From positions 7,277 through 71,276 of the IMG/VR virus record IMGVR_UViG_3300030098_004514: DNA of 64,000 nucleotides, one strand, 5' to 3'. The notes beneath the pieces are model-generated. The model did not search any database and had not been told where the DNA came from. It saw only the letters and a list, made by a program, of their open reading frames with translations. The stretch is from a virus. Of the stretch, positions 1 to 64,000 are shown piece by piece. Every line of letters begins with the position of its first letter. Positions within the stretch are counted from its first letter, which is position 1. Made by a program: the position numbers and the translations under genes.

Positions 1-2
1 AA

Positions 3-290
3 GCTGAATTAGAATCTCAAAAAATGAATCAAGAGGCACAGCTTAAAAAAGAACTAATGGCTTTGGAATTCGATTATAATATGAAATTGAAAACTATGGA
101 AAACCAAACCATGAGTATGAAAGAAAAAGAAAAAGAAGATAGAAAAGATCAAAGAACAAAAATTCAAGCATCTCAACAAAGTGAAATGATTGAGCAAAGA
201 AAAAGTGGCACACCACCTAAAAACTTTGAATCCTCAGGTAATGATATATTAGATGGAGGGTTTAATTTAGGGAAATTTGAGCCTAAGTAG
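3..290 (+). CDS. Portal protein, C-terminal fragment (5' truncated by window edge)
   Basis: The frame is open from the window start. It has a coiled-coil tail (EDRKDQRTKIQASQQSEMIEQRK...NFESSGND) and lies directly before scaffold and capsid, as in crAss-like gene order. Confidence 0.6.
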   Translation, partial: AELESQKMNQEAQLKKELMALEFDYNMKLKTMENQTMSMKEKEKEDRKDQRTKIQASQQSEMIEQRKSGTPPKNFESSGNDILDGGFNLGKFEPK

Positions 291-320
291 AGAATTTATT
301 AATTATTATTATATTATATT

Positions 321-1508
321 ATGGAAGAAAAAAATGAAAACGTAGTTGAAGAAACTACACAAAAAACAACTGAAAAAGTTGAAGAAACTAAATTTAAATC
401 TGCTAATGATGATGACGTTATAAAAGTAGATTTAAGTAAACCACCAACACCAAAAGAAAAAGAAAATGAAACTAAAGAAGATAACGCTGACGACAGCGGA
501 GTGGTTGCAGAGTCTGAAAATGCCGACGCCCCACAAGAACAAGAAAAAGTACAACCGGAAACAGAAACACAAGAAACTTCAGTATTAGAAGAAATAACTG
601 AAGACTCTACCGAAGAAGAGATTGCTGATACAGAAGAAAAAATTGAAGAGGCAATTGCTGAATCTAAAGCTACCGGTGAGGCTTTACCAGAAGATATTCA
701 AAAATTAGTAGATTTTATGGAAGAAACTGGTGGAGATTTAAATGACTACGTTAAACTTAATCAAGATTATAATAAATTAGATGATCAAGATTTATTATAT
801 GAGTATTATAAACAAACAAAACCTCATTTAAACAACGAAGAAATTAACTTCCTTATGGAAGATACTTTTGCTTATGATGAAGAATCAGAAAGCGAAAAAG
901 ATATTAAAAGAAAAAAATTAGCGCTAAAAGAGCAAGTTGCCAGCGCTAAGACCTATCTGGACGGGCAAAAGTCCAAATACTATAAAGAAATTAAAGCCGG
1001 GTCAAAATTGACTCAAGAACAACAAAAAGCTATTGATTTCTTTAATAGATACAACAAAGATTCAGAAGCAACTAAAAAAACAGTTGAAAAAAACTCTGAG
1101 ATTTTTACACAAAAAACTAATCAAGTTTTTAACGACAAATTCAAAGGTTTTGAATACAATGTCGGTGATAAAAAGTATAGGTTTAATGTAAACAATGCTG
1201 ATGAAATAAAGACCGCTCAAAGCGATTTAAGCAATTTTACCAAAAAGTTTTTGGATAAAAACTCTGCTTTAAAAGACGCTAAAGGGTATCATAAGTCTTT
1301 ATTTACAGCAATGAATGCTGATGCTGTTGCAAAACACTTTTACGAACAAGGAAAAGCTGACGCTATGAAAGATAGTGTTGCAAAAGCTAAAAATGTTAAC
1401 ATGAATCCAAGACAATCTCACAAAGAGATTGAAGTTGGTGGAACTAAATTTAGAGTGTTGGGTGATAATGCTAATGATCTTAAGTTGAGAATTAAAAATA
1501 GAAAATAA
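321..1508 (+). CDS. Putative capsid scaffolding/assembly protein
   Basis: 395 aa with a very acidic, disordered N-terminal half and a helical C-terminal half (HFYEQGKADA). It sits between portal and major capsid. Confidence 0.6.
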   Translation: MEEKNENVVEETTQKTTEKVEETKFKSANDDDVIKVDLSKPPTPKEKENETKEDNADDSGVVAESENADAPQEQEKVQPETETQETSVLEEITEDSTEEEIADTEEKIEEAIAESKATGEALPEDIQKLVDFMEETGGDLNDYVKLNQDYNKLDDQDLLYEYYKQTKPHLNNEEINFLMEDTFAYDEESESEKDIKRKKLALKEQVASAKTYLDGQKSKYYKEIKAGSKLTQEQQKAIDFFNRYNKDSEATKKTVEKNSEIFTQKTNQVFNDKFKGFEYNVGDKKYRFNVNNADEIKTAQSDLSNFTKKFLDKNSALKDAKGYHKSLFTAMNADAVAKHFYEQGKADAMKDSVAKAKNVNMNPRQSHKEIEVGGTKFRVLGDNANDLKLRIKNRK

Positions 1509-1532
1509 TTAACAATTTAAAACATTTAAAAA

Positions 1533-3011
1533 ATGGCAATTTCAAGTTACGGTACAGGCACATTTGCTGCCGCGCCAATACAAGCTGCGTTGACGACTAA
1601 TTATATAGACTTCGCAACTGGATCAGGGGTAGACTGGTCACAACAATATCTACCAGATTTAATGGAAAAAGAAGTTGATATCTTCGGTAATAGAACGATA
1701 TCAGGATTTTTAGCACAAGTAGGAGCTGAGGAAGCTATGAGTTCAGACCAAGTAGTTTGGTCAGAGCAAGGTAGACTTCACTTGACTTACACTTGTCAAA
1801 TTCAAACTGCATCTTCAGGTTTAGTAGAAATACAAAATGATGTAGATGGTAACTCAATCGGCGCTAACCACGGTATTAGAGTTGGTGATCAAGTTTTATT
1901 AGCTAAAGCTGGAACAACAACTAGAGGTTATGTTGCTGAAATTAGTTTAGATTCTTCTGGATCTGCTGCAACTTCTTCTAATCAATTTATTACTGTTTTA
2001 CCTTACGCACAAGCAGAATTAGGTACAAATACCTTGTGGGAAAATGGTGATAACACTTGTAGAATTATGGTTTATGGATCTGAGCACGCTAAAGGTACTA
2101 CTGGTAAAGCTGCTGGTAATAAACCACAACACAAATCTCATACTAACAAACCAGTTATTATGAAAGACTTGTATGAGATCTCTGGATCTGATGCATCTCA
2201 AATTGGTTGGGTTGAAGTAGCTGCTGAAGACGGTACTACAGGTTACTTATGGTACTTAAAAGCTGAGGCTGAGACTAGAGCTCGTTTCGCTGATTATTTA
2301 GAAATGACTATGATTGAGTCTGCAAAAGGAGATTCTACATCTGAAATTCATGATCACACTGGTGGTTTAGGTTCAGATACTAATATTGGTACTGAAGGTT
2401 TATTCTCTGCTATTGAAACTAGAGGTCACGTTACTACTGGTGTTACTGGTGTTAACGCTGCTACTGATTTAGCTGAGTTTGACGATATATTAGCTAAGTT
2501 TGATGAGAATGGTGCTATAGAAGAGAATATGATGTTTGTTAATAGAGATACAGCTCTTGCGATAGATGATATGTTAGCTTCGATGAATTCTTACGGAGCT
2601 GGTGGTACTTCTTACGGAGTATTTAACAACTCAGAAGACATGGCACTTAACCTAGGTTTCTCTGGATTTAGAAGAGGTTCTTATGATTTCTATAAATCTG
2701 ACTGGAAATATCTTAACGATAAAGCTACAAGAGGATTTATAAACGCTTTAGATACTACTAACGCTGTTAGAGGTACTATTATACCAGCTGGTGTGTCTTC
2801 TGTTTACGACCAAGTTGTAGGTAAGAATATGAAACGTCCTTTCTTACATGTTCGTTACAGAGCTTCTCAAACTGAGTCTAGAAAAATGAAGACTTGGGTT
2901 ACTGGTTCTGTTGGAGCTGTAACATCTGATTTAGATGCAATGCAAATTCATATGTTATCTGAAAGATGTTTAGTTGTACAAGGTGGTAACAACTTCATGT
3001 TAATGAAGTAA
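1533..3011 (+). CDS. Major capsid protein (crAss-like)
   Basis: 492 aa with motifs QQYLPDL, SDQVVWSEQGRLH and LNLGFSGFRRGSYDFYK. It follows the scaffold, has strong codon bias and is followed by a terminator. Confidence 0.85.
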   Translation: MAISSYGTGTFAAAPIQAALTTNYIDFATGSGVDWSQQYLPDLMEKEVDIFGNRTISGFLAQVGAEEAMSSDQVVWSEQGRLHLTYTCQIQTASSGLVEIQNDVDGNSIGANHGIRVGDQVLLAKAGTTTRGYVAEISLDSSGSAATSSNQFITVLPYAQAELGTNTLWENGDNTCRIMVYGSEHAKGTTGKAAGNKPQHKSHTNKPVIMKDLYEISGSDASQIGWVEVAAEDGTTGYLWYLKAEAETRARFADYLEMTMIESAKGDSTSEIHDHTGGLGSDTNIGTEGLFSAIETRGHVTTGVTGVNAATDLAEFDDILAKFDENGAIEENMMFVNRDTALAIDDMLASMNSYGAGGTSYGVFNNSEDMALNLGFSGFRRGSYDFYKSDWKYLNDKATRGFINALDTTNAVRGTIIPAGVSSVYDQVVGKNMKRPFLHVRYRASQTESRKMKTWVTGSVGAVTSDLDAMQIHMLSERCLVVQGGNNFMLMK

Positions 3012-3019
3012 ACATTTTT

Positions 3020-3054
3020 AAAAGACCGGGGCTTCGGCCTCGGCCTTTTATTTT
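3020..3054 (+). terminator. Rho-independent terminator after the capsid gene
   Basis: CCGGGGC-TTCG-GCCTCGG stem with a UUCG loop, followed by CCTTTTATTTT. Confidence 0.85.
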
Positions 3055-3078
3055 ATTAATTTTATTATATATTATATT

Positions 3079-3897
3079 ATGGCAAAGAAACAAAAAACAG
3101 AAAAGGTAGAGGTACCTGTTGTTGAAACACCAGTTGTTGAAACACCAAAACCTAAGAAAGTTGAACCAAAAAAACCTGAATGGGAAATTAAAGATAGACA
3201 TTATTATCTTACTAATAATATGACTCCTTTAAGTTATTCTATTAGATCTTCAAATATTTACTATTTCGACGAAGAAAAAGGTTATGAAAGAGAACTTAAA
3301 TATTGTGTTAATCAAAAAACATGTTTTGTTGATGAAATGCAAGGTGATCAAAGATTAGAACATATAATATTCCAAAACGGAGTACTTCATGTTCCTAAAA
3401 ATAAAGTTGTTTTGCAAAAACTTTTATCGCTATATCACCCTCATAAAGAAAAGCTTTTTACAGAATACAAACCTGTCGAGGAGGCCGCTGAAGAAATAGA
3501 TATATTAGAACTAGAAATAGAAGCATTAAATGCTGCTAAAAATATGGATATTGATATGGCAGAAGCGGTTATGCGCGTAGAGATTGGTTCTAAAGTGTCT
3601 ACAATGAGTTCTAAAGAACTTAAACGTGATTTACTTATATACGCTAAGAAAAATCCAGAATTGTTCTTAGATTTAGTAAATGATGATAATGTTCAACTTA
3701 GAAACTTTGGGATTAAAGCAACAGAAATGGGAATATTAAAATTATCTTCTGATCAAAGAACTTTTTCATGGGGTTCTAATGATAGAAAACTAATGAACGT
3801 TCCATTTGACGAACATCCTTATTCAGCTTTAGCTGCTTGGTTTAAAACTGATGAAGGTATGGAAATTTATTCCAATATTGAAAAAAGATTAAATTAA
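3079..3897 (+). CDS. Conserved crAss-like structural/assembly protein downstream of the capsid gene
   Basis: 272 aa with an N-terminal Pro/Lys/Glu-rich repeat (PVVETPVVETP). Position after the major capsid gene is typical. Confidence 0.55.
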   Translation: MAKKQKTEKVEVPVVETPVVETPKPKKVEPKKPEWEIKDRHYYLTNNMTPLSYSIRSSNIYYFDEEKGYERELKYCVNQKTCFVDEMQGDQRLEHIIFQNGVLHVPKNKVVLQKLLSLYHPHKEKLFTEYKPVEEAAEEIDILELEIEALNAAKNMDIDMAEAVMRVEIGSKVSTMSSKELKRDLLIYAKKNPELFLDLVNDDNVQLRNFGIKATEMGILKLSSDQRTFSWGSNDRKLMNVPFDEHPYSALAAWFKTDEGMEIYSNIEKRLN

Positions 3898-3902
3898 TCT
3901 AA

Positions 3903-3943
3903 CTGTAGTGGTAGTCGCCCTGCGGGGCGATTACAAACTACAA
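3903..3943 (+). other. Intergenic stem-loop (processing site or attenuator candidate)
   Basis: Outer helix TGTAGT/ACTACA encloses GTAGTCGCCC-TGCG-GGGCGATTAC. There is no U-tract on the + strand. Confidence 0.6.
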
Positions 3944-3959
3944 ATCAAAATGTAATTAT

Positions 3960-4130
3960 ATGGAAGATAAAAAATCAAAAGGATTAGGCGACTCAATAGA
4001 ATGGTTTGCAAAAAAAACAGGGATTCATAGCGTGGTACAAGCAGGCGCAAAAGCTGTTGGAAAAAAAGATTGTGGTTGTGGAAAAAGAAGAGATGCTTTA
4101 AACAAGAAGTTTCCTTATAATAAAAAATAA
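3960..4130 (+). CDS. Small 56-aa protein with a DCGC motif (not in ORF track)
   Basis: Reads MEDKKSKGLGDSIEWFAKKTG...KKDCGCGKRRDALNKKFPYNKK* and fills the gap before the ORF at 4133. Confidence 0.75.
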   Translation: MEDKKSKGLGDSIEWFAKKTGIHSVVQAGAKAVGKKDCGCGKRRDALNKKFPYNKK

Positions 4131-4132
4131 AT

Positions 4133-4810
4133 ATGGTAAATATAGATACAGTATATCAAAAAGTTTTAGCTTTAGCAAATAAAGAACAAAGAGGTTATAT
4201 AACTCCTCAAGAATTTAATTTATTTGCTGATCACGCTCAAGCAGAAATATTCGAGCATTATTTTTATGAGTTAGAACAACGAATGAGGGCTCATGGAAAT
4301 TCCGAAGAGTATTCTGATACTATTGATAATCTACAGGAAAAAATAAGTATATTTGAAAGAACAAGTGCTAATAACAATACACCGGTAAACATTCCTGATT
4401 CAGTGTATCGTTTGGGATCGGTTTTTTATGGTGATATAGAGGTTCAACAAATACAAAGAAATGAACTTGGTTATATTAATAACTCTCCACTTTTAAAACC
4501 TAGATTGGTAAGGGGAAGTTGCTATTATATTAGGCAAGGTAATCAAATTAGAGTCTATCCTAGCGGTATAGAACAAGTTACTTATACTTACGTAGAAAGA
4601 CCATCAAAACCCCAATGGGCATATACTGTTATAAATGGTAACGCTATGTATCTACCAACAAATTCAAGAGACTTTACACTTCATGCTTCTGAAGAAACAG
4701 AATTGGTATATAAAATATTACGTTTAGCTGGCGTGGCTATACAAAAACAAGATATAGTGCAAACAGCTACGGGTATGGATCAATTAAATATTCAACAAGA
4801 AAAACAATAA
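4133..4810 (+). CDS. Tail tubular/ring protein (head-tail adaptor)
   Basis: The N-terminus VYQKVLALANKEQRGYITPQEFNLFA resembles crAss-like ring proteins, and synteny agrees. Confidence 0.65.
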   Translation: MVNIDTVYQKVLALANKEQRGYITPQEFNLFADHAQAEIFEHYFYELEQRMRAHGNSEEYSDTIDNLQEKISIFERTSANNNTPVNIPDSVYRLGSVFYGDIEVQQIQRNELGYINNSPLLKPRLVRGSCYYIRQGNQIRVYPSGIEQVTYTYVERPSKPQWAYTVINGNAMYLPTNSRDFTLHASEETELVYKILRLAGVAIQKQDIVQTATGMDQLNIQQEKQ

Positions 4811-4814
4811 ATAA

Positions 4815-6353
4815 ATGGCAAATTACTGGCAAGGATTAAACAATTTACCAAATCAGCATTACTACCAAGGTAATGATCATGGTAATTATCAATTTATTTC
4901 TTTAAAAGAACTCATTAATCAATTTATAATAACGTACGTCGGAGAAGGCAAGATAATATCTAAAGTAAAAAGAACAGATGTTATGTTTCATGCTCAAAGA
5001 GCTTTAGCAGAATTATCTTTTGATACTTTTAAATCTTGTAAAGCTCAAGAAATAATTGTACCAAATAGTTTACAAATGATTTTGCCTCATGATTATATTG
5101 ACTATACTAAAGTTAGTTGGGTCGACGACGCTGGTATAAAGCATGTTTTGTATCCAACAAATCTTACTTCAAATCCATTTAGTATAAATCAAAATGCTGA
5201 TGGTAATTATCTTTATGAAATAAGTAATCCTTTAGTTAGAAATAAACAGTTTAGCGTAAGCGGTGGGACGGTACAACCCCCATGGATTACAAATGGACCA
5301 CAACAAAATAAAGTTGAAATAACAGCTGGCAACGCAGGTAACATTGATTTAATTACTGTCGCTTCAGATCTTGGGGATGGCAATAATAGATTAAGATTTA
5401 GATTTTATTCTAATGAGGGTTATGGTGAGTTCACCTCTCATATATACACGGTTTGGCAAAAAATTGATGTAAGTAACCAAAACTATGTAAACTTAAGTGG
5501 AGAAGGTAAAACTAATGGTGCAGGAGGAAAAGAATTAGGAAGTACAGTGTGGCTTGGTTTAACCGCAGATGAACCATCTAGTGGCACTATATTTCAAGAT
5601 AGTTCTACCATTACATCTACAAATAAAGACCCAAATTGGTTGCAAACTATATCTGGAGATGATGCTTATTTAGAATGGACTAAAGATGTTGATACTACGG
5701 AAAATATAAAAGAATTAAAAGAAGAAGACGTTATAGACGTAAGTGCTTATGACGAAGTGTATGTTGTAATAACTAGTTGGGCTGAATACAGTGATTTTAT
5801 AGCTAACGGTGCAACAAGTGCAATTTTTTCCTATATGGATAATGTCAATGTTACTGGTGTTATGCTTGATGGTGGTATACAAACAAACAATACTTTAACA
5901 TCTACAGCTTGGGAAAATTACAAGTCCCAAACACCGTCTGAAAATACTAGTAATGATTACGAAGATGAGACTTATTGGCCATACCATGGTGAAAGATATG
6001 GTTTAGAACCGTCTCACGCTCAAGTAAATGGATCTTTTTATGTAGACTGTAGAAGAGGTAAAATAAACTTTAGCTCTAATTTATCAGGTAAAACTGTGAT
6101 ATTAGATTATATAAGCGATCATCTAGGAACAGATGCTGAAATGCAAGTACATAAATTTGCAGAAGAAGCAATGTATAAATGGATAGCCCATGCTATTTTA
6201 TCAACTCGTATGAATACTCCAGAGCAATTAGTTCAAAGATTTAAAAAAGAACGTTTTGCAGAAACTAGAAAAGCAAAACTAAGATTATCTAATATAAACT
6301 TAGAAGAAATTACTCAAATTTTAAGAGGTAAATCGAAACAAATAAAACATTAA
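4815..6353 (+). CDS. Tail ring/structural protein with a central beta-rich insertion
   Basis: Conserved-looking ends (FHAQRALAELSFD; VHKFAEEAMYKWI...AKLRLSN) flank a variable region of about 250 aa. Confidence 0.6.
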   Translation: MANYWQGLNNLPNQHYYQGNDHGNYQFISLKELINQFIITYVGEGKIISKVKRTDVMFHAQRALAELSFDTFKSCKAQEIIVPNSLQMILPHDYIDYTKVSWVDDAGIKHVLYPTNLTSNPFSINQNADGNYLYEISNPLVRNKQFSVSGGTVQPPWITNGPQQNKVEITAGNAGNIDLITVASDLGDGNNRLRFRFYSNEGYGEFTSHIYTVWQKIDVSNQNYVNLSGEGKTNGAGGKELGSTVWLGLTADEPSSGTIFQDSSTITSTNKDPNWLQTISGDDAYLEWTKDVDTTENIKELKEEDVIDVSAYDEVYVVITSWAEYSDFIANGATSAIFSYMDNVNVTGVMLDGGIQTNNTLTSTAWENYKSQTPSENTSNDYEDETYWPYHGERYGLEPSHAQVNGSFYVDCRRGKINFSSNLSGKTVILDYISDHLGTDAEMQVHKFAEEAMYKWIAHAILSTRMNTPEQLVQRFKKERFAETRKAKLRLSNINLEEITQILRGKSKQIKH

Positions 6354-6357
6354 TTAA

Positions 6358-9300
6358 ATGCCAGAAATAAAACATCAGTTTTCCTCTGGAAGAATGAACT
6401 TAGATCTTGATGAGAGATTAGTTCCCAATGGAGAATATAGAGAAGCGTTTAACATACAAGTATCATCTTCGGAAGGTTCTAACGTTGGTGTGTTACAAAA
6501 TATACTTAGTAATCAAAAGGTAAATGGCCAGTTAAATATTACTGATCATAGAATGTACACTTATAACTGTATAGGATCTGTTAGTGACGAAAAAAATGAT
6601 ACTTTATATTGGTTTGTTAGACCTAACCACCATAAAGTGGCATCTGCGATTGAATTTTTTCGAGGAATATACAATACTGATTCTACTGCTTTAGGGGCAG
6701 TAAGCACAAATGGTTTATGGCAATGGAAACCATACGCTGCTAATATACCAAACAACCCTTATACATTTGCTGTTCAAACTACCGTAGGCCAAGACATGAT
6801 ATTACAGTATACAAAAAATAGTGTTATTGAACCGGTGTTGGTAGATCAATTTGAAGTAATATGTGGTGTTGTGGATGGTTTGTATCAACTTCCAGGAACT
6901 TCAGGGGGTCAATATCTCGAATATGGAACTCTGAGGTTACAAATTGACGAAGAAGCGTATAACGCTATAGACATTGGTTGGGAATTAGATGGTTACACGT
7001 TGGGCACAAGTAATACGGGGTCAAGTTCTTCGTTAGTAAACCTTTTTAATATACACGTAGTTAAAAAATACGAAGCACCCTCTGGCGTATTTAATATTGA
7101 ATTAGCACATTATGAGGACAATATGTTTATGTCTTCGTTAAACAATTTACATATCTTTGCAGATAATATAGTTAATTACGGTATAGGTCCAGCGGGTAGA
7201 ATAAAAGCTTTGTATTTTAAAAATCCTAAACCAATAACAAACTTTAGAAACGTTCGACATATAACAGGTGTGAATATTATTGATGATATGTTATTTTGGA
7301 CTGATGACTACAATGAACCTAAAAAAATTAATATACCAAGAAGTATAAGCGGTACTTTTAGTACGGCCACACATCCTACTTACCTTATAAACGAAGCGGA
7401 TTCAATACAATTATCTGATAAAGTTAGATTAAAAGAAGAACACGCTACTGTTATTAAAAAATCACCAAATAATCCGTTGGCTTTAAATCTTGTTACTGGT
7501 AGAGAAGAACTAAGGGTGTTAGATAGTAATGACAACGTATACTATCAATCTTATTCGTCTATTATAACAACTGGTAGTTTAAATAATACGTCTGATGATA
7601 TTTTAGATATAAATGGAAATACTTCTGTAAATAGTTTTAGCTCGTTAAATGTTGGCGATAATTTTACTGTAAAATTAACAAGAGACGCTGCTGGGCACGA
7701 TGCTACAGCTGGAGATAATATTTCTTTTTTATGGGGTGCTGGTGACGTAGTTGTAATTAAAGAGTTTGACGATACAAATACTGATCCACCTAGTTTACCA
7801 TTAACAGAGTATACTATAAAAGCGACGATAGTTGGATTTAATAGTGTTAGTGTGCCTAATGTTGGTGGTTTAGTATCTAATAATACTCAATCAGCCGAAG
7901 TGACATTTATGGTTAATAGTATTCGAGGGGCTATACCCACAATAAACACTATTGCAAACACAACGGGTGAACTCCAATATGTTATAGATAAATTTGACCA
8001 AGAGAAAAATATATTTGAGTTTAAGTACCCTAGATTTGCTTATAGATACAAATATGAAGACGGTGAGTATTCTCATTTTTCGCCTTTCACACAACCAGCT
8101 TTTGTCCCTGGAGGGTTTGATTACCATCCTAAAAAAGGATATAATCTAGGTATGGTAAACAGAATAGCCTATATTGTACTCAAAAACTTTGTTTCAGACA
8201 ATATACCAAAAGATGTTATTGAGGTTGATTTATTATACAAAGACGACTCTTCCCCAATGATATACGTTATTGATAGTTTAGCCCCTGATGACGAGCAGTT
8301 TATTAATAAACCAAATTGGTGTAATGAACCTATAACCTCAGTTGGTTGGGCTCAAAAATGGAATAATTGGCAATTAAACGCTTATAAAATAACAGACGAA
8401 CAAATAAAGTATATATTACCAGAGAATCAACTTTTAAGAATATATGATAACGTGCCTAGAAAAGCACTATCTCAAGAAGTTACTGGAAATAGAATAGTGT
8501 ATGGTAATTATCTACAAAATTTTGATTTATTAAATTTGGTGGGGGAAAGGTTTACACCATATTTTCAACACGCTTTAATTGAATATGATCAAGAATATGG
8601 AAACAATATAAAAGATAGATCTATAAAATCTCTTAGAGAATATCAGCTTGGTGTTGTGTTTGTTGATGAGTTTGGTAGAGAGACACCTGTATTATCAACA
8701 TCACAAGCTACATTTAAAGTACCTAAAGATCTTTCTGATAACAATAATAGATTAAGAGTTGGAATGTCGTACGCTCCACCTGCTGCGGTTTTTGCCGATA
8801 TGAAATATTTTAAGTTTTGTATAAAAGAAACTAGTGGCCAGTGGTATAACATGGCTATGGATAGATATTATGATGCTGGAGATGGAAACGTGTGGATGTC
8901 TTTTCCTTCTGCTGATAGAAATAAAATAAAAGAAGAAGATTTTTTAATACTAAAAAAAGCCGCAGAGTCTAATGACGCAGTAATAGATCATCCCGCTAGA
9001 TATAAAGTTTTAGCTATTGAAAACGAAGCTCCAGATCATATTAAAACTACTTTTACACTAGTTGATTCAAGAACACATGGGGGAGATGTATTTACTTCCT
9101 TCTCAACACAAATTCCTAGAGGAGGTACATCTACTTTTGAAATGAAATATAATGAGTTTTACAATACTCATATTTCTAATTGGCACGAACAATTTTTAAA
9201 TAGAGCTAGTGGTGATGAGTTTTATATACAATTTGAAAACGGAGGAGAACTTTCTCAAAAATATAAAATAGCATCAATAACATGTGACGTACAATTTGAT

Positions 9301-12300
9301 GTGACTACTGGTGTTCCAACCAATCTTAATAGCGCTAGATATCACGTTAAAACCGCAATAACATTAACAGACGATGTTAACATGATATTAGATGATCCAA
9401 CTAATACGAGTCCAAATTTTGTTTTAAGTACATCAAGAATTAGAATATTTAGATCAACCGTACAAAACAAACCTGAATTTGATGGTAGATTTTTTGTAAA
9501 AATATTTACAGATGATATTTTTGATAGATTTATAAAAACCCCAAGTCGTCCTGATTTTATGGACGAAGATAATTATCAAGTAATCGCGTCTATTCCACTT
9601 AACTACATGAATAGAATGCATCACTTAATGCATGGTTCTAAAGGTGATTTTCAAGATAGTAATGGTGAAAATTACCATGCTGGTACTGGTTTGCAAGAAC
9701 CAGTTCGTTGTGCTGTAGCTAATAGTAACCTACCAGGATCTAGCGGAATACCAACTTATAATGGAACTACAGCATATGAAAACGCTTACACGCTTAAACA
9801 ACTTACAAGTAAAGTAGATCTTAACGGTGATACCGTTGAACTAGGACTCGCAACTTTCGCTCCATTCTTTAGATTATACACAAAAGCTCCAAACAACTAT
9901 GCAGATGTTTTAGATACCACTGGTGGTATAGATTATATTAAACATTACTCAATTCCTAATAATAATACAAATGGAAGTAATGGTTGGGCTGGACCTATTG
10001 GACAGTTGGCTTACAACTCTAATTGGCACCAAGGTTATGACACTAGATATGCTTTTAAATATAATGGTGATGTTGAAAATGGTGTTTGGATTGAAGAGTA
10101 TAATAACTACACCACAATACCTTGGAAAAGTTTTCACCCAATAAAATATTTAGGTAGTTTTGTTACGTCTGGTCACTATACTGGTGTTGGTGCAAGCAAT
10201 TGGACTAATCCTGTAAATCCGGGGAATTTAATGAAACCCACTGATCCACCATACGATTTAGATTCGATGAGGGATTTAACTTGGGATAACTGGTGGAGAA
10301 CAGATGGTTATAAAAAGAAATCTGATAGTTTGGCTAGAGATACAGAAATTTGGTATATAAATAATGGTTTTTCTGTTGGTAAAGAGTATTATACAAATGA
10401 CAAAAGGTGGGAAAATTTATACGGTAGTCAAGAGGGTCAAGGAATAATAATAGGATCACAATCAATAAGATTAGAAGTATCTTTAGGCGGTATATGGGGC
10501 GAACCTAAAGCTAGTATGGATGGGGATAACTATCCATCTGACCCTATGGTTGATGAAGGATTTTTTAATATAGGTAAAGTTGGTGGTAATCCATCTTATC
10601 AAGACGCTGCTACAATAGCAAAAGTCGAGGCAATGCAACCTGGCACATACTGTAGGTTTAAAGAAGACCCAACAGGTTCTATATATCAAATAATAGGTGT
10701 GTCAGAAGTTAATTATTACAACTATGCTAAATATGCTAAAGGAGCCGCTGAAGGAGACTGGAGAATGAATGATATTGCTGCGGAATCAGAGGCCAACGGC
10801 GGATATGCTTATTCTCTAGATATACTTTCACAAGCCTATGGTGGTGAGTATTATGGCTCTGGAGTAGGTACTTATACAGCCACAGCTTACGGAAGTTACT
10901 TAAATGATAAATTTGGTAATACATTTTTAGGTGATTTTTGGGCTAGAGACATTGCTAGTGGTGTGCATATGATATCTTATGATATAACAAATACAGTAGA
11001 TCGCGCTGCTGCAACCGAAATAGCTTTTCACACGCCAGATGACCCGGCGTATTGGATAACCGCTGGGGGTTCTGTTATGGTTGGAGGGACTAATATTATG
11101 GATAAGCAATCGAATAGATGCTCTTGGACAAAAAACTATTCTTATGGAGCTCAATTATCGTGTAATTTTACAAAATCTTGGAGGTTAGATTTAGTAAATA
11201 TTGATGATTCTGTACCAAATCAAATGTTATGGAACCCCACAGGTGCTACTGGCGAAGATTTTGGTCGTATATCTAACGGTGTTAAAATACCTGTATTAAT
11301 AAAAGGAGGTAACGACACTAATGGTACAACTGATCATATAGATTTAACTACTGTTGATTATGTGTTTTTTACAGATAGTATAACTAATGATGACGGTCAA
11401 ATGTTAGAAAAAGGTATGATAGCTTATAAGTTTGATACGACTTCAAATGGAACTTATGATGTGAATTTTGGTAAAGATATAGATAGTACTAACGATCATG
11501 AGAGTTTATTATACTTACAAGTAGTTGATATAATAGATTGGGGTGATGATGACCCTTACCTATTAGGAGCTGATGGTCGTTATGAAGTTGCTTTAGGTGG
11601 TTATATTAGACCACTATGTATAAATGATACTTACGATTTTGTGGACGGTGGTACAATATTATTTAGACAAGCTATAATGAATGGCTATAGTAAAAACTCA
11701 GTCGTAAAAATTTCCAGGCATATGGAGTATGACAGTGATTTTGATTGCGGTGTGTCTAACGGGGCGGATTTACAAGCGACACAATACACTTTGGAGTTTT
11801 TAAGAGCCGAGGAAGATTTAGAAGTTCCTTTGTCTCAAAACCCAGCTATTTGGGAAACAGAACCAGAAGATGGTCCAGAATTAGATATATATTACGAGGC
11901 AAGTCCACGTATACCTATAGAATTAGACACAACTACAGCTAATGATTGGATACCGACTAGATATTCTTGGAATCCTTTTCCATACGTTGTGAACACCTAT
12001 ACGGAAGACGACGGTCAAAGAATTCATAATCCAGATGGATCTCATGAAAACTCTATTATAGTGACACATAATGACGCTTCTACATCTGCATTTCTACCTC
12101 CAGAGGCTATAACGCCGTTGACAGAATTAGAAATAGTACACGTAGATGGTGATATATTAACTTTACGTTGTGATGGTAAGGCTTGGCAAGATTCTATAAT
12201 ATTTGCCGCTATGAACGTGGGAGCCTCTTCAGCGTTGATACAAACCCCACCAAAGAGAATAAGAATAAGAAGACCTGATGGAATAATATTTTCAACAGAA

Positions 12301-13731
12301 GTTTTAGCACACAATGTTGGTAAATTAAACGTAACAAGTAGTGGTATAGGAAACCCTAGTATGTACGCTGGTCACGAGGGTGGGTTAGAGCCATATGTTA
12401 CCACAACTGATCCTAATTTTGGTGATGGTCCAGAAAACAGTTTTAGAATAAAAATAAATAAAAATATTTATGGTGGCGAAGAAAATAAATCGCCATATTC
12501 TATGATTGATTTAAATTGGCATAATTGTTATTCTTTTAGAAACGGTGTTGAATCAGATAGAATTAGAGATAACTTTAATACACCTTTTATATCTAATGGT
12601 GTTAGAGTATCTACAACTTTATCTGATTATAAACAAGAACAAAGACAATATGGGTTAATATATTCTGGAATATATAACTCTGTGGCTGGTATTAATAATT
12701 TAAATCAATTTATACAAGCTGAAAAAATAACTAAAGATATAAATCCAAATTACGGTAGTATACAGAAACTTTTTTCAAGAGATTCTGATTTATTAACAAT
12801 ATGTGAAGATAAAACATTAAAAATACTAGCCAATAAAGATGCTGTATATAATGCTGACGGAAACCCTCAATTAACAGCTAATATAAATGTATTAGGTCAA
12901 ACTATACCATTTTCAGGAGATTATGGTATATCAAAAAATCCAGAATCATTTGCATCGGAAAACTATAGAGCTTATTTTACAGATAAAGTTAGAGGTGCTG
13001 TGTTGAGATTATCTAAAGACGGATTAACACCTATATCAGAAGCTGGTATGCGAGATTGGTTTAAAGACAATTTAAGACATGCTGATAAAATTATTGGTTC
13101 TTATGATGATGAAAAACAAGAATACAATGTCACTTTAAAAAACACAATAGATCATGTTTTAGATTGGACTAATCTTTCAAGTCCAGTTGCTAATTCTAAT
13201 AACGATAGTGGTGGTTTTGGCGTAGTGGCTACGTATGACGAAAGAGTAAAAGGTTGGGTTAGCTTTAAGTCGTTTAATGAAATGGAAACCGGTGTTAGTT
13301 GTGCTAACAATTATTATACGGTAAAAGATGGTATTTTATATGAACATCACTATCAATCCGCTAGTTACAACGAGTTTTACGGGCAGCCATATAAAACCTT
13401 AGTGAACGTGCTATTAAACGACGAACCTAGTATGATTAAAAGTTTTAAAACAATAGGGTATGAAGGTAGTCAAGCTAAAATATTATCACACGTAGATTAC
13501 AGCAACCAGTATAATGATTTTGAACCTTCTATGGGATGGTACGTGTATAGCATGAATACCAATATGGACGAGGGTACAGAAACATATTTTATTGAAAAAG
13601 AAAATAAATGGTTTTCTAGAATAAAAGGTAATAATACAGCAGATATTGATACTAGTAGTTTTGCTAACCAAGGACTTGGCCCATTAGGTACAGTGACTGT
13701 TGTTAGTGGAGGTGGTGGAGGTGGTGTTTAA
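6358..13731 (+). CDS. Tail stabilization/muzzle protein with large insertions
   Basis: 2457 aa. N-terminus GRMNLDLDERLVPNGEYREAFNI, internal LFWTDDYNEPKKINI and FAYRYKYEDGEYS, and C-terminal YGISKNPESFA are typical of crAss-like stabilization proteins. Confidence 0.75.
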   Translation: MPEIKHQFSSGRMNLDLDERLVPNGEYREAFNIQVSSSEGSNVGVLQNILSNQKVNGQLNITDHRMYTYNCIGSVSDEKNDTLYWFVRPNHHKVASAIEFFRGIYNTDSTALGAVSTNGLWQWKPYAANIPNNPYTFAVQTTVGQDMILQYTKNSVIEPVLVDQFEVICGVVDGLYQLPGTSGGQYLEYGTLRLQIDEEAYNAIDIGWELDGYTLGTSNTGSSSSLVNLFNIHVVKKYEAPSGVFNIELAHYEDNMFMSSLNNLHIFADNIVNYGIGPAGRIKALYFKNPKPITNFRNVRHITGVNIIDDMLFWTDDYNEPKKINIPRSISGTFSTATHPTYLINEADSIQLSDKVRLKEEHATVIKKSPNNPLALNLVTGREELRVLDSNDNVYYQSYSSIITTGSLNNTSDDILDINGNTSVNSFSSLNVGDNFTVKLTRDAAGHDATAGDNISFLWGAGDVVVIKEFDDTNTDPPSLPLTEYTIKATIVGFNSVSVPNVGGLVSNNTQSAEVTFMVNSIRGAIPTINTIANTTGELQYVIDKFDQEKNIFEFKYPRFAYRYKYEDGEYSHFSPFTQPAFVPGGFDYHPKKGYNLGMVNRIAYIVLKNFVSDNIPKDVIEVDLLYKDDSSPMIYVIDSLAPDDEQFINKPNWCNEPITSVGWAQKWNNWQLNAYKITDEQIKYILPENQLLRIYDNVPRKALSQEVTGNRIVYGNYLQNFDLLNLVGERFTPYFQHALIEYDQEYGNNIKDRSIKSLREYQLGVVFVDEFGRETPVLSTSQATFKVPKDLSDNNNRLRVGMSYAPPAAVFADMKYFKFCIKETSGQWYNMAMDRYYDAGDGNVWMSFPSADRNKIKEEDFLILKKAAESNDAVIDHPARYKVLAIENEAPDHIKTTFTLVDSRTHGGDVFTSFSTQIPRGGTSTFEMKYNEFYNTHISNWHEQFLNRASGDEFYIQFENGGELSQKYKIASITCDVQFDVTTGVPTNLNSARYHVKTAITLTDDVNMILDDPTNTSPNFVLSTSRIRIFRSTVQNKPEFDGRFFVKIFTDDIFDRFIKTPSRPDFMDEDNYQVIASIPLNYMNRMHHLMHGSKGDFQDSNGENYHAGTGLQEPVRCAVANSNLPGSSGIPTYNGTTAYENAYTLKQLTSKVDLNGDTVELGLATFAPFFRLYTKAPNNYADVLDTTGGIDYIKHYSIPNNNTNGSNGWAGPIGQLAYNSNWHQGYDTRYAFKYNGDVENGVWIEEYNNYTTIPWKSFHPIKYLGSFVTSGHYTGVGASNWTNPVNPGNLMKPTDPPYDLDSMRDLTWDNWWRTDGYKKKSDSLARDTEIWYINNGFSVGKEYYTNDKRWENLYGSQEGQGIIIGSQSIRLEVSLGGIWGEPKASMDGDNYPSDPMVDEGFFNIGKVGGNPSYQDAATIAKVEAMQPGTYCRFKEDPTGSIYQIIGVSEVNYYNYAKYAKGAAEGDWRMNDIAAESEANGGYAYSLDILSQAYGGEYYGSGVGTYTATAYGSYLNDKFGNTFLGDFWARDIASGVHMISYDITNTVDRAAATEIAFHTPDDPAYWITAGGSVMVGGTNIMDKQSNRCSWTKNYSYGAQLSCNFTKSWRLDLVNIDDSVPNQMLWNPTGATGEDFGRISNGVKIPVLIKGGNDTNGTTDHIDLTTVDYVFFTDSITNDDGQMLEKGMIAYKFDTTSNGTYDVNFGKDIDSTNDHESLLYLQVVDIIDWGDDDPYLLGADGRYEVALGGYIRPLCINDTYDFVDGGTILFRQAIMNGYSKNSVVKISRHMEYDSDFDCGVSNGADLQATQYTLEFLRAEEDLEVPLSQNPAIWETEPEDGPELDIYYEASPRIPIELDTTTANDWIPTRYSWNPFPYVVNTYTEDDGQRIHNPDGSHENSIIVTHNDASTSAFLPPEAITPLTELEIVHVDGDILTLRCDGKAWQDSIIFAAMNVGASSALIQTPPKRIRIRRPDGIIFSTEVLAHNVGKLNVTSSGIGNPSMYAGHEGGLEPYVTTTDPNFGDGPENSFRIKINKNIYGGEENKSPYSMIDLNWHNCYSFRNGVESDRIRDNFNTPFISNGVRVSTTLSDYKQEQRQYGLIYSGIYNSVAGINNLNQFIQAEKITKDINPNYGSIQKLFSRDSDLLTICEDKTLKILANKDAVYNADGNPQLTANINVLGQTIPFSGDYGISKNPESFASENYRAYFTDKVRGAVLRLSKDGLTPISEAGMRDWFKDNLRHADKIIGSYDDEKQEYNVTLKNTIDHVLDWTNLSSPVANSNNDSGGFGVVATYDERVKGWVSFKSFNEMETGVSCANNYYTVKDGILYEHHYQSASYNEFYGQPYKTLVNVLLNDEPSMIKSFKTIGYEGSQAKILSHVDYSNQYNDFEPSMGWYVYSMNTNMDEGTETYFIEKENKWFSRIKGNNTADIDTSSFANQGLGPLGTVTVVSGGGGGGV

Positions 13732-13750
13732 ATAAAATAATTTACGTAAT

Positions 13751-15568
13751 ATGAACTGTACAAAAAGTGATTTTTTAAGAATATATATGGAGTCTAATAT
13801 TAAAGATCTACAGCGTAAAGTAGATGGTAATATACTTAGATCAACAAACTACACTCCAAACATTGATTTTTTAAATAAAATATGGAATGATTACGAAAGT
13901 CAAAAATGTAATTCTTTTGATAAACACGTACAAACATTACAAGCGGAACTAAGTAGATCAGTAAAAAACTCCGATTTACACAAGTTAAACTTAGAAAAAA
14001 TAGATTTTTTAGACAAACTAAAGTTTACTTGCAATTGTTCTAAACATAGTTCTAATATTAAAGTTAATAAGTTTATAAAGCAAGTTGATTTTAACCAAAG
14101 TAGTATTCCAGCGAATGGTGGAAGTAAAAAGTTTGTTATAAAAGGTGATAAAAATGCTGTATTTAGTTTTTACGTGACAAATGAAGATAGTCCTAAAAAA
14201 TATTATAATTTTGAAACAAATTCTTTTACAACAACTAAGTACGTTTTAACAGATGTTGTTATAGAGGAACATAGTAAAACAATAAGCGTTAGCTTCCCAA
14301 AAGTAACCGATGACGATCATTATGACATAACGGTTTTTGCTAATCCAGAATACGATACTTTTCATGTACCGTATGTAGAGATGAGGTACGACGATGACAA
14401 CAGAACGGTAAACGTAAATGATAGCGTTGGATCTAATTCTGCTTTATTGCATAAAAAATTATACCAATACACTGATAACACTATAACGTTAACAGCCATT
14501 ACCCCAAATTCTATTCCAGCTCTTTCAGGTTATGCTTTTATAACAAACGAAACTATTACAGCTACAAAACATGGCGGAACAATTAAACAGCCATTTAAAT
14601 TAATCGTAACAGCCGCCGCCACTAAAGCATATTGGATTAAAAGGCAACCAACAACAGCTGATTTAGGAACTACTGTTCAAAGAACTATTGGTAGTGCTGC
14701 TGTTCCTATAGAAGGAGAGGATATTAGTAGTTCTACGTATTATAGATGGCCTATTGATAATGCTCTGGGTATATCGAATGGAATGCTTGTAACAGGTACT
14801 AATGTGGTTGCTAATTCTAAAATATCGGATTATATAACCACTATTGATATAAAAACAAAAGGCGAACCTGACACTGCTTTGTCTTCTTTAAAGAAAGCGG
14901 TCTCTTCAGAATTAAAAATAAATACAAATGTTTTTGAAGGTGGTGCTAAGAAAATATCAAAATATGGAAATGAAACTTTAATACAGTCTGAAAGATCTTT
15001 ACCAAGAGCTCGTTTAAGAACAAAAAAATATTCTGATGTTACAGCTACAGGTGTTAATTTTACATCTTTAGCAACGTTTACAAATGGTGTTGCAACATCT
15101 AGACCTGGTAATATCACGTTGAACAAACAACAGCCTGACGCGTTGAAAGATGATACTGTGAAAATATTTGCTATGGGTAGAGATCAAATAGAATCACTAA
15201 CTGGGTATAAAGTCAAAGTAACAAATGTTGAGGCTGTTTTAACAAAACCAACAACTACAACAACATCAGCAGCTACTAGTACAACTATAGCTGTGGCAGA
15301 TACGGAAGGTGTTATTAATAAAGTGTCTAGACTAAGTGGTGTAAATATTTCTTCGACATCAGCACCTCTAATAACATCAGGTGGTGGTAGTGACGGTTCA
15401 GGTAACTGGATTGTTGATGCAGCACAAACATATGAAAGCGGTACTACTTTAACAGTGGAAAACACCGGTAGAACCGTTACAATAACTGGTGATATTGAAA
15501 TATCACAAGTTGGAGAAAGCGATGTAACAATACATTTTAATATAGAAAGATTTTTATCAGCATCATAA
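13751..15568 (+). CDS. Putative tail/virion structural protein
   Basis: 605 aa with a Thr/Ser-rich, beta-rich C-terminal two-thirds. It lies in the tail operon and the start codon is uncertain. Confidence 0.5.
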   Translation: MNCTKSDFLRIYMESNIKDLQRKVDGNILRSTNYTPNIDFLNKIWNDYESQKCNSFDKHVQTLQAELSRSVKNSDLHKLNLEKIDFLDKLKFTCNCSKHSSNIKVNKFIKQVDFNQSSIPANGGSKKFVIKGDKNAVFSFYVTNEDSPKKYYNFETNSFTTTKYVLTDVVIEEHSKTISVSFPKVTDDDHYDITVFANPEYDTFHVPYVEMRYDDDNRTVNVNDSVGSNSALLHKKLYQYTDNTITLTAITPNSIPALSGYAFITNETITATKHGGTIKQPFKLIVTAAATKAYWIKRQPTTADLGTTVQRTIGSAAVPIEGEDISSSTYYRWPIDNALGISNGMLVTGTNVVANSKISDYITTIDIKTKGEPDTALSSLKKAVSSELKINTNVFEGGAKKISKYGNETLIQSERSLPRARLRTKKYSDVTATGVNFTSLATFTNGVATSRPGNITLNKQQPDALKDDTVKIFAMGRDQIESLTGYKVKVTNVEAVLTKPTTTTTSAATSTTIAVADTEGVINKVSRLSGVNISSTSAPLITSGGGSDGSGNWIVDAAQTYESGTTLTVENTGRTVTITGDIEISQVGESDVTIHFNIERFLSAS

Positions 15569-15580
15569 AAAAATAAATTT

Positions 15581-15961
15581 ATGGCAACTACACAAGCGAC
15601 AGTATCATATGACTATTCATTAAACACCTCTTTACAAATAGGAGACTTTTTATATTGTACGTGTGTAGTGAGCACAACTGATGGGTTTCACGTTAGCACG
15701 GCACCACCACTATTATTTGGTGAAGTAACTGAGATCACTGATACATATATAGGATTTTCATACACCTCTTTTGGTAATGGATTACCTGACTTAATACCTT
15801 GCAGCGGAGGTACTAGATTTTTATCTTTTGGAAAAGACAAAGCTGTAAATGAAACATCATTAAAGGGCTATTATAATTCAGTTGCTTTTTTAAATGATGA
15901 CAATAATAACGAAGCAGAATTGTTTATGGTTAATTCAGAAACAACGTTTAGTAGTAAATAA
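15581..15961 (+). CDS. Small conserved tail-associated protein
   Basis: 126 aa (NTSLQIGD...SLKGYY...AELF...SSK) at the end of the tail block. Confidence 0.5.
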   Translation: MATTQATVSYDYSLNTSLQIGDFLYCTCVVSTTDGFHVSTAPPLLFGEVTEITDTYIGFSYTSFGNGLPDLIPCSGGTRFLSFGKDKAVNETSLKGYYNSVAFLNDDNNNEAELFMVNSETTFSSK

Positions 15962-15983
15962 ACAGCAAAAACTGTGACTATAT
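15954..15983 (+). promoter_or_regulatory. Late/middle phage promoter (class L: GTAAA-N15-GTGAYWATAT)
   Basis: GTAAA-TAAACAGCAAAAACT-GTGACTATAT, 19 nt before the ATG at 16003. Three other sites share the same spacing. Confidence 0.7.
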
Positions 15984-16002
15984 TAAGTATAAATTAAATT
16001 AA

Positions 16003-16428
16003 ATGAACTTAATTATAGAAACTAGTAAAAAAGATTGGGAAAAATTTCTTAAAGAAAAAAATATTACAAAAAATCAAGTTGATTATTATTTAAAAAACAT
16101 ACTTGATACCCCTAGTTTTGACACTAAAGCAGGTCAAGTTTTGAATATTGAAAACAATCAATATGAGAAAAGAATATCTACAATACATGGTTTTGGTATA
16201 TTTGCAAAGAAAGACATTGATAAGGGCGAAACAATAGGTATAGCCATAGGTTTTATAAATGATAAAAAATATAGAAGTTATATAGGAAGATTTACAAATC
16301 ACTCTAATAATAAAAATTGTGTTTTTGAACAGTGTGAATCTGGAAATGTTTTTGCGGTGTGTATAGCAAATATTAAAAAAGATCAAGAAATACTAGTTGA
16401 CTATAGAGATCATTGGGAAAAGTTTTAA
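16003..16428 (+). CDS. SET-domain protein (putative lysine methyltransferase)
   Basis: STIHGFGIFAKKDIDKGE, RFTNHSNNKNC and IKKDQEILVDY match SET motifs GxG, RFxNHS and ELxxDY. Confidence 0.8.
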   Translation: MNLIIETSKKDWEKFLKEKNITKNQVDYYLKNILDTPSFDTKAGQVLNIENNQYEKRISTIHGFGIFAKKDIDKGETIGIAIGFINDKKYRSYIGRFTNHSNNKNCVFEQCESGNVFAVCIANIKKDQEILVDYRDHWEKF

Positions 16429-16445
16429 ATTAAATTAAATTAAAC

Positions 16446-17018
16446 ATGATATATCTTATAGATAATTTTTTAAACGATAATTTGTTTAAAAAAACAACAC
16501 ACTATTTAAATAGTAATAGTTATATTGAACACGAAACACCTGGTAAAACTTTTTGGGTACAAGAGGCTAAACAGGAGTTTATTAATACTGTATTAAGTAC
16601 TCTTGCTTTAAAAGAAAAATGTGAGTTGGAAAATATACTAGCATTTTTTAGGGTATCCACAGATACTATAGATACTGAATGGAGAATACATAGCGATGGT
16701 ATTATAAATGGTCAAAAACCTGAAAGAGCTGTGGTTTTATATCTCTCACCTAAAAAGATGAAAGGGTTACATGGTACCGCGTTTTGGGATCACAAAGAAT
16801 ATGGGAAAAAACAACCAGGTAATATTAGTGATAGAGATTTTGATGCGCTTTTATCAAAAGAATCTGGAGATTTAACTAAATGGGATTTAAACACTGTTTT
16901 AGGATACGAACAGAATAGATTAATATCATATCCAGCAAATTACTTTCATAGTAAGTATCCTAATAAAGCTTGGGAAGAAGGTAGGCAAGTATTTGTTATG
17001 TTTTATAAAACTAAATAA
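16446..17018 (+). CDS. 2OG-Fe(II) oxygenase family protein
   Basis: HxD (IHSDG), AVVLYL, GTAFW, NRLISY..YFHS and a C-terminal R-x-V-x-V-x-F give the double-stranded beta-helix pattern. Confidence 0.75.
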   Translation: MIYLIDNFLNDNLFKKTTHYLNSNSYIEHETPGKTFWVQEAKQEFINTVLSTLALKEKCELENILAFFRVSTDTIDTEWRIHSDGIINGQKPERAVVLYLSPKKMKGLHGTAFWDHKEYGKKQPGNISDRDFDALLSKESGDLTKWDLNTVLGYEQNRLISYPANYFHSKYPNKAWEEGRQVFVMFYKTK

Positions 17019-17020
17019 CT

Positions 17021-17431
17021 ATGGAAGATAAATTAGTATTTCGTCCATTAATAGATAGTGATTATGAAACTATATGTAGTTGGTGGAAATGGTGGAGATG
17101 GCCTATTTTACCAAAGGATTTTCTACCTAACAACGGTAAAGGTGGTTTTATAGTAGAGAAAAATAGCGTACCTATTGTTTCATGTTATTTATATTTAACA
17201 AACTCTTCTGTGGCTATTTTTGATTGGGTGGTATCAAATCCAGAATATAAAGAAAAAGATAGAAAAAAAGCGATTGAAAAGTTAATAAATGACACGGAGC
17301 TTTTTTGCAAAGATATAAACATAAAACATCTATTTAGTATAGGTAGAAATCAACACTTAATAAAAACACATGAAAAATTAGGATGGCATATAGATAAAAA
17401 GTCATCTTATGAATTAATTAAAAAAATATAA
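17021..17431 (+). CDS. GNAT-like acetyltransferase fold protein
   Basis: FRPL..SDYETI, WVVSNPEYK..DR and HEKLGW. It precedes the ejection proteins, as GNAT-like genes often do in podoviruses. Confidence 0.6.
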   Translation: MEDKLVFRPLIDSDYETICSWWKWWRWPILPKDFLPNNGKGGFIVEKNSVPIVSCYLYLTNSSVAIFDWVVSNPEYKEKDRKKAIEKLINDTELFCKDINIKHLFSIGRNQHLIKTHEKLGWHIDKKSSYELIKKI

Positions 17432-17432
17432 T

Positions 17433-18515
17433 ATGTCAGTAATAACAGGAGTGGTGGTAGCGGTGGGAGCTGCTTATATAGGTACGTCTATATATAATAG
17501 TTACAAAGCAGGTCAGGCTCACGATGATGCTATGGAGATAGCAGAAGATAATCAAGTCCAACAAAACGAGATTGCAGAACAACAACTAGCTTTTCAAAAA
17601 GAAGAAGCTAAAAAACTTGAGGCTCAAAAAGATGTTTATAGAAGTATGGTGTTTAAAAATCCATATGCTGACGTAAAGAATTTTTATGCAGATATTCAAA
17701 ATCCATTTAGAGATTTACAAACAGATTTTGAAAATGTATACGAAGATTTAACTGTAAACCAACAACAAGCTGAGTTTCAAAGAGACACGATGGCCCAACA
17801 AAGAGCTAATATAATGGGTCAAATGAGAGGTGCTGCTGGAGGAAGTGGTATTGCCGGTCTTGCTCAAGCTATGGCTAATCAAGGCCAGTTAGCCACACAA
17901 CAAGTTTCAGCGTCAATAGGCCAACAGGAGGCAATGAACCAAAGATTGAGAGCGCAGGGCGCTGCTCAAGTTCAAAGCATGGAAGCCCAGAGAGAACAGT
18001 TAATAGCTCAAGGCGCTTACCAGGCAGATATAACAAGAGCTAGAGGTGAGTCGGCTGCAGATATGGCTAGACGTGGTGGAGAAGCTAGTTTGCAAGAAAT
18101 GGAAATGAGTAGACAAGCAACTTTATTAGGTATTCAGATGGGGCAAACAACAGGCGCTAACCAAGCTTTACAGCAAGCTTATGCAAACCAAATGATGGCA
18201 GGGGCAGGCATGGCCAACTTAATGGGACAGCAATCCGCTTCTTTATATGGTTTAGCTGGTTCATATGCGCAGGCTGGTGGACAAATGATAGGTAGTGCGG
18301 CTTCTGATAGGAGATTAAAGAAAAATATAAATAAAATTGGTGAATCATCTAGCGGGTTAAATATATATAGTTTCGAATTTAAAGATTCTAAATATGGCGA
18401 AGGTGTGTTTCAAGGCGTAATGTCTGATGAGATACCACAAAAGTTTGTTAGAACTATAAATGGTTACGATATAGTAGATTATAGCATGTTAGATGTAGAA
18501 TTTAAACAAATATAA
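17433..18515 (+). CDS. Putative ejection/pilot protein with a C-terminal peptidase S74-like (intramolecular chaperone) domain
   Basis: Hydrophobic N-terminus, Gln/Ala/Gly-rich coiled coil, and C-terminal SDRRLKKNI...GVMSDEI...VDYS. Confidence 0.65.
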   Translation: MSVITGVVVAVGAAYIGTSIYNSYKAGQAHDDAMEIAEDNQVQQNEIAEQQLAFQKEEAKKLEAQKDVYRSMVFKNPYADVKNFYADIQNPFRDLQTDFENVYEDLTVNQQQAEFQRDTMAQQRANIMGQMRGAAGGSGIAGLAQAMANQGQLATQQVSASIGQQEAMNQRLRAQGAAQVQSMEAQREQLIAQGAYQADITRARGESAADMARRGGEASLQEMEMSRQATLLGIQMGQTTGANQALQQAYANQMMAGAGMANLMGQQSASLYGLAGSYAQAGGQMIGSAASDRRLKKNINKIGESSSGLNIYSFEFKDSKYGEGVFQGVMSDEIPQKFVRTINGYDIVDYSMLDVEFKQI

Positions 18516-18517
18516 AT

Positions 18518-20257
18518 ATGGCAAAGGGATATGGGGCAGATCCAACTTTAGTATCAGCGGCGTATAGATTAGGACAATCTTATGGACCTGCTGATTATAC
18601 AAAGATTTTTGAATATCAATACGAAGGCTTATCAGAAGCGATTAAGGCTAAATATGAATCTTATGAAACAATGGTTAAGGCAAGTGCTGACATGGTAACC
18701 GACGTCTATGAAGGTTTAGAAAAAAAGATGGGGGAAAGGGATAAGGAGAGTGCGGAAACATTGACCGAGACTGGTAAAGTTTTAACTGGTGATTCAACAT
18801 TTGATTATTTAAGTGAGGGTCAAAACTTTAATAAAGCTATGAATGAATTATCAACTAATTACACTGATGGTGTAATCACAGATAATAAAGATAATTATTC
18901 CACAAGTAATCCAAATATAACAAACAAAGCAGAGTTTAAAAGAGATAAAGAACAGTTTTTAGCGTACAAAGAGACAATAGAAGAATATAGTGGTAAATTA
19001 TATCTCACTAAAAATCAAAAAGAAAAAAGAGATGACGCTATTAAAGCTACCTTAAAACTTAGAGAAACCATGAATAAACATAGAGGGATGATTAATAGTA
19101 AAGGAATAGCTTGGAATAGTGGTTTTATAGATAAACAACATTCGTTTGAAAACGATCCTGATTTAATGTTTTTGTCTGGTAAGGTTTTGGAAAAAGATGG
19201 AGACATGTCGAAAGCTGGAGTAAGTACTTTTTATGGACAAGATGGTCATATTTATTATAAATATCCAGTTGGTATGGCTAACCCAATACTTAAAGAGATA
19301 CAAACTAAAGCTAAAGAACTTGAAAATATTTCTTTAAATCTAGACACTCCAACCGCAGAAGAATTAGCTAAAAAAGGAGGTGAGATGATGACTGGTAAAA
19401 AAGAAATTGGTTTAGAAGTGCCAAAGCTTAAAACAAAAGAACTAGAACTACCAACATCGAAAGAATACAAAATTATTAGAGCAGATAAGTTATTTGCCGG
19501 TTTACAAGAGGTTGATAATGCAACTAGAAACACTTTAGAAGCCGAAACTGCTAACATTATTAATTTAGCCCAAGAAACAATGACGGCTACTGATGGAAAA
19601 ACCAAAGTTGCTTCTATAGAAAACTATAATAAAATTTCTAAAAAAACAGAAAACAATATAAAAAACCAGCTGTTAAAATCTACTAATTATCGAAACATAA
19701 CAAATAATCCTGTATTAATATCTGGTGAAGAAATTAATTGGGATGAGGATTTGAGTGAGAATATAGAGATAGACATGGCGGTTATAAATCAAGATTTTAT
19801 TGGAAGTAATGTCCTTACTTTAGATCAATTGAAAAACTGGGATGAAGATAAATCAGGAACATTAGATCAAGATGAGCTTAACAAGCATGAGGAGGCTAAA
19901 AAAATGCTTATTGATAAACTGCTAAATCCAATAACACAACAAGAAAAAGAAGTTTCTGTAAATGAGTTTGCTAAATATATAAATGGTTATATGAAACAGG
20001 TTTTTGATCAAACTAGAGAAAGAATGGATATAGAATCTAGTGAAAAAGGATTAAACACTAGATTGGTAAAAGCTATAGAGTCTGGACAAAAAAACATTAC
20101 TATTGGTAGAGAAAGATTTGAGTTACAAGGTGGTAAATATAAGTTGGTACAGGTATTACCACAAGGTTCTCCTACGTGGGTTGATTTTGGAGAGGACGTG
20201 TCTTACTCTGTAGACGAGTTTATACAAGATTATGGTAAACGTTTTAAAGCAAAATAA
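18518..20257 (+). CDS. Putative internal virion/ejection protein
   Basis: 579 aa, helical and charged, with an EF-hand-like DEDKSGTLDQDE segment. It lies between the pilot protein and the giant protein. Confidence 0.45.
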   Translation: MAKGYGADPTLVSAAYRLGQSYGPADYTKIFEYQYEGLSEAIKAKYESYETMVKASADMVTDVYEGLEKKMGERDKESAETLTETGKVLTGDSTFDYLSEGQNFNKAMNELSTNYTDGVITDNKDNYSTSNPNITNKAEFKRDKEQFLAYKETIEEYSGKLYLTKNQKEKRDDAIKATLKLRETMNKHRGMINSKGIAWNSGFIDKQHSFENDPDLMFLSGKVLEKDGDMSKAGVSTFYGQDGHIYYKYPVGMANPILKEIQTKAKELENISLNLDTPTAEELAKKGGEMMTGKKEIGLEVPKLKTKELELPTSKEYKIIRADKLFAGLQEVDNATRNTLEAETANIINLAQETMTATDGKTKVASIENYNKISKKTENNIKNQLLKSTNYRNITNNPVLISGEEINWDEDLSENIEIDMAVINQDFIGSNVLTLDQLKNWDEDKSGTLDQDELNKHEEAKKMLIDKLLNPITQQEKEVSVNEFAKYINGYMKQVFDQTRERMDIESSEKGLNTRLVKAIESGQKNITIGRERFELQGGKYKLVQVLPQGSPTWVDFGEDVSYSVDEFIQDYGKRFKAK

Positions 20258-20264
20258 ATAAAAT

Positions 20265-23200
20265 ATGCTTGAAGATATATTAGATGAAAATTTAGAACAA
20301 GAAAATATTCTTGAAACCGGAACTGATGTTACTGGAGATAATTTATTGCTTGAAGAAGAAGAGACTGAAGAAAACAAGTATAAAATTAAAACAGATAAAG
20401 ATGGTAAGAAAACTGCTTTCCAATGGAAAACCGTTGCCGATATAGAAGAAGAACAATTTGGTACTAGAAATACTGATCCAGAATGGGTTAAAGAACAAGC
20501 GGCTAAAAAAAGAGAAGAAAATAAATTTGTTGTATATCATAAATTTACATCTGGAGATGATCCTGAGGTAGAACCTGAAACTAGTGATTACTCACCTTCT
20601 TTAATAAAACCAATAAAGCGAAATTTTAAAGATGGAGAGTGGAGTGTTGGTAAATACCTTGATGAAGATGATAATATTGAAAATAAAATTATAAAAGGAG
20701 AACCTTATCATTATAACGGTATAACCACTGTGGAGTATGAAGATGGTACGACACAGCATTTTAAAACAGAAGATTATCAAGCTAGAACAAAAGACACTGA
20801 AATATTGGGTGTTGAAAAAGATGATGTAACTGGAGAAGTGCTACTAAAAGGCGGTAGTGAAAAGTGGAAGGTGGGAGGAGAAACGCTTATGACGCTACCT
20901 GACGTTCAAATTACAGACATTAGAACAACAGAAAATCTTGCTAATTTGAAAAAAAGATCATACGCGCCTATAACTAAAGACGAAATAAATAATGCCGCTG
21001 AAGAGTGGGAACAAGGTTCTATTTTTACTGGCAACGAAGAAGAGTCTATTAATCAAGCAACAAAACTATTTGGAGGTTTAGGGATAACCTTTGAACCGGG
21101 CACTCATACTGGTGATAATTATATTAAAGTAAGATTACCAAATGATGAGTTATTAGATTGGTCATTAAAAGTTGGTGGAGATAAAGAACAATCAATAGAG
21201 CAATATAAAAAACTTACAGAAAATTTAACAAAAAACCACCTTCATAAACTAGAGCGTTTTAAGTATATTAATCCAACTGATTATGATAAACAGTATATAT
21301 TTAAAAATGCTAATTTAAATCTAAATGAGGTAGTTAACTATGACGAGGATAGTTACGAAGATTGGTTGAATCAATTACTACCAAATTCTCAATTTTTAGG
21401 CGAGCAAAGAGGAGCGGGTGATGCTTATAAATATGCGATACCTAATATTGGTAGCGACGGCAAAGTAAAAACAACAAACTTTGATGTAAATTTACAACCA
21501 AATATAGATATAACAGGTGATATAGCAAGAGCGGCTTTTGGTGGTGGTGAAAACACTGTTATTCAATACGGTATAGTACCAGCTCTTAAATATGCAGAGT
21601 GGAGACATGCTAATCCTCGAAGAGCTGCTGTTTATACAGATTGGACACCAAATCAGGGTAGCGATGGACCTATCTCAAGTGGCGAAACAGTTAGAGAGAT
21701 AAAAAACTTGTCTACTCTTAATAATGTATATAAAGAAGCTGTTGGGATGGAAATTTTAAGTACTGGGTCATTTCCACCTACTTATGTTGTTAAAAAAGAC
21801 GGTAAAGAAATATTTAGAGGTAGCAGTGTGTATTCTACTGCGGGTGTTGATAGTTATGTTTCAACAGACGGTGAAGTAAAAAATTATAGAAACAACATAC
21901 AAGATTTTATGACCAATTATGATTGGTCTGCTGAAGAACTTCAAGCTTTAAGTTTAGCTAGAAGTAATGCTGTAAAAAAAGTAGAGGGTAATAGAAATAA
22001 AACCAACTTTGATTTAGCATACGATAGGGAAAGTGAGTATACAAACCTAGCCGCTGCAAATAATTATACAGAAACAGAAGCCCTACCTATTCACGAAAAA
22101 GCAATAGATAACGCTGAGCAAGATTTAATAAAGGAAGGTATAGAAAAGTTTGGTATAATTGATGACGAAGGTAATATAACACAACATGGAAGCTACTCAG
22201 CTACTGGAGAACTTTTAGGTGAAAACGCTAAGAAACTTATTGAAAAACACGGTGGAAAACTAGAGTTTAGCGAAGAATTAGAAGCTTATGTATTTAGTAC
22301 TGAAACTGATGATCCAAAAGTACGTAAAGAGTTTACTGAAATGTCTAAAGCTTTAAATGGTTGGTATCACCAGTATTCACAACAACTTAATTTACATAGA
22401 GATGCTTTAACCGATATACAAGACAGAAGATTAGGCCTTCAAGATCTTTACGATGCTTCTGAAAAGAAGACGACTGCTTTGATGAGAAATTACAACCCAG
22501 GTGCTAAAATGGCTTATGGTTGGCAGAAAAGTTGGAAGCAACTTGGTTATAATATTGTTGGACTTGTTGCTCCTAGCGTTACTAAAGACGCGTCTGAAGA
22601 GTTAGATAAAAGATACCAAACAATGTTTGCGCCACAACTTACTTTTGATCGCGCTATGGAAGAAGATAGATTTTGGGAATACGCTGGTAATGTTACTACT
22701 GAAAACGGCGCTATTACAACTCTAAGTATACTTACCGCTGGGGCTGGTTCACTTTTAAACGTTGGTGCGAGAACTATACAATGGACAATTGGTGGTATTG
22801 CTGGTGTTAGTGCTGGTGGGCAAAAAAATATTGAATTAGCAAATATAGCTGATGAAATTAAAAATATAGAGGATAATTTATTACCGCAACTAGATCAACT
22901 TTTAGCAGATGAAAAAATAACTCAAGCTCAATATGACGAAAAAAGAACAGAATTAGAAAACTTTATAGATGATAATACGTATAGCGCTCTTCAAAGAACT
23001 ACTTCGGTTTTAGGTGCCACCATTTTAGAGGGTACCGTAACAGCGACAATGGGTGCTAGAAACTATACTAAATTTGGTGAAAATGTTCTTAACCCTACTA
23101 AAAACTTTGTTAAAGATCTAACTAGGGGTAATTGGAGAGCGGCTGGAAGAGCTTTAAAACAAACGGGTGGTGGTGTAGGCTTAGAAGTAGGTGAAGAAGA

Positions 23201-26200
23201 ACTTATATATTTTGGAGACGCTTTAATGGATTGGAAGATTCTTGATAGAAAATTCGACATTAGTCAATACGAAAAAGTCGGAATAGATGCTGCTATTGTA
23301 GCTGGCCCAATGGTAGGTAGTGGGGCAACGTACTCCACTGTTATGACTCAAGTTGCTAATAAAGATATTAGAAACGAAATTAACGATGTAAAAAATAATC
23401 TTTCAGATATACAAAAAAGATTTAGAAAGCTAAAACGCACTGACATAGATTACGAAAAAGAAAAGAAAATGTTGATGCGTAAAAAGCAAGAGCAATTTGA
23501 TAGATTAGGATTAAAGATCGATGAGGTGGAGCTTATGAGTATGTCTTTAGATCCTAAAGATTTAGACATGGTTCTTTCTTCTGGTTTTATACTTGATAAC
23601 TTGAATCTTCAAGCTGGTATAGACCCACGTTTTGACAATAATAAGAAGAATCAGCTTTTAAAAAAATACGTTGGAACATTAAGTAAAGACAAGGCAAAAA
23701 ACTTTATGGAAAAGTATAATAACGCTATTAACGCTAAAAAATCTGCTTTACGTAAAATGGGTGGTTTTGATCTTACCGTAAAAAGAGTTTATGGTGAGCA
23801 AGCCCAAACAATATTAGATGATTTAATAAAAACAAACCCAACATTAAAAGACGCTGATTCTAAAGAAAAAGCCTTAGCTATCCATAAAGAGTTTAAAAAA
23901 AGATTAAATGATAGTTATATAAATAAAGCTAGAGCAAATCCGTATGTTGTGGATATGGTACAAAGAAAAATTTACGGAAGTAAATACGATCCAAATAAAA
24001 AGGGGAAAATACGTTATAAAACAAAAGCAACTATTCAAGCTGAAAATGATTTATATTCTCATATAGGTAAACAAATATCTATGGATATAGATAAAGCTAT
24101 TGTTATATCCAAAGAAGAAGGTAGATTGGCTTCAGAAGTACTTAGAGATATTAGATTAAAAGACCTTAATTTAACAGTGGCTCCAGATGATGGTGTATTA
24201 CAAGAAGAGGTTATGCAAGCTTATGATGACATGGCTCAACAAGATATTGATAGATTAAAAAAGAAAAATATTTCTAAAGAAGAAATGGAATCATTGTCGG
24301 GAATAATTAAAGCTAGACGTGATGCTGAAGCTCAACAACATATTGATGCTCTTAGAAACAACGAATTAAACGCTATAATTGTTGGTGGTAAATATATAGT
24401 TAAAGATAAAAAAGCTGCTGATAAAGCTCTTGAGCAAGGATATTTATTAGCTGGTACCGCTATATCACATGAAGTTGGTCATGCTATAGATTACTTAGCG
24501 TTTGATGAAGCTGGTGTTACAAATTACGGAAAAAATCTTCATAATTACATGGAGAAAAACTTTCCTGAAATACATGCTGAAGCGCAAAGAATTCAAGCTG
24601 TAATTGGTAACTTTGACGCTACAAACGGTGAAATGCCTAGAGGAGAAAATAAATATTATGATGAATACAGTAAAGAAGTTCAGAGTCAATTTATATTGAA
24701 TAAAAAAGATAAGAACAAACTATACAAATTGTCTTCTAACGTAAAGGGTTCTTTTGGCGCTATGATTGATAGATTTACAGAAAAAGGTGAGGGTTTTAGA
24801 ATAGACAATGATAGAGACGCTGCTATGTATCTATCTAGTTTTTTAAAAGGATTTGAGAATGGTGAAATAGGTAAACTACAAAAAAGAAGAATAGATTATA
24901 GAAAAAGACGTGGTATAAAAAGAGAAGATACGGAAACTAAGAAGTCGTCTAACTTACAAACTATGTTAGATACAGATTATGATGGTAATGTTAGAAAAAT
25001 GGGTAGAGATGCTATCTCTGTTGATCCTCAAGGTAAAAAACTAGAAGGTAAACAAGCTTTTGATTTAATGAATTCTAAATTAGGTCAAGATATAGGACCT
25101 ATGGTTACCGATATAACAAAAAAGTTATATGATCCTATAATTGATAAAGGTGAGTTAACCAGGCAAGAATATCAAAATGCTTTAATAGGTATAGCTTCAG
25201 AAATAATTAGAACTGAAAATTTTGATCCAACAAAACAAGATTTAGACAAATTTGTTAGTAGTAGATTATATTTTAGAGCTAATGCTTTGGCTAAACAATT
25301 AGGCGTGCCGCAAGAGTTTTTAAAAGATATAGATAATATAACTGATCCAACGGTAGATCCAGACGAAGATATAGATATAGCATTGGATGAAGAAGCTAGA
25401 ATATTAAATGATTTTGATATAGCTCTTGAAGATGGTTTAGTTGATGCTGAAATTACTGCTGAAGTAGAATCTTTAATAGAACAAAATCCAGTTGATTTAG
25501 AAAAACGTATGGAAAAACTTATACTAGGTGATATACGTAAAAAACTTGACAACGCTATTGGTAAAATTGCTAAAAATAAAGAAACTGGAATTGTTGAACC
25601 AACAGCAGAGTATGAGACATTTATTAGAGATGAATTTAACGAAATAATAAGTAGTTTAGATATAAAAACAATAAGAACATCTTACAAACCATTTTTTAAA
25701 CAAGAAAAAACAGGTAGAAAAGATTATAAAAACATAGATCCTGTAACTGGTAAGGTTAGTAATTATAGAAAAGATACTTTTATAAACACCGCTAGTAAAC
25801 CAGATTTTATAAAATATTTTACACAAGGTAAACCAAATGTTTTAAGAGAAAGAAGAACAGGTTTAATAAGGCGTATATCTAAAAGAAAAGCTGATATAGC
25901 TATAGATAACTATATAGAAAGAAATTCTAATAACATTGATGCGGTAGTAAAAGCAAAACTTAGATCAATAAGTAGAACTGCTGAAAATATACAAGACGAA
26001 CAAACAAGTTTTGACTCTGTAAAATACAGCACACAAGTAGAGACTCGTATTAATGATTACATGAAAGATGAGGTGGATGGTAAACGAAGGTTTGCTAATA
26101 GAGGACAAGCCTTAGAGCAAGTTATAATAGACATGCTTAGTGAGTATGGTTTCCCTGTTGAAAGATTAAAATTAAGAGTAAGCACTCAAACAGAACAAGG

Positions 26201-29200
26201 TGGATTAGCTGATATAAATCTAGAGGTATTTGGAGAGCCTTTTAACATAGAGGTTAAACTAGATGAAAAAGTACCTATGGGTAGTGTTCTGGTTTCTAAT
26301 TATGATTTAAATTACCGTAATTTTACTTTAGCAAAAAGCGCTATTAGATTACCTTTTAGAGATATGTTAGACATGGTTCACGATGATATAGTTAACCTTA
26401 AAAACGTATACAACGAAAAAGTAGAAGCTTACAATAAGAAGAATGGTACTAACGAACCATTAATGTCTGACAATCCTATTGGTCATCGTATGGTTGAATC
26501 TATATACAACGAATTAGTTAAGGAAAAAGTAACAGGTGCGATTTTTAGTAATAGTACATTTACTAGTCCCAACGCGCAACCTTTAATCGATCATTACCAA
26601 GGTAAAACTAACGTTGTTGGCAAGGGTAAAAATAAAAAAACTATATCAGCGCCAGTTGATGCTATAGAAATATTCGGCATGGGACTATATTCTTTTGTTC
26701 CAAACTCTCCTCTTGGTACAAACGCCCCTTATATATTAAACATGGCTAGAGTGCAAACAGGTATAAGGGTAATGAACTCTGGTAGAATAAAAAGCAAGGG
26801 CAAAGTGGTTACTAACAAAGCTGGCGATGGGTATATAAGATTTAGTTTACAGTTTCAAAATACATTAACTGATCTTAAGGCTCCAAAAAATCCTATTAGT
26901 CTTACTAGACAGCAAGATATGACACCTATTTTTGGCGCACCAGTAAAACAAAATCTAATGCCAGAAGTTACTTTAGCGTCTAAAAACGCTAGAACAACTA
27001 AAAAATATCATATCAATCCAAGAGGTATGAGTACTTTTGATTTTGATGAAACGTTGATTATAGAAGGTAAAAACTTTATAGTTGCTAAAGACCCGATCAC
27101 TGGTGAAGAAACAAAGATAAGTAGTGGTAATTGGCCTTTAGAAGGACCTAAACTAGCAGAGCAGGGTTATACTTTTGATTTTAATGATTTTGTAAACGTA
27201 AGAGGTGGTGTTGATGGACCATTATTACAAAAAATGAAAAACCAAATAAGTAAGTTTGGACCTGAAAACGTTTTTGTTTTAACAGCAAGACCACAGGCTA
27301 GCGCGCCAGCAATTCACGGTTGGTTAGATTCTAAAGGCATTAATATACCTTTTAAAAATATAACTGGTTTAGCTAATAGTACTGGAGACGCTAAAGCTGA
27401 ATGGATGTTACAAAAGTTTGCCGAAGGATATAACGATATGTATTTTGTTGACGATGCTTTACCTAATGTTGAAGCCGTTAAAAGTGCTTTAGAACAATTA
27501 GATATTAAATCTGATGTGCAACAAGCTAGAGTTAAATTTAGCAAACAATTAGATCCTACTTTTAACAAGATACTTGAAGAAGTTGTGGGTATTGATGCTG
27601 ATAAAAGATTTTCTGCTATAAAAGCTAGAAAACGTGGTGAAAAGAAAGGTAGGTTTAGATTTTTTGTACCACCATCACACGAGGATTTTGGAGGTTTATT
27701 GTACAACTTTTTGGGTAAAGGTAAAAAAGGTAATGAACATAGAGCTTTTTTTGAAGAAGCTTTAATAAGACCATTAAATAGGGGTTATAGAGAGTTAGAT
27801 ATAGCTAGACAGTCTATAGCTAATGATTATAAAGCTTTAAATAAAAACTTTCCAGAAATTAAAAATATCTTAAATGAAAAAATACCGGGTAGTGATTTTA
27901 CAAATCAAGATGCTATAAGAATATATTTATGGAATAAACACGGTTATAACATTCCTGGGCTAAGTAAGGTTGATCAAAAGAAACTAACTGAACATGTCAA
28001 GTCAGATGAAGAAATGCAATCTTATGCCGAGACATTAAACACAATATCAAAGCAAGAAACATATGTAAATCCTACTGAAGGATGGGATAGTGGAGATATA
28101 AGAATGGATTTAGATGATGCTACTGGAAGAGTTGGTAGAGCTGAGTTTTTTAGTGAGTTTACTGAAAACGCAGAAGAAATATTTTCTGAACAAAATTTAA
28201 ATAAGATTGAAGCAGGTTATGGTAAAGACGTTAGAAGTGCTTTAGAAGATATGCTGTATAGGATTGGTACTGGTAAAAATAGACCAAAAGGACAAAGCGC
28301 AACAGTAAATAGATTTATGAACTTTTTAAATGGTTCTGTTGGGTCTGTTATGTTTTTAAACATGAGATCTGCTTTGTTACAGCAAATGTCTATTGTAAAT
28401 TATATAAACTTTGCCGATAATAATATATTTGCAGCTGCTAAAGCTTTTGCAAATCAAAAGCAATATTGGACTGACTGGGCGTATATATTTAACTCTGACA
28501 TGCTAAAACAAAGACGTGGCGGAATTAAAACAGATGTTAATGGTGCTGAGCTTGCTGAAACTATTAGTAAATCAAGGTTTCCAATGAGAAGCTTAGTGAG
28601 AGAATTGCTGCAACTCGGATTTAAACCTACACAAATTGGTGATAGTATAGCGATCGCAACTGGTGGCGCGACATATTATAGAAATAGAATTAATAGATAT
28701 CAAAAACAAGGACTAAGTAGAAAGGATGCTACGGAAAAAGCTTGGAATGATTTTCAAGATACTACTCAATCCACCCAACAGTCATCTAGACCTGACATGG
28801 TATCTCAACAACAAAGCTCTTGGAAAGGTAAAATAATATTAAACTTCCAAAATATTACATCACAATATAATAGATTTGGTAAAAAAGCAATGAGTGACAT
28901 TTATAATAGAAGAATATCACCTCCTTACACAACACAACTACAAAGTGACATTGGTAATGCTTCTAAAATAGCTTTTTATTTTGGAATACAAAATATGATT
29001 TTTTACAGTTTACAAACAGCGTTGTTTGCCATGATGTTTGAAGACGATGAAAACGAAGAAAGATGGTTGAAGAAAAAAGAAAGAGTTATCAATGGTAGTA
29101 TTGATTCGATATTACGTGGAAGTGGAATAGGTGGAGCTGTTTTGTCTACTTTAAAAAATATGGCTATTAAATTTGCTGAGCAAAGAGGGAAAGGTTATAA

Positions 29201-29915
29201 TCCAGATGAAAGTGCTGTATTAATGGAAATGTTAAACTTTTCACCAGTAGTTGGTATTAAAGCTAGAAAAATAACAAACGCTGAAAAAACATTATTTTAT
29301 AATAAAAATGTTATAAAAGAAATGGACACCTTTGATATTGACAATCCTATGTGGTCTGCTTATACAAACTATATAGAGGCTGGAACAAATTTACCTCTTA
29401 ATAGATTATATAACAAAACACAAAATGTAAGACAAGCTTTAAATAACGAGCATGAGGCGTGGAAAAGGGTTATGATGTCGTTTGGATGGAGTCAATATAA
29501 TCTAGGTATTCAAGATGATACTATTAAGGAAGTAAAAGAAACTATAAAGCGAAAGAAAAAGATACAAAAAGACAAAGAAAGAGAGCAAAAAAAAGAGGCT
29601 AAAATAAAAGAAAAATATCCTAATCTTAATAAAAAAGAAATACAAGTTAAATTAAAAAGTAAGGAAATGTTTAGTTTAAGTAAAGGAGAGCAATATTTTA
29701 TATTAAAACAACTAGGTCTTTCTGAAACACAAATTCTTAATCTTAAAAAAGAACAAAACAGAGCTGATAAAATAGCTGAGTTATATGAAAAAAATCAAAA
29801 GTTGATTGATGATTTTATGAAAAATCCAAAATCTATGGAAATAAAAAAACAAAAAGGATTTGGTGATGGTAAATATAAAAGAAAAACATATACTAGAAAA
29901 TCATATACTAGATAG
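20265..29915 (+). CDS. Giant polyvalent virion (ejected) protein with zincin, sigma-region-2-like, PD-(D/E)XK and HAD domains
   Basis: 3216 aa. HEVGH at 24468-24482, sigma-2-like segment at about 25070-25310, AD...IEVK at 26208-26258, and HAD motifs FDFDETL, LTAR, K and FVDD at about 27030-27455. Confidence 0.7.
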   Translation: MLEDILDENLEQENILETGTDVTGDNLLLEEEETEENKYKIKTDKDGKKTAFQWKTVADIEEEQFGTRNTDPEWVKEQAAKKREENKFVVYHKFTSGDDPEVEPETSDYSPSLIKPIKRNFKDGEWSVGKYLDEDDNIENKIIKGEPYHYNGITTVEYEDGTTQHFKTEDYQARTKDTEILGVEKDDVTGEVLLKGGSEKWKVGGETLMTLPDVQITDIRTTENLANLKKRSYAPITKDEINNAAEEWEQGSIFTGNEEESINQATKLFGGLGITFEPGTHTGDNYIKVRLPNDELLDWSLKVGGDKEQSIEQYKKLTENLTKNHLHKLERFKYINPTDYDKQYIFKNANLNLNEVVNYDEDSYEDWLNQLLPNSQFLGEQRGAGDAYKYAIPNIGSDGKVKTTNFDVNLQPNIDITGDIARAAFGGGENTVIQYGIVPALKYAEWRHANPRRAAVYTDWTPNQGSDGPISSGETVREIKNLSTLNNVYKEAVGMEILSTGSFPPTYVVKKDGKEIFRGSSVYSTAGVDSYVSTDGEVKNYRNNIQDFMTNYDWSAEELQALSLARSNAVKKVEGNRNKTNFDLAYDRESEYTNLAAANNYTETEALPIHEKAIDNAEQDLIKEGIEKFGIIDDEGNITQHGSYSATGELLGENAKKLIEKHGGKLEFSEELEAYVFSTETDDPKVRKEFTEMSKALNGWYHQYSQQLNLHRDALTDIQDRRLGLQDLYDASEKKTTALMRNYNPGAKMAYGWQKSWKQLGYNIVGLVAPSVTKDASEELDKRYQTMFAPQLTFDRAMEEDRFWEYAGNVTTENGAITTLSILTAGAGSLLNVGARTIQWTIGGIAGVSAGGQKNIELANIADEIKNIEDNLLPQLDQLLADEKITQAQYDEKRTELENFIDDNTYSALQRTTSVLGATILEGTVTATMGARNYTKFGENVLNPTKNFVKDLTRGNWRAAGRALKQTGGGVGLEVGEEELIYFGDALMDWKILDRKFDISQYEKVGIDAAIVAGPMVGSGATYSTVMTQVANKDIRNEINDVKNNLSDIQKRFRKLKRTDIDYEKEKKMLMRKKQEQFDRLGLKIDEVELMSMSLDPKDLDMVLSSGFILDNLNLQAGIDPRFDNNKKNQLLKKYVGTLSKDKAKNFMEKYNNAINAKKSALRKMGGFDLTVKRVYGEQAQTILDDLIKTNPTLKDADSKEKALAIHKEFKKRLNDSYINKARANPYVVDMVQRKIYGSKYDPNKKGKIRYKTKATIQAENDLYSHIGKQISMDIDKAIVISKEEGRLASEVLRDIRLKDLNLTVAPDDGVLQEEVMQAYDDMAQQDIDRLKKKNISKEEMESLSGIIKARRDAEAQQHIDALRNNELNAIIVGGKYIVKDKKAADKALEQGYLLAGTAISHEVGHAIDYLAFDEAGVTNYGKNLHNYMEKNFPEIHAEAQRIQAVIGNFDATNGEMPRGENKYYDEYSKEVQSQFILNKKDKNKLYKLSSNVKGSFGAMIDRFTEKGEGFRIDNDRDAAMYLSSFLKGFENGEIGKLQKRRIDYRKRRGIKREDTETKKSSNLQTMLDTDYDGNVRKMGRDAISVDPQGKKLEGKQAFDLMNSKLGQDIGPMVTDITKKLYDPIIDKGELTRQEYQNALIGIASEIIRTENFDPTKQDLDKFVSSRLYFRANALAKQLGVPQEFLKDIDNITDPTVDPDEDIDIALDEEARILNDFDIALEDGLVDAEITAEVESLIEQNPVDLEKRMEKLILGDIRKKLDNAIGKIAKNKETGIVEPTAEYETFIRDEFNEIISSLDIKTIRTSYKPFFKQEKTGRKDYKNIDPVTGKVSNYRKDTFINTASKPDFIKYFTQGKPNVLRERRTGLIRRISKRKADIAIDNYIERNSNNIDAVVKAKLRSISRTAENIQDEQTSFDSVKYSTQVETRINDYMKDEVDGKRRFANRGQALEQVIIDMLSEYGFPVERLKLRVSTQTEQGGLADINLEVFGEPFNIEVKLDEKVPMGSVLVSNYDLNYRNFTLAKSAIRLPFRDMLDMVHDDIVNLKNVYNEKVEAYNKKNGTNEPLMSDNPIGHRMVESIYNELVKEKVTGAIFSNSTFTSPNAQPLIDHYQGKTNVVGKGKNKKTISAPVDAIEIFGMGLYSFVPNSPLGTNAPYILNMARVQTGIRVMNSGRIKSKGKVVTNKAGDGYIRFSLQFQNTLTDLKAPKNPISLTRQQDMTPIFGAPVKQNLMPEVTLASKNARTTKKYHINPRGMSTFDFDETLIIEGKNFIVAKDPITGEETKISSGNWPLEGPKLAEQGYTFDFNDFVNVRGGVDGPLLQKMKNQISKFGPENVFVLTARPQASAPAIHGWLDSKGINIPFKNITGLANSTGDAKAEWMLQKFAEGYNDMYFVDDALPNVEAVKSALEQLDIKSDVQQARVKFSKQLDPTFNKILEEVVGIDADKRFSAIKARKRGEKKGRFRFFVPPSHEDFGGLLYNFLGKGKKGNEHRAFFEEALIRPLNRGYRELDIARQSIANDYKALNKNFPEIKNILNEKIPGSDFTNQDAIRIYLWNKHGYNIPGLSKVDQKKLTEHVKSDEEMQSYAETLNTISKQETYVNPTEGWDSGDIRMDLDDATGRVGRAEFFSEFTENAEEIFSEQNLNKIEAGYGKDVRSALEDMLYRIGTGKNRPKGQSATVNRFMNFLNGSVGSVMFLNMRSALLQQMSIVNYINFADNNIFAAAKAFANQKQYWTDWAYIFNSDMLKQRRGGIKTDVNGAELAETISKSRFPMRSLVRELLQLGFKPTQIGDSIAIATGGATYYRNRINRYQKQGLSRKDATEKAWNDFQDTTQSTQQSSRPDMVSQQQSSWKGKIILNFQNITSQYNRFGKKAMSDIYNRRISPPYTTQLQSDIGNASKIAFYFGIQNMIFYSLQTALFAMMFEDDENEERWLKKKERVINGSIDSILRGSGIGGAVLSTLKNMAIKFAEQRGKGYNPDESAVLMEMLNFSPVVGIKARKITNAEKTLFYNKNVIKEMDTFDIDNPMWSAYTNYIEAGTNLPLNRLYNKTQNVRQALNNEHEAWKRVMMSFGWSQYNLGIQDDTIKEVKETIKRKKKIQKDKEREQKKEAKIKEKYPNLNKKEIQVKLKSKEMFSLSKGEQYFILKQLGLSETQILNLKKEQNRADKIAELYEKNQKLIDDFMKNPKSMEIKKQKGFGDGKYKRKTYTRKSYTR

Positions 29916-29944
29916 TAAAGAATTAAAAAAATAAGTGATTATAT
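29915..29944 (+). promoter_or_regulatory. Late/middle phage promoter (class L)
   Basis: GTAAA-GAATTAAAAAAATAA-GTGATTATAT directly before the ATG at 29949, so the transcript would be nearly leaderless. Confidence 0.7.
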
Positions 29945-29948
29945 AACA

Positions 29949-31028
29949 ATGGTGAGAAAATTAATAATATTAATACTATTTATTTCAAATATAGTAACAG
30001 CGCAAACTTTTAATAATGAAACGGTTGGTAAACTTTTAAAGTTTTCTACTTTTTACGCTGCTGTAAACGGTGGAACATCATTGTCTGATGTTGACGTATT
30101 TTCTGTAGATAATGGTTTATCTACACAAACTATCTCAACTCCTTATGATTATAATTTTACCATAGGTTTACGTAAGATAGCTAGATTTGGATATGAAAAT
30201 AAAGCTCAGACTTTTTATGACGGAACGGAATCTAATTACAGTGACGCGGCTACTGTTGGTAAAGTTAAAGGGGTTGAGTATTTATTTGAAGTAGATTATA
30301 AAAGACAAGAAGGCAAAAACTACATGGATCAACACCATTTTATTAGATTTAGTTCTGACGAGGGCTGTCCAGACGAGTTGTGTGTAAACTTTTTCGCCCT
30401 AAAGTTAGAATACTTAGAAGATGGTTTTGCTGATGTAAAATATTTTGAAGCTTCAGAAAGATATAGACATAGAGATGGTAAACATTTATCCTGGAATATA
30501 GGTTTAACACACCGCTTGGCAGAACCTTACGGTTATGATCCGCTAGACGAATGGATATTAAGCAACGGTAATATACATTATACTTATTTAGCATTGCAGG
30601 AGGGTTATGAGGTAGATGTGTATAGCAACGAGTATTATGACCCCAACGGTAATATTGTAGCAACTAGTGCTGAGGTGTGGGAAGCTGTTGTTATACCAGA
30701 AGTATTGTCTAATTACACAGAAAAGAAAAGAAACGAATTAAAAAAAATAATACAACACTCTTTAGTTGTAGGTTTTGATTACTATAAATATTCTAAAAAA
30801 ACATGGTTACACGCTTGGGGTAGTTTAATGCCTTATCACTACGATGATGGTAGTGAGTTTAGTTATCATAATTATGTTGATGGACAGTGGTACGATTATT
30901 CTGGCGGTTTAATATATGGCGTTAAAGTAAATAAAAATTTAGGTTATTTTGTAGAAGGTAAATATAACAAGTACTGGAATAGAGAATGGTACGATTTTAA
31001 ATTAGGATTAAATTACACAATTTTTTAA
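29949..31028 (+). CDS. Putative outer-membrane beta-barrel protein
   Basis: Signal peptide ending VTA-Q, aromatic-rich alternating strands, and C-terminal KLGLNYTIF (Bam-type beta signal with terminal Phe). Confidence 0.65.
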   Translation: MVRKLIILILFISNIVTAQTFNNETVGKLLKFSTFYAAVNGGTSLSDVDVFSVDNGLSTQTISTPYDYNFTIGLRKIARFGYENKAQTFYDGTESNYSDAATVGKVKGVEYLFEVDYKRQEGKNYMDQHHFIRFSSDEGCPDELCVNFFALKLEYLEDGFADVKYFEASERYRHRDGKHLSWNIGLTHRLAEPYGYDPLDEWILSNGNIHYTYLALQEGYEVDVYSNEYYDPNGNIVATSAEVWEAVVIPEVLSNYTEKKRNELKKIIQHSLVVGFDYYKYSKKTWLHAWGSLMPYHYDDGSEFSYHNYVDGQWYDYSGGLIYGVKVNKNLGYFVEGKYNKYWNREWYDFKLGLNYTIF

Positions 31029-31029
31029 A

Positions 31030-31311
31030 ATGACAAAAGAATTAAATGAAGACACGAGTTTTAATGTAAGTGTTAAAACGCTTATAGGTATTGGTTTTGC
31101 AATTGCAACAGTGGTTGGTATGTGGTTTGCTTTACAAGCGGATATTGCCGAAGCTAAAGAACTACCAGCACCACCAGATCCGGAGGTTACTAGAATGGAG
31201 TTTGATATGAAAGACCAAATGATTCGTAATACTATTTTAACAACACAAGAAGATGTTAAAGAAATTAAACAATCAATAGAAAAAATAGAAGACAAATTAT
31301 ATAATAAATAA
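31030..31311 (+). CDS. Small membrane-anchored coiled-coil protein
   Basis: One TM segment (LIGIGFAIATVVGMWFAL) and a C-terminal coiled coil. Confidence 0.55.
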   Translation: MTKELNEDTSFNVSVKTLIGIGFAIATVVGMWFALQADIAEAKELPAPPDPEVTRMEFDMKDQMIRNTILTTQEDVKEIKQSIEKIEDKLYNK

Positions 31312-31635
31312 ATGAAAAAAATACTGTTGTTATTGTTACTACCTACTTTGAGTTTTGGTCAAATAAAAGTAATGCAATTTAATGCTGGTTGGAATAAAGC
31401 TAATGATGTTAAGTGGGTTCAAAGCTTGAAGGATTGCAAAACTATAAGCTATACGGATGTTGCTAAAGAAACTAAAGCCCAAACAAAATATAAAATAGCA
31501 GTTGTACCTACAATTATAATATTTAAAGACGGAGAAGAAGCAACTAGATTCCAAGCTGATCTTAGTTTTAAAATGTTAGCAACAAAAGAAGAAGTACAAG
31601 AGGCTATTGACGAGCTACTAATGAGCGATTTTTAA
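31312..31635 (+). CDS. Exported thioredoxin-fold protein lacking CxxC
   Basis: Signal peptide MKKILLLLLLPTLSFG-Q. FNAGW and YKIAVVPTIIIFKDGEE match the thioredoxin cis-Pro strand. Confidence 0.65.
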   Translation: MKKILLLLLLPTLSFGQIKVMQFNAGWNKANDVKWVQSLKDCKTISYTDVAKETKAQTKYKIAVVPTIIIFKDGEEATRFQADLSFKMLATKEEVQEAIDELLMSDF

Positions 31636-32145
31636 ATGAAAAACATATTGTTAATATTATTGGTTTTTTTTGGATTACAAATCCAAGCGCAGCAATCGGC
31701 AATGTATTTCTGTTGCGATTCAATAACATATAGTATAGATCCAAGTCAAGGGTTTAATATATCTTTAGATACTACAAATATAGTTCACAATCCAGATTCT
31801 ATAGACGTGTGGTGGTCAATATGCACTTCAAGTATGTGTTACGCGGGGCAAGGTATGTATTGTTATTTTGGACAAATAATAACTTCAGATACTCTCAAGG
31901 TTTGTTATGATGCTTATCTTTATGAGTCAAATTCGGTAGAAGTATGTACTCGCTGTGATTCATTAATATTTAATGGAACTAGTTGGGTCTTATTTAGCAT
32001 GGGTAATCCAACAGCGATTAATGAATTACAATATATTTGGAATAACGATGGAAAGATACGTGATTTATTAGGCAAAGAATTAATAGAAATACCAATAGGT
32101 AAAATGTATATTAAGAATAATAAAAAATGTATACGTATAAAATAA
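31636..32145 (+). CDS. Cys-rich exported protein with a T9SS CTD-like tail
   Basis: Signal peptide ending IQA-Q, and C-terminus TAINEL...KIRDLLGKE...GKMYIKNNKK resembling a type A T9SS sorting domain. Confidence 0.6.
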   Translation: MKNILLILLVFFGLQIQAQQSAMYFCCDSITYSIDPSQGFNISLDTTNIVHNPDSIDVWWSICTSSMCYAGQGMYCYFGQIITSDTLKVCYDAYLYESNSVEVCTRCDSLIFNGTSWVLFSMGNPTAINELQYIWNNDGKIRDLLGKELIEIPIGKMYIKNNKKCIRIK

Positions 32146-32495
32146 AACTAGACAGGGTTATTGACGGTGACACTATTGATGCTTATATAGATTTAGGATT
32201 TAATGTGTCTGTTAAAAAAAGAATTAGATTTGTAGGGATTAACACCCCAGAATCAAGAACAAGAGATTTGGAAGAGAAGGCTAGAGGTTTAGCTGCTAAA
32301 GATAGATTAAAAGCTATATTAGAAGGCGCTGGTACAATACAACTAAACTCACATGGTGTTGGGAAATATGGTAGATGCTTAGGTGAATTACATGTTGATG
32401 TGGTGGATGGTAAAGATTGTTTAACTCTAGTAAATGTAAATGAATTATTAATTAAAGAAGGACACGCCGTAGAATACGACGGCGGAAAAAGATAA
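32127..32495 (+). CDS. Thermonuclease (SNase-like)
   Basis: RVIDGDTI, RIRFVGINTPE, KYGRCLG and VNELLIKEGHA. Confidence 0.85.
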   Translation: MYTYKIKLDRVIDGDTIDAYIDLGFNVSVKKRIRFVGINTPESRTRDLEEKARGLAAKDRLKAILEGAGTIQLNSHGVGKYGRCLGELHVDVVDGKDCLTLVNVNELLIKEGHAVEYDGGKR

Positions 32496-32497
32496 AT

Positions 32498-34963
32498 ATG
32501 AAAAAAATATTATTATTACTACTATTACCTTTACTTAGCTTTGGACAAAATTGCGCTCCAACGCTAACAACCACAGATACTTGTATGTATGGTTATGCTA
32601 AAACCTGGGTAGAGTGGCAACCATTAGATAGCGGTTGCGTTATAGCTAATGTTCATAGAGGTACGCCTTACAATACGTATAGTTGGAATTGGTATGATCA
32701 AAACTTAACTAATTATTCTTTTTATAATAATTATAGCCCCGGCGATCCATTTGCTAGCTCGGCTGGTTTTTGGATGTTTTTAGAAATGACTGACGGTAGT
32801 TTTACTGATACAATTTATGCAAACGAATTTACATGTATAGAAGGTTGTATGGACCCGTCATATGATAATTATAACCCATTAGCTAATATACCAGATGTTT
32901 GTTTAGCGATACCACCCCCACAAGATGATTGTTTTGATACTACAAAAACATCCATAACAATAGAGTTTGTACCAGACACATATTCTGGCGAAACATCTAT
33001 GAGTATTATAAATCAAGATGATAGTGTTTTATATAGTATACCACAAGGATTTTTTTGGAGCGTAGGTACTGGTAACACTTATACCGAAACAATATGTGTA
33101 CCAATAGGTGATACAGTTGAGTTTATGATATATGACTCGTATGGTGATGGTATATGTGGGAGTTGTTTTGGTGGTGTTGATGGTTATGCTTTAATTACAG
33201 ATGAATGTGGTGATACTATATATAGTTTAACACCAGGTGATAATTTAAACTTTGGTCATGGTGATACATCAGATATATTTGTGATGAAAGATTGTAGTTG
33301 GATACCTGTAGTTGGTTGTCCTAACCCAGCTTACTTAGAGTTTAATCCAGCAGCTGATATAGATAACCCAGCGTTGTGTATTACACCTAGAGTAGTAGGT
33401 TGTATGGATAGCACTATGTTCGATTTTAATCCTATGGCTAATACACCACTTATGGAGGATACCTGTGGCTATATACTAGAGCTTACAGATGGTGGTGGTG
33501 ACGGTTGGTTAGGTGCTTACGTTGTAGTAAATCAATTAGGTAATTCATATGGCCCTTATACTAATATAAGTTCTTTTACTGAAACTATAAACTTGGAATT
33601 AAAATCAAACCACCCGGTTACAATTAGAGCTTACTCACAAACAAGCTCTGATGCTACTATAGATCAAATAGGTTTTAGATTAATAAATCCAGAAGGTGTA
33701 GTTATAGCTTCGGGTGGTACAAATCCTTGGAGTGACAGAATAATGTTATTTCCAGATAAATATATAGCTTTACCAAACTGTCCTACTATATGTACACCTT
33801 ACGTTTACGGGTGTATGGACACTACAGCTTATAATTATGATAATAATGCAAATACCGATAACGGAAGTTGCTATTACTCACCAGGTTGTACAGATCCACA
33901 ATATTTAGAGTATTATACTCAAGGTTTTGTAGCTGATTATAACAACGGAGACTGTCAAACAGAAGCTGTATGGGGTTGTACCGATTCTTTAGCGTTTAAC
34001 TATGATGTAGCAGCTAATCTTGATAACGGTGGTTGTATACCTGTTGTTTTAGGTTGCATGAATGAATTAGCATTTAATTACAATCCAAACGCAAACACAC
34101 CTGATACGTGTATACCCGTAATAGAAGGTTGTACTTCACCTATAGCTTTAAATTATGATTCATTAGCTAACACGGATGATGGTAGCTGTATAGGTGTTAT
34201 ATATGGGTGTATGGATCCTAATGCTTTTAATTATAACCCAAATGCGAATGTTGATGATAGTAGTTGTGTTGATATAGTTTATGGGTGTATGGATCCAACA
34301 ATGTTCAATTATGATCCACTAGCAAATATAGATAACGGTAACTGTATTTCTTTTGTCTATGGGTGTATGGATTCAACAATGTTTAATTATAATCCCTTAG
34401 CAAATAGTGACAACAATTCTTGTATACCTTTTATATATGGCTGCACGGATCCTTCTATGCTCAATTATAACCCACAAGCAAACACGGAGGACTTTAGTTG
34501 TATTGCTTTTGTTTATGGGTGTATGGATAGTTTGGCCCTTAATTACGATCCACTTGCTAACACGGATAACGGTTCGTGTATCGAAATCATTATGGGTTGC
34601 ATGGATCCAAACGCGTATAGCTACGAGCCAGCTGCTAATGTTAATGATTCTTTATCTTGTTTATATAGTGCTGGTTGTATTACTGGTCCAGGTAGTCCTT
34701 ATTGGTTAAACGACCCGTGTTATGCTTGGGTAATAGAAGTAGATGAATATTGTTGTGAAAACGAATGGGATACTATATGTCAAGTAACTTACGATTACTG
34801 TGCTGGTACTTGGTCTGGACCATTGTTAACGAGAGAAACTGCCGAGAAAAAATTAGTAGCTATAACAGATTTATTGGGTAGACCAACAAAAATAATTAAA
34901 AATAAACTATTATTCTATATTTACAGTGATGGAAGTGTAGAAAGAAAATTAATAAAACAATAA
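32498..34963 (+). CDS. Exported Cys-repeat surface protein with a T9SS CTD-like tail
   Basis: Signal peptide MKKILLLLLLPLLSFG-Q, many GC(M/T)D..(A/M)xNYxPxANxDxGSC repeats, DSYGDG and DGGGDGW motifs, and C-terminus LVAITDLLGR...LFYIYSDGSVERKLI. Confidence 0.75.
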   Translation: MKKILLLLLLPLLSFGQNCAPTLTTTDTCMYGYAKTWVEWQPLDSGCVIANVHRGTPYNTYSWNWYDQNLTNYSFYNNYSPGDPFASSAGFWMFLEMTDGSFTDTIYANEFTCIEGCMDPSYDNYNPLANIPDVCLAIPPPQDDCFDTTKTSITIEFVPDTYSGETSMSIINQDDSVLYSIPQGFFWSVGTGNTYTETICVPIGDTVEFMIYDSYGDGICGSCFGGVDGYALITDECGDTIYSLTPGDNLNFGHGDTSDIFVMKDCSWIPVVGCPNPAYLEFNPAADIDNPALCITPRVVGCMDSTMFDFNPMANTPLMEDTCGYILELTDGGGDGWLGAYVVVNQLGNSYGPYTNISSFTETINLELKSNHPVTIRAYSQTSSDATIDQIGFRLINPEGVVIASGGTNPWSDRIMLFPDKYIALPNCPTICTPYVYGCMDTTAYNYDNNANTDNGSCYYSPGCTDPQYLEYYTQGFVADYNNGDCQTEAVWGCTDSLAFNYDVAANLDNGGCIPVVLGCMNELAFNYNPNANTPDTCIPVIEGCTSPIALNYDSLANTDDGSCIGVIYGCMDPNAFNYNPNANVDDSSCVDIVYGCMDPTMFNYDPLANIDNGNCISFVYGCMDSTMFNYNPLANSDNNSCIPFIYGCTDPSMLNYNPQANTEDFSCIAFVYGCMDSLALNYDPLANTDNGSCIEIIMGCMDPNAYSYEPAANVNDSLSCLYSAGCITGPGSPYWLNDPCYAWVIEVDEYCCENEWDTICQVTYDYCAGTWSGPLLTRETAEKKLVAITDLLGRPTKIIKNKLLFYIYSDGSVERKLIKQ
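33800..34680 (+). repeat. Tandem coding repeats of about 26 aa (GCMD/GCTD units)
   Basis: About 11 consecutive units, many beginning TATGGGTGTATGGA at DNA level (for example near 34202, 34280, 34358 and 34514). Confidence 0.85.
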
Positions 34964-34967
34964 AAAC

Positions 34968-35363
34968 ATGGCAACATTAAACCACACATTAACATTATCT
35001 AGTTCAGATATAAGTAGCGACACTCTTAGTATTACGCTAGTAGACGCATTATCAGTTACTAGTCCAACTAGAAATTTATCTACAATTATAGCAGATAATA
35101 CTGGGGCAAACAGTATAATAATACCAGCTGGAACTGCTATTACATATCTATTTGTTAGACATAGTGGAACAACAGATGGATCTACAGCTACAACGCAGTT
35201 GGTTGACCTTGAAAATACAGATAACGAAGCTTTTGCTAGGTTAGGACCTGGAGAATTTTTATTCATGCCCTTTAATCACGGTGGAGCTAGCGTTGGTGTG
35301 CAACTTCAAGTAGCACACGCTAGTAATGTTCAAATGGAATACGGATATTGGACAAAAAGTTAA
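34968..35363 (+). CDS. Small virion protein, paralog family A
   Basis: MAT...LTLSSSDISSDTLSIT...FARLGPGEFLFMP. Confidence 0.55.
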   Translation: MATLNHTLTLSSSDISSDTLSITLVDALSVTSPTRNLSTIIADNTGANSIIIPAGTAITYLFVRHSGTTDGSTATTQLVDLENTDNEAFARLGPGEFLFMPFNHGGASVGVQLQVAHASNVQMEYGYWTKS

Positions 35364-35395
35364 AAATAATTAATTAATAATAAAAAAAAACGAAT

Positions 35396-35833
35396 ATGGC
35401 AACAACTACAGCCTCGCTTTCGATAACAAGTTCTGATTTGTTTGAAGATAACTTATCTATCTCAACGAGTAACACGTTAAACAAAGCGGGATTAACAACA
35501 GGTTTAGAACAAACAACAGGATTAAACAAGGTGTATCTTACAGCGACTACAAACGTAGATATCGTTACGGTACCAGGAGCAACTTTAGATGGTAAACAGA
35601 ATTTCGTATATATCGCTAACTTATCAGAAATAGCATCTGAATACTTAGTAGTAAGTATAGGTGACAAGGTAATTGGTAGATTATATGCTGGTGATTTTAT
35701 GTGGATGCCTTGGAATCAACAAGCTCAACATTTAAGTGATATTGAAATCGCTCCGAGTGTGGCCACTGGTATGTGGGTTGAACACATGATTATAGGTGAA
35801 GGATTAGTTAAGACAAGCTCTGCTGATTCATAA
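35396..35833 (+). CDS. Small virion protein, paralog family A
   Basis: MAT...LSITSSDLFEDNLSIS...IGRLYAGDFMWMP. Confidence 0.55.
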   Translation: MATTTASLSITSSDLFEDNLSISTSNTLNKAGLTTGLEQTTGLNKVYLTATTNVDIVTVPGATLDGKQNFVYIANLSEIASEYLVVSIGDKVIGRLYAGDFMWMPWNQQAQHLSDIEIAPSVATGMWVEHMIIGEGLVKTSSADS

Positions 35834-35861
35834 TAACTAACAATATAAATAAATAACAAAT

Positions 35862-36347
35862 ATGGCAACAATAAACGCAACAATAAGTGTTAGTAGCGCG
35901 GATCTTAGTAGTAATTCATTATCGTTAAGTCGTACTATGACGATGACTAAACACACAACATCATCAGGGGCTGGAGATGGATTAGAATTTACTTCTGGTC
36001 TTGTTAGAAGAACTTTTACTTCTACAGACCACGTAGATCTTATTACGTCTGGTGCTCAAAACTATGGAACACCTACAGCTTCAGATTCAAATGCTGCTAA
36101 CAAAATATATATTAAAAACACAGGTTCTAGTACAACTGATTACTTTGAAGTAGGTTTAGGTACTTCTAGTGGTAGTGGTACAGCGACTTCAGATGCTATT
36201 GGTGGTACCCACTTAGCTATCGGTAGGCTTTATGGTGGTGACTGGATGCTTATTCCAGGTCATTTAAAAGCTACTGTTGGGGATGTAACAATTAAACCAA
36301 GTACCGCTGAAAAAATGAGCATTGAATTCATGGTGTTTTTTGAATAA
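35862..36347 (+). CDS. Small virion protein, paralog family A
   Basis: MAT...ISVSSADLSSNSLSLS...IGRLYGGDWMLIP. Confidence 0.55.
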   Translation: MATINATISVSSADLSSNSLSLSRTMTMTKHTTSSGAGDGLEFTSGLVRRTFTSTDHVDLITSGAQNYGTPTASDSNAANKIYIKNTGSSTTDYFEVGLGTSSGSGTATSDAIGGTHLAIGRLYGGDWMLIPGHLKATVGDVTIKPSTAEKMSIEFMVFFE

Positions 36348-36350
36348 TAA

Positions 36351-36647
36351 ATGGCTACTTTACACCATAATATATCAGGCACTTTAACACAAGAATTACT
36401 AGCTGCTGGCAATAAAACACCCGTGTCAATGGTGTCTTTTGCTAATACTGGTAGCGGGTCTTGCAGGCTTGATTTATATATTGAGAAAAAAACAGTTGGG
36501 AAATTTTATCTTTTAAAAGGTTTGAATATACCAGCTGGTAATACTTATATATATAGTGGTGTTGTTTTTGATAATCGAAGCAATGAATTCGGTTTGTATA
36601 TGAAATTAAATGGAACAAGTCCAACAATGGACGTAATAATATCATAG
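36351..36647 (+). CDS. Small beta-rich virion protein
   Basis: 98 aa with a MAT start and ANTG...IPAGNT, in tandem with family A. Confidence 0.45.
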   Translation: MATLHHNISGTLTQELLAAGNKTPVSMVSFANTGSGSCRLDLYIEKKTVGKFYLLKGLNIPAGNTYIYSGVVFDNRSNEFGLYMKLNGTSPTMDVIIS

Positions 36648-36648
36648 T

Positions 36649-37062
36649 ATGGGATTTTTAGGAAATATAAATAGTGATAAATATCTTTATTTTAGAACAG
36701 AAGCAACTGACGGAGATGATGATGCTAGTGGGGATAGTGCTTTATTTCCAGCTTCGTCGTTAATGGGTATGCAGCCACGAACAGATACGCGGTTAACCTT
36801 GTACTTTAAACCAATGGTTCGTAGAGATCCCACTGGTAGTGTTGATAGTGCTAATAGTTTAGATAATCATGATACTGTTGGTTTAGCTATTAGTGAAAAT
36901 GCACATCTTGACGTTATGAGGGATATAGTGGATGCAATAACGAGCAATGGTCCACCTTTGATCGTAGTGGCTAATGACGATTCTGGTGGAACAGAATACG
37001 TAAGTACTGCTATTACTAGTTGTGAAACTATATCTGTATCAGCTATTTATGCTAATTCTTAA
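36649..37062 (+). CDS. Small virion protein, paralog family B
   Basis: KYLYFR...DD...LFPASSLMG...VMRDIVDAI...IVVAND, resembling the ORFs at 62382-63907. Confidence 0.55.
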   Translation: MGFLGNINSDKYLYFRTEATDGDDDASGDSALFPASSLMGMQPRTDTRLTLYFKPMVRRDPTGSVDSANSLDNHDTVGLAISENAHLDVMRDIVDAITSNGPPLIVVANDDSGGTEYVSTAITSCETISVSAIYANS

Positions 37063-37072
37063 ATAAAATAAA

Positions 37073-40000
37073 ATGAAGAAGTATACTGCTTTTGATGAGA
37101 TAATAGACCATAAAGGTGACCTTATTAAGATTGAAAAATCTTTTAACGTTGATAATGCTATTATTAATGGTGGCGACAGCAACCCAATCAATACACCGTG
37201 TTACGCGGTGGGTAGTCCTACTTGTAATTGTAATCCTAGAATTGGCCATACGTTTAAAGTAACTGGTGTTAAAGTAAATGGAATTTGGTTTCAAAGTTCC
37301 TTTGCGACTTTACAACCACCAACAAATCCTGGTCCTTTTTCTTCAGATCCTTGTCCAAACATGCAAATGGAGGGGGTGGTATTATTTTCTGATTTTAATA
37401 ACCCTCTTAATCCCCCACAACCTTGGTGGAATCCAGGCTCGATTCCTCCAGATCCCTGGCATGATTTTGCTTGGAATACACACGCGACTTTCCATCATAT
37501 ATATGGAGGGGGATCTCAAGTTAGTAACCCATGGGAGGATGCTTTTTATAATCGTATATGTCAACAAGTGGGCTGGACACAGTTAACAGTTGGGCAAAAA
37601 TTTTCCGGTACACTCGGCGTGCATCCAATGGCACAACCGGGTCAACCCCCTGGAATACACGCTTCTTGGGCTTTAAGTAGTGGTCTTATTCCTTGGCAGG
37701 ACTTCGCAGCCGCTGGTATAGACTGGTCTGGTCTAACGCAACCACCATATAATAATCACGATTGGATAACTGATATTTGTTTTGAATATACTGGTTATCA
37801 ATTAGCCTGGCATAGATACCCTCTTTTTTTTGATAATTTTAGCACTTCTAGTTGTTTAAACATTGTTGATAATGATGACAATGATGATCCATGTAAGTAT
37901 CAAATAGGTGACATAAGTGATCCAACGTTTGGTGGGGCGGGAGGAATGATTTTTGCTCTACCTAATACGCCACAAAACCCAACTCCTTATTTTTACGAGG
38001 TTGCTTTAGATGATTTAAGTACAGGTAACCATCCTTTAGAACATAATCAAACGCATATAGCTGATCCTAATATTACCGCGGAAGATAATTGTGGTCATAT
38101 AGCTACCACGCCTATACAACATACTTTCAACTGTCCTTGGCAGGCTCCTATAGATACAAATATTCCAAATAATATGTGTCGTTGGGGGTATGGACCTGGT
38201 TCTTTTCAACCATCAATCACAAGCCCACCTGGTATAAATACCCCGACCGGTGTTAATGTTGGTGATCCAATACAAGCGCTTGGCTCTTCTCAAAATCAAT
38301 TGTATCCACCAGGTACAATTATAGACGATATAATATACATACCAGCCGCCGCAGTCAACACTTTAATGGTTGTTGGTGGCGTGGTGGTTAATTTAACAGC
38401 GCTACCTTACGACTCTTACTTGTTTTTATTTAGTAATTCAACTGTACCTACAGTACCACCCTTTTCACAACCTATAAAAATATTAGATACAGGTGGGACA
38501 CCACAGCAAGCAGGTCCTTTTAGTCAAACTGGCGCCGAATGGGGTGCTTGGGGAGAATATTTACAGTTTTTATCTACAGACTTTGGTACTGGACACTTAA
38601 ACACTCAACATATTGTAACTTGGCCCGCACAACCAGTTTGGGGAACACATGATGTTGCCGCGGAGTTATGTGCTAACCACCAAGCTTTTGGTCCTAATGA
38701 AAGGTGGTTTTTACCATCACTAGACGAGTTTGAATTAATGTACCATATGGTTGGTCCAAATACTTCTTTTGCTTCAATTACAAATTTATACGGTCAAATT
38801 GAGGACATGTCTGATACTTATTGGACGTCTTCGGACAACGTAGATGGTGGTCCTGGTGGTGGAGCTGGTTTTCATTATGCTTTTGCTTATAATGTTACAC
38901 AACCACCATATCCAGCTATACCAATAACACCAAATCCACCTGGTCCAGTTATGGCTCAAAGATGTTCCGCTTTATCTGTTAGACCTATTAGAAGATTTAA
39001 ATGTGTAGTTCCAGAACCAATGCCAGAAGAGGCTTACATGTGGTGTGATGCATTTGTTAAAGAAAGAGGTGTCACTAACTCTCAAAATTTTCAAGCTAAG
39101 TTTACTAATTATTATTCTCCTGGTGCCTGCGGTAGTGGTTGGGGTTACTTTGATTCAAACGATTTTACTCTTACTAATTATAACGGCCCGTTAGACACTA
39201 CTATTTTTAGATCTGAAGCCACTATAGGTGGATATAAATTTACTTGGCAAATTGCCTCAACTGACGCTGGTGGAAATCTATGGGATTTAAGTGATTTTGA
39301 TGACGCTAACAATCCTGACGGATACACTATTAAACTTTGGGAAGCGGACGGAACATATTTAGGAACTTGGCATTATCAAAACGTTGTTTCGGTTAATAGA
39401 GTAAGTAATTGGATGACACAAACAGCCGCACAAGGTCAACCGGCATATATGGGTTGGCACGATAGAATACCACAACCTGATAATCCAAACGCTTGGACGT
39501 CTAAAAATTTTCCAGATAAAATAAGCGTTGAGTTTGAAAACGTAACACACATTGATGGGCCTTATCAAATTGTTAACTATGGTTATTCAAGAGAGAGAAA
39601 TCCAGCTTATCCACTAAACAACTACCCCGGTGCACCTTGGCAAGATGGTCATGATGTGTGGAGAATTTTCAATTCGACAGGAGCCCCGAACGGTTGGAGT
39701 GGTATTGGGTACCAAAACAGTATCGATTTAATGAGTGATTTTTCTAATACTGCCACGGTACATCATACTAATTATTTTAACGAGTATTATGAAGAAGCTT
39801 GGGGAGGTTGGACTTGTAGCTTTGCTTTTATTCAGTTAAACTGTGATACAGCTATGGCAAAACTCAATGCTGGTGGTGGAGTTGGAAACGTAAGCACAGG
39901 TGTAAACACTGTGTATCAACAAAAGCATGTTGTTTGTTTGAAAAAACCTTTTACCGACTTAAGATACTACGCTAATCAATTTAACCACCCACAGTATTTA

Positions 40001-42433
40001 ACCTCGCGTAGTGGTGGTCATATAGGTATTGGTGGTCATTCTCCATTCAGCACGGCCAACACTACTAGCTATGCTACTCAGCAAATAGGTCCTGATTTAT
40101 TAAAAAATACTACTTATGGAAACGTAACTGTTAATGGGCAACCAGGTCACACGCCAAATCCTCAACCGTTAGACCACTGGATGCCTGGACTTGGCCCTGT
40201 AACTGCTAACAGTTTATCTATATTCCCGGTAGTATCTGGAGGATTAGCTAACTATCCAAAACATTATTTATTTCCTTGGTGTGCTGAATATATACCACCA
40301 ATTTCTTCTCAACTAAAACATTATAATAGTTTAACCGATGGTTTAAACGCTATGAATAATGAAGACGCGTGTGAGGCACACGATCCTTGTGATTATCAAA
40401 TTGGTGACACGGGTCCTGCTGGTGGTATTATTGTAGCTACTCCATACATGAATTGGAATCCTAGTGGTAATCCATTAACCGAAATAGTTGGCCCGTATGT
40501 TCCGCCATTACAGGGTGACGTTGTTTTAAAAAATCCTACAAATTATTATTACGAATTATCACCACAAAATTTAAACTTAACAGACTGCTCAAACAGTAGT
40601 GATGAAGTAGCACAGTGGGGTTTTGGAGGTGGTTTCTTTTTAGGTATGATAGATGTTACTACAGCTCCTGAAACCGCAGATGCATGGATCCCAGATTGGA
40701 CACTGTATGATATACCAGTTAATCTAGGTGGGGGTAGTTTATTAACTTTTACCGGTAATCCACAAGAAATGGAACTTGTTGGGCAAAGCGTCTCAATTAA
40801 TGATGCTTATAAAAACGCTGTTTATCCTGGTGGTCCTTGGTATGATCCAACATTAGGTAATGTTTACACAAGCGCTTGTACATTTGGAGTTTATAGCGCT
40901 AGTATTGGGGCTTTTAAAATGTGTTGGGATTATTATCAAGGTGGTTTTGGTGATTGGTTCTTACCAACTGTTAATGAAATGGAGTTTGCTAGAAATTATA
41001 CATTACCAGGCGCTTTATATGATTCAACTTCTGGTGGGCAATCAAGCGCGTTTGACTCTCCACAAAACAGTTTGGATACGGATGGTGATGGAATAATTGA
41101 TTATACTGGTAGTAAACATTATTGGACTTGTAATACTTATGGGCAGCTTGACAATGATCAAGTCGTAAAAGAAGACCTATTCTCATCTACAAACGTACCA
41201 TCTAGTCACGGTGCTATTTATTGTGATAATCAAGGGCTTTTTAGCGGTGGAACCACAAATCTTGATGATTATAATAATATGCATGCTTACACCGTAAGTA
41301 TGGACCCTATAATATATTCAAACCCTGCTTCAACACCTGATGATCATGGATGGAAAACAGCTACGAAAAGAGATAAAAACGCAAATGTTAGAGCTATGCG
41401 TAGATTTGAATGTGGTGAATGGACTGGCCCTGTAGATCCAGGTATTGATTATAATTTTAGGTTTGAAGCATTAGGTGGTGGGTATCCTTTTATTCCAGGT
41501 AAATGGGGAAGAATAGAATCTTCTATGGTACAAGATCCGGTTAGTTACAATTATAGTTTTCCTTGGGGAGATTACAGTGATCCTTCATATAGACATGGTT
41601 GGATAGGTGATACATATTGTACGCTTTATTCACATTTATTTGATGTTGTTGGTAACAATTGGTATCCTGCGCAATACAAAGATTGGATTATAACGGTATA
41701 TAGTCAAGACGAAATTTTATTGGGAAAATGGGTTTATGAAATGTACCATTGGACTAGTTGCAGTTTTACTTGTGATGCAATGCACATACGGATGTACTTG
41801 AAGCCTGGAGTGCCGCAATCACCACCTATTGATCTATGGAACCATACTAACACGCAGTATCATTTCTCAGATGATCAAGTAATTTTTACTGGTCCTCCAG
41901 CATGGGGAAATTACGCTACGCATGATCCTACTAATGAATACAAATATATAAAAGTCGAGGTCAAAGAGCCTACCTACTCGTTCCCTAATACGTTTGGTAA
42001 TACATTAAATCTAATGGATCACCTAGGTAGTGGTATAAATAGAAGAGTTTTACCTGGCCAACCAACTAATATCATGTGGCCTAAGGTTTGCTTAGATCCT
42101 TTTTGCCCTCCTCCAAATGCTCAATGGCAAAGTTGTGTTAAGATGTTTTCGGAAGTACCATTAAATCCTATGCTAACATCTTGTAATATGGGATCTTTCC
42201 CAATGGATTGGTGTGGAACAAACCCTCCTTCAGCAAATAAAGAAGGTGTAAGATTAGATATTAAACCTGGTAAAAATGAATGTTTAATATCTAACGAAGA
42301 AGAAATAGAAAAAGAATTAAAGGATGCTGATCTTCAAAAAGAAATTAGGGAAGCGCAAGAAGAAAAAATAAAAGCAATTGAAGAAAATAAAAAACTGAAA
42401 AATATAGAAGAAAATGATAAGCGAACATATTAG
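37073..42433 (+). CDS. Large Pro/Gly/Trp-rich adhesin or fiber with two DUF1566 (Lcl C-type-lectin)-like modules
   Basis: 1786 aa with duplicated DPCxYQIGD..G.GG.I, WFLP(S/T)xxE, YWT and VR.(I/M)RRF motifs. Confidence 0.6.
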   Translation: MKKYTAFDEIIDHKGDLIKIEKSFNVDNAIINGGDSNPINTPCYAVGSPTCNCNPRIGHTFKVTGVKVNGIWFQSSFATLQPPTNPGPFSSDPCPNMQMEGVVLFSDFNNPLNPPQPWWNPGSIPPDPWHDFAWNTHATFHHIYGGGSQVSNPWEDAFYNRICQQVGWTQLTVGQKFSGTLGVHPMAQPGQPPGIHASWALSSGLIPWQDFAAAGIDWSGLTQPPYNNHDWITDICFEYTGYQLAWHRYPLFFDNFSTSSCLNIVDNDDNDDPCKYQIGDISDPTFGGAGGMIFALPNTPQNPTPYFYEVALDDLSTGNHPLEHNQTHIADPNITAEDNCGHIATTPIQHTFNCPWQAPIDTNIPNNMCRWGYGPGSFQPSITSPPGINTPTGVNVGDPIQALGSSQNQLYPPGTIIDDIIYIPAAAVNTLMVVGGVVVNLTALPYDSYLFLFSNSTVPTVPPFSQPIKILDTGGTPQQAGPFSQTGAEWGAWGEYLQFLSTDFGTGHLNTQHIVTWPAQPVWGTHDVAAELCANHQAFGPNERWFLPSLDEFELMYHMVGPNTSFASITNLYGQIEDMSDTYWTSSDNVDGGPGGGAGFHYAFAYNVTQPPYPAIPITPNPPGPVMAQRCSALSVRPIRRFKCVVPEPMPEEAYMWCDAFVKERGVTNSQNFQAKFTNYYSPGACGSGWGYFDSNDFTLTNYNGPLDTTIFRSEATIGGYKFTWQIASTDAGGNLWDLSDFDDANNPDGYTIKLWEADGTYLGTWHYQNVVSVNRVSNWMTQTAAQGQPAYMGWHDRIPQPDNPNAWTSKNFPDKISVEFENVTHIDGPYQIVNYGYSRERNPAYPLNNYPGAPWQDGHDVWRIFNSTGAPNGWSGIGYQNSIDLMSDFSNTATVHHTNYFNEYYEEAWGGWTCSFAFIQLNCDTAMAKLNAGGGVGNVSTGVNTVYQQKHVVCLKKPFTDLRYYANQFNHPQYLTSRSGGHIGIGGHSPFSTANTTSYATQQIGPDLLKNTTYGNVTVNGQPGHTPNPQPLDHWMPGLGPVTANSLSIFPVVSGGLANYPKHYLFPWCAEYIPPISSQLKHYNSLTDGLNAMNNEDACEAHDPCDYQIGDTGPAGGIIVATPYMNWNPSGNPLTEIVGPYVPPLQGDVVLKNPTNYYYELSPQNLNLTDCSNSSDEVAQWGFGGGFFLGMIDVTTAPETADAWIPDWTLYDIPVNLGGGSLLTFTGNPQEMELVGQSVSINDAYKNAVYPGGPWYDPTLGNVYTSACTFGVYSASIGAFKMCWDYYQGGFGDWFLPTVNEMEFARNYTLPGALYDSTSGGQSSAFDSPQNSLDTDGDGIIDYTGSKHYWTCNTYGQLDNDQVVKEDLFSSTNVPSSHGAIYCDNQGLFSGGTTNLDDYNNMHAYTVSMDPIIYSNPASTPDDHGWKTATKRDKNANVRAMRRFECGEWTGPVDPGIDYNFRFEALGGGYPFIPGKWGRIESSMVQDPVSYNYSFPWGDYSDPSYRHGWIGDTYCTLYSHLFDVVGNNWYPAQYKDWIITVYSQDEILLGKWVYEMYHWTSCSFTCDAMHIRMYLKPGVPQSPPIDLWNHTNTQYHFSDDQVIFTGPPAWGNYATHDPTNEYKYIKVEVKEPTYSFPNTFGNTLNLMDHLGSGINRRVLPGQPTNIMWPKVCLDPFCPPPNAQWQSCVKMFSEVPLNPMLTSCNMGSFPMDWCGTNPPSANKEGVRLDIKPGKNECLISNEEEIEKELKDADLQKEIREAQEEKIKAIEENKKLKNIEENDKRTY

Positions 42434-42869
42434 TTATAAAGAAGGTGTGTATAGCACAACCGCTTTGCGTAGGGGTATAGATAATACGCCTGATGACAAG
42501 CAATTAGAATGTATGGAATTAATTGCAGAAGAAATATTTGAGCCGTTAAGAGCGTATGTTGGAGGTCCTATTAAAATTAATAGTTTTTTTAGATCACCAG
42601 AACTTAACACAGCTATTGGCGGGTCTAAAACATCACAACATTGTAAGGGCCAAGCTATGGATATAGATGATACTTACGGTAAGATGACTAACGCTGAAAT
42701 GTATCATTGGATAAAAGAGAATTTAGATTTCGATCAAATGATCTGGGAATTTGGAAATGATGACAACCCTGCTTGGGTTCATGTTAGTTATGTGTCACCT
42801 GAAAAAAATAGAAATAGATGTTTAAAAGCTTACAAAAAAAATGGAAAAACAAAATACACTGTTATTTAA
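42414..42869 (+). CDS. Peptidase M15 family endolysin
   Basis: INSFFRSPELN.AIGGSKTSQHCKGQAMDI and WVHVSY give the Zn ligands His, Asp and His. Confidence 0.85.
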   Translation: MISEHISYKEGVYSTTALRRGIDNTPDDKQLECMELIAEEIFEPLRAYVGGPIKINSFFRSPELNTAIGGSKTSQHCKGQAMDIDDTYGKMTNAEMYHWIKENLDFDQMIWEFGNDDNPAWVHVSYVSPEKNRNRCLKAYKKNGKTKYTVI

Positions 42870-42914
42870 AATTTAATATAGAAATTAAAGATAAAGATTT
42901 AGCAACGTGGATAT

Positions 42915-42949
42915 AAAAAAAAGGGGACAACTTTCGTTATCCCCTTTTC
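42915..42949. terminator. Bidirectional terminator between the convergent arms
   Basis: A8-GGGGACAAC-TTTC-GTTATCCCC-TTTT. Confidence 0.85.
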
Positions 42950-42963
42950 ACTTTAAGAATGTT

Positions 42964-43158
42964 CTAGAACTGAGCGTTTTTTTGATCTTGCACTTCAACC
43001 CTAACTTCTTGGGCTAGAGACTTTATAGTCTGCATAGCTTTTCTTACCCGCGTTCCAGCGGAATTATTTCCTTCTATAAATTTTGTTACATCAGATTGAC
43101 AATCGTTAATTGTGTCTTGCAACTTATCATACAAGGTATCTAATTGATTAAAACTCAT
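42964..43158 (-). CDS. Histone H1-like (Hc1-family) nucleoid protein
   Basis: EGNNSAGTRVRKAMQTIK matches the GNxxAGTRxRK motif of Bacteroidota/Chlamydia Hc1 N-terminal domains. Confidence 0.75.
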   Translation of the reverse strand: MSFNQLDTLYDKLQDTINDCQSDVTKFIEGNNSAGTRVRKAMQTIKSLAQEVRVEVQDQKNAQF

Positions 43159-43179
43159 ATTTAATTTAATTTAATTTAT

Positions 43180-43425
43180 TTAATATTTACATTTACTATT
43201 ATCACAACACATAAAGAAGTATACGACAAATAATAAAGTTATAAGTCCTACAAATCCAGCGCTACCAAAAGCTGTTATCATCGCCATTAAATTTCCTATA
43301 AAATCAATACCGAATACAACTTCACCGGTTAATAATGTCCACAAAATAGTAACAGGAATTATAGCCATCATAATACATACTAAGCCTTTAAAAAATCCCG
43401 TTATATAGTTAATCACTTTTTCCAT
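43180..43425 (-). CDS. Small membrane protein (2 TM)
   Basis: Two hydrophobic segments in 81 aa. Confidence 0.55.
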   Translation of the reverse strand: MEKVINYITGFFKGLVCIMMAIIPVTILWTLLTGEVVFGIDFIGNLMAMITAFGSAGFVGLITLLFVVYFFMCCDNSKCKY

Positions 43426-43447
43426 TGTTATTTTTTTTAGTTAATAA

Positions 43448-43864
43448 TTAAAACTTGTAAGATATGCTCAAATTAAACTTACCTTCTCTTTCGCCATCTT
43501 CATCTTCCTCTAAAGGCATTGTAAAGTTTGGATCAACGTATAATCCCCTCCAAACATTCCAAGAATAACCAATACCAACGTCTAACCTATCAATTACTTC
43601 TTTTGTTTCAGAATCATAATTATACACGCATGTACCCCAAATTCCATTCATTAACTCGTAACGACCTAATATCTCATATTTATCTTCACCATCAGCAGTG
43701 GCTCCAATCATGAGCTTTTCATTTACTTGATAACCAATACCTATTTTTTCTGTAACTGACCAAGCTGAATCAGCATTTTCAGTAACCGTTGTTAATACAG
43801 AAAATTGGGCAGAAGCTACTATTGTACTAAAAGCTAAGGCCATTGTTAAAAATAATTTATTCAT
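43448..43864 (-). CDS. Small outer-membrane beta-barrel protein
   Basis: Signal peptide ending ASA-Q, GIGY strands, and C-terminal FNLSISYKF. Confidence 0.65.
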   Translation of the reverse strand: MNKLFLTMALAFSTIVASAQFSVLTTVTENADSAWSVTEKIGIGYQVNEKLMIGATADGEDKYEILGRYELMNGIWGTCVYNYDSETKEVIDRLDVGIGYSWNVWRGLYVDPNFTMPLEEDEDGEREGKFNLSISYKF

Positions 43865-43879
43865 AATAATTTGTTTTTG

Positions 43880-44638
43880 TTATAGGCTTGTTATTTCGCA
43901 GACTCCACCGGCACAAGCCAATTCACCCGATAGATCTGTTTCGTCAGTTGTTTCAACAATATTAGATAAATTCACATCGTTTAAGAGTTTGACTCTCTTA
44001 TTGAACTCTCTTTCTGTTATATCTTCAAACGGAGCTTGAGTATAGGTTCCGCCATCATAAGGTAATACAGATAAACCATTATAGCACTCTCTATTTTCCC
44101 ACATCCATTTACCAGCTTTATTCCATTCGTCTTCTTTCAAACTAATTGTTGCAGACACGTTGTGGGTGTTGGATCCTTTACGGTGCCCAGGTTTAACCCA
44201 TTCAGTTGCAACTTTTTTAACTCTTTTTAATAAGTCGAAAGCAGACTCAGTTCTTAATATAGAACCTTTTGGCGCTGATTGTGGTATTTCAATAACAGCA
44301 GTGTCATGTGGTCTAAAGTATTCATCCTGTACTAAGTCAGGATTGTTTTCTTTTAAATATCTATATATAGGTTCATTCTTGCCTACACGTAATCTTCTGA
44401 TATAAAAGTCATTATGCCAAGCGTGTATACCTGAAGACGTGCCAAGTACTAACGAAGTTGTTCCAGCGGGTTTAACACATGTTGTTCTTGCTGCTTTGTT
44501 TATTCCTATTAACTTCGCTACTCTTGTATTTTCTCTTTTTACTATACTTGCAGCTGCCTTCATATCCAGCGGGAGCACAGCGGCACTCGCGATTCCTGTC
44601 ATTGACACACCTATAAGCGCGTCTTTCTCTGTTGCCAT
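43880..44638 (-). CDS. nrdJ: Class II (B12) ribonucleotide reductase, C-terminal part
   Basis: TEKDALIGVSMTGI, TTCVKPAGTTS, HNVSAT and C-terminal ACAGGVCEI. It is out of frame with the N-terminal part. Confidence 0.8.
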   Translation of the reverse strand: MATEKDALIGVSMTGIASAAVLPLDMKAAASIVKRENTRVAKLIGINKAARTTCVKPAGTTSLVLGTSSGIHAWHNDFYIRRLRVGKNEPIYRYLKENNPDLVQDEYFRPHDTAVIEIPQSAPKGSILRTESAFDLLKRVKKVATEWVKPGHRKGSNTHNVSATISLKEDEWNKAGKWMWENRECYNGLSVLPYDGGTYTQAPFEDITEREFNKRVKLLNDVNLSNIVETTDETDLSGELACAGGVCEITSL

Positions 44639-45747
44639 ATTTCTCTTAGATAGTGGAATTCCGTATAACCTGCTTGAAGCGTGCCAATAAAAGCTGCGGC
44701 TTTAACGCGGGCGTTAAGGTCTTCTTGGTCTGTGACGTCACTTACATTAACTTCACACAGGTTACAGAACTGATAAGGTCTTAAAGCTATTTCGCAACAC
44801 GGATTAGTTCCCCAATCTTTATCATGGTTAAAATAGATACCTGGTTCACCAGCTCCGGATAATTCAATACGTTTCCACAAATCTAAGAAAAATTCCTTTG
44901 TTATTTTATGTCTCATTAATACAGCAGAGTTATTAGCTCTACCTCTTTGTGGGTTCTTTTCCCACCAACTTCCTGATTTACACGAAATCATTTCTTCATC
45001 ATATGCTGAGAATAAACTTATTAAAGCAGCTCTTCTAATACCGCCTGCAAGTACAGCGTCAGCAATATGACAAATAATATCGTGTACTTCGAGGGTCGAT
45101 AATTTTGTTCCATCTTCTTTCGCATCTAATATTCCTTTAATTTTTACTAAACATTCTTTTAATGGTTGTGGCCCTGGAGCTTTTCCCCCTGAAGTCACAA
45201 GCCTTGCACCCTTTGGCCTAATATCCGAATAATCAAATTTTATCTTAGATGATCTCTTATTGCCTAAATAAGACTTAATTAAAACTTTTATTGAATCAGA
45301 CCAACCTTCAATACTATCACCTATAACAAACCTTCTAGTTCTACCTTGGAAAGGTTTTGTTATGCAGGGAAGTAAATTAGTATGGTGTTTTTGCACTGAA
45401 TAACCAACCCCACAACCAGAGAGAAGAAGAAACATGCATTCACTAAAGCTATCAACATGATCAATAGGTAAGTAAGAACAGTTGTATAATCTATTCGGAC
45501 TAATTTCAATTGGTTTGCCACTAAATTGTAACGAGCGCATACTTGGCAATACTTTTTTATCATAGACATATTTATAATTTAATTGTATTTGATCAGATAA
45601 TTCCGGATATCTTTTTTGATGCATCTCTTTGTTTCTAGTAACTAGCTCTTCCCAAGTCTCTCTTCTATTTAATTCAGGAATGTATTTAGCGTATTTCATA
45701 TGCACGGTTAAATCAGATAATATTTTTTTATTTAAATCGCTAATCAT
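44611..45747 (-). CDS. nrdJ: Class II (B12) ribonucleotide reductase, N-terminal part
   Basis: RRETWEE, LPSMRSLQF, YNCSY, GGIRRAALI and GTNPCCEI (thiyl Cys). It ends shortly after HYLREIWQ. Confidence 0.85.
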   Translation of the reverse strand: MISDLNKKILSDLTVHMKYAKYIPELNRRETWEELVTRNKEMHQKRYPELSDQIQLNYKYVYDKKVLPSMRSLQFSGKPIEISPNRLYNCSYLPIDHVDSFSECMFLLLSGCGVGYSVQKHHTNLLPCITKPFQGRTRRFVIGDSIEGWSDSIKVLIKSYLGNKRSSKIKFDYSDIRPKGARLVTSGGKAPGPQPLKECLVKIKGILDAKEDGTKLSTLEVHDIICHIADAVLAGGIRRAALISLFSAYDEEMISCKSGSWWEKNPQRGRANNSAVLMRHKITKEFFLDLWKRIELSGAGEPGIYFNHDKDWGTNPCCEIALRPYQFCNLCEVNVSDVTDQEDLNARVKAAAFIGTLQAGYTEFHYLREIWQQRKTRL

Positions 45748-45752
45748 TTATT

Positions 45753-46199
45753 TTATTTATTTTTAGTTATTAATTCTATTACTTTATCACATTCCTTTTG
45801 GTTTTGAGGTTTATATAAAGTCACATGTTTTAAGTTATCATTTACATATTTTTTAAACATTTTCCATCGCATTGGAAAACTTTCATTAGCTCTACCTTTG
45901 CATTCAATTATAAATGAATCACTTACAAAGTCAGGTGTATATTTAATATTTAAAATCTTTTTTTGACCTCTATTCACCATATCACCCTTACCATTGCTTT
46001 GCCTTTCGAATGAATCAACTTTAAAATTAAATGCTTTTTGTAATATATATGTTTGTCCTTCATATAAAGCTTTAATTTTTGCTTTTTTTAAAGCTTGGTA
46101 CATATATTTTTCTAAACCAGAAGCGAATGTGATCCCGTCAAATGTAACTTTCTTAGATCTAACGGGACCTTTTTTTCGTTTATATTTCTTCCTCATCAT
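45753..46199 (-). CDS. T7 endonuclease I-like PD-(D/E)XK nuclease or resolvase
   Basis: FASGLE, YTPDF and IIECKG. Start placed at MMRKK (46199). Confidence 0.75.
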   Translation of the reverse strand: MMRKKYKRKKGPVRSKKVTFDGITFASGLEKYMYQALKKAKIKALYEGQTYILQKAFNFKVDSFERQSNGKGDMVNRGQKKILNIKYTPDFVSDSFIIECKGRANESFPMRWKMFKKYVNDNLKHVTLYKPQNQKECDKVIELITKNK

Positions 46200-46491
46200 A
46201 TCTAAACTTATCAATTAAAGCCTCTTCAGACAAATCACGAAGCTCTTCACGCGCGGTTTGTATGTATAGCACAGCATCCATAAGTTCTTCTTGTATATCA
46301 TTTAAATAACCTTGAAGATTTTTTATATTAAACCTACGCTCGTCATCTAATGTTGATCCATATTTTTCATAACCAACATCGGATCGTTTAACAAATTTAT
46401 CAACTACATTTTTAACCACTGGGTCACGAAAGCCATAAGACTCTCTACACATAATACCATTTTTACCGTCCATTATTTCTCTATCGCTCAT
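46180..46491 (-). CDS. All-alpha NTP pyrophosphohydrolase-like protein
   Basis: RSDVGYEKYGSTL...IQEELMDAVLY. Start placed at MSDRE, next to the upstream stop. Confidence 0.55.
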   Translation of the reverse strand: MSDREIMDGKNGIMCRESYGFRDPVVKNVVDKFVKRSDVGYEKYGSTLDDERRFNIKNLQGYLNDIQEELMDAVLYIQTAREELRDLSEEALIDKFRYDEEEI

Positions 46492-46492
46492 A

Positions 46493-47290
46493 TTAATCTT
46501 TTTTAAATGTTCCATTACTCATTTTACCTGTTCTATTTTTAATCTCGTTATAAGCAAGATCAATACAGTCTTCAATACTAGTACCAGCAAGTTCTGCTAA
46601 ATTTGTTAACACAACTACACAATCACCAATACCATCCATTGTGGCTTGTTTATCGACTTTAAGTACAGCTCTACATATTTCACCGGCTTCTTCCATTAAT
46701 TTTAACGTTTGTGTTTTTGTGTCACCGCCACTATATAAACCTCTTTCATTGGCCCACATTCTGATCTTGTCAAATCTACACATTGTTTCACAAGTTTTAT
46801 TGTGATCAGTCATGATACCACCTGTTCTAGGATATGCATTATTATTATCAAACCACCTAGCAAATGCCTTGTTATATATATAAGATCTTTCTTTGTTATA
46901 TTTAGATATTTGTACGTTGTTTAATATCCATTTTATAGACTCATCCGTTATTACACAAGAGCCGTGTTCTGTTTCCCATGACATACCTATATTATCCATA
47001 AGTTGTCCTTTTAATTTATTCATTGGGCACGGAAATGTTGTTGTTTGTTCTGTTACGTTTATATTCATATTATTATTAAATTTAAGTTCACTATATAATA
47101 CTTCGTCTACCTTGTAGCCGTAGCATTTTTGCATTATTCTTTCACCCGCAGATATAAAATCTATATCTTCAGATGTTTCTATTATTTCGTATTCACCTGG
47201 ATAATACCCTTGTTGTTTGTGAACACGTTCTTCAAGATTAGTTGTTACGCCAATCTTTTTTCCTGGTATATGATATAAGTAATACGTCAT
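46493..47290 (-). CDS. mazG: MazG-like pyrophosphohydrolase with an N-terminal GIY-YIG-like segment
   Basis: C-terminal WANERGL, KLMEEAGE, DGIGDCVVVL and AYNEIKNRTG. N-terminal YYLYH..KKIGVTTNLEER. Confidence 0.7.
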   Translation of the reverse strand: MTYYLYHIPGKKIGVTTNLEERVHKQQGYYPGEYEIIETSEDIDFISAGERIMQKCYGYKVDEVLYSELKFNNNMNINVTEQTTTFPCPMNKLKGQLMDNIGMSWETEHGSCVITDESIKWILNNVQISKYNKERSYIYNKAFARWFDNNNAYPRTGGIMTDHNKTCETMCRFDKIRMWANERGLYSGGDTKTQTLKLMEEAGEICRAVLKVDKQATMDGIGDCVVVLTNLAELAGTSIEDCIDLAYNEIKNRTGKMSNGTFKKD

Positions 47291-47943
47291 ATCTTATCGT
47301 TATATAAATGCATATTATGTGCGAAATGATAATATACACCCGGTTCAATATTTAATTCATCAGAGACCATCTTTTGTAGCTTAGAAAAACAATATTGATC
47401 ATTACAAAAACCATACCAAAGATCATTACTACGCATTACAACACACATATCTAATCTATTATGTAATATTGTAAATTGAACAGCATAAGTACAAGGCGTG
47501 TCTTTTGCGTATTTGTTTATTTCTTTACCATCATAAATAGATATAGCCGCTTGCCTAGTTTCGTTATTAAAATCTAGTTGACCTATTACCTTATCAAGCT
47601 GACCATAACGTTGCCATTGCCAACCATAATTAGAGTTTACATTACCAGAGTTATCTTCCATACGTTTCCATATTTCAGGTATTTTACCGTATATCTTACC
47701 TAATTTTTCGGTACTTGGATCGCCAGATAAATACCACTGCCATTCAGCTTCAGCATAATCTTCTTTCCAGTTACGCTCTCTATTTATTATCTTGTTGTCT
47801 TGTGAGTCTGTAATATAAAACCCAACATTAAACAAGGCTTTAGTGCCTGCAAAGTCTATACCATCTTGTAATATGCGATCGTGTAAATATTCGTATGCTT
47901 CATTTGCATTTCTAAAGACTTTATTATTTATTGTGTTTATCAT
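47287..47943 (-). CDS. Thymidylate synthase-family enzyme, dCMP hydroxymethylase/methylase-like
   Basis: TRQA, DTPCT (catalytic Cys), MRSNDLWYGFCND and HNMHLY. It has Asp where ThyA has its specificity Asn. Start placed at MINT. Confidence 0.75.
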   Translation of the reverse strand: MINTINNKVFRNANEAYEYLHDRILQDGIDFAGTKALFNVGFYITDSQDNKIINRERNWKEDYAEAEWQWYLSGDPSTEKLGKIYGKIPEIWKRMEDNSGNVNSNYGWQWQRYGQLDKVIGQLDFNNETRQAAISIYDGKEINKYAKDTPCTYAVQFTILHNRLDMCVVMRSNDLWYGFCNDQYCFSKLQKMVSDELNIEPGVYYHFAHNMHLYNDKI

Positions 47944-48193
47944 AATAGTATTTATAATATTCATTAACTTTGTTGTAAACTACATCATCACTATACCGAT
48001 TAGGATCTGTGTGTGTTTTACCATTTATATTTATATCAATTTGCCACCTATTCATATCGTCTTTCCAATCAGGGCTTATACCAACACTTATTTTTTTATT
48101 TAAACACCAACCTATTATTTTCATTTCTTTAGGTTCCCATGATCTTTGGGGTGGTTTTTTACTAGGTGATCGTTGCCATTTTTTAAAAGCCAT
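47924..48193 (-). CDS. Hypothetical protein
   Basis: The MAFKKWQ start is translationally coupled (TAATG) to the primase stop. Confidence 0.55.
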   Translation of the reverse strand: MAFKKWQRSPSKKPPQRSWEPKEMKIIGWCLNKKISVGISPDWKDDMNRWQIDININGKTHTDPNRYSDDVVYNKVNEYYKYYYDKHNK

Positions 48194-49908
48194 TATGATT
48201 CCCAAGGCATTGGTTCGCTATCTTCAACTAAATTTTCTTGAGGCACGAAACTTCCAGATTTAGGTTCCCAAGTAAAATGTGATTCAGCGCCATTTTCACC
48301 TAAGTTTTGAAACTTAACTTTTAGCACTTTAACTTTAGTTGTTTTGGCTTCATAATCTCTATGTACTAATAAACCGTGATAACTAGCGTCATACCACTCA
48401 CCACCACCTTTAATATTGTACATTGTAGGTTCTTCAATCTTACCGTCTTGACCTTTATACATTTTAGTTGGATGGGCAACTATAAAAGTTAACACATCGT
48501 ATTTTTTGCAAAAAGATTCAATCTTAGCTAAATAATCCATTGTGTAACGGTTTACATCATCTGATGCCGCGTTTGTGTCTCTGATCTTGTTAAATGGATC
48601 AATAACCAAACATTTGATACCTTTACGTTTAACTAGTTCAGCGCCTTTGCGTAATACAGACTCTAAACTATATTTGTCCATATCAATAAAGAAGTAATTA
48701 TCGTTTACGTGGTCTGCTACTTCTTTCCATTTTCCTCCTCCGATATCTCCTGGTGATGGCATGTCTTGCCACGTTTTTCGCATGAGTTTATGCGCGTGAA
48801 GATATACCGGTTGGTTTTCTGGACTTGCATACGCAGTTTTCCAACCATATAAATTATTGTAACCAACAACCATTTGATCAACAAAGTCAGACTTACCACT
48901 ACTAGGGATACCAGTGACAGTAATAAACTGCCCAGTGTAAGTAGAAAAAATCTTGTCGAAGTTCTTAAGTCCAATTTGGTAACCGGGTTTAAAGCCGTTT
49001 TTAACAAAGTCTCTAAGTTCATCCTCTACATCTTTTAAAGTTGATACATTTTCTAATGGTACAGGGCGTGAGTTGTGTATAGCATTTCTCAACGCGTCAG
49101 CACCGTGTTCTAACAAGAAATCGTTTGCGTCTTTATTACCATTAAAATCTATTAAGTAACATACTTCTGCTCCTAAACGTCTAACAAGTTCTCGTTGTAA
49201 CATTTGACCAGGCTCATCCTGGTCTACAGCTAATATAATTCTAGTTTTGTCATCAAAATAATCAATACAATTATCTAAGTAATCTAAATTATTATTGTTT
49301 AACGTGGCTCCATTAGGTACTGAAATAGCATTTGGTATACCAGCTTCATGTAGTGCTAACACATCCATCTCGCCTTCAACTATAACACAAGTATCATAAC
49401 CTACAATACTATTAATATTATAAAATACTTTTTCAGCTCCTTTATAAAGCTTAAAGTTTTTCCTACCATCTCTATATTTCACGTTGATCAACTGATCACC
49501 CATAAAATAATTAAATTGAATAGTATTTTCTTTCTTACCTGTCTGAGGCATAAACTCAGAACCCTCAGTTACCTGAAGATCTCTAAGAGTTTGTTTTGAT
49601 ATACCTCTTGTTCCAAACCACGTTTCAACATTCGTACTTACCTCGTTAAAGTTGGCCGGCGTATCCGGTCTAACATAGACACGTTCGCTACTGCCCTTGC
49701 GTTGATAAGTATGAAGTTGAAAGGTAGTGTTACAATTGTGACAAGTTCCGAGACCACGTTCCCAATCATAAGAAGCACATTGTGCTTTTTGATTTTTAGG
49801 TTTCCTAGTATGCGAGCACAAGGGACATGTCCCCTGTGACGCATTTTCTTTTAGGCCATGTTGATTGAATTTATCAATAACAAATCCATTGATCTCATCT
49901 GTACTCAT
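48193..49908 (-). CDS. T7 gp4/Twinkle-like primase-helicase
   Basis: Zn finger CPLC...CHNC, TOPRIM IVEGEMD and DQD, KDAND, Walker A TGIPSSGKS, LVIDPFN and VAHP. Confidence 0.92.
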   Translation of the reverse strand: MSTDEINGFVIDKFNQHGLKENASQGTCPLCSHTRKPKNQKAQCASYDWERGLGTCHNCNTTFQLHTYQRKGSSERVYVRPDTPANFNEVSTNVETWFGTRGISKQTLRDLQVTEGSEFMPQTGKKENTIQFNYFMGDQLINVKYRDGRKNFKLYKGAEKVFYNINSIVGYDTCVIVEGEMDVLALHEAGIPNAISVPNGATLNNNNLDYLDNCIDYFDDKTRIILAVDQDEPGQMLQRELVRRLGAEVCYLIDFNGNKDANDFLLEHGADALRNAIHNSRPVPLENVSTLKDVEDELRDFVKNGFKPGYQIGLKNFDKIFSTYTGQFITVTGIPSSGKSDFVDQMVVGYNNLYGWKTAYASPENQPVYLHAHKLMRKTWQDMPSPGDIGGGKWKEVADHVNDNYFFIDMDKYSLESVLRKGAELVKRKGIKCLVIDPFNKIRDTNAASDDVNRYTMDYLAKIESFCKKYDVLTFIVAHPTKMYKGQDGKIEEPTMYNIKGGGEWYDASYHGLLVHRDYEAKTTKVKVLKVKFQNLGENGAESHFTWEPKSGSFVPQENLVEDSEPMPWES

Positions 49909-50217
49909 CTAAAATGGTAGATCTTCTTCAACAGCTGGAGCTGGAGCGGCTGGAGCTGAGTTGTTATCTCTTGGAGCTGGTTCAACATTCTGACCATTAG
50001 TCCAAACTACCTTTACATTACCAAGGTAAGTCTTAGGTGCTTTAGCATCTCTTTCTTCCTTAGTTTGTTCTACAACTACAGGACCTTGATTACCGAACTG
50101 ATCTAGTTCGTCATTCAAAGTAATTGTAATTGGTAAGTATTTACCTTTTTTACCTACGTAGATCTTATCTTTCGGTATTTCATTTAGGTTAATACTAGTT
50201 TTAATAATACTTGCCAT
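49909..50217 (-). CDS. Single-stranded DNA-binding protein-like
   Basis: GKKGKYL, DQFGN, YLGN and an acidic tail EEDLPF. Confidence 0.7.
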   Translation of the reverse strand: MASIIKTSINLNEIPKDKIYVGKKGKYLPITITLNDELDQFGNQGPVVVEQTKEERDAKAPKTYLGNVKVVWTNGQNVEPAPRDNNSAPAAPAPAVEEDLPF

Positions 50218-50219
50218 AA

Positions 50220-50387
50220 TTAATAATTATTTAGTTGATTAAACATTCTCATTATTTGCTCTTTTGTAGCACCGCTGTTTCTTCTTAAGTTATCTACGGC
50301 TTTTACATGGTTTTGATTTGTGTAAAAATTATTTACACTAGTTTTAATTCCACTTACGCTACATACTTTTGATTTAGTTCTTGGCAT
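50220..50387 (-). CDS. Hypothetical 55-aa protein (not in ORF track)
   Basis: MPRTKSKVCSVSG...NQLNNY* fills the gap between neighbouring genes. Confidence 0.6.
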   Translation of the reverse strand: MPRTKSKVCSVSGIKTSVNNFYTNQNHVKAVDNLRRNSGATKEQIMRMFNQLNNY

Positions 50388-50397
50388 AATTTTAGGT

Positions 50398-51138
50398 TTA
50401 TAAGGTTTTGCTTATGAAATACTGTTTAGGATCAAAGTCCTTGGTCTTGTAAAATAAGTCATAAGCTTCGCTTGCTTTACGCACCTTCTCTTCTCCCTTT
50501 TCATAAAACTGGGGAGAACAGTCGAACATACCAATTTGATGGGTGTTCTTATCGATAACTATAAATAAAAACTCATATCCAAATAGTTTACTATATATAT
50601 AGGCTTGTGAGTCATAGTTATACTTTGACGCTGACCATTGAAACTTCTCAATGTCTGCTGTTGTTTTTAAATCAATAATTAGTTTCTCATTATGATTAAC
50701 AATATCTGCTTTACCTTTCCATTTATTACCAAATAACTCTGTAACCATAGGTACTTCAAAATCATTTAACTTACCATCTGTACCCGTAATAAGATCAGCA
50801 CAGATATCGTTAGCCATAACTTTCTCTCTCATCAATTCAATTGCATCTACTTCATGTTGTAGTAGACAAAGCTCACCACCTGCAACATCTTTATATTGTT
50901 TAGTGTTTCTAGTGGTTGATTTAACAACTTTGTATTTCTCTAACTTATCTGGTTCTAAAATACAAGTATGGAAATATCCACCAACTAAAAACGCTGGAGA
51001 TGGTTTACTTGGTTCGAAAGCTCTCAATGGATCTTTCAATAGTTTACCAACGTGTGAGTTAGATAAAAACTTATTACCAAACTCTCCGTAGTAATCTTCA
51101 TCATTTTTTAACTTCTGTAAGATTTTTTCTTTGTTCAT
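50398..51138 (-). CDS. RecE/DUF3799-like PD-(D/E)XK exonuclease
   Basis: LSNS, GGYFHTCILEP, KGKADI, IIDLKTT and YDSQAYIY. Confidence 0.8.
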   Translation of the reverse strand: MNKEKILQKLKNDEDYYGEFGNKFLSNSHVGKLLKDPLRAFEPSKPSPAFLVGGYFHTCILEPDKLEKYKVVKSTTRNTKQYKDVAGGELCLLQHEVDAIELMREKVMANDICADLITGTDGKLNDFEVPMVTELFGNKWKGKADIVNHNEKLIIDLKTTADIEKFQWSASKYNYDSQAYIYSKLFGYEFLFIVIDKNTHQIGMFDCSPQFYEKGEEKVRKASEAYDLFYKTKDFDPKQYFISKTL

Positions 51139-51667
51139 CTGTTAATTTATATTTTGTTTCAATAGCTTCAATATTACCACCCGCGGCTATATATTCTTTA
51201 GCTTTTTTCATTTGCTCCGCAGTTATAGGTGTTGCCGCTGCTTTTTTAATCTTATTAACCACGTTAGATTTTTTACCGTGATCATTAGTGGCATCTGCAT
51301 CTTCAGTATCATCAATTAAGAATAAGTTACCTAATGCGTATTTCTTACCGTAAGAAGAAGCGGCACCAAATTGTTGGGCGGTTTGCATACCTTTTTGATT
51401 AAGGTCTACACCAACCACCGCTGTGGCGTGTATAGCATTTTCACCATCTGATATTGTTGCTGTTGATTTAAGTGTTGGAACAGGATCTGTAGCTATTATC
51501 TCTTCATTAAGAGTAACCGAGACGCCATGTTCAATTAAGAAAGGCTTTGTAGCCTCTAAGATGTCTTCAGCTTTACGAAAGTGGTATTTTCCAAAGCTAT
51601 TGTATGAAGACTTTTTTGCTTTTAGCTTAGTCTGAATGACCGCTAATTTTTGGTTTAATTCTTTCAT
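51101..51667 (-). CDS. erf: ERF-family ssDNA annealing protein
   Basis: LKAKKSSYNSFGKYHFRKAEDIL and QQFGAASSYGKKYALGNLFLIDD. Start placed at MKELN, downstream of the promoter. Confidence 0.85.
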   Translation of the reverse strand: MKELNQKLAVIQTKLKAKKSSYNSFGKYHFRKAEDILEATKPFLIEHGVSVTLNEEIIATDPVPTLKSTATISDGENAIHATAVVGVDLNQKGMQTAQQFGAASSYGKKYALGNLFLIDDTEDADATNDHGKKSNVVNKIKKAAATPITAEQMKKAKEYIAAGGNIEAIETKYKLTDEQRKNLTEVKK

Positions 51668-51690
51668 AATATTGGTCTTTTGGTGTGTAT

Positions 51691-51720
51691 ATATAATCAC
51701 ACATTTTTAATTTAATTTAC
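51691..51720 (-). promoter_or_regulatory. Late/middle phage promoter (class L) for the replication operon
   Basis: Minus strand GTAAA-TTAAATTAAAAATGT-GTGATTATAT, directly after the sigma-factor stop codon. Confidence 0.7.
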
Positions 51721-51729
51721 AATAGTAAC

Positions 51730-52491
51730 TTACAGAAAATCAATCACTTGCGAGTGGTCTACGTTCTCTATTAATTTACTTACTGCTTGCTTTTTTAACT
51801 GTGAAACCCTTACATAGGCTCCGCTTCCTTCTATATCTAAATATTCTGCTATTTGTTTTGCTGAATGCTTGTCACAATCCAATCCATAACTTAATCTTAA
51901 CACGTGAAACTCTTTATTTGTTAAGTGTTGTTTTAGTAAAGATGTAAGATACATATTTAAAAATTGAATATTATATGGCTCTGATTTATCTTCTATTTGT
52001 AAAAATATATCATCATCCTCTCTAGTACCAGCATCAATACTTAAAAATATAGAATTAAAGAACATTGCTACAGCTTTTTTATCTTTACCAAAGTTTTTAC
52101 GTATCTCGTTTGTTACGTGTTCTGGTAATCTCATTTGTCCTCTGTTTGTGTCAATAGCTCTTCTTATTCCACCCTTAATTCTTTTAGATAAAAACGATTT
52201 CATAGTTTTCTCTTGATCTTCCGATTCCTGTAATTTATCCCAATCAATACGATCAACAGCTTTAATTAAGTTTAAATTACCTTCTTGTATTATATCCAAT
52301 ATACTCATGCACCCACTAGCTTGTTGTGATGTCGCAAACTTTCTAGCTATATTTTCTACAAGTGGCATAAATAATAATATTAACTCATTTCTATTATAAT
52401 CTTTATAATCATAAGCTTGTTTTAATCTTTTATAAGATTGTTCTAAATCGTTTTTATATCTTATATAATTCTGTATATTATAATGTTTCAT
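51730..52491 (-). CDS. Phage-encoded sigma-70-family factor
   Basis: Region 2 LVENIARKF...DIIQEGNLNLIKAVDR, region 3 MRLPEH and LSID, region 4 VLRLSYGL...QIAEYL...VRVSQLKKQAV. Confidence 0.9.
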   Translation of the reverse strand: MKHYNIQNYIRYKNDLEQSYKRLKQAYDYKDYNRNELILLFMPLVENIARKFATSQQASGCMSILDIIQEGNLNLIKAVDRIDWDKLQESEDQEKTMKSFLSKRIKGGIRRAIDTNRGQMRLPEHVTNEIRKNFGKDKKAVAMFFNSIFLSIDAGTREDDDIFLQIEDKSEPYNIQFLNMYLTSLLKQHLTNKEFHVLRLSYGLDCDKHSAKQIAEYLDIEGSGAYVRVSQLKKQAVSKLIENVDHSQVIDFL

Positions 52492-52601
52492 TAGTATTGT
52501 CTTCTTTTGTTATATCCATAGCTCCACTTATCTAAAAGTTTTATTGCCACTTCTTTAGTTATTTCATTTGCATAATATAAATCATATATTAATCTTTTCA
52601 T
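52491..52601 (-). CDS. Hypothetical 36-aa protein (not in ORF track)
   Basis: MKRLIYDLYY...KRRQY* overlaps both neighbours at their start and stop codons. Confidence 0.5.
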   Translation of the reverse strand: MKRLIYDLYYANEITKEVAIKLLDKWSYGYNKRRQY

Positions 52602-53212
52602 AATTGTTTATTTAATAATTCCTTTTCTCGTTTTAATTCTTCGCACATATTTCTATGTATAGTTCTAGTTGAGCAGTCTAGCAAACCTGCTATTCTACTT
52701 ATTGTAATTTTTTTACCCATGTCATTCATATCTAACATGCATTGATAAATATCATCTGCGTGTATACGTTTAGATCTACCTATTAATTCTCCCACAATTC
52801 TTAATTTCTCTTCTTTGGACAATCGATTACCATATTTAAATATAACCTTACGTAATTTATTCTTAGGTGGTTCATCTAAATCTAGCATTGATACCTCATA
52901 TACTATCTTACGTAGAAGGTCAGCGTGTATAGCAAAGCTCGTAAATCCATTACGTTTATCAGCTAATATCTCTGCTACTTTCATAAATTGATCTTGATCA
53001 AGTTGAGGATTTAAATACCATAATACTAATAAATGCCATTTAAGTGATTTGAATGTAGTTATCTTAGCTTTACTAGTAAACAAATGATAACACTCATACG
53101 TACCATTAAGATAAAACATGTAATATTTATTTTCTTGATCTGGTTTATCTGTTATTGGATCTCTTTTATAGACAATGCGATTATCGTTAAAATATGTTAA
53201 GTTGTGTGACAT
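52598..53212 (-). CDS. C-terminal HTH DNA-binding protein (regulator or replication-initiator-like)
   Basis: KITISRIAGLLDCSTRTIHRNM forms a helix-turn-helix. Confidence 0.6.
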   Translation of the reverse strand: MSHNLTYFNDNRIVYKRDPITDKPDQENKYYMFYLNGTYECYHLFTSKAKITTFKSLKWHLLVLWYLNPQLDQDQFMKVAEILADKRNGFTSFAIHADLLRKIVYEVSMLDLDEPPKNKLRKVIFKYGNRLSKEEKLRIVGELIGRSKRIHADDIYQCMLDMNDMGKKITISRIAGLLDCSTRTIHRNMCEELKREKELLNKQL

Positions 53213-53250
53213 TAGCCTCTTACTCTTTATTTTTAGGGGCTGTTGTCACA
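53205..53250. promoter_or_regulatory. Operator-like inverted pair TGTGAC-N34-GTCACA over the HTH gene start
   Basis: TGTGACATTAG...TTGTCACA, with a near-identical arrangement at 59561-59607. Confidence 0.55.
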
Positions 53251-53334
53251 GTCCCCTCTGGTCTTAATGTTGTAAAAATAATTCTTGTTTCATTATCATT
53301 ATTACCGTATTTAATTTCATTAAATATCTTTATT

Positions 53335-53697
53335 CTATTTATTAAATCTTCGCTCATATATTCTCTGTTTTATTATTTTTATATCATTACTTTTTACTTT
53401 ATAATCATTCATTAATTCTTGTGGTACATTATCCCATGCGCCTATGTAATTCTGCACGTTAAATCCTCGTTTAATACACTCATCATACAAACTAATATAT
53501 CTATTTTTAAGATATAATAACTTGTTATAGAAAAACTTAACATGGCCGGTACCTAATTTAAATTTATCAGGTATACCATCCATATTATATTTACCTTTAG
53601 CAATACAATTTGGTATACGCTTTATTTCCCTATGCTCAGCTATTAAATGTTGATTAATTAATTCAGCTGGTGGTATTCCTACGTTTATTCTTGTCAT
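53335..53697 (-). CDS. denV: Pyrimidine-dimer DNA glycosylase (T4 endonuclease V-like)
   Basis: MTRIN (catalytic Thr2), QHLIAEHREIKRI, FKLGTGHVKFFYNKL and RGF. Confidence 0.9.
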   Translation of the reverse strand: MTRINVGIPPAELINQHLIAEHREIKRIPNCIAKGKYNMDGIPDKFKLGTGHVKFFYNKLLYLKNRYISLYDECIKRGFNVQNYIGAWDNVPQELMNDYKVKSNDIKIIKQRIYERRFNK

Positions 53698-53900
53698 TTA
53701 TTAAACGGTTTTGATCTTACTATTCTATCTTTTTTTATTTTCTTAAGCGTCCACAAAATATCTGTTAGTAACTTAAATAATTGTTCTTCTTGTTTTCCTG
53801 TCATAAGTTCTGTTGTTTTGCTAATTTTTCTATTACTTTTACTAGTTTAGTTAAGGCTTTAGTTAAGTCGCTAATGTCCTTATACATTTGTTGTTGATTT

Positions 53901-54740
53901 CTATTCATAATCTCTAATACATTTAAATAATGGATGTCTATAACTACCAGCTTTTGTACGCTCGAAATATGTAAACGTAGCTAATTTACCAACCCATGTT
54001 TTCATTTCTTCAAAATTATCTTGTAAATATTGAAACTTATCCATAACAGGCATACCGAATATATTACCCTCAGAATCTTGTGCCATAAATTTACCGATAG
54101 TACCTTTACGCTTACCTTTACCTTCAACCCAATCAAGTAATAAAGCTTCATCGTCACTAAAGTCTTTAAACTTACGTAAATTCCATGATCTACCACACTT
54201 ATACATATCGTTAGTACGTAGTATAGAACCCTCGTAGCCATTTTTTAAATTTTGCTTATGAATCATTTTAGCAAGATTCTCATTATCTATAGCTCTAGTT
54301 GGTACATGACGAATACAGTGATTACGAGGTACAGCTTGTTCGATAAAAGTATTACGTTCTTCAAACGTTTTAGTCTCATCTATAATATCATAACAATGAA
54401 ACTGCACCATATCAGCTGATTCTATCATATCTATGTCATCTGGTTTTTGTTTTCTGACTAACGATATTATCTTTTCAAAATTATCTTTTAGATCGTGATT
54501 ATACAGCTCGCCATCGAGTATAACATTAGGGTTAAGAGCAAACCACGGGGTAAGATTAAATAATATGTGGTCAATATTTTTCCATTCTTTACCTGTACGT
54601 GAATAAGCTTTTGGCATACCACCACCTTCATATTGTATTACACATCTAACACCGTCAAGCTTTGGTTGCATAAATACTGGTTTATCATAATTAATTGGTT
54701 TGTCACTTGCTGGATAAGCTAACATTGGTTTTTTTCTCAT
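53901..54740 (-). CDS. ATP-dependent DNA ligase
   Basis: QPKLDGVRC (KxDG), YSRTGK, LDGELY, YDI, GYEGSILR and RKFK. Confidence 0.92.
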   Translation of the reverse strand: MRKKPMLAYPASDKPINYDKPVFMQPKLDGVRCVIQYEGGGMPKAYSRTGKEWKNIDHILFNLTPWFALNPNVILDGELYNHDLKDNFEKIISLVRKQKPDDIDMIESADMVQFHCYDIIDETKTFEERNTFIEQAVPRNHCIRHVPTRAIDNENLAKMIHKQNLKNGYEGSILRTNDMYKCGRSWNLRKFKDFSDDEALLLDWVEGKGKRKGTIGKFMAQDSEGNIFGMPVMDKFQYLQDNFEEMKTWVGKLATFTYFERTKAGSYRHPLFKCIRDYE

Positions 54741-55084
54741 CTATTTCCTTTTTTTAATATTTTATTTACTTCGTCCATTCGTTGTTTAATAATAGCACAT
54801 TTTTCATATGCTTCATCTTCTTTAAACAGGTTCATTAATGTCATAAGCTTTGCTGCTTCACCTAATGCATTTTCTTCTTCGGTTAATTCAAGATCTTGGT
54901 AAGCCGTTGACCAAGCTATGTCAGACTTGGACACGTGGTGAAACCAATCTTCCATAGATTTTAATTTTACCATACGACTTACGATCTTGATTGCCAACCT
55001 GTTAAGACCTTCATCACCTACTTTAAGATCATTAATTTTGTCTAATATTTGTTTATTTGTTACACGTTTATTATCTTTACTCAT
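54737..55084 (-). CDS. Hypothetical protein with a UVR-like C-terminal helix pair
   Basis: EDEAYEKCAIIKQRM. Confidence 0.5.
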   Translation of the reverse strand: MSKDNKRVTNKQILDKINDLKVGDEGLNRLAIKIVSRMVKLKSMEDWFHHVSKSDIAWSTAYQDLELTEEENALGEAAKLMTLMNLFKEDEAYEKCAIIKQRMDEVNKILKKGNR

Positions 55085-55100
55085 TCGTATTTATTTTGTA
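55069..55100 (-). promoter_or_regulatory. Early promoter (class E), slightly degenerate copy
   Basis: TACAA-N5-ATACGA-N9-GATAATA, overlapping a gene junction. Confidence 0.5.
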
Positions 55101-55433
55101 TTTATCTAATAATTTTTGCGGTTCACCTACAAAGATACATTCAAAGTCAAGGCCGTTACCCATACCTTCGAATATACTTATCCATGTCGTTTTTAACGGT
55201 GCTTGCCATATATAATATATATACTCTAAATCACCGTGTCTTGTATCTAAATGTTCTACTTCCCATCCTGATAATTTTGTGGAATCTAATAATGACTCGG
55301 CTATCTCTACGCCTAATCCCTCTGGATAGCCATCACTGTGGTTATAGAACTGCGCGTGTATAGCATTTGGATGCTCATTAAAGCTCACGCCAACTTCTCT
55401 TGTTGCAAATCTAATCTGTGCTCTTGTGCTCAT
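55077..55433 (-). CDS. Conserved phage early protein (HxDGYP family)
   Basis: MSTRAQI...YNHSDGYPEGLG...EYIY. Confidence 0.6.
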   Translation of the reverse strand: MSTRAQIRFATREVGVSFNEHPNAIHAQFYNHSDGYPEGLGVEIAESLLDSTKLSGWEVEHLDTRHGDLEYIYYIWQAPLKTTWISIFEGMGNGLDFECIFVGEPQKLLDKYKINTNE

Positions 55434-55701
55434 AATATCTTTCTTTTAATTGTTCAATAATTGCTCTACCTGTTGCCGTATGAAAACCATAGCTATGTGT
55501 GAATAAACCTTTAATTGGGTCATTAAAGAATAATAATCTCATATAATCTAGTGGGTCAGCTGCTTTTGCAAAATGATTACCGTAATTATCTTCAGCCATA
55601 TCATTACAAGCAGCAGCAATAGCTTTAGGGCAGTGAGTAAACTCATCTGGTGTTCTATAAGACATATAGTCTTGTACTTTTTTACTTGTTAGTTTTTTCA
55701 T
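55411..55701 (-). CDS. Hypothetical early protein
   Basis: 96-aa ORF tightly packed in the operon. Confidence 0.55.
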   Translation of the reverse strand: MKKLTSKKVQDYMSYRTPDEFTHCPKAIAAACNDMAEDNYGNHFAKAADPLDYMRLLFFNDPIKGLFTHSYGFHTATGRAIIEQLKERYYEHKSTD

Positions 55702-55702
55702 A

Positions 55703-56089
55703 TTATTCTTTATTTAATTGGTCAGCAGTTGGTTCGTCTTCAGGGCAATCAGCTTCTTTAAATAGTTTACATACATTATTTACTATTTGTTCTGTTAATT
55801 CATAAGCAGCTTGTAAACCAACACTTTCACAATATACTTTACCATCATACTCCATACCATACTCAAACTCATAGTTATCTGTATTACTAAAGTCAAAATC
55901 TTCAACAGCTTTTTCTACAGCATCATGAATCTCATCCATCATCATTGGTGTAATTTCTGGTTTGTTGTAATCTTCTAACTCTTGTTTAGTTGCTTTTAAC
56001 TTGCTTTCATAATTAGTAGCAAAGTCTTGATGCTCTTTGATTGCTTTTTCTAGACCTTCAATCTTGGTCTTTAAATCCATTTCATTCAT
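55703..56089 (-). CDS. Hypothetical acidic coiled-coil early protein
   Basis: 128-aa ORF directly downstream of a class E promoter. Confidence 0.6.
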   Translation of the reverse strand: MNEMDLKTKIEGLEKAIKEHQDFATNYESKLKATKQELEDYNKPEITPMMMDEIHDAVEKAVEDFDFSNTDNYEFEYGMEYDGKVYCESVGLQAAYELTEQIVNNVCKLFKEADCPEDEPTADQLNKE

Positions 56090-56104
56090 ATTATTTAATT
56101 TTAT

Positions 56105-56138
56105 TATATTATCTTACTTTATTCGTATTTAGTTTGTA
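56105..56138 (-). promoter_or_regulatory. Early promoter (class E: TACAA-N5-ATACGA-N9-GATAATATA)
   Basis: Exact consensus 15 nt before the ATG at 56089. Confidence 0.75.
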
Positions 56139-56142
56139 ATAA

Positions 56143-56272
56143 AACGAGGTCGGGCAGGTGTGGTTTCAACTTTATCCTGCCGTTCTGCCAAGTGAGTAAG
56201 ATGCGGCTCAAGAATTAACCTGATCTTTGTACTTCCGCTACACGTCTCACGCGCTACCACCCTCACCTCGTT
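56143..56272 (-). ncRNA. Candidate structured ncRNA (about 130 nt)
   Basis: GC-rich intergenic block with nested helices AACGAGGT/ACCTCGTT, GTGGT/ACCAC, GTGAG/CTCAC and GCGG/CCGC. Confidence 0.45.
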
Positions 56273-56375
56273 ATAATAACTTACCTATTCCAATTCCTAT
56301 TATCAATCCAGCTATTCCTATGTAAGCTACTATTAAAAACAATAGCGAATCTTTATTTTGTCTATCTTTATTCAT
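56271..56375 (-). CDS. 34-aa single-TM peptide (not in ORF track)
   Basis: MNKDRQNKDSLLFLIVAYIGIAGLIIGIGIGKLL*. Confidence 0.45.
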   Translation of the reverse strand: MNKDRQNKDSLLFLIVAYIGIAGLIIGIGIGKLL

Positions 56376-56565
56376 ACCAAACACCATATACTTTAACACC
56401 TTTCGGTTCACACATTAATACTTTTTTCTTTATTGGTTTTTCGTTTAATTGACTTTTGTCCATGTATTTTGGATTTTTGCTGTTTAGTTTTCTCTTTTTT
56501 GTCATATTCTTCTATATTTCTAATTAATTTTTCATTTTGTCCTAATCTTTTTCTAAATAATCTCA

Positions 56566-57087
56566 TCATATTACTTTATATCTTTGTCCATCTATTATTA
56601 CTTGTACGCTTTGTGTTTTTTCAGGAAATATTACATCAGCAATACTATTTCTTGTTTTAATTTCATTTTCATACTTCCATTTAGGTACAAACTTACCACT
56701 TGATAGCATATTAGCGTAACCTATGTAATAGTTTTTGAGACAAAAGCTTATTAAGTATTCTAGTCTGTCTTGCTCGTTAGGTATTAGTTTACAACCACGA
56801 GTAGTATATTCTCTGTATGTACCATCTTCAAATGGACCATAGAATCTTGTTTCACTTTCAATCCTTTTGTTTAGTTGCCAACTCGGGCAATATCCACCTG
56901 CTTTAGTACGTCTAACATAACCACTAGCAAAACTCGCGACGTGTATAGCATTACCGTACTGACATTTTACTGGCAACTTAAATTCACGTGTACCATTTTT
57001 CTTTTGTCTTTTAGTTGTAACCTCTTGAATATCAAGGAATTGCAACATCCTTTCTATTTCTACAAAATTGTTAAATTGTTTCTTCAT
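56566..57087 (-). CDS. Hypothetical early protein
   Basis: 173-aa ORF in the early operon. Confidence 0.6.
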   Translation of the reverse strand: MKKQFNNFVEIERMLQFLDIQEVTTKRQKKNGTREFKLPVKCQYGNAIHVASFASGYVRRTKAGGYCPSWQLNKRIESETRFYGPFEDGTYREYTTRGCKLIPNEQDRLEYLISFCLKNYYIGYANMLSSGKFVPKWKYENEIKTRNSIADVIFPEKTQSVQVIIDGQRYKVI

Positions 57088-57093
57088 ATTATA

Positions 57094-57306
57094 TTATTTT
57101 AATAGTGTTCCATAACCTCGGCGTTGAGTCAACCTAGATATACGTGCAGCGTCACTGCTTGACATAATCTGTATGGAATTACCGGTTTTGTGGTTGATTA
57201 GTGGTGCGCAACCGTATTGCTCGGTCGTGGAGCAGTCAACGCACACTTTGTAACCTAAGTCGGCTCTGCCTTGAGGTATTATATTGTTACATTTACACTG
57301 CAACAT
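57094..57306 (-). CDS. DksA/TraR-like C4 zinc-finger protein
   Basis: CKC..IPQGRADLGYKVCVDC resembles the C4 finger Cx(1-2)C..IP..R......CxxC. Start placed at MLQCKC. Confidence 0.55.
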   Translation of the reverse strand: MLQCKCNNIIPQGRADLGYKVCVDCSTTEQYGCAPLINHKTGNSIQIMSSSDAARISRLTQRRGYGTLLK

Positions 57307-57484
57307 AAGTAAATCCTTTATAATTAAACCAAGTGGTAATGTGAGAAAAACCATCTTTATCTACTTCACCGAACTTAGTATCTGCTAATTGACAGATAGT
57401 ATATGGTTTATAAGTTATACCATTTAATTGAATTTTTTGTTTACCAGTAGTTATATCTGGCTTTAAGAATTTGATTGTGTTCAT
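57293..57484 (-). CDS. Hypothetical early protein
   Basis: 63-aa ORF directly downstream of a class E promoter. Confidence 0.55.
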   Translation of the reverse strand: MNTIKFLKPDITTGKQKIQLNGITYKPYTICQLADTKFGEVDKDGFSHITTWFNYKGFTYVAV

Positions 57485-57503
57485 GTTATATATTTTATTT
57501 AAT

Positions 57504-57537
57504 TATATTATCAATTACTTTTCGTATTTGTTTTGTA
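57504..57537 (-). promoter_or_regulatory. Early promoter (class E)
   Basis: Exact consensus 19 nt before the ATG at 57484. Confidence 0.75.
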
Positions 57538-57538
57538 T

Positions 57539-57706
57539 TTATCTTTCTTTATGATATTCTATTATTAAAGAATCTCTTTTATAAGTATATTCTAAATATA
57601 ATTTATCTATTTTGTATTCTAATTCTTTTTCTTTTTCTGTTAATGGAGCAAATGTTCCACATGAAGTGATTAAAAACGCACCTAAAATTACTATTATTTT
57701 ATTCAT
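57539..57706 (-). CDS. 55-aa putative lipoprotein (not in ORF track)
   Basis: MNKIIVILGAFLITSC carries a lipobox-like signal. Confidence 0.5.
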   Translation of the reverse strand: MNKIIVILGAFLITSCGTFAPLTEKEKELEYKIDKLYLEYTYKRDSLIIEYHKER

Positions 57707-57773
57707 ATTTCTTCTCTCATTAAATAGCTACCTACCATAGCCGTTATTAATATTAATATTATCCACTCTCCCA

Positions 57774-58034
57774 TTAGTCTAATCCGTCTCTATTATTCTT
57801 TAAAATACCTGATTCTTGGTCGCGCTTATGTGCTTCGTGTATAGCATTCGCGAGTAGTTCTTGCGAGTTAACCGAGTTAAACCAATCTTCTTTTTCCCAT
57901 ACATAGTATATCCATTTCCAAGCTTCGTGAGCAGTTTCAAACCAATTTTGATATTCATTTCCATAACTATCAGTTACTTCGGTGTTATACCATTCACCTT
58001 CTTTTCTTGTTATTTTATAATTTCTTTTACTCAT
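57774..58034 (-). CDS. Hypothetical early protein
   Basis: 86-aa Trp-rich ORF. Confidence 0.55.
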   Translation of the reverse strand: MSKRNYKITRKEGEWYNTEVTDSYGNEYQNWFETAHEAWKWIYYVWEKEDWFNSVNSQELLANAIHEAHKRDQESGILKNNRDGLD

Positions 58035-58036
58035 AA

Positions 58037-58303
58037 TTAATCTATTTCATCACAGTTTTCACAGTCTACTGCTTGTAATTTATCTACTCTTTCTATTATT
58101 TCATATAAATTATCTATATAAGTGTCAGCGTAAGTACTATCTACATGACCATTTGCTACATCTTCTACTATCCACTCAATCATATCATATGCGGTGTTTT
58201 CAATTTCATTTAACTCAAATTGGTCATTTACTTTGTTTGTAGTAAATGCAGATAGTATTGCTACTCCACCTATTACTAATATATTTCTTGTTATTTTCTT
58301 CAT
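58037..58303 (-). CDS. Hypothetical exported or membrane-anchored early protein
   Basis: Signal-like N-terminus MKKITRNILVIGGVAILSAFT and a C-terminal CENC. Confidence 0.55.
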   Translation of the reverse strand: MKKITRNILVIGGVAILSAFTTNKVNDQFELNEIENTAYDMIEWIVEDVANGHVDSTYADTYIDNLYEIIERVDKLQAVDCENCDEID

Positions 58304-58440
58304 AATTTAATATTTAGTTATTCCATTTTTACTTATTAATTTGTTTAAGAATTTGTCCATTTCTTGTTGAATTCTTTTTTTTCTTTGATATTCTTTCCAG
58401 TGTTCTAATGCTTCGTACATATTTATTTATTTTTTACATT

Positions 58441-58474
58441 TATATTATCAAATACTTATCGTATTTTGTTTGTA
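58441..58474 (-). promoter_or_regulatory. Early promoter (class E)
   Basis: Exact consensus upstream of a 37-aa ORF (58307-58420). Confidence 0.75.
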
Positions 58475-58581
58475 TTATTCTTTTTCTTCTGGTATTAATG
58501 CTACTAATAATTTTAGTATTCCGAGTGTTAACCATATTGCTATTATTGTTGACATATTCATATTTTTACTTATTAATATTT

Positions 58582-58624
58582 GTTGTAGTGTGAGAATCGA
58601 ACTCACAAAAACCATTACTACAGT
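58582..58624 (-). ncRNA. tRNA-like minihelix (acceptor-like stem plus T-arm, no anticodon arm)
   Basis: TGTAGT-AATGGTTTTT-GTGAG-TTCGATT-CTCAC-ACTACA on the minus strand. Confidence 0.45.
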
Positions 58625-58694
58625 GTACTCATTCATTTTTTTTACGAGGAAACAAGTGGAACTAACTCGACTTCGGGCGTGTATAGCAAAATTA

Positions 58695-58940
58695 TTATTT
58701 TACTATTGTTTGTAAGTCGCGACAGAAACTTGGTACACAATTTGAATTAGTGTATGACTTATATTTCTGAAAACAATTCATACTTTCAAATCTTTCTTTG
58801 TGAGTATTGTATACTTCATCATGATTATAAGAAACATTTTCTTGTTTTTTGTTTACAAAAGTTATAATTGTATTTTTACCAATTAGACTTTTTCTGATTA
58901 CAAATCTTTTAGTTGTTAATGTGTTAGTTAAATTTGACAT
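58695..58940 (-). CDS. Hypothetical early protein
   Basis: 81-aa ORF (KRFVIRKSLIGKN...YKSYTNS) downstream of a class E promoter. Confidence 0.6.
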   Translation of the reverse strand: MSNLTNTLTTKRFVIRKSLIGKNTIITFVNKKQENVSYNHDEVYNTHKERFESMNCFQKYKSYTNSNCVPSFCRDLQTIVK

Positions 58941-58986
58941 AGTTAATTTATTTTAGTTATTAATTTAATTTAGTTTATTTGTTTAT

Positions 58987-59020
58987 TATATTATCTTTAT
59001 TAGTTCGTTTTTAGTTTGTA
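58987..59020 (-). promoter_or_regulatory. Early promoter (class E)
   Basis: TACAA-N5-AAACGA-N9-GATAATATA, one mismatch from consensus. Confidence 0.7.
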
Positions 59021-59148
59021 AAAGTACGTAATTTGTTTATTTGATATTTTTACATTACTAGTACTACTCGACTTCTCAATGTTTACAATTGTAATTTAAT
59101 TTGCATTTGTGAATTGTTATTACTGTTATTGTTGTTTCTTTTTACATA

Positions 59149-59182
59149 TATATTATCAATATGTAGTCGTATTAGCTTTGTA
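59149..59182 (-). promoter_or_regulatory. Early promoter (class E)
   Basis: Exact consensus, with no sizeable ORF in the following 110 nt. Confidence 0.7.
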
Positions 59183-59183
59183 A

Positions 59184-59282
59184 TTATATTTGAGTAATTA
59201 CTGTGTGAATAGTGAAGGCGAATAAGCATAAGAATCCTGCTACATAGATTACATTGATAGTTGTGTTGATTAGTTTAGACAT
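59184..59282 (-). CDS. 32-aa hydrophobic peptide (not in ORF track)
   Basis: MSKLINTTINVIYVAGFLCLFAFTIHTVITQI*, directly downstream of the outermost class E promoter. Confidence 0.45.
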   Translation of the reverse strand: MSKLINTTINVIYVAGFLCLFAFTIHTVITQI

Positions 59283-59309
59283 GTTGTATTGTTTAAGTTA
59301 TTATCTACA

Positions 59310-59343
59310 TATATTATCCTGACGAGGTCGTATCTGGCTTGTA
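59310..59343 (-). promoter_or_regulatory. Early promoter (class E), outermost copy
   Basis: Exact consensus TACAA-GCCAG-ATACGA-CCTCGTCAG-GATAATATA. Confidence 0.75.
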
Positions 59344-59379
59344 AATATGCTATACATGGCGAGATTATAGTTAGATATA

Positions 59380-59530
59380 TGGGAGGACTGGGGATAGCCA
59401 GCTGAGGTATCATGCACGACGAAAGGTAAAACGTGAAAAATATGGGGAAAAACATGGAAAACAGGGGGCCGTGGGGTCCTAGGGTTTGACTTTTATTATA
59501 GGCGGGGTGACGGGGAGAGAGGGGGCAACA
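59380..59530. other. G-rich non-coding patch at the divergent junction (candidate genome end, pac site or origin)
   Basis: Multiple G4-G5 runs on the + strand of an AT-rich genome, between divergently transcribed arms. Confidence 0.4.
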
Positions 59531-59560
59531 CAAACTCTCTATATTCATAATATTTTTTTA

Positions 59561-59607
59561 TGTGACATTAGGTTATTAATAATAACTAGTAACAGGCAAT
59601 TGTCACA
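59561..59607. promoter_or_regulatory. Operator- or origin-like inverted pair TGTGAC-N35-GTCACA
   Basis: TGTGACATTAG...TTGTCACA matches the site at 53205-53250 and is followed by AT-rich DNA. Confidence 0.55.
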
Positions 59608-59747
59608 CTTAACAATTACTTAATACTATATTAATTAAATATTAATAATGAGCAGCGATTATAAATACATGGAAAAAAAATTAGACATATCACCAATAAT
59701 ATACATACTTATCTTAATTCTTGTATTCGCTCTATCTATTTAATAGT

Positions 59748-59777
59748 GTAAATTAGTAGTTTACTATGTGATAATAT
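59748..59777 (+). promoter_or_regulatory. Late/middle phage promoter (class L)
   Basis: GTAAA-TTAGTAGTTTACTAT-GTGATAATAT, 5 nt before the ATG at 59783. Confidence 0.7.
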
Positions 59778-59782
59778 AGATT

Positions 59783-60031
59783 ATGGCAAAACAAAAACTA
59801 TCAATAAAAGCTAGGGCTGCGAAAAAGAAAAGGGATTTAGCCGCTGCTAAGACGGCTGATCGTAGGAAGAAAAAAGCGGAAAACCAACGTAAGCGTAGGA
59901 AAGCTAAAAAGGATGGTAAAAATATAAAAGGTAAAGATTACGATCATAAGGATAAGAAGTTTAAGAGCGTGAAAAAGAATAGAGGAAATGATGGTAAAGG
60001 AACAAAACGCGAAGGAAAGCGAAAAAAATAG
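59783..60031 (+). CDS. Very basic small protein with a degenerate HNH-like segment
   Basis: Lys/Arg-rich. KGKDYDHKD...SVKKNRG resembles the D-H...N-R core of minimal HNH proteins. Confidence 0.55.
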   Translation: MAKQKLSIKARAAKKKRDLAAAKTADRRKKKAENQRKRRKAKKDGKNIKGKDYDHKDKKFKSVKKNRGNDGKGTKREGKRKK

Positions 60032-60076
60032 GGAAAGACCCTAGACCAAGTCAATATTAACCAAAAACAAACCAAA

Positions 60077-60370
60077 ATGACTTATTTATACTACAAGACT
60101 AGTACATTAACTAGCACAAGTAAACCGAATGAAAAAACTATTAACCAGTGGGAGCATTTAGCTGATAAGAAAAACTGGAGAATTACACAATTACCGAATG
60201 GATTTTACCAAACGGAAGTGTCAGATCCAGATAATGATAAAAATTGGCATGATGTTACACGTAGAGAGACCATAGAAGGCGCTGAAGCAGCAATTGATGG
60301 AAGCGTTGACCATTTCTCAAAGAAATTAGAGGCTACAAAAGGTCCTAAAGTTGTAAAAACATTCGAATAG
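60077..60370 (+). CDS. Conserved hypothetical phage protein
   Basis: 97 aa (WRITQLPNGFYQTE...DVTRRETIEGAE). Confidence 0.6.
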   Translation: MTYLYYKTSTLTSTSKPNEKTINQWEHLADKKNWRITQLPNGFYQTEVSDPDNDKNWHDVTRRETIEGAEAAIDGSVDHFSKKLEATKGPKVVKTFE

Positions 60371-60502
60371 TGAAGTTATTAAGCAAAATAGGCTTAATAG
60401 CTCTTGGGTGGATAGGTATATTATTTACAATATTTCTATACTATATATCTATTAAGTCTGTTTTCTTAATATTTTAATAAAATTTAATCAAATATAATAA
60501 AA

Positions 60503-62071
60503 ATGGAATACAATCAGCCTAGCGAGATTGTCAAGGATGTAAACTTTGGCGAAAACGCAAAAAATAAGGTAGTAGCTGGTGTTGAAAAGCTGGCAAAAGC
60601 AGTAAAATCCACTCTTGGAGCGTCTGGAAAGTGTGTAATATACGAAGATGCACGTGGAAACCCGGTGATTACAAAAGACGGTGTAACAGTAGCAGAATCT
60701 GTTGTCTTATTTGACCCGGTTGAAAATATGGGAGCAACCCTTATTAAAGAAGCTGCTAAAAACACAGTAAGAGAAGCAGGTGATGGTACTACTACGGCTA
60801 CCGTGCTTGCTGAATCTCTTTTAAAAGAAGTAAATAATAGTGATAAAAACACTAGAGAAATAAAAGACGGGATTAAATCCGGTCTTAAAAAGGTAAATGA
60901 TTACCTAGATAAGATTTCTGTCAAGATCGAGGGCGATATGCTGGAATCTGTTAGTTCAATAAGTTGTAATAATGATGAAGAACTAGGAAAGATTATAGCA
61001 GAAGCTTATACTAAAGTAGGTAAAGATGGTGTGGTACTAATGGAAGAGTCACCAACTGAAGAGACATACGTTGAAGTTGTCGATGGTGTTCAAATCGACT
61101 CAGGACTTACATCACCACATTTTATTACTGATAAAGATAAACAGGTTTGTGAACTTGATAATCCGTTAGTATTAATAGTATCTTCAGAAATACCAACTAT
61201 AAGAAGAATTCAAACGATACTGGAACATATTGTAAAAACTAAACGATCATTATTAATCGTTGCACCAGTAGATCAGCAAGTCAAAGCTGCTCTTCTTATG
61301 AATAAAGTAAAAGGTAATATAAAGGTTAACATCGTTGATTTACCAGGCTTTGGTCCTACTAAACAAGATACAGTAGAAGATTTAGCGTTTTTAGTTGGAG
61401 CAAAGGTCATTAATGAGCAACTAGGTGACGATTTGGATCTTATAGATATAGATTGTTTGGGAGAGGCTTATACAGTTGTTACAGATAGTAAAAACACTGT
61501 ATTAACTATAGAAACTCCAGAAGCAGAATTAAAAGAAAGGATTAAAGGTATACAGAAACTAATTGACAAAGAAGATAAAAATCCATTCATTAAGAAAAAA
61601 CATCAACAAAGATTAGCTATGCTATCAGGTTCTGTAGGAATCGTAAAAGTAGGTGCTGATTCTAAAGTTGAGATGAAGGAGAAAAAAGACAGGGTGGAGG
61701 ATGCCATCTATGCTACCCGAGCGGCGTTAAAAGAAGGAATTGTCCCTGGTGGCGGGGTCGCTCTTCTTAACGCCTCTCAAAAAATCACCGCTAAAGCGGT
61801 AGGTGAAAAGATATTACTCAAAGCTATTCAAGCTCCTTTTCATACTATATTAGCTAATGCTGGTATTACTATTATGAAAGATACTAAGGATCACGAGGGC
61901 TATGGGGTTAATGCTGTAACTGGAGAAAGAATAAAAATGATTGATGCTGGAGTAATAGATCCAGTGCTTGTTACTAAGTCCGCACTTAAAAACGCGGTAA
62001 GTGTAGTATCAACAATAATATCTGCAGATTGTGTAATTTCAAATATGAGAATGAATGAAAGCGATCAATAG
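60503..62071 (+). CDS. groEL: Chaperonin GroEL (phage-encoded)
   Basis: AVKSTLG, ITKDGVTVA, AGDGTTTATVLA and EGIVPGGGVAL. It has no GGM tail. Confidence 0.95.
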   Translation: MEYNQPSEIVKDVNFGENAKNKVVAGVEKLAKAVKSTLGASGKCVIYEDARGNPVITKDGVTVAESVVLFDPVENMGATLIKEAAKNTVREAGDGTTTATVLAESLLKEVNNSDKNTREIKDGIKSGLKKVNDYLDKISVKIEGDMLESVSSISCNNDEELGKIIAEAYTKVGKDGVVLMEESPTEETYVEVVDGVQIDSGLTSPHFITDKDKQVCELDNPLVLIVSSEIPTIRRIQTILEHIVKTKRSLLIVAPVDQQVKAALLMNKVKGNIKVNIVDLPGFGPTKQDTVEDLAFLVGAKVINEQLGDDLDLIDIDCLGEAYTVVTDSKNTVLTIETPEAELKERIKGIQKLIDKEDKNPFIKKKHQQRLAMLSGSVGIVKVGADSKVEMKEKKDRVEDAIYATRAALKEGIVPGGGVALLNASQKITAKAVGEKILLKAIQAPFHTILANAGITIMKDTKDHEGYGVNAVTGERIKMIDAGVIDPVLVTKSALKNAVSVVSTIISADCVISNMRMNESDQ

Positions 62072-62312
62072 ATATATAATAGTAAAAAATATAAAGGCAG
62101 AACCTAAAAAGGTTGCTGGTCTTATAGTAACGGACAATACAGATGTAGACAACCGTTATATAAAAGCAAATATAATATCATGTGGAAATCTTGTAGAAGG
62201 ATTAAAAGATGGTGACACGATATATTACGATAAACACGCTGGACACGACATATCATGGAAAGATACTCTTTATAGAGTTATTCGTGATGGTGACGTTGTT
62301 CTAGTAGATTAA
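62055..62312 (+). CDS. groES: Co-chaperonin GroES
   Basis: 85 aa (AGLIV...GNLVEGLKDGDTIYY...YRVIRDGDVV), overlapping the end of groEL. Confidence 0.8.
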   Translation: MKAINRYIIVKNIKAEPKKVAGLIVTDNTDVDNRYIKANIISCGNLVEGLKDGDTIYYDKHAGHDISWKDTLYRVIRDGDVVLVD

Positions 62313-62381
62313 GCCCAAACCATAATCCGTAAACCTTAAACTTTAAAACGAAAACAAATTATTAATTAAAAAAACAAAAAA

Positions 62382-62714
62382 ATGGCGTATAATGAAAATT
62401 TCCTTTGGTTTAACGAAGGAACAGACGCGGCCGATGCTACTGGCGATGGCCAAATGTATAAGTCTTCAAGTTTTTTAGGTGCAAATGTTACGGGTTCCGC
62501 TGAAGTAACTCTACATTTTGCCTCTAGAGATGGAGCTGCTACAGATGATCGGGTTATTATAACAATGGGCTCATCTGATGTAAAATTATTAATGCAGGAA
62601 TTAGCTGCAGTATTGTCTAACCCAAGAGGCGGTATATTTTACCAAACAGATTTTGTAGGAGAGGCTACAAATTTCTTATCTGGTACGAATACACTAGTAA
62701 TAACACCAGCCTAA
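62382..62714 (+). CDS. Small virion protein, paralog family B
   Basis: ENFLWFN...MYKSSSFLG...LHFAS...DDRVII. Confidence 0.55.
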   Translation: MAYNENFLWFNEGTDAADATGDGQMYKSSSFLGANVTGSAEVTLHFASRDGAATDDRVIITMGSSDVKLLMQELAAVLSNPRGGIFYQTDFVGEATNFLSGTNTLVITPA

Positions 62715-62730
62715 TTAAAAATATTTAAAA

Positions 62731-63084
62731 ATGAAAGGAGAAAATTATTTATATTTCAATGCTCACACAGCTGAACCGGCTGCTGATGACAAAGCTATGA
62801 TGATACCAGCTTCTACAGTTTTAGGTATTGCTGTAGGTGCTATTGCTGGAACTGTTGATGTTGATGCTATTTATTTAACTTGCGAAGGATTTGTAGGTGA
62901 TGGTAATAGTAGAGGTTCAGTTGTTTTAGCTGTAACAGAAGGTAAACTAGTAGAAGCTATGGACGATCTTGTATCTGCTATTAACTCTAATCCAGGTGAT
63001 GGATTTGTAGTTATAGCTGATGTTTTTAACAATACGTTTTGTAGTGAACACATAACGGGATGCACAGTAGATTCTGCTGTCTAA
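62731..63084 (+). CDS. Small virion protein, paralog family B
   Basis: ENYLYFN...MIPASTVLG...AMDDLVSAIN...VVIAD. Confidence 0.55.
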   Translation: MKGENYLYFNAHTAEPAADDKAMMIPASTVLGIAVGAIAGTVDVDAIYLTCEGFVGDGNSRGSVVLAVTEGKLVEAMDDLVSAINSNPGDGFVVIADVFNNTFCSEHITGCTVDSAV

Positions 63085-63109
63085 TATTAACTTATAAAAA
63101 ATAAAAAAA

Positions 63110-63907
63110 ATGAATAACGAAAATAAAAACTTTTTAAGATTTATGGGTTTCCGAAAGCAGACGTTTACTGTTGTAGCTAATCAAGTGCATGATTCTGGTC
63201 ATGGCGATGCTCAAACAGTAGATTTAACTGATGCTGCTGATGGATTTGGAAACATAGTAAACCCAGGAACAGTTGCTACAGACTTAATTGTTACTGTAAC
63301 TGCTGATGGTGCCGAAACTGGTCATAGAGGTACTCAATATACAATAGATGCTAACACAGGTGCTGCTTTTGCTGCGCCTGCTAACGTTGCTGCTGGAGAA
63401 GTAACTAGAATACACTCAGATGATTTAGCTTTACACGCTAGTAATGGTACGTTAACCTTTACAGGTGTATCAACAGCTGTAGGTTACAACTTAAGTTTAG
63501 GTGAAACAGTAACAGTATATTCTTACTTAGGGGCTGGTGACACTGATACTAAAGTAGTACCATTTCACTCTGTGCTTAATGCAACTAATGCGCACGCTGC
63601 TTCAACAGCATTTACAGAAAATGACGGTGTTGTTTTACCTGCTGTCAATTATTTAGGAGCTGACTCTATTAGCGCTACTGCTACAAGATTTTCTTTTAAA
63701 TCTTTAGCTGGTACAGCTGCTGATGATCATGTATTACTAATACACGGTTCTGGTAAATTTAAAGCTGCGTGTGAAATGATGCAAGCTGCTTTAAACGCAG
63801 ATTATAAAGGAACACCTATAGTTATTACTGATGTAGCTAATGGTATTGTTCCTTTTTCAGGACAATTTGATTTAGGAATAACAGCTTGTCAAATCACTTT
63901 AGCTTAA
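63110..63907 (+). CDS. Family B virion protein with a large insertion
   Basis: N-terminal NFLRF and C-terminal VLPAVNYLG...FSFKS...DDHVLL...MQAALN...IVITD flank an Ala/Thr/Gly-rich insert. Confidence 0.55.
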   Translation: MNNENKNFLRFMGFRKQTFTVVANQVHDSGHGDAQTVDLTDAADGFGNIVNPGTVATDLIVTVTADGAETGHRGTQYTIDANTGAAFAAPANVAAGEVTRIHSDDLALHASNGTLTFTGVSTAVGYNLSLGETVTVYSYLGAGDTDTKVVPFHSVLNATNAHAASTAFTENDGVVLPAVNYLGADSISATATRFSFKSLAGTAADDHVLLIHGSGKFKAACEMMQAALNADYKGTPIVITDVANGIVPFSGQFDLGITACQITLA

Positions 63908-63910
63908 TAA

Positions 63911-64000
63911 GTGAGACTAACCGCGCAGGATCTGCGTGAAATGAATATCCTTAAGTATTACAGGCTCACTAGAAAGTGGGTCTGTAAAACTTACGGGTTA
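63911..64000 (+). CDS. Hypothetical protein, 3' truncated
   Basis: GTG start, MRLTAQDLREMNILKYYRLTRKWVCKTYGL, open to the window end. Confidence 0.55.
   Translation, partial: MRLTAQDLREMNILKYYRLTRKWVCKTYGL

What the first reader, a model, noticed from the sequence alone, without database searches (positions are those of the whole stretch)
25070..25310. Sigma-factor region-2-like domain embedded in the giant ejected virion protein: a possible injected-sigma transcription cascade
Seen: inside the 3216-aa protein, LGQDIGPMVTDITKKLYD...ELTRQEYQNALIGIASEIIRTENFDPTKQDLDKFVSSRLYFRANALAKQL follows the layout of sigma-70 region 2 (xVxxIAxxY...L..xDL.Q....L...xEKFDPxKG.xFxTYA...I), and an acidic linker follows it. 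No virion RNA polymerase motif is evident, yet seven early promoters do not match the Bacteroidota housekeeping promoter. Established: crAss-like phages inject a giant RNAP for early transcription, and Bacteroidota primary sigma reads TTTG/TAnnTTTG. Inference: this phage may instead inject a sigma-like domain, possibly released by the adjacent zincin, that redirects host core RNAP to class E promoters. These would then express the free sigma (51730-52491), which reads class L promoters. Both classes share a GA(T/C)(A/T)ATAT -10-like element.
Basis: partly seen in the sequence, partly recalled or inferred. Interest (0 to 1): 0.85.

Follow-up and report, generated by a model that had tools for sequence, protein, structure and literature searches.

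The report
Sigma-2-like fold in injected phage protein
A small three-helix domain inside a giant phage protein is predicted to fold like the core-binding domain of bacterial sigma factors, but it is a swappable module and probably not what reads the phage's unusual early promoters.

Summary
The segment is real. It is residues 1605-1678 of the 3216-aa ORF 20265-29915, followed by an acidic linker. By sequence it is not sigma-like beyond chance. Pfam gave no Sigma70_r2 hit. hhalign against a sigma region-2 alignment scored 11.2, versus 11.0 for the reversed control. By predicted fold it is sigma-like. The AF2 model has core pLDDT above 90. An all-against-48,161-chain structural scan put sigma-factor domain 2 in all ten top rows, at Z 6.5-7.3. 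Foldseek's best PDB hit is the SigE N-terminal domain, but at E about 1. The injected-sigma cascade is not supported. The module is one of several mutually unrecognisable cassettes at the same slot behind a zincin motif. The 33-bp early promoter TACAAR-N4-AWACGA-N9-GATAATAT is kept in phages that carry other cassettes. No sigma-4 partner and no RNA polymerase were found. My best reading is a fast-evolving binding module of a polyvalent, probably virion-delivered protein. What reads the early promoters remains open.

The parts
20265..29915 (+). Giant 3216-aa ORF (P0001), a polyvalent-type protein at the end of the virion-gene block
   Evidence: 92 other giant relatives in marine metagenomes. 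Upstream ORFs match virion-structural PHROGs. The C-terminal 711 aa lie nearest to LPD38/LPD39-bearing clusters, which is a lead only.
24468..24482 (+). Zincin-type HEVGH (HExxH) motif, residues 1402-1406
   Evidence: An HExxH lies 138-282 aa upstream of the module in 78 of 80 long module-bearing proteins.
24957..25376 (+). Conserved type A module as covered by the family HMM, residues 1565-1704
   Evidence: The HMM built from 25 segments finds it in 108 of 181 stored proteins. Alignment A1 of 60 diverse members has R1671 invariant.
25077..25298 (+). Three-helix core with a sigma-domain-2-like predicted fold: H1 25077-25130, H2 25161-25214, H3 25242-25298
   Evidence: AF2 model with core pLDDT above 90 and pTM 0.66. 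The top 10 VIA-align rows are all sigma domain 2, at Z 6.5-7.3. The top Foldseek hit is the SigE N-terminal domain at E 0.97. Coordinates.
25332..25484 (+). Acidic linker, residues 1690-1740
   Evidence: 19 D/E against 1 K/R in 51 residues.
25398..26084 (+). Conserved downstream block, residues 1712-1940, shared by all slot types; fold not recognised
   Evidence: AF2 model with pLDDT 74. Foldseek TM about 0.1. Best VIA Z is 4.3, on a mixed list.
26199..26264 (+). PD-(D/E)xK-nuclease-like motif (GGxAD...ExK)
   Evidence: Seen in the sequence and in 12 of 25 aligned relatives. Motif level only.
27036..27056 (+). HAD-phosphatase-like DxDxT motif, residues 2258-2264
   Evidence: D, F, D, T and L are nearly invariant in A3. 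Motif level only.
27462..29594 (+). C-terminal family core, residues 2400-3110
   Evidence: Covered by 129-139 of 168 relatives. Nearest named Atlas clusters carry LPD39, LPD38 or DUF5763.
51730..52491 (-). Free phage sigma factor, 253 aa
   Evidence: Sigma70_r2 and Sigma70_r4. phrog_351. It is the only six-frame Sigma70_r2 match in the genome. 67% identical in the distant relative G031.
55068..59343 (-). Seven class E promoters, TACAAR-N4-AWACGA-N9-GATAATAT, at 55068-55100, 56106-56138, 57505-57537, 58442-58474, 58988-59020, 59150-59182 and 59311-59343
   Evidence: 6 exact, 1 with one mismatch, backwards control 0.
15954..15983 (+). Class L promoter, GTAAA-N15-GTGAYWATAT. Others lie at 29915-29944(+), 51691-51720(-) and 59748-59777(+)
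   Evidence: 4 sites against 0.09 expected.

Best explanation
Residues 1605-1678 form a small three-helix binding module. It is one cassette (type A) among several interchangeable, fast-evolving helical cassettes. All occupy a fixed slot about 140-280 residues behind the zincin HExxH motif of a giant phage-type polyvalent protein. The protein is probably packed in the virion and delivered with the DNA.

The fold resembles sigma-factor domain 2. The module lacks the sequence signature of that family and has no detected region-4 partner, and it does not set the specificity for the class E early promoters. Its most conserved face is the basic third helix (F1663, R1667, R1671). An acidic linker follows, and then a conserved block of unknown fold.

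Inferred mechanism: after delivery the zincin cuts or exposes the central region, and the module binds a host or phage macromolecule through helix 3. The class E promoters are read by something better conserved than this module. Candidates are the phage's own sigma or an unidentified factor.

Shown here: the anatomy, the conservation pattern, the predicted fold, the cassette variation and the promoter conservation. Inferred: packaging, cleavage and binding.
For: The module is discrete and conserved. It is in 25 of 93 proteins by phmmer and 108 of 181 by HMM. Conservation is concentrated at the end of H1 and the loop after it, and in H3, with R88 of the model invariant.

It is tied to the zincin in 78 of 80 long proteins. 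Other family members carry different helical segments at the same slot. hhalign between types gives A-B 2.9%, A-C 0.8%, A-D 3.1% and B-D 98.7%.

P0016 has a type B slot, yet its downstream block is 72% identical to the window's. The type A protein P0007 is 69% identical there. So cassettes are swapped on a similar backbone.

The class E promoter occurs with 0-1 mismatches in G003 (type B slot, 5 sites), G009 (type C, 2 sites), G018 (type A, 2 sites) and G031 (untyped slot, 7 sites, block only 26% identical). Variants occur in G008 and G027.

There is no sigma sequence signal. The polyvalent-protein context rests on the zincin, the LPD38/39 lead and passages of PMC5512222.
Against: The fold match to sigma domain 2 is specific. 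All ten top rows of 48,161 chains are sigma domain 2. About 29 of the 50 rows name a sigma factor or an RNA polymerase complex. The neighbouring block, run the same way, gave only a mixed list at Z<=4.3. Z of about 7 over about 70 residues is roughly what distant true sigma-2 domains would give. That estimate is recalled, not tested.

The phage has non-host-like early promoters and no detected RNA polymerase, so a polymerase-directed role would fit. Only type A was folded, so the other cassettes could share the fold. Most related contigs are fragments, so promoter absence in 23 of 30 says nothing. Relatedness confounds the promoter/cassette comparison.
Confidence: 0.45

Rival explanations
1. 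The module is a genuine, highly diverged sigma-domain-2 derivative. After injection it docks on host RNA polymerase core at the sigma-2 site. There it either competes with the host primary sigma, causing host shut-off, or tethers the polyvalent protein to the polymerase. It does not itself specify class E promoters.
For: Sigma domain 2 fills the top of three structural searches: VIA rows 1-10 at Z 6.5-7.3, the top Foldseek PDB hit SigE N-terminal domain at probability 0.93, and eight rows naming a sigma factor or RNA polymerase subunit among the top 50 of BFVD. The protein is of a type delivered at the start of infection (passages of PMC5512222). hhalign's best local alignments of types A, B, C and D to sigma all fall in the expected order of regions 2.1-2.3.
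Against: All those hhalign alignments are insignificant, with E 0.04-0.24 against reversed controls at 0.17-0.49. Helix 2, which would be the core-binding helix, is the least conserved part of the module. The slot is hypervariable although polymerase core is conserved. Z stays under the tool's caution level of 8.
Confidence: 0.25
2. The injected sigma-like domain, released by the zincin, directs host core polymerase to class E promoters. These express the free sigma, which then reads class L.
For: The sigma-2-like fold. Seven conserved early promoters that are not host-like. No T7-type or beta-prime-type polymerase by Pfam six-frame search. The sigma gene lies downstream of the class E sites on the same strand.
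Against: The class E promoter, including an invariant GATAATAT, is kept in phages with non-homologous slot cassettes. A promoter-reading domain should be conserved together with its promoter. The free sigma is far better conserved: 67% identity in G031, against 26% for the giant protein's block. Both promoter classes share the -10-like element, which points to one conserved reader. No region 4 was found to read the conserved upstream half of class E.
Confidence: 0.07
3. The module is a helical spacer or an accessory part of the zincin unit, with no separate target. The likeness to sigma-2 is a coincidence between small three-helix arrangements.
For: Z is below 8, and the tool warns that such values are common for helical models. 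No Foldseek hit reaches E<=1e-3 in PDB or BFVD. There is no sequence signal. The distance to HExxH is fixed.
Against: Ten of ten top rows belong to one family out of 48,161 chains, which is not what a generic bundle gives. The control block gave a mixed list. Invariant and near-invariant surface-type residues (R, E, Q) indicate a constrained function.
Confidence: 0.2

Closest known systems
Sigma-70 family domain 2 (Pfam Sigma70_r2, PF04542)
   Same: Predicted three-helix geometry. The model superposes on E. coli sigma-70 residues 377-446 (Z 7.2, rmsd 2.5 over 69 residues), on SigB, pro-sigmaK, sigma-28, SigE and others.
   Different: No HMM or profile-profile signal. The second helix is variable. 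No region 4 was found. The module is embedded in a 3216-aa protein, not a free 20-70 kDa factor.
T4 gp55, a minimal late sigma made of a sigma-2-like domain only (role recalled; the structure row is from the tool)
   Same: A phage protein with a sigma-2-like fold and no region 4. The T4 gp45-dependent activation complex 7d7d_F appears at Z 6.0.
   Different: gp55 is a free protein made during infection and reads a short -10-type element. Here the promoter has two long conserved halves, and the module varies while the promoter does not.
Phage-type polyvalent proteins with zincin metallopeptidase hubs (Iyer et al. 2017, PMC5512222; passages read)
   Same: A giant multidomain protein with an HExxH zincin and unrelated modules (HAD-like, nuclease-like). 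The LPD38/39-like C-terminus is a lead. Processing by the zincin is proposed there.
   Different: The word 'sigma' does not occur in that paper's main text, so a sigma-2-like module is not among its described domains. Its supplements could not be seen.
Virion RNA polymerases: N4 gp50 and the crAss-like phage polymerase (the latter recalled)
   Same: A giant protein at the end of the virion block in a phage whose early promoters are not host-like. N4 gp50 is also fused to a zincin.
   Different: No T7-type Pfam match, no DxDGD-type motif and no PDB sequence match. Only about 350 of 3216 residues were folded, so a cryptic polymerase is not excluded.

Membership tests
Sigma-70 family, domain 2 (PF04542) | Match to the family HMM at or above the gathering score | tested here: not met
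   No hit at E<=1 for P0001 or for the 400-aa piece. Not among the 25 families shown, of 32, for 60 members at E<=10. Not among the 16 families for 15 variant-slot segments. The six-frame genome search finds only the free sigma.
Sigma-70 family, domain 2 (PF04542) | Three-helix sigma-2 fold (regions 2.1 to 2.4) | tested here: met
   AF2 model with core pLDDT above 90. VIA rows 1-10 are all sigma domain 2, at Z 6.5-7.3 and rmsd 2.2-2.9 over 66-74 residues. Caveats: this is a predicted model, Z is below 8, and Foldseek E is about 1.
Sigma-70 family, domain 2 (PF04542) | Conserved core-binding helix 2.2 and the aromatic/basic -10-reading residues of regions 2.3-2.4 (features recalled) | tested here: not met
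   In A1, helix 2 has only its first residue 90% or more conserved. Helix 3 keeps one aromatic (F80) and two arginines, and the Y-F pair of this window is N-L in the family consensus. hhalign against sigma region 2 gives 0.25%. No residue-level superposition was available.
Sigma-70 family (whole factor) | A region-4 helix-turn-helix domain in the same protein | tested here: inconclusive
   No Sigma70_r4 Pfam match in P0001 at E<=1. The 229-aa block after the linker has no recognisable fold. The rest of the protein was not folded.
Sigma-70 family (whole factor) | Binds RNA polymerase core and directs promoter-specific initiation | not testable with these tools
   Needs biochemistry. The indirect comparative test argues against promoter specificity.
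Phage-type polyvalent proteins (Iyer et al. 2017) | Giant multidomain protein with a zincin-like HExxH metallopeptidase hub | tested here: met
   HEVGH at residue 1402. HExxH is present in 91 of 92 family members, 68 of 68 plus 23 of 24. This is motif level only, because the zincin fold itself was not modelled.
Phage-type polyvalent proteins (Iyer et al. 2017) | Carries LPD-type associated domains | tested here: inconclusive
   The ESM Atlas feature search places the C-terminal 711 aa nearest to clusters with LPD39 (28% of members), LPD38 (63%) and DUF5763 (11%). No Pfam hit on P0001 itself.
Phage-type polyvalent proteins (Iyer et al. 2017) | Packaged in the virion and delivered with the DNA | not testable with these tools
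   Inferred only from the gene's position after virion-structural genes.

The most novel reading that the evidence does not exclude
A domain derived from sigma-factor domain 2 is carried inside the virion as part of a polyvalent protein. It engages host RNA polymerase core at the first moment of infection, as a sigma, a sigma competitor or a tether. This would be the first injected sigma-like factor. Its cassette-like variation would reflect an arms race at the polymerase.
Probability: 0.2. Interest if true: 0.85.

Novelty: new variant of a known kind. Interest (0 to 1): 0.5.

Why it matters
This phage lineage is very abundant in marine metagenomes. The sigma search hit its 8000-candidate ceiling, and the 120 best hits are 86-100% identical. 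It has no recognisable RNA polymerase.

Its seven early promoters form a 33-bp, two-part consensus unlike the Bacteroidota housekeeping promoter. That consensus is kept almost letter for letter in relatives whose giant-protein block is only 26% identical.

Something conserved must read these promoters when infection starts. A sigma-2-like fold in a delivered protein makes one candidate directly testable. The comparative result here suggests looking instead at the free sigma, which may itself be packaged, or at the conserved parts of the giant protein.

The finding also adds a domain type to polyvalent proteins that the founding survey does not mention in its main text.

Tried and rejected
Sequence routes that found nothing sigma-like:
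- Pfam on the protein, on 60 type A members and on 15 variant-slot segments.
- PHROGs on P0001, which gave only two weak families of unknown function.
- phmmer and the A1 profile against PDB sequences.
- hhalign of types A-D against a 15-sequence sigma region-2 alignment, with reversed controls.
- A sigma HMM against 178 slot sequences. Real sequences averaged -4.0 bits (maximum 3.6), reversed -4.75 (maximum 2.0), shuffled -5.4 (maximum 5.9).

By eye I read several variant cassettes as sigma-like in layout. The statistics do not back this, so I dropped it as evidence.

The search of 1.84 billion representatives gave 92 hits, mostly giant proteins and fragments. That library has no names. The A1 profile against short proteins of 55-231 aa gave 5 hits, none with a Pfam sigma domain. 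So no free small form is known.

tblastn and megablast of the giant gene against 50,697 phage records gave no match. BLASTP against the giant protein of Maribacter phage Panino gave nothing.

Polymerase hunts were negative: PF00940 and PF00623 six-frame searches and motif regexes. The PF00940 control rang in none of the 14 control genomes, so that negative is weak.

The complex prediction of the module with beta-prime residues 235-345 of RPOC_FLAJ1 returned 'no answer' with score 0.00. This is no evidence either way.

No sigma-like row appeared in the structural searches of the downstream block.

Literature searches found no report of an injected sigma-like domain. Searches were read as listings only. 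For PMC7824862 and PMC5512222 I read the passages returned by 'find'. Supplements were not seen.
Full report
WHAT IS THERE.

The window is bases 7277-71276 of a 71,276-base viral record. The + strand carries a virion-gene block. The first 7.2 kb of the genome hold ORFs that look like terminase and portal. ORFs in the window match PHROGs annotated as virion structural proteins. The 492-aa capsid-region protein is 40-45% identical to proteins of Flavobacterium, Cellulophaga and Maribacter phages, in 85 records. A Flavobacteriia host is therefore likely but not shown.

ORF 20265-29915 encodes 3216 aa. The peptides quoted in the finding lie at residues 1606-1679. The stated coordinates are one base out of frame. 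A zincin HEVGH motif is at residue 1402. An acidic stretch follows the segment, with 19 D/E against 1 K/R in residues 1690-1740.

IS IT SIGMA-LIKE BY SEQUENCE? No.

- Pfam finds no Sigma70_r2 at E<=1 in the protein or in a 400-aa piece around the segment. The free sigma at 51730-52491(-) is found in the same call.
- A six-frame search of the whole genome with PF04542 finds only that free sigma.
- I collected relatives. There are 93 giant proteins (1.9-3.5 thousand aa) matching residues 1540-1900, and 92 hits to residues 1540-1760 among 1.84 billion representatives.
- The segment is a discrete module. phmmer finds it in 25 of 93 proteins. A family HMM finds it in 108 of 181 stored proteins.
- An alignment of 60 diverse members (A1) found nothing among PDB sequences at E<=10. 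None of the 25 Pfam families listed, of 32, for its members is a sigma family.
- hhalign of A1 against a region-2 alignment gave probability 0.25% and score 11.2. That alignment was built from 14 sigma loci of one bacterial genome plus the phage's own sigma. The same sigma alignment reversed gave 11.0.

IS IT SIGMA-LIKE BY FOLD? Yes, as far as a prediction can show.

- AlphaFold2 on A1 gives three helices, at residues 1605-1622, 1633-1650 and 1660-1678. Core pLDDT is above 90 and pTM is 0.66.
- Foldseek against the PDB has no hit at E<=0.001. Its first hit is the 'SigE N-terminal domain' (E 0.97, probability 0.93, rmsd 2.7 over 72 columns). BldN and SigI1 also appear.
- VIA-align compares the model with every one of 48,161 representative chains without using Foldseek. 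It puts sigma domain 2 in all ten top rows: SigB, pro-sigmaK, E. coli sigma-70 377-446, M. tuberculosis SigA domain 2, sigma-28, SigE, a Caulobacter initiation complex, WhiG, SigK, and Taq sigma-A domain 2 bound to -10 DNA. These have Z 6.5-7.3 and rmsd 2.2-2.9 over 66-74 residues.
- About 29 of the 50 rows name a sigma factor or an RNA polymerase complex.
- In BFVD, eight rows naming a sigma factor or RNA polymerase subunit are among the top 50, again at weak E-values.
- The tool warns that Z below 8 can reflect a common helical arrangement.
- Against that, the neighbouring 229-aa block run the same way gave a mixed list with best Z 4.3. The method does not favour sigma by default.

THE MODULE IS A CASSETTE.

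- In 78 of 80 long module-bearing proteins an HExxH lies 138-282 residues upstream.
- Family members that 'lack' the module have the same spacing, but carry other helical segments there. I grouped them as types B, C, D and further singletons.
- hhalign does not relate type A to B, C or D (2.9%, 0.8%, 3.1%), whereas B and D are related (98.7%).
- P0016 has a type B slot, yet its downstream block is 72% identical to the window's. Type A protein P0007 is 69% identical there. Cassettes are therefore exchanged on similar backbones.
- Within type A, conservation sits at the end of helix 1, in the loop after it, and in helix 3 (F80, R84, invariant R88, A93, G97 in model numbering). Helix 2 is variable. 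In a sigma factor, helix 2 would carry the core-binding surface; that point is recalled knowledge.

THE PROMOTERS.

- Class E is TACAAR-N4-AWACGA-N9-GATAATAT. The genome has six exact sites and one with a single mismatch, all on the minus strand between window 55068 and 59343. The backwards control has none.
- Class L is GTAAA-N15-GTGAYWATAT, with four sites against 0.09 expected.
- Bacteroidota-type TTTG..TAnnTTTG is at chance level. Intergenic TAnnTTTG is rare.

A COMPARATIVE TEST OF THE CASCADE.

- I fetched 30 IMG/VR contigs that encode the conserved block.
- I then scanned the whole records for class E with up to 3 mismatches. Seven of 30 records have matches. One of these, G021, has a single 3-mismatch site and is doubtful. 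The other 23 are mostly fragments of 24-57 kb, so their absence is uninformative.
- G003 (type B): 5 sites with 0-1 mismatches.
- G009 (type C): 2 sites.
- G018 (type A): 2 sites.
- G008 (untyped): 3 sites.
- G027 (untyped): 4 variant sites.
- G031 (untyped, complete at 68 kb, block only 26% identical): 7 sites.
- GATAATAT is unchanged in nearly all of these sites.
- So the promoter is conserved while the slot cassette is replaced by sequences with no detectable homology. A domain that read this promoter should be conserved with it.
- By contrast, the free sigma is 67% identical between the window's genome and G031. Both promoter classes share the -10-like element.
- This test is confounded by relatedness and rests on few records. 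It lowers the injected-sigma reading but does not exclude it.

WHAT ELSE IS IN THE PROTEIN.

- After the acidic linker comes a block (residues 1712-1940) conserved in all slot types. Its model has pLDDT 74 and no recognisable fold. No region-3 or region-4 likeness was seen.
- Further on lie a GGxAD...ExK motif, a DxDxT motif and a 700-aa C-terminal family core.
- The nearest Pfam-bearing Atlas clusters to that core carry LPD39, LPD38 or DUF5763 (a lead only).
- This matches the phage-type polyvalent proteins of Iyer et al. 2017. In the passages I read, zincin peptidases are the hub and are proposed to process the protein. The N4 virion polymerase is always fused to one. The word 'sigma' does not occur in that paper's main text.
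- No polymerase was detected. Only about 350 of the 3216 residues were folded, so a cryptic one remains possible.

VERDICT.

The domain, linker, zincin, promoters and free sigma are real. The sequence likeness to region 2 is at chance level. The fold likeness to sigma domain 2 is specific but modest.

A sigma-2-like fold is carried in a probably delivered protein.

My probabilities are:
- 0.45 for a fast-evolving binding cassette of a polyvalent protein, with no role in promoter specificity.
- 0.25 for a diverged sigma-2 that docks on polymerase core without setting specificity.
- 0.20 for a helical spacer with a coincidental fold match.
- 0.07 for the full cascade.

What reads the conserved early promoter at the start of infection is the real open question here.

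Noticed in passing
window 55068-59343 (-); also G003, G008, G009, G018, G027, G031 (loci L019, L024, L025, L034, L043, L047): The 33-bp class E promoter is kept almost letter for letter in phage contigs whose giant-protein block is only 26-57% identical. Its reader is unknown, and no host-like promoter precedes the early genes.
   Followed up: partly
window 15954-15983(+), 29915-29944(+), 51691-51720(-), 59748-59777(+): A second promoter class, GTAAA-N15-GTGAYWATAT, has 4 sites against 0.09 expected. One site starts at the last base of the giant ORF and one lies just downstream of the sigma gene.
   Followed up: partly
window 26199-26264 and 27036-27056 (+): The giant protein holds a PD-(D/E)xK-nuclease-like motif (GGxAD...ExK, in 12 of 25 aligned relatives) and a HAD-like DxDxT motif that is nearly invariant in the family. 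Neither was modelled.
   Followed up: no
window 43880-44638(-) and 44611-45747(-): Two overlapping ORFs match consecutive halves of one ribonucleotide reductase family, phrog_367 (profile 29-448 and 449-697). This is a split gene, a frameshift or programmed recoding.
   Followed up: no
window 51730-52491 (-): The free sigma has an insertion between regions 2.2 and 2.3 and lacks the aromatic run seen in the bacterial group-1 sigma of L004. Its relatives are extremely numerous: 8000 candidates all at E<=1e-3, with the best 120 at 86-100% identity.
   Followed up: partly
window 60503-62071 (+): A phage-encoded GroEL-type chaperonin (phrog_5725, 1.4e-135). The related Maribacter phage Panino has a GroES-like gene annotated next to its terminase (L002).
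   Followed up: no
L003 (contig of 2635 bases in a genome-collection MAG): A 65%-identical copy of the phage sigma sits on a short contig binned into an actinobacterial MAG. This is most likely phage DNA mis-binned, not a host signal.
   Followed up: no
window 6358-13731 (+) and 37073-42433 (+): There are two more giant ORFs. The 2457-aa one matches the virion-structural phrog_14478. The 1786-aa proline- and tryptophan-rich one has internally repeated segments and looks like a fibre or receptor-binding protein.
   Followed up: no
P0016 against P0007 (alignment A3): A protein with a type B slot is as close to the window's downstream block (72% identity) as a type A protein (69%). Slot cassettes are therefore exchanged by recombination rather than drifting apart.
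   Followed up: partly
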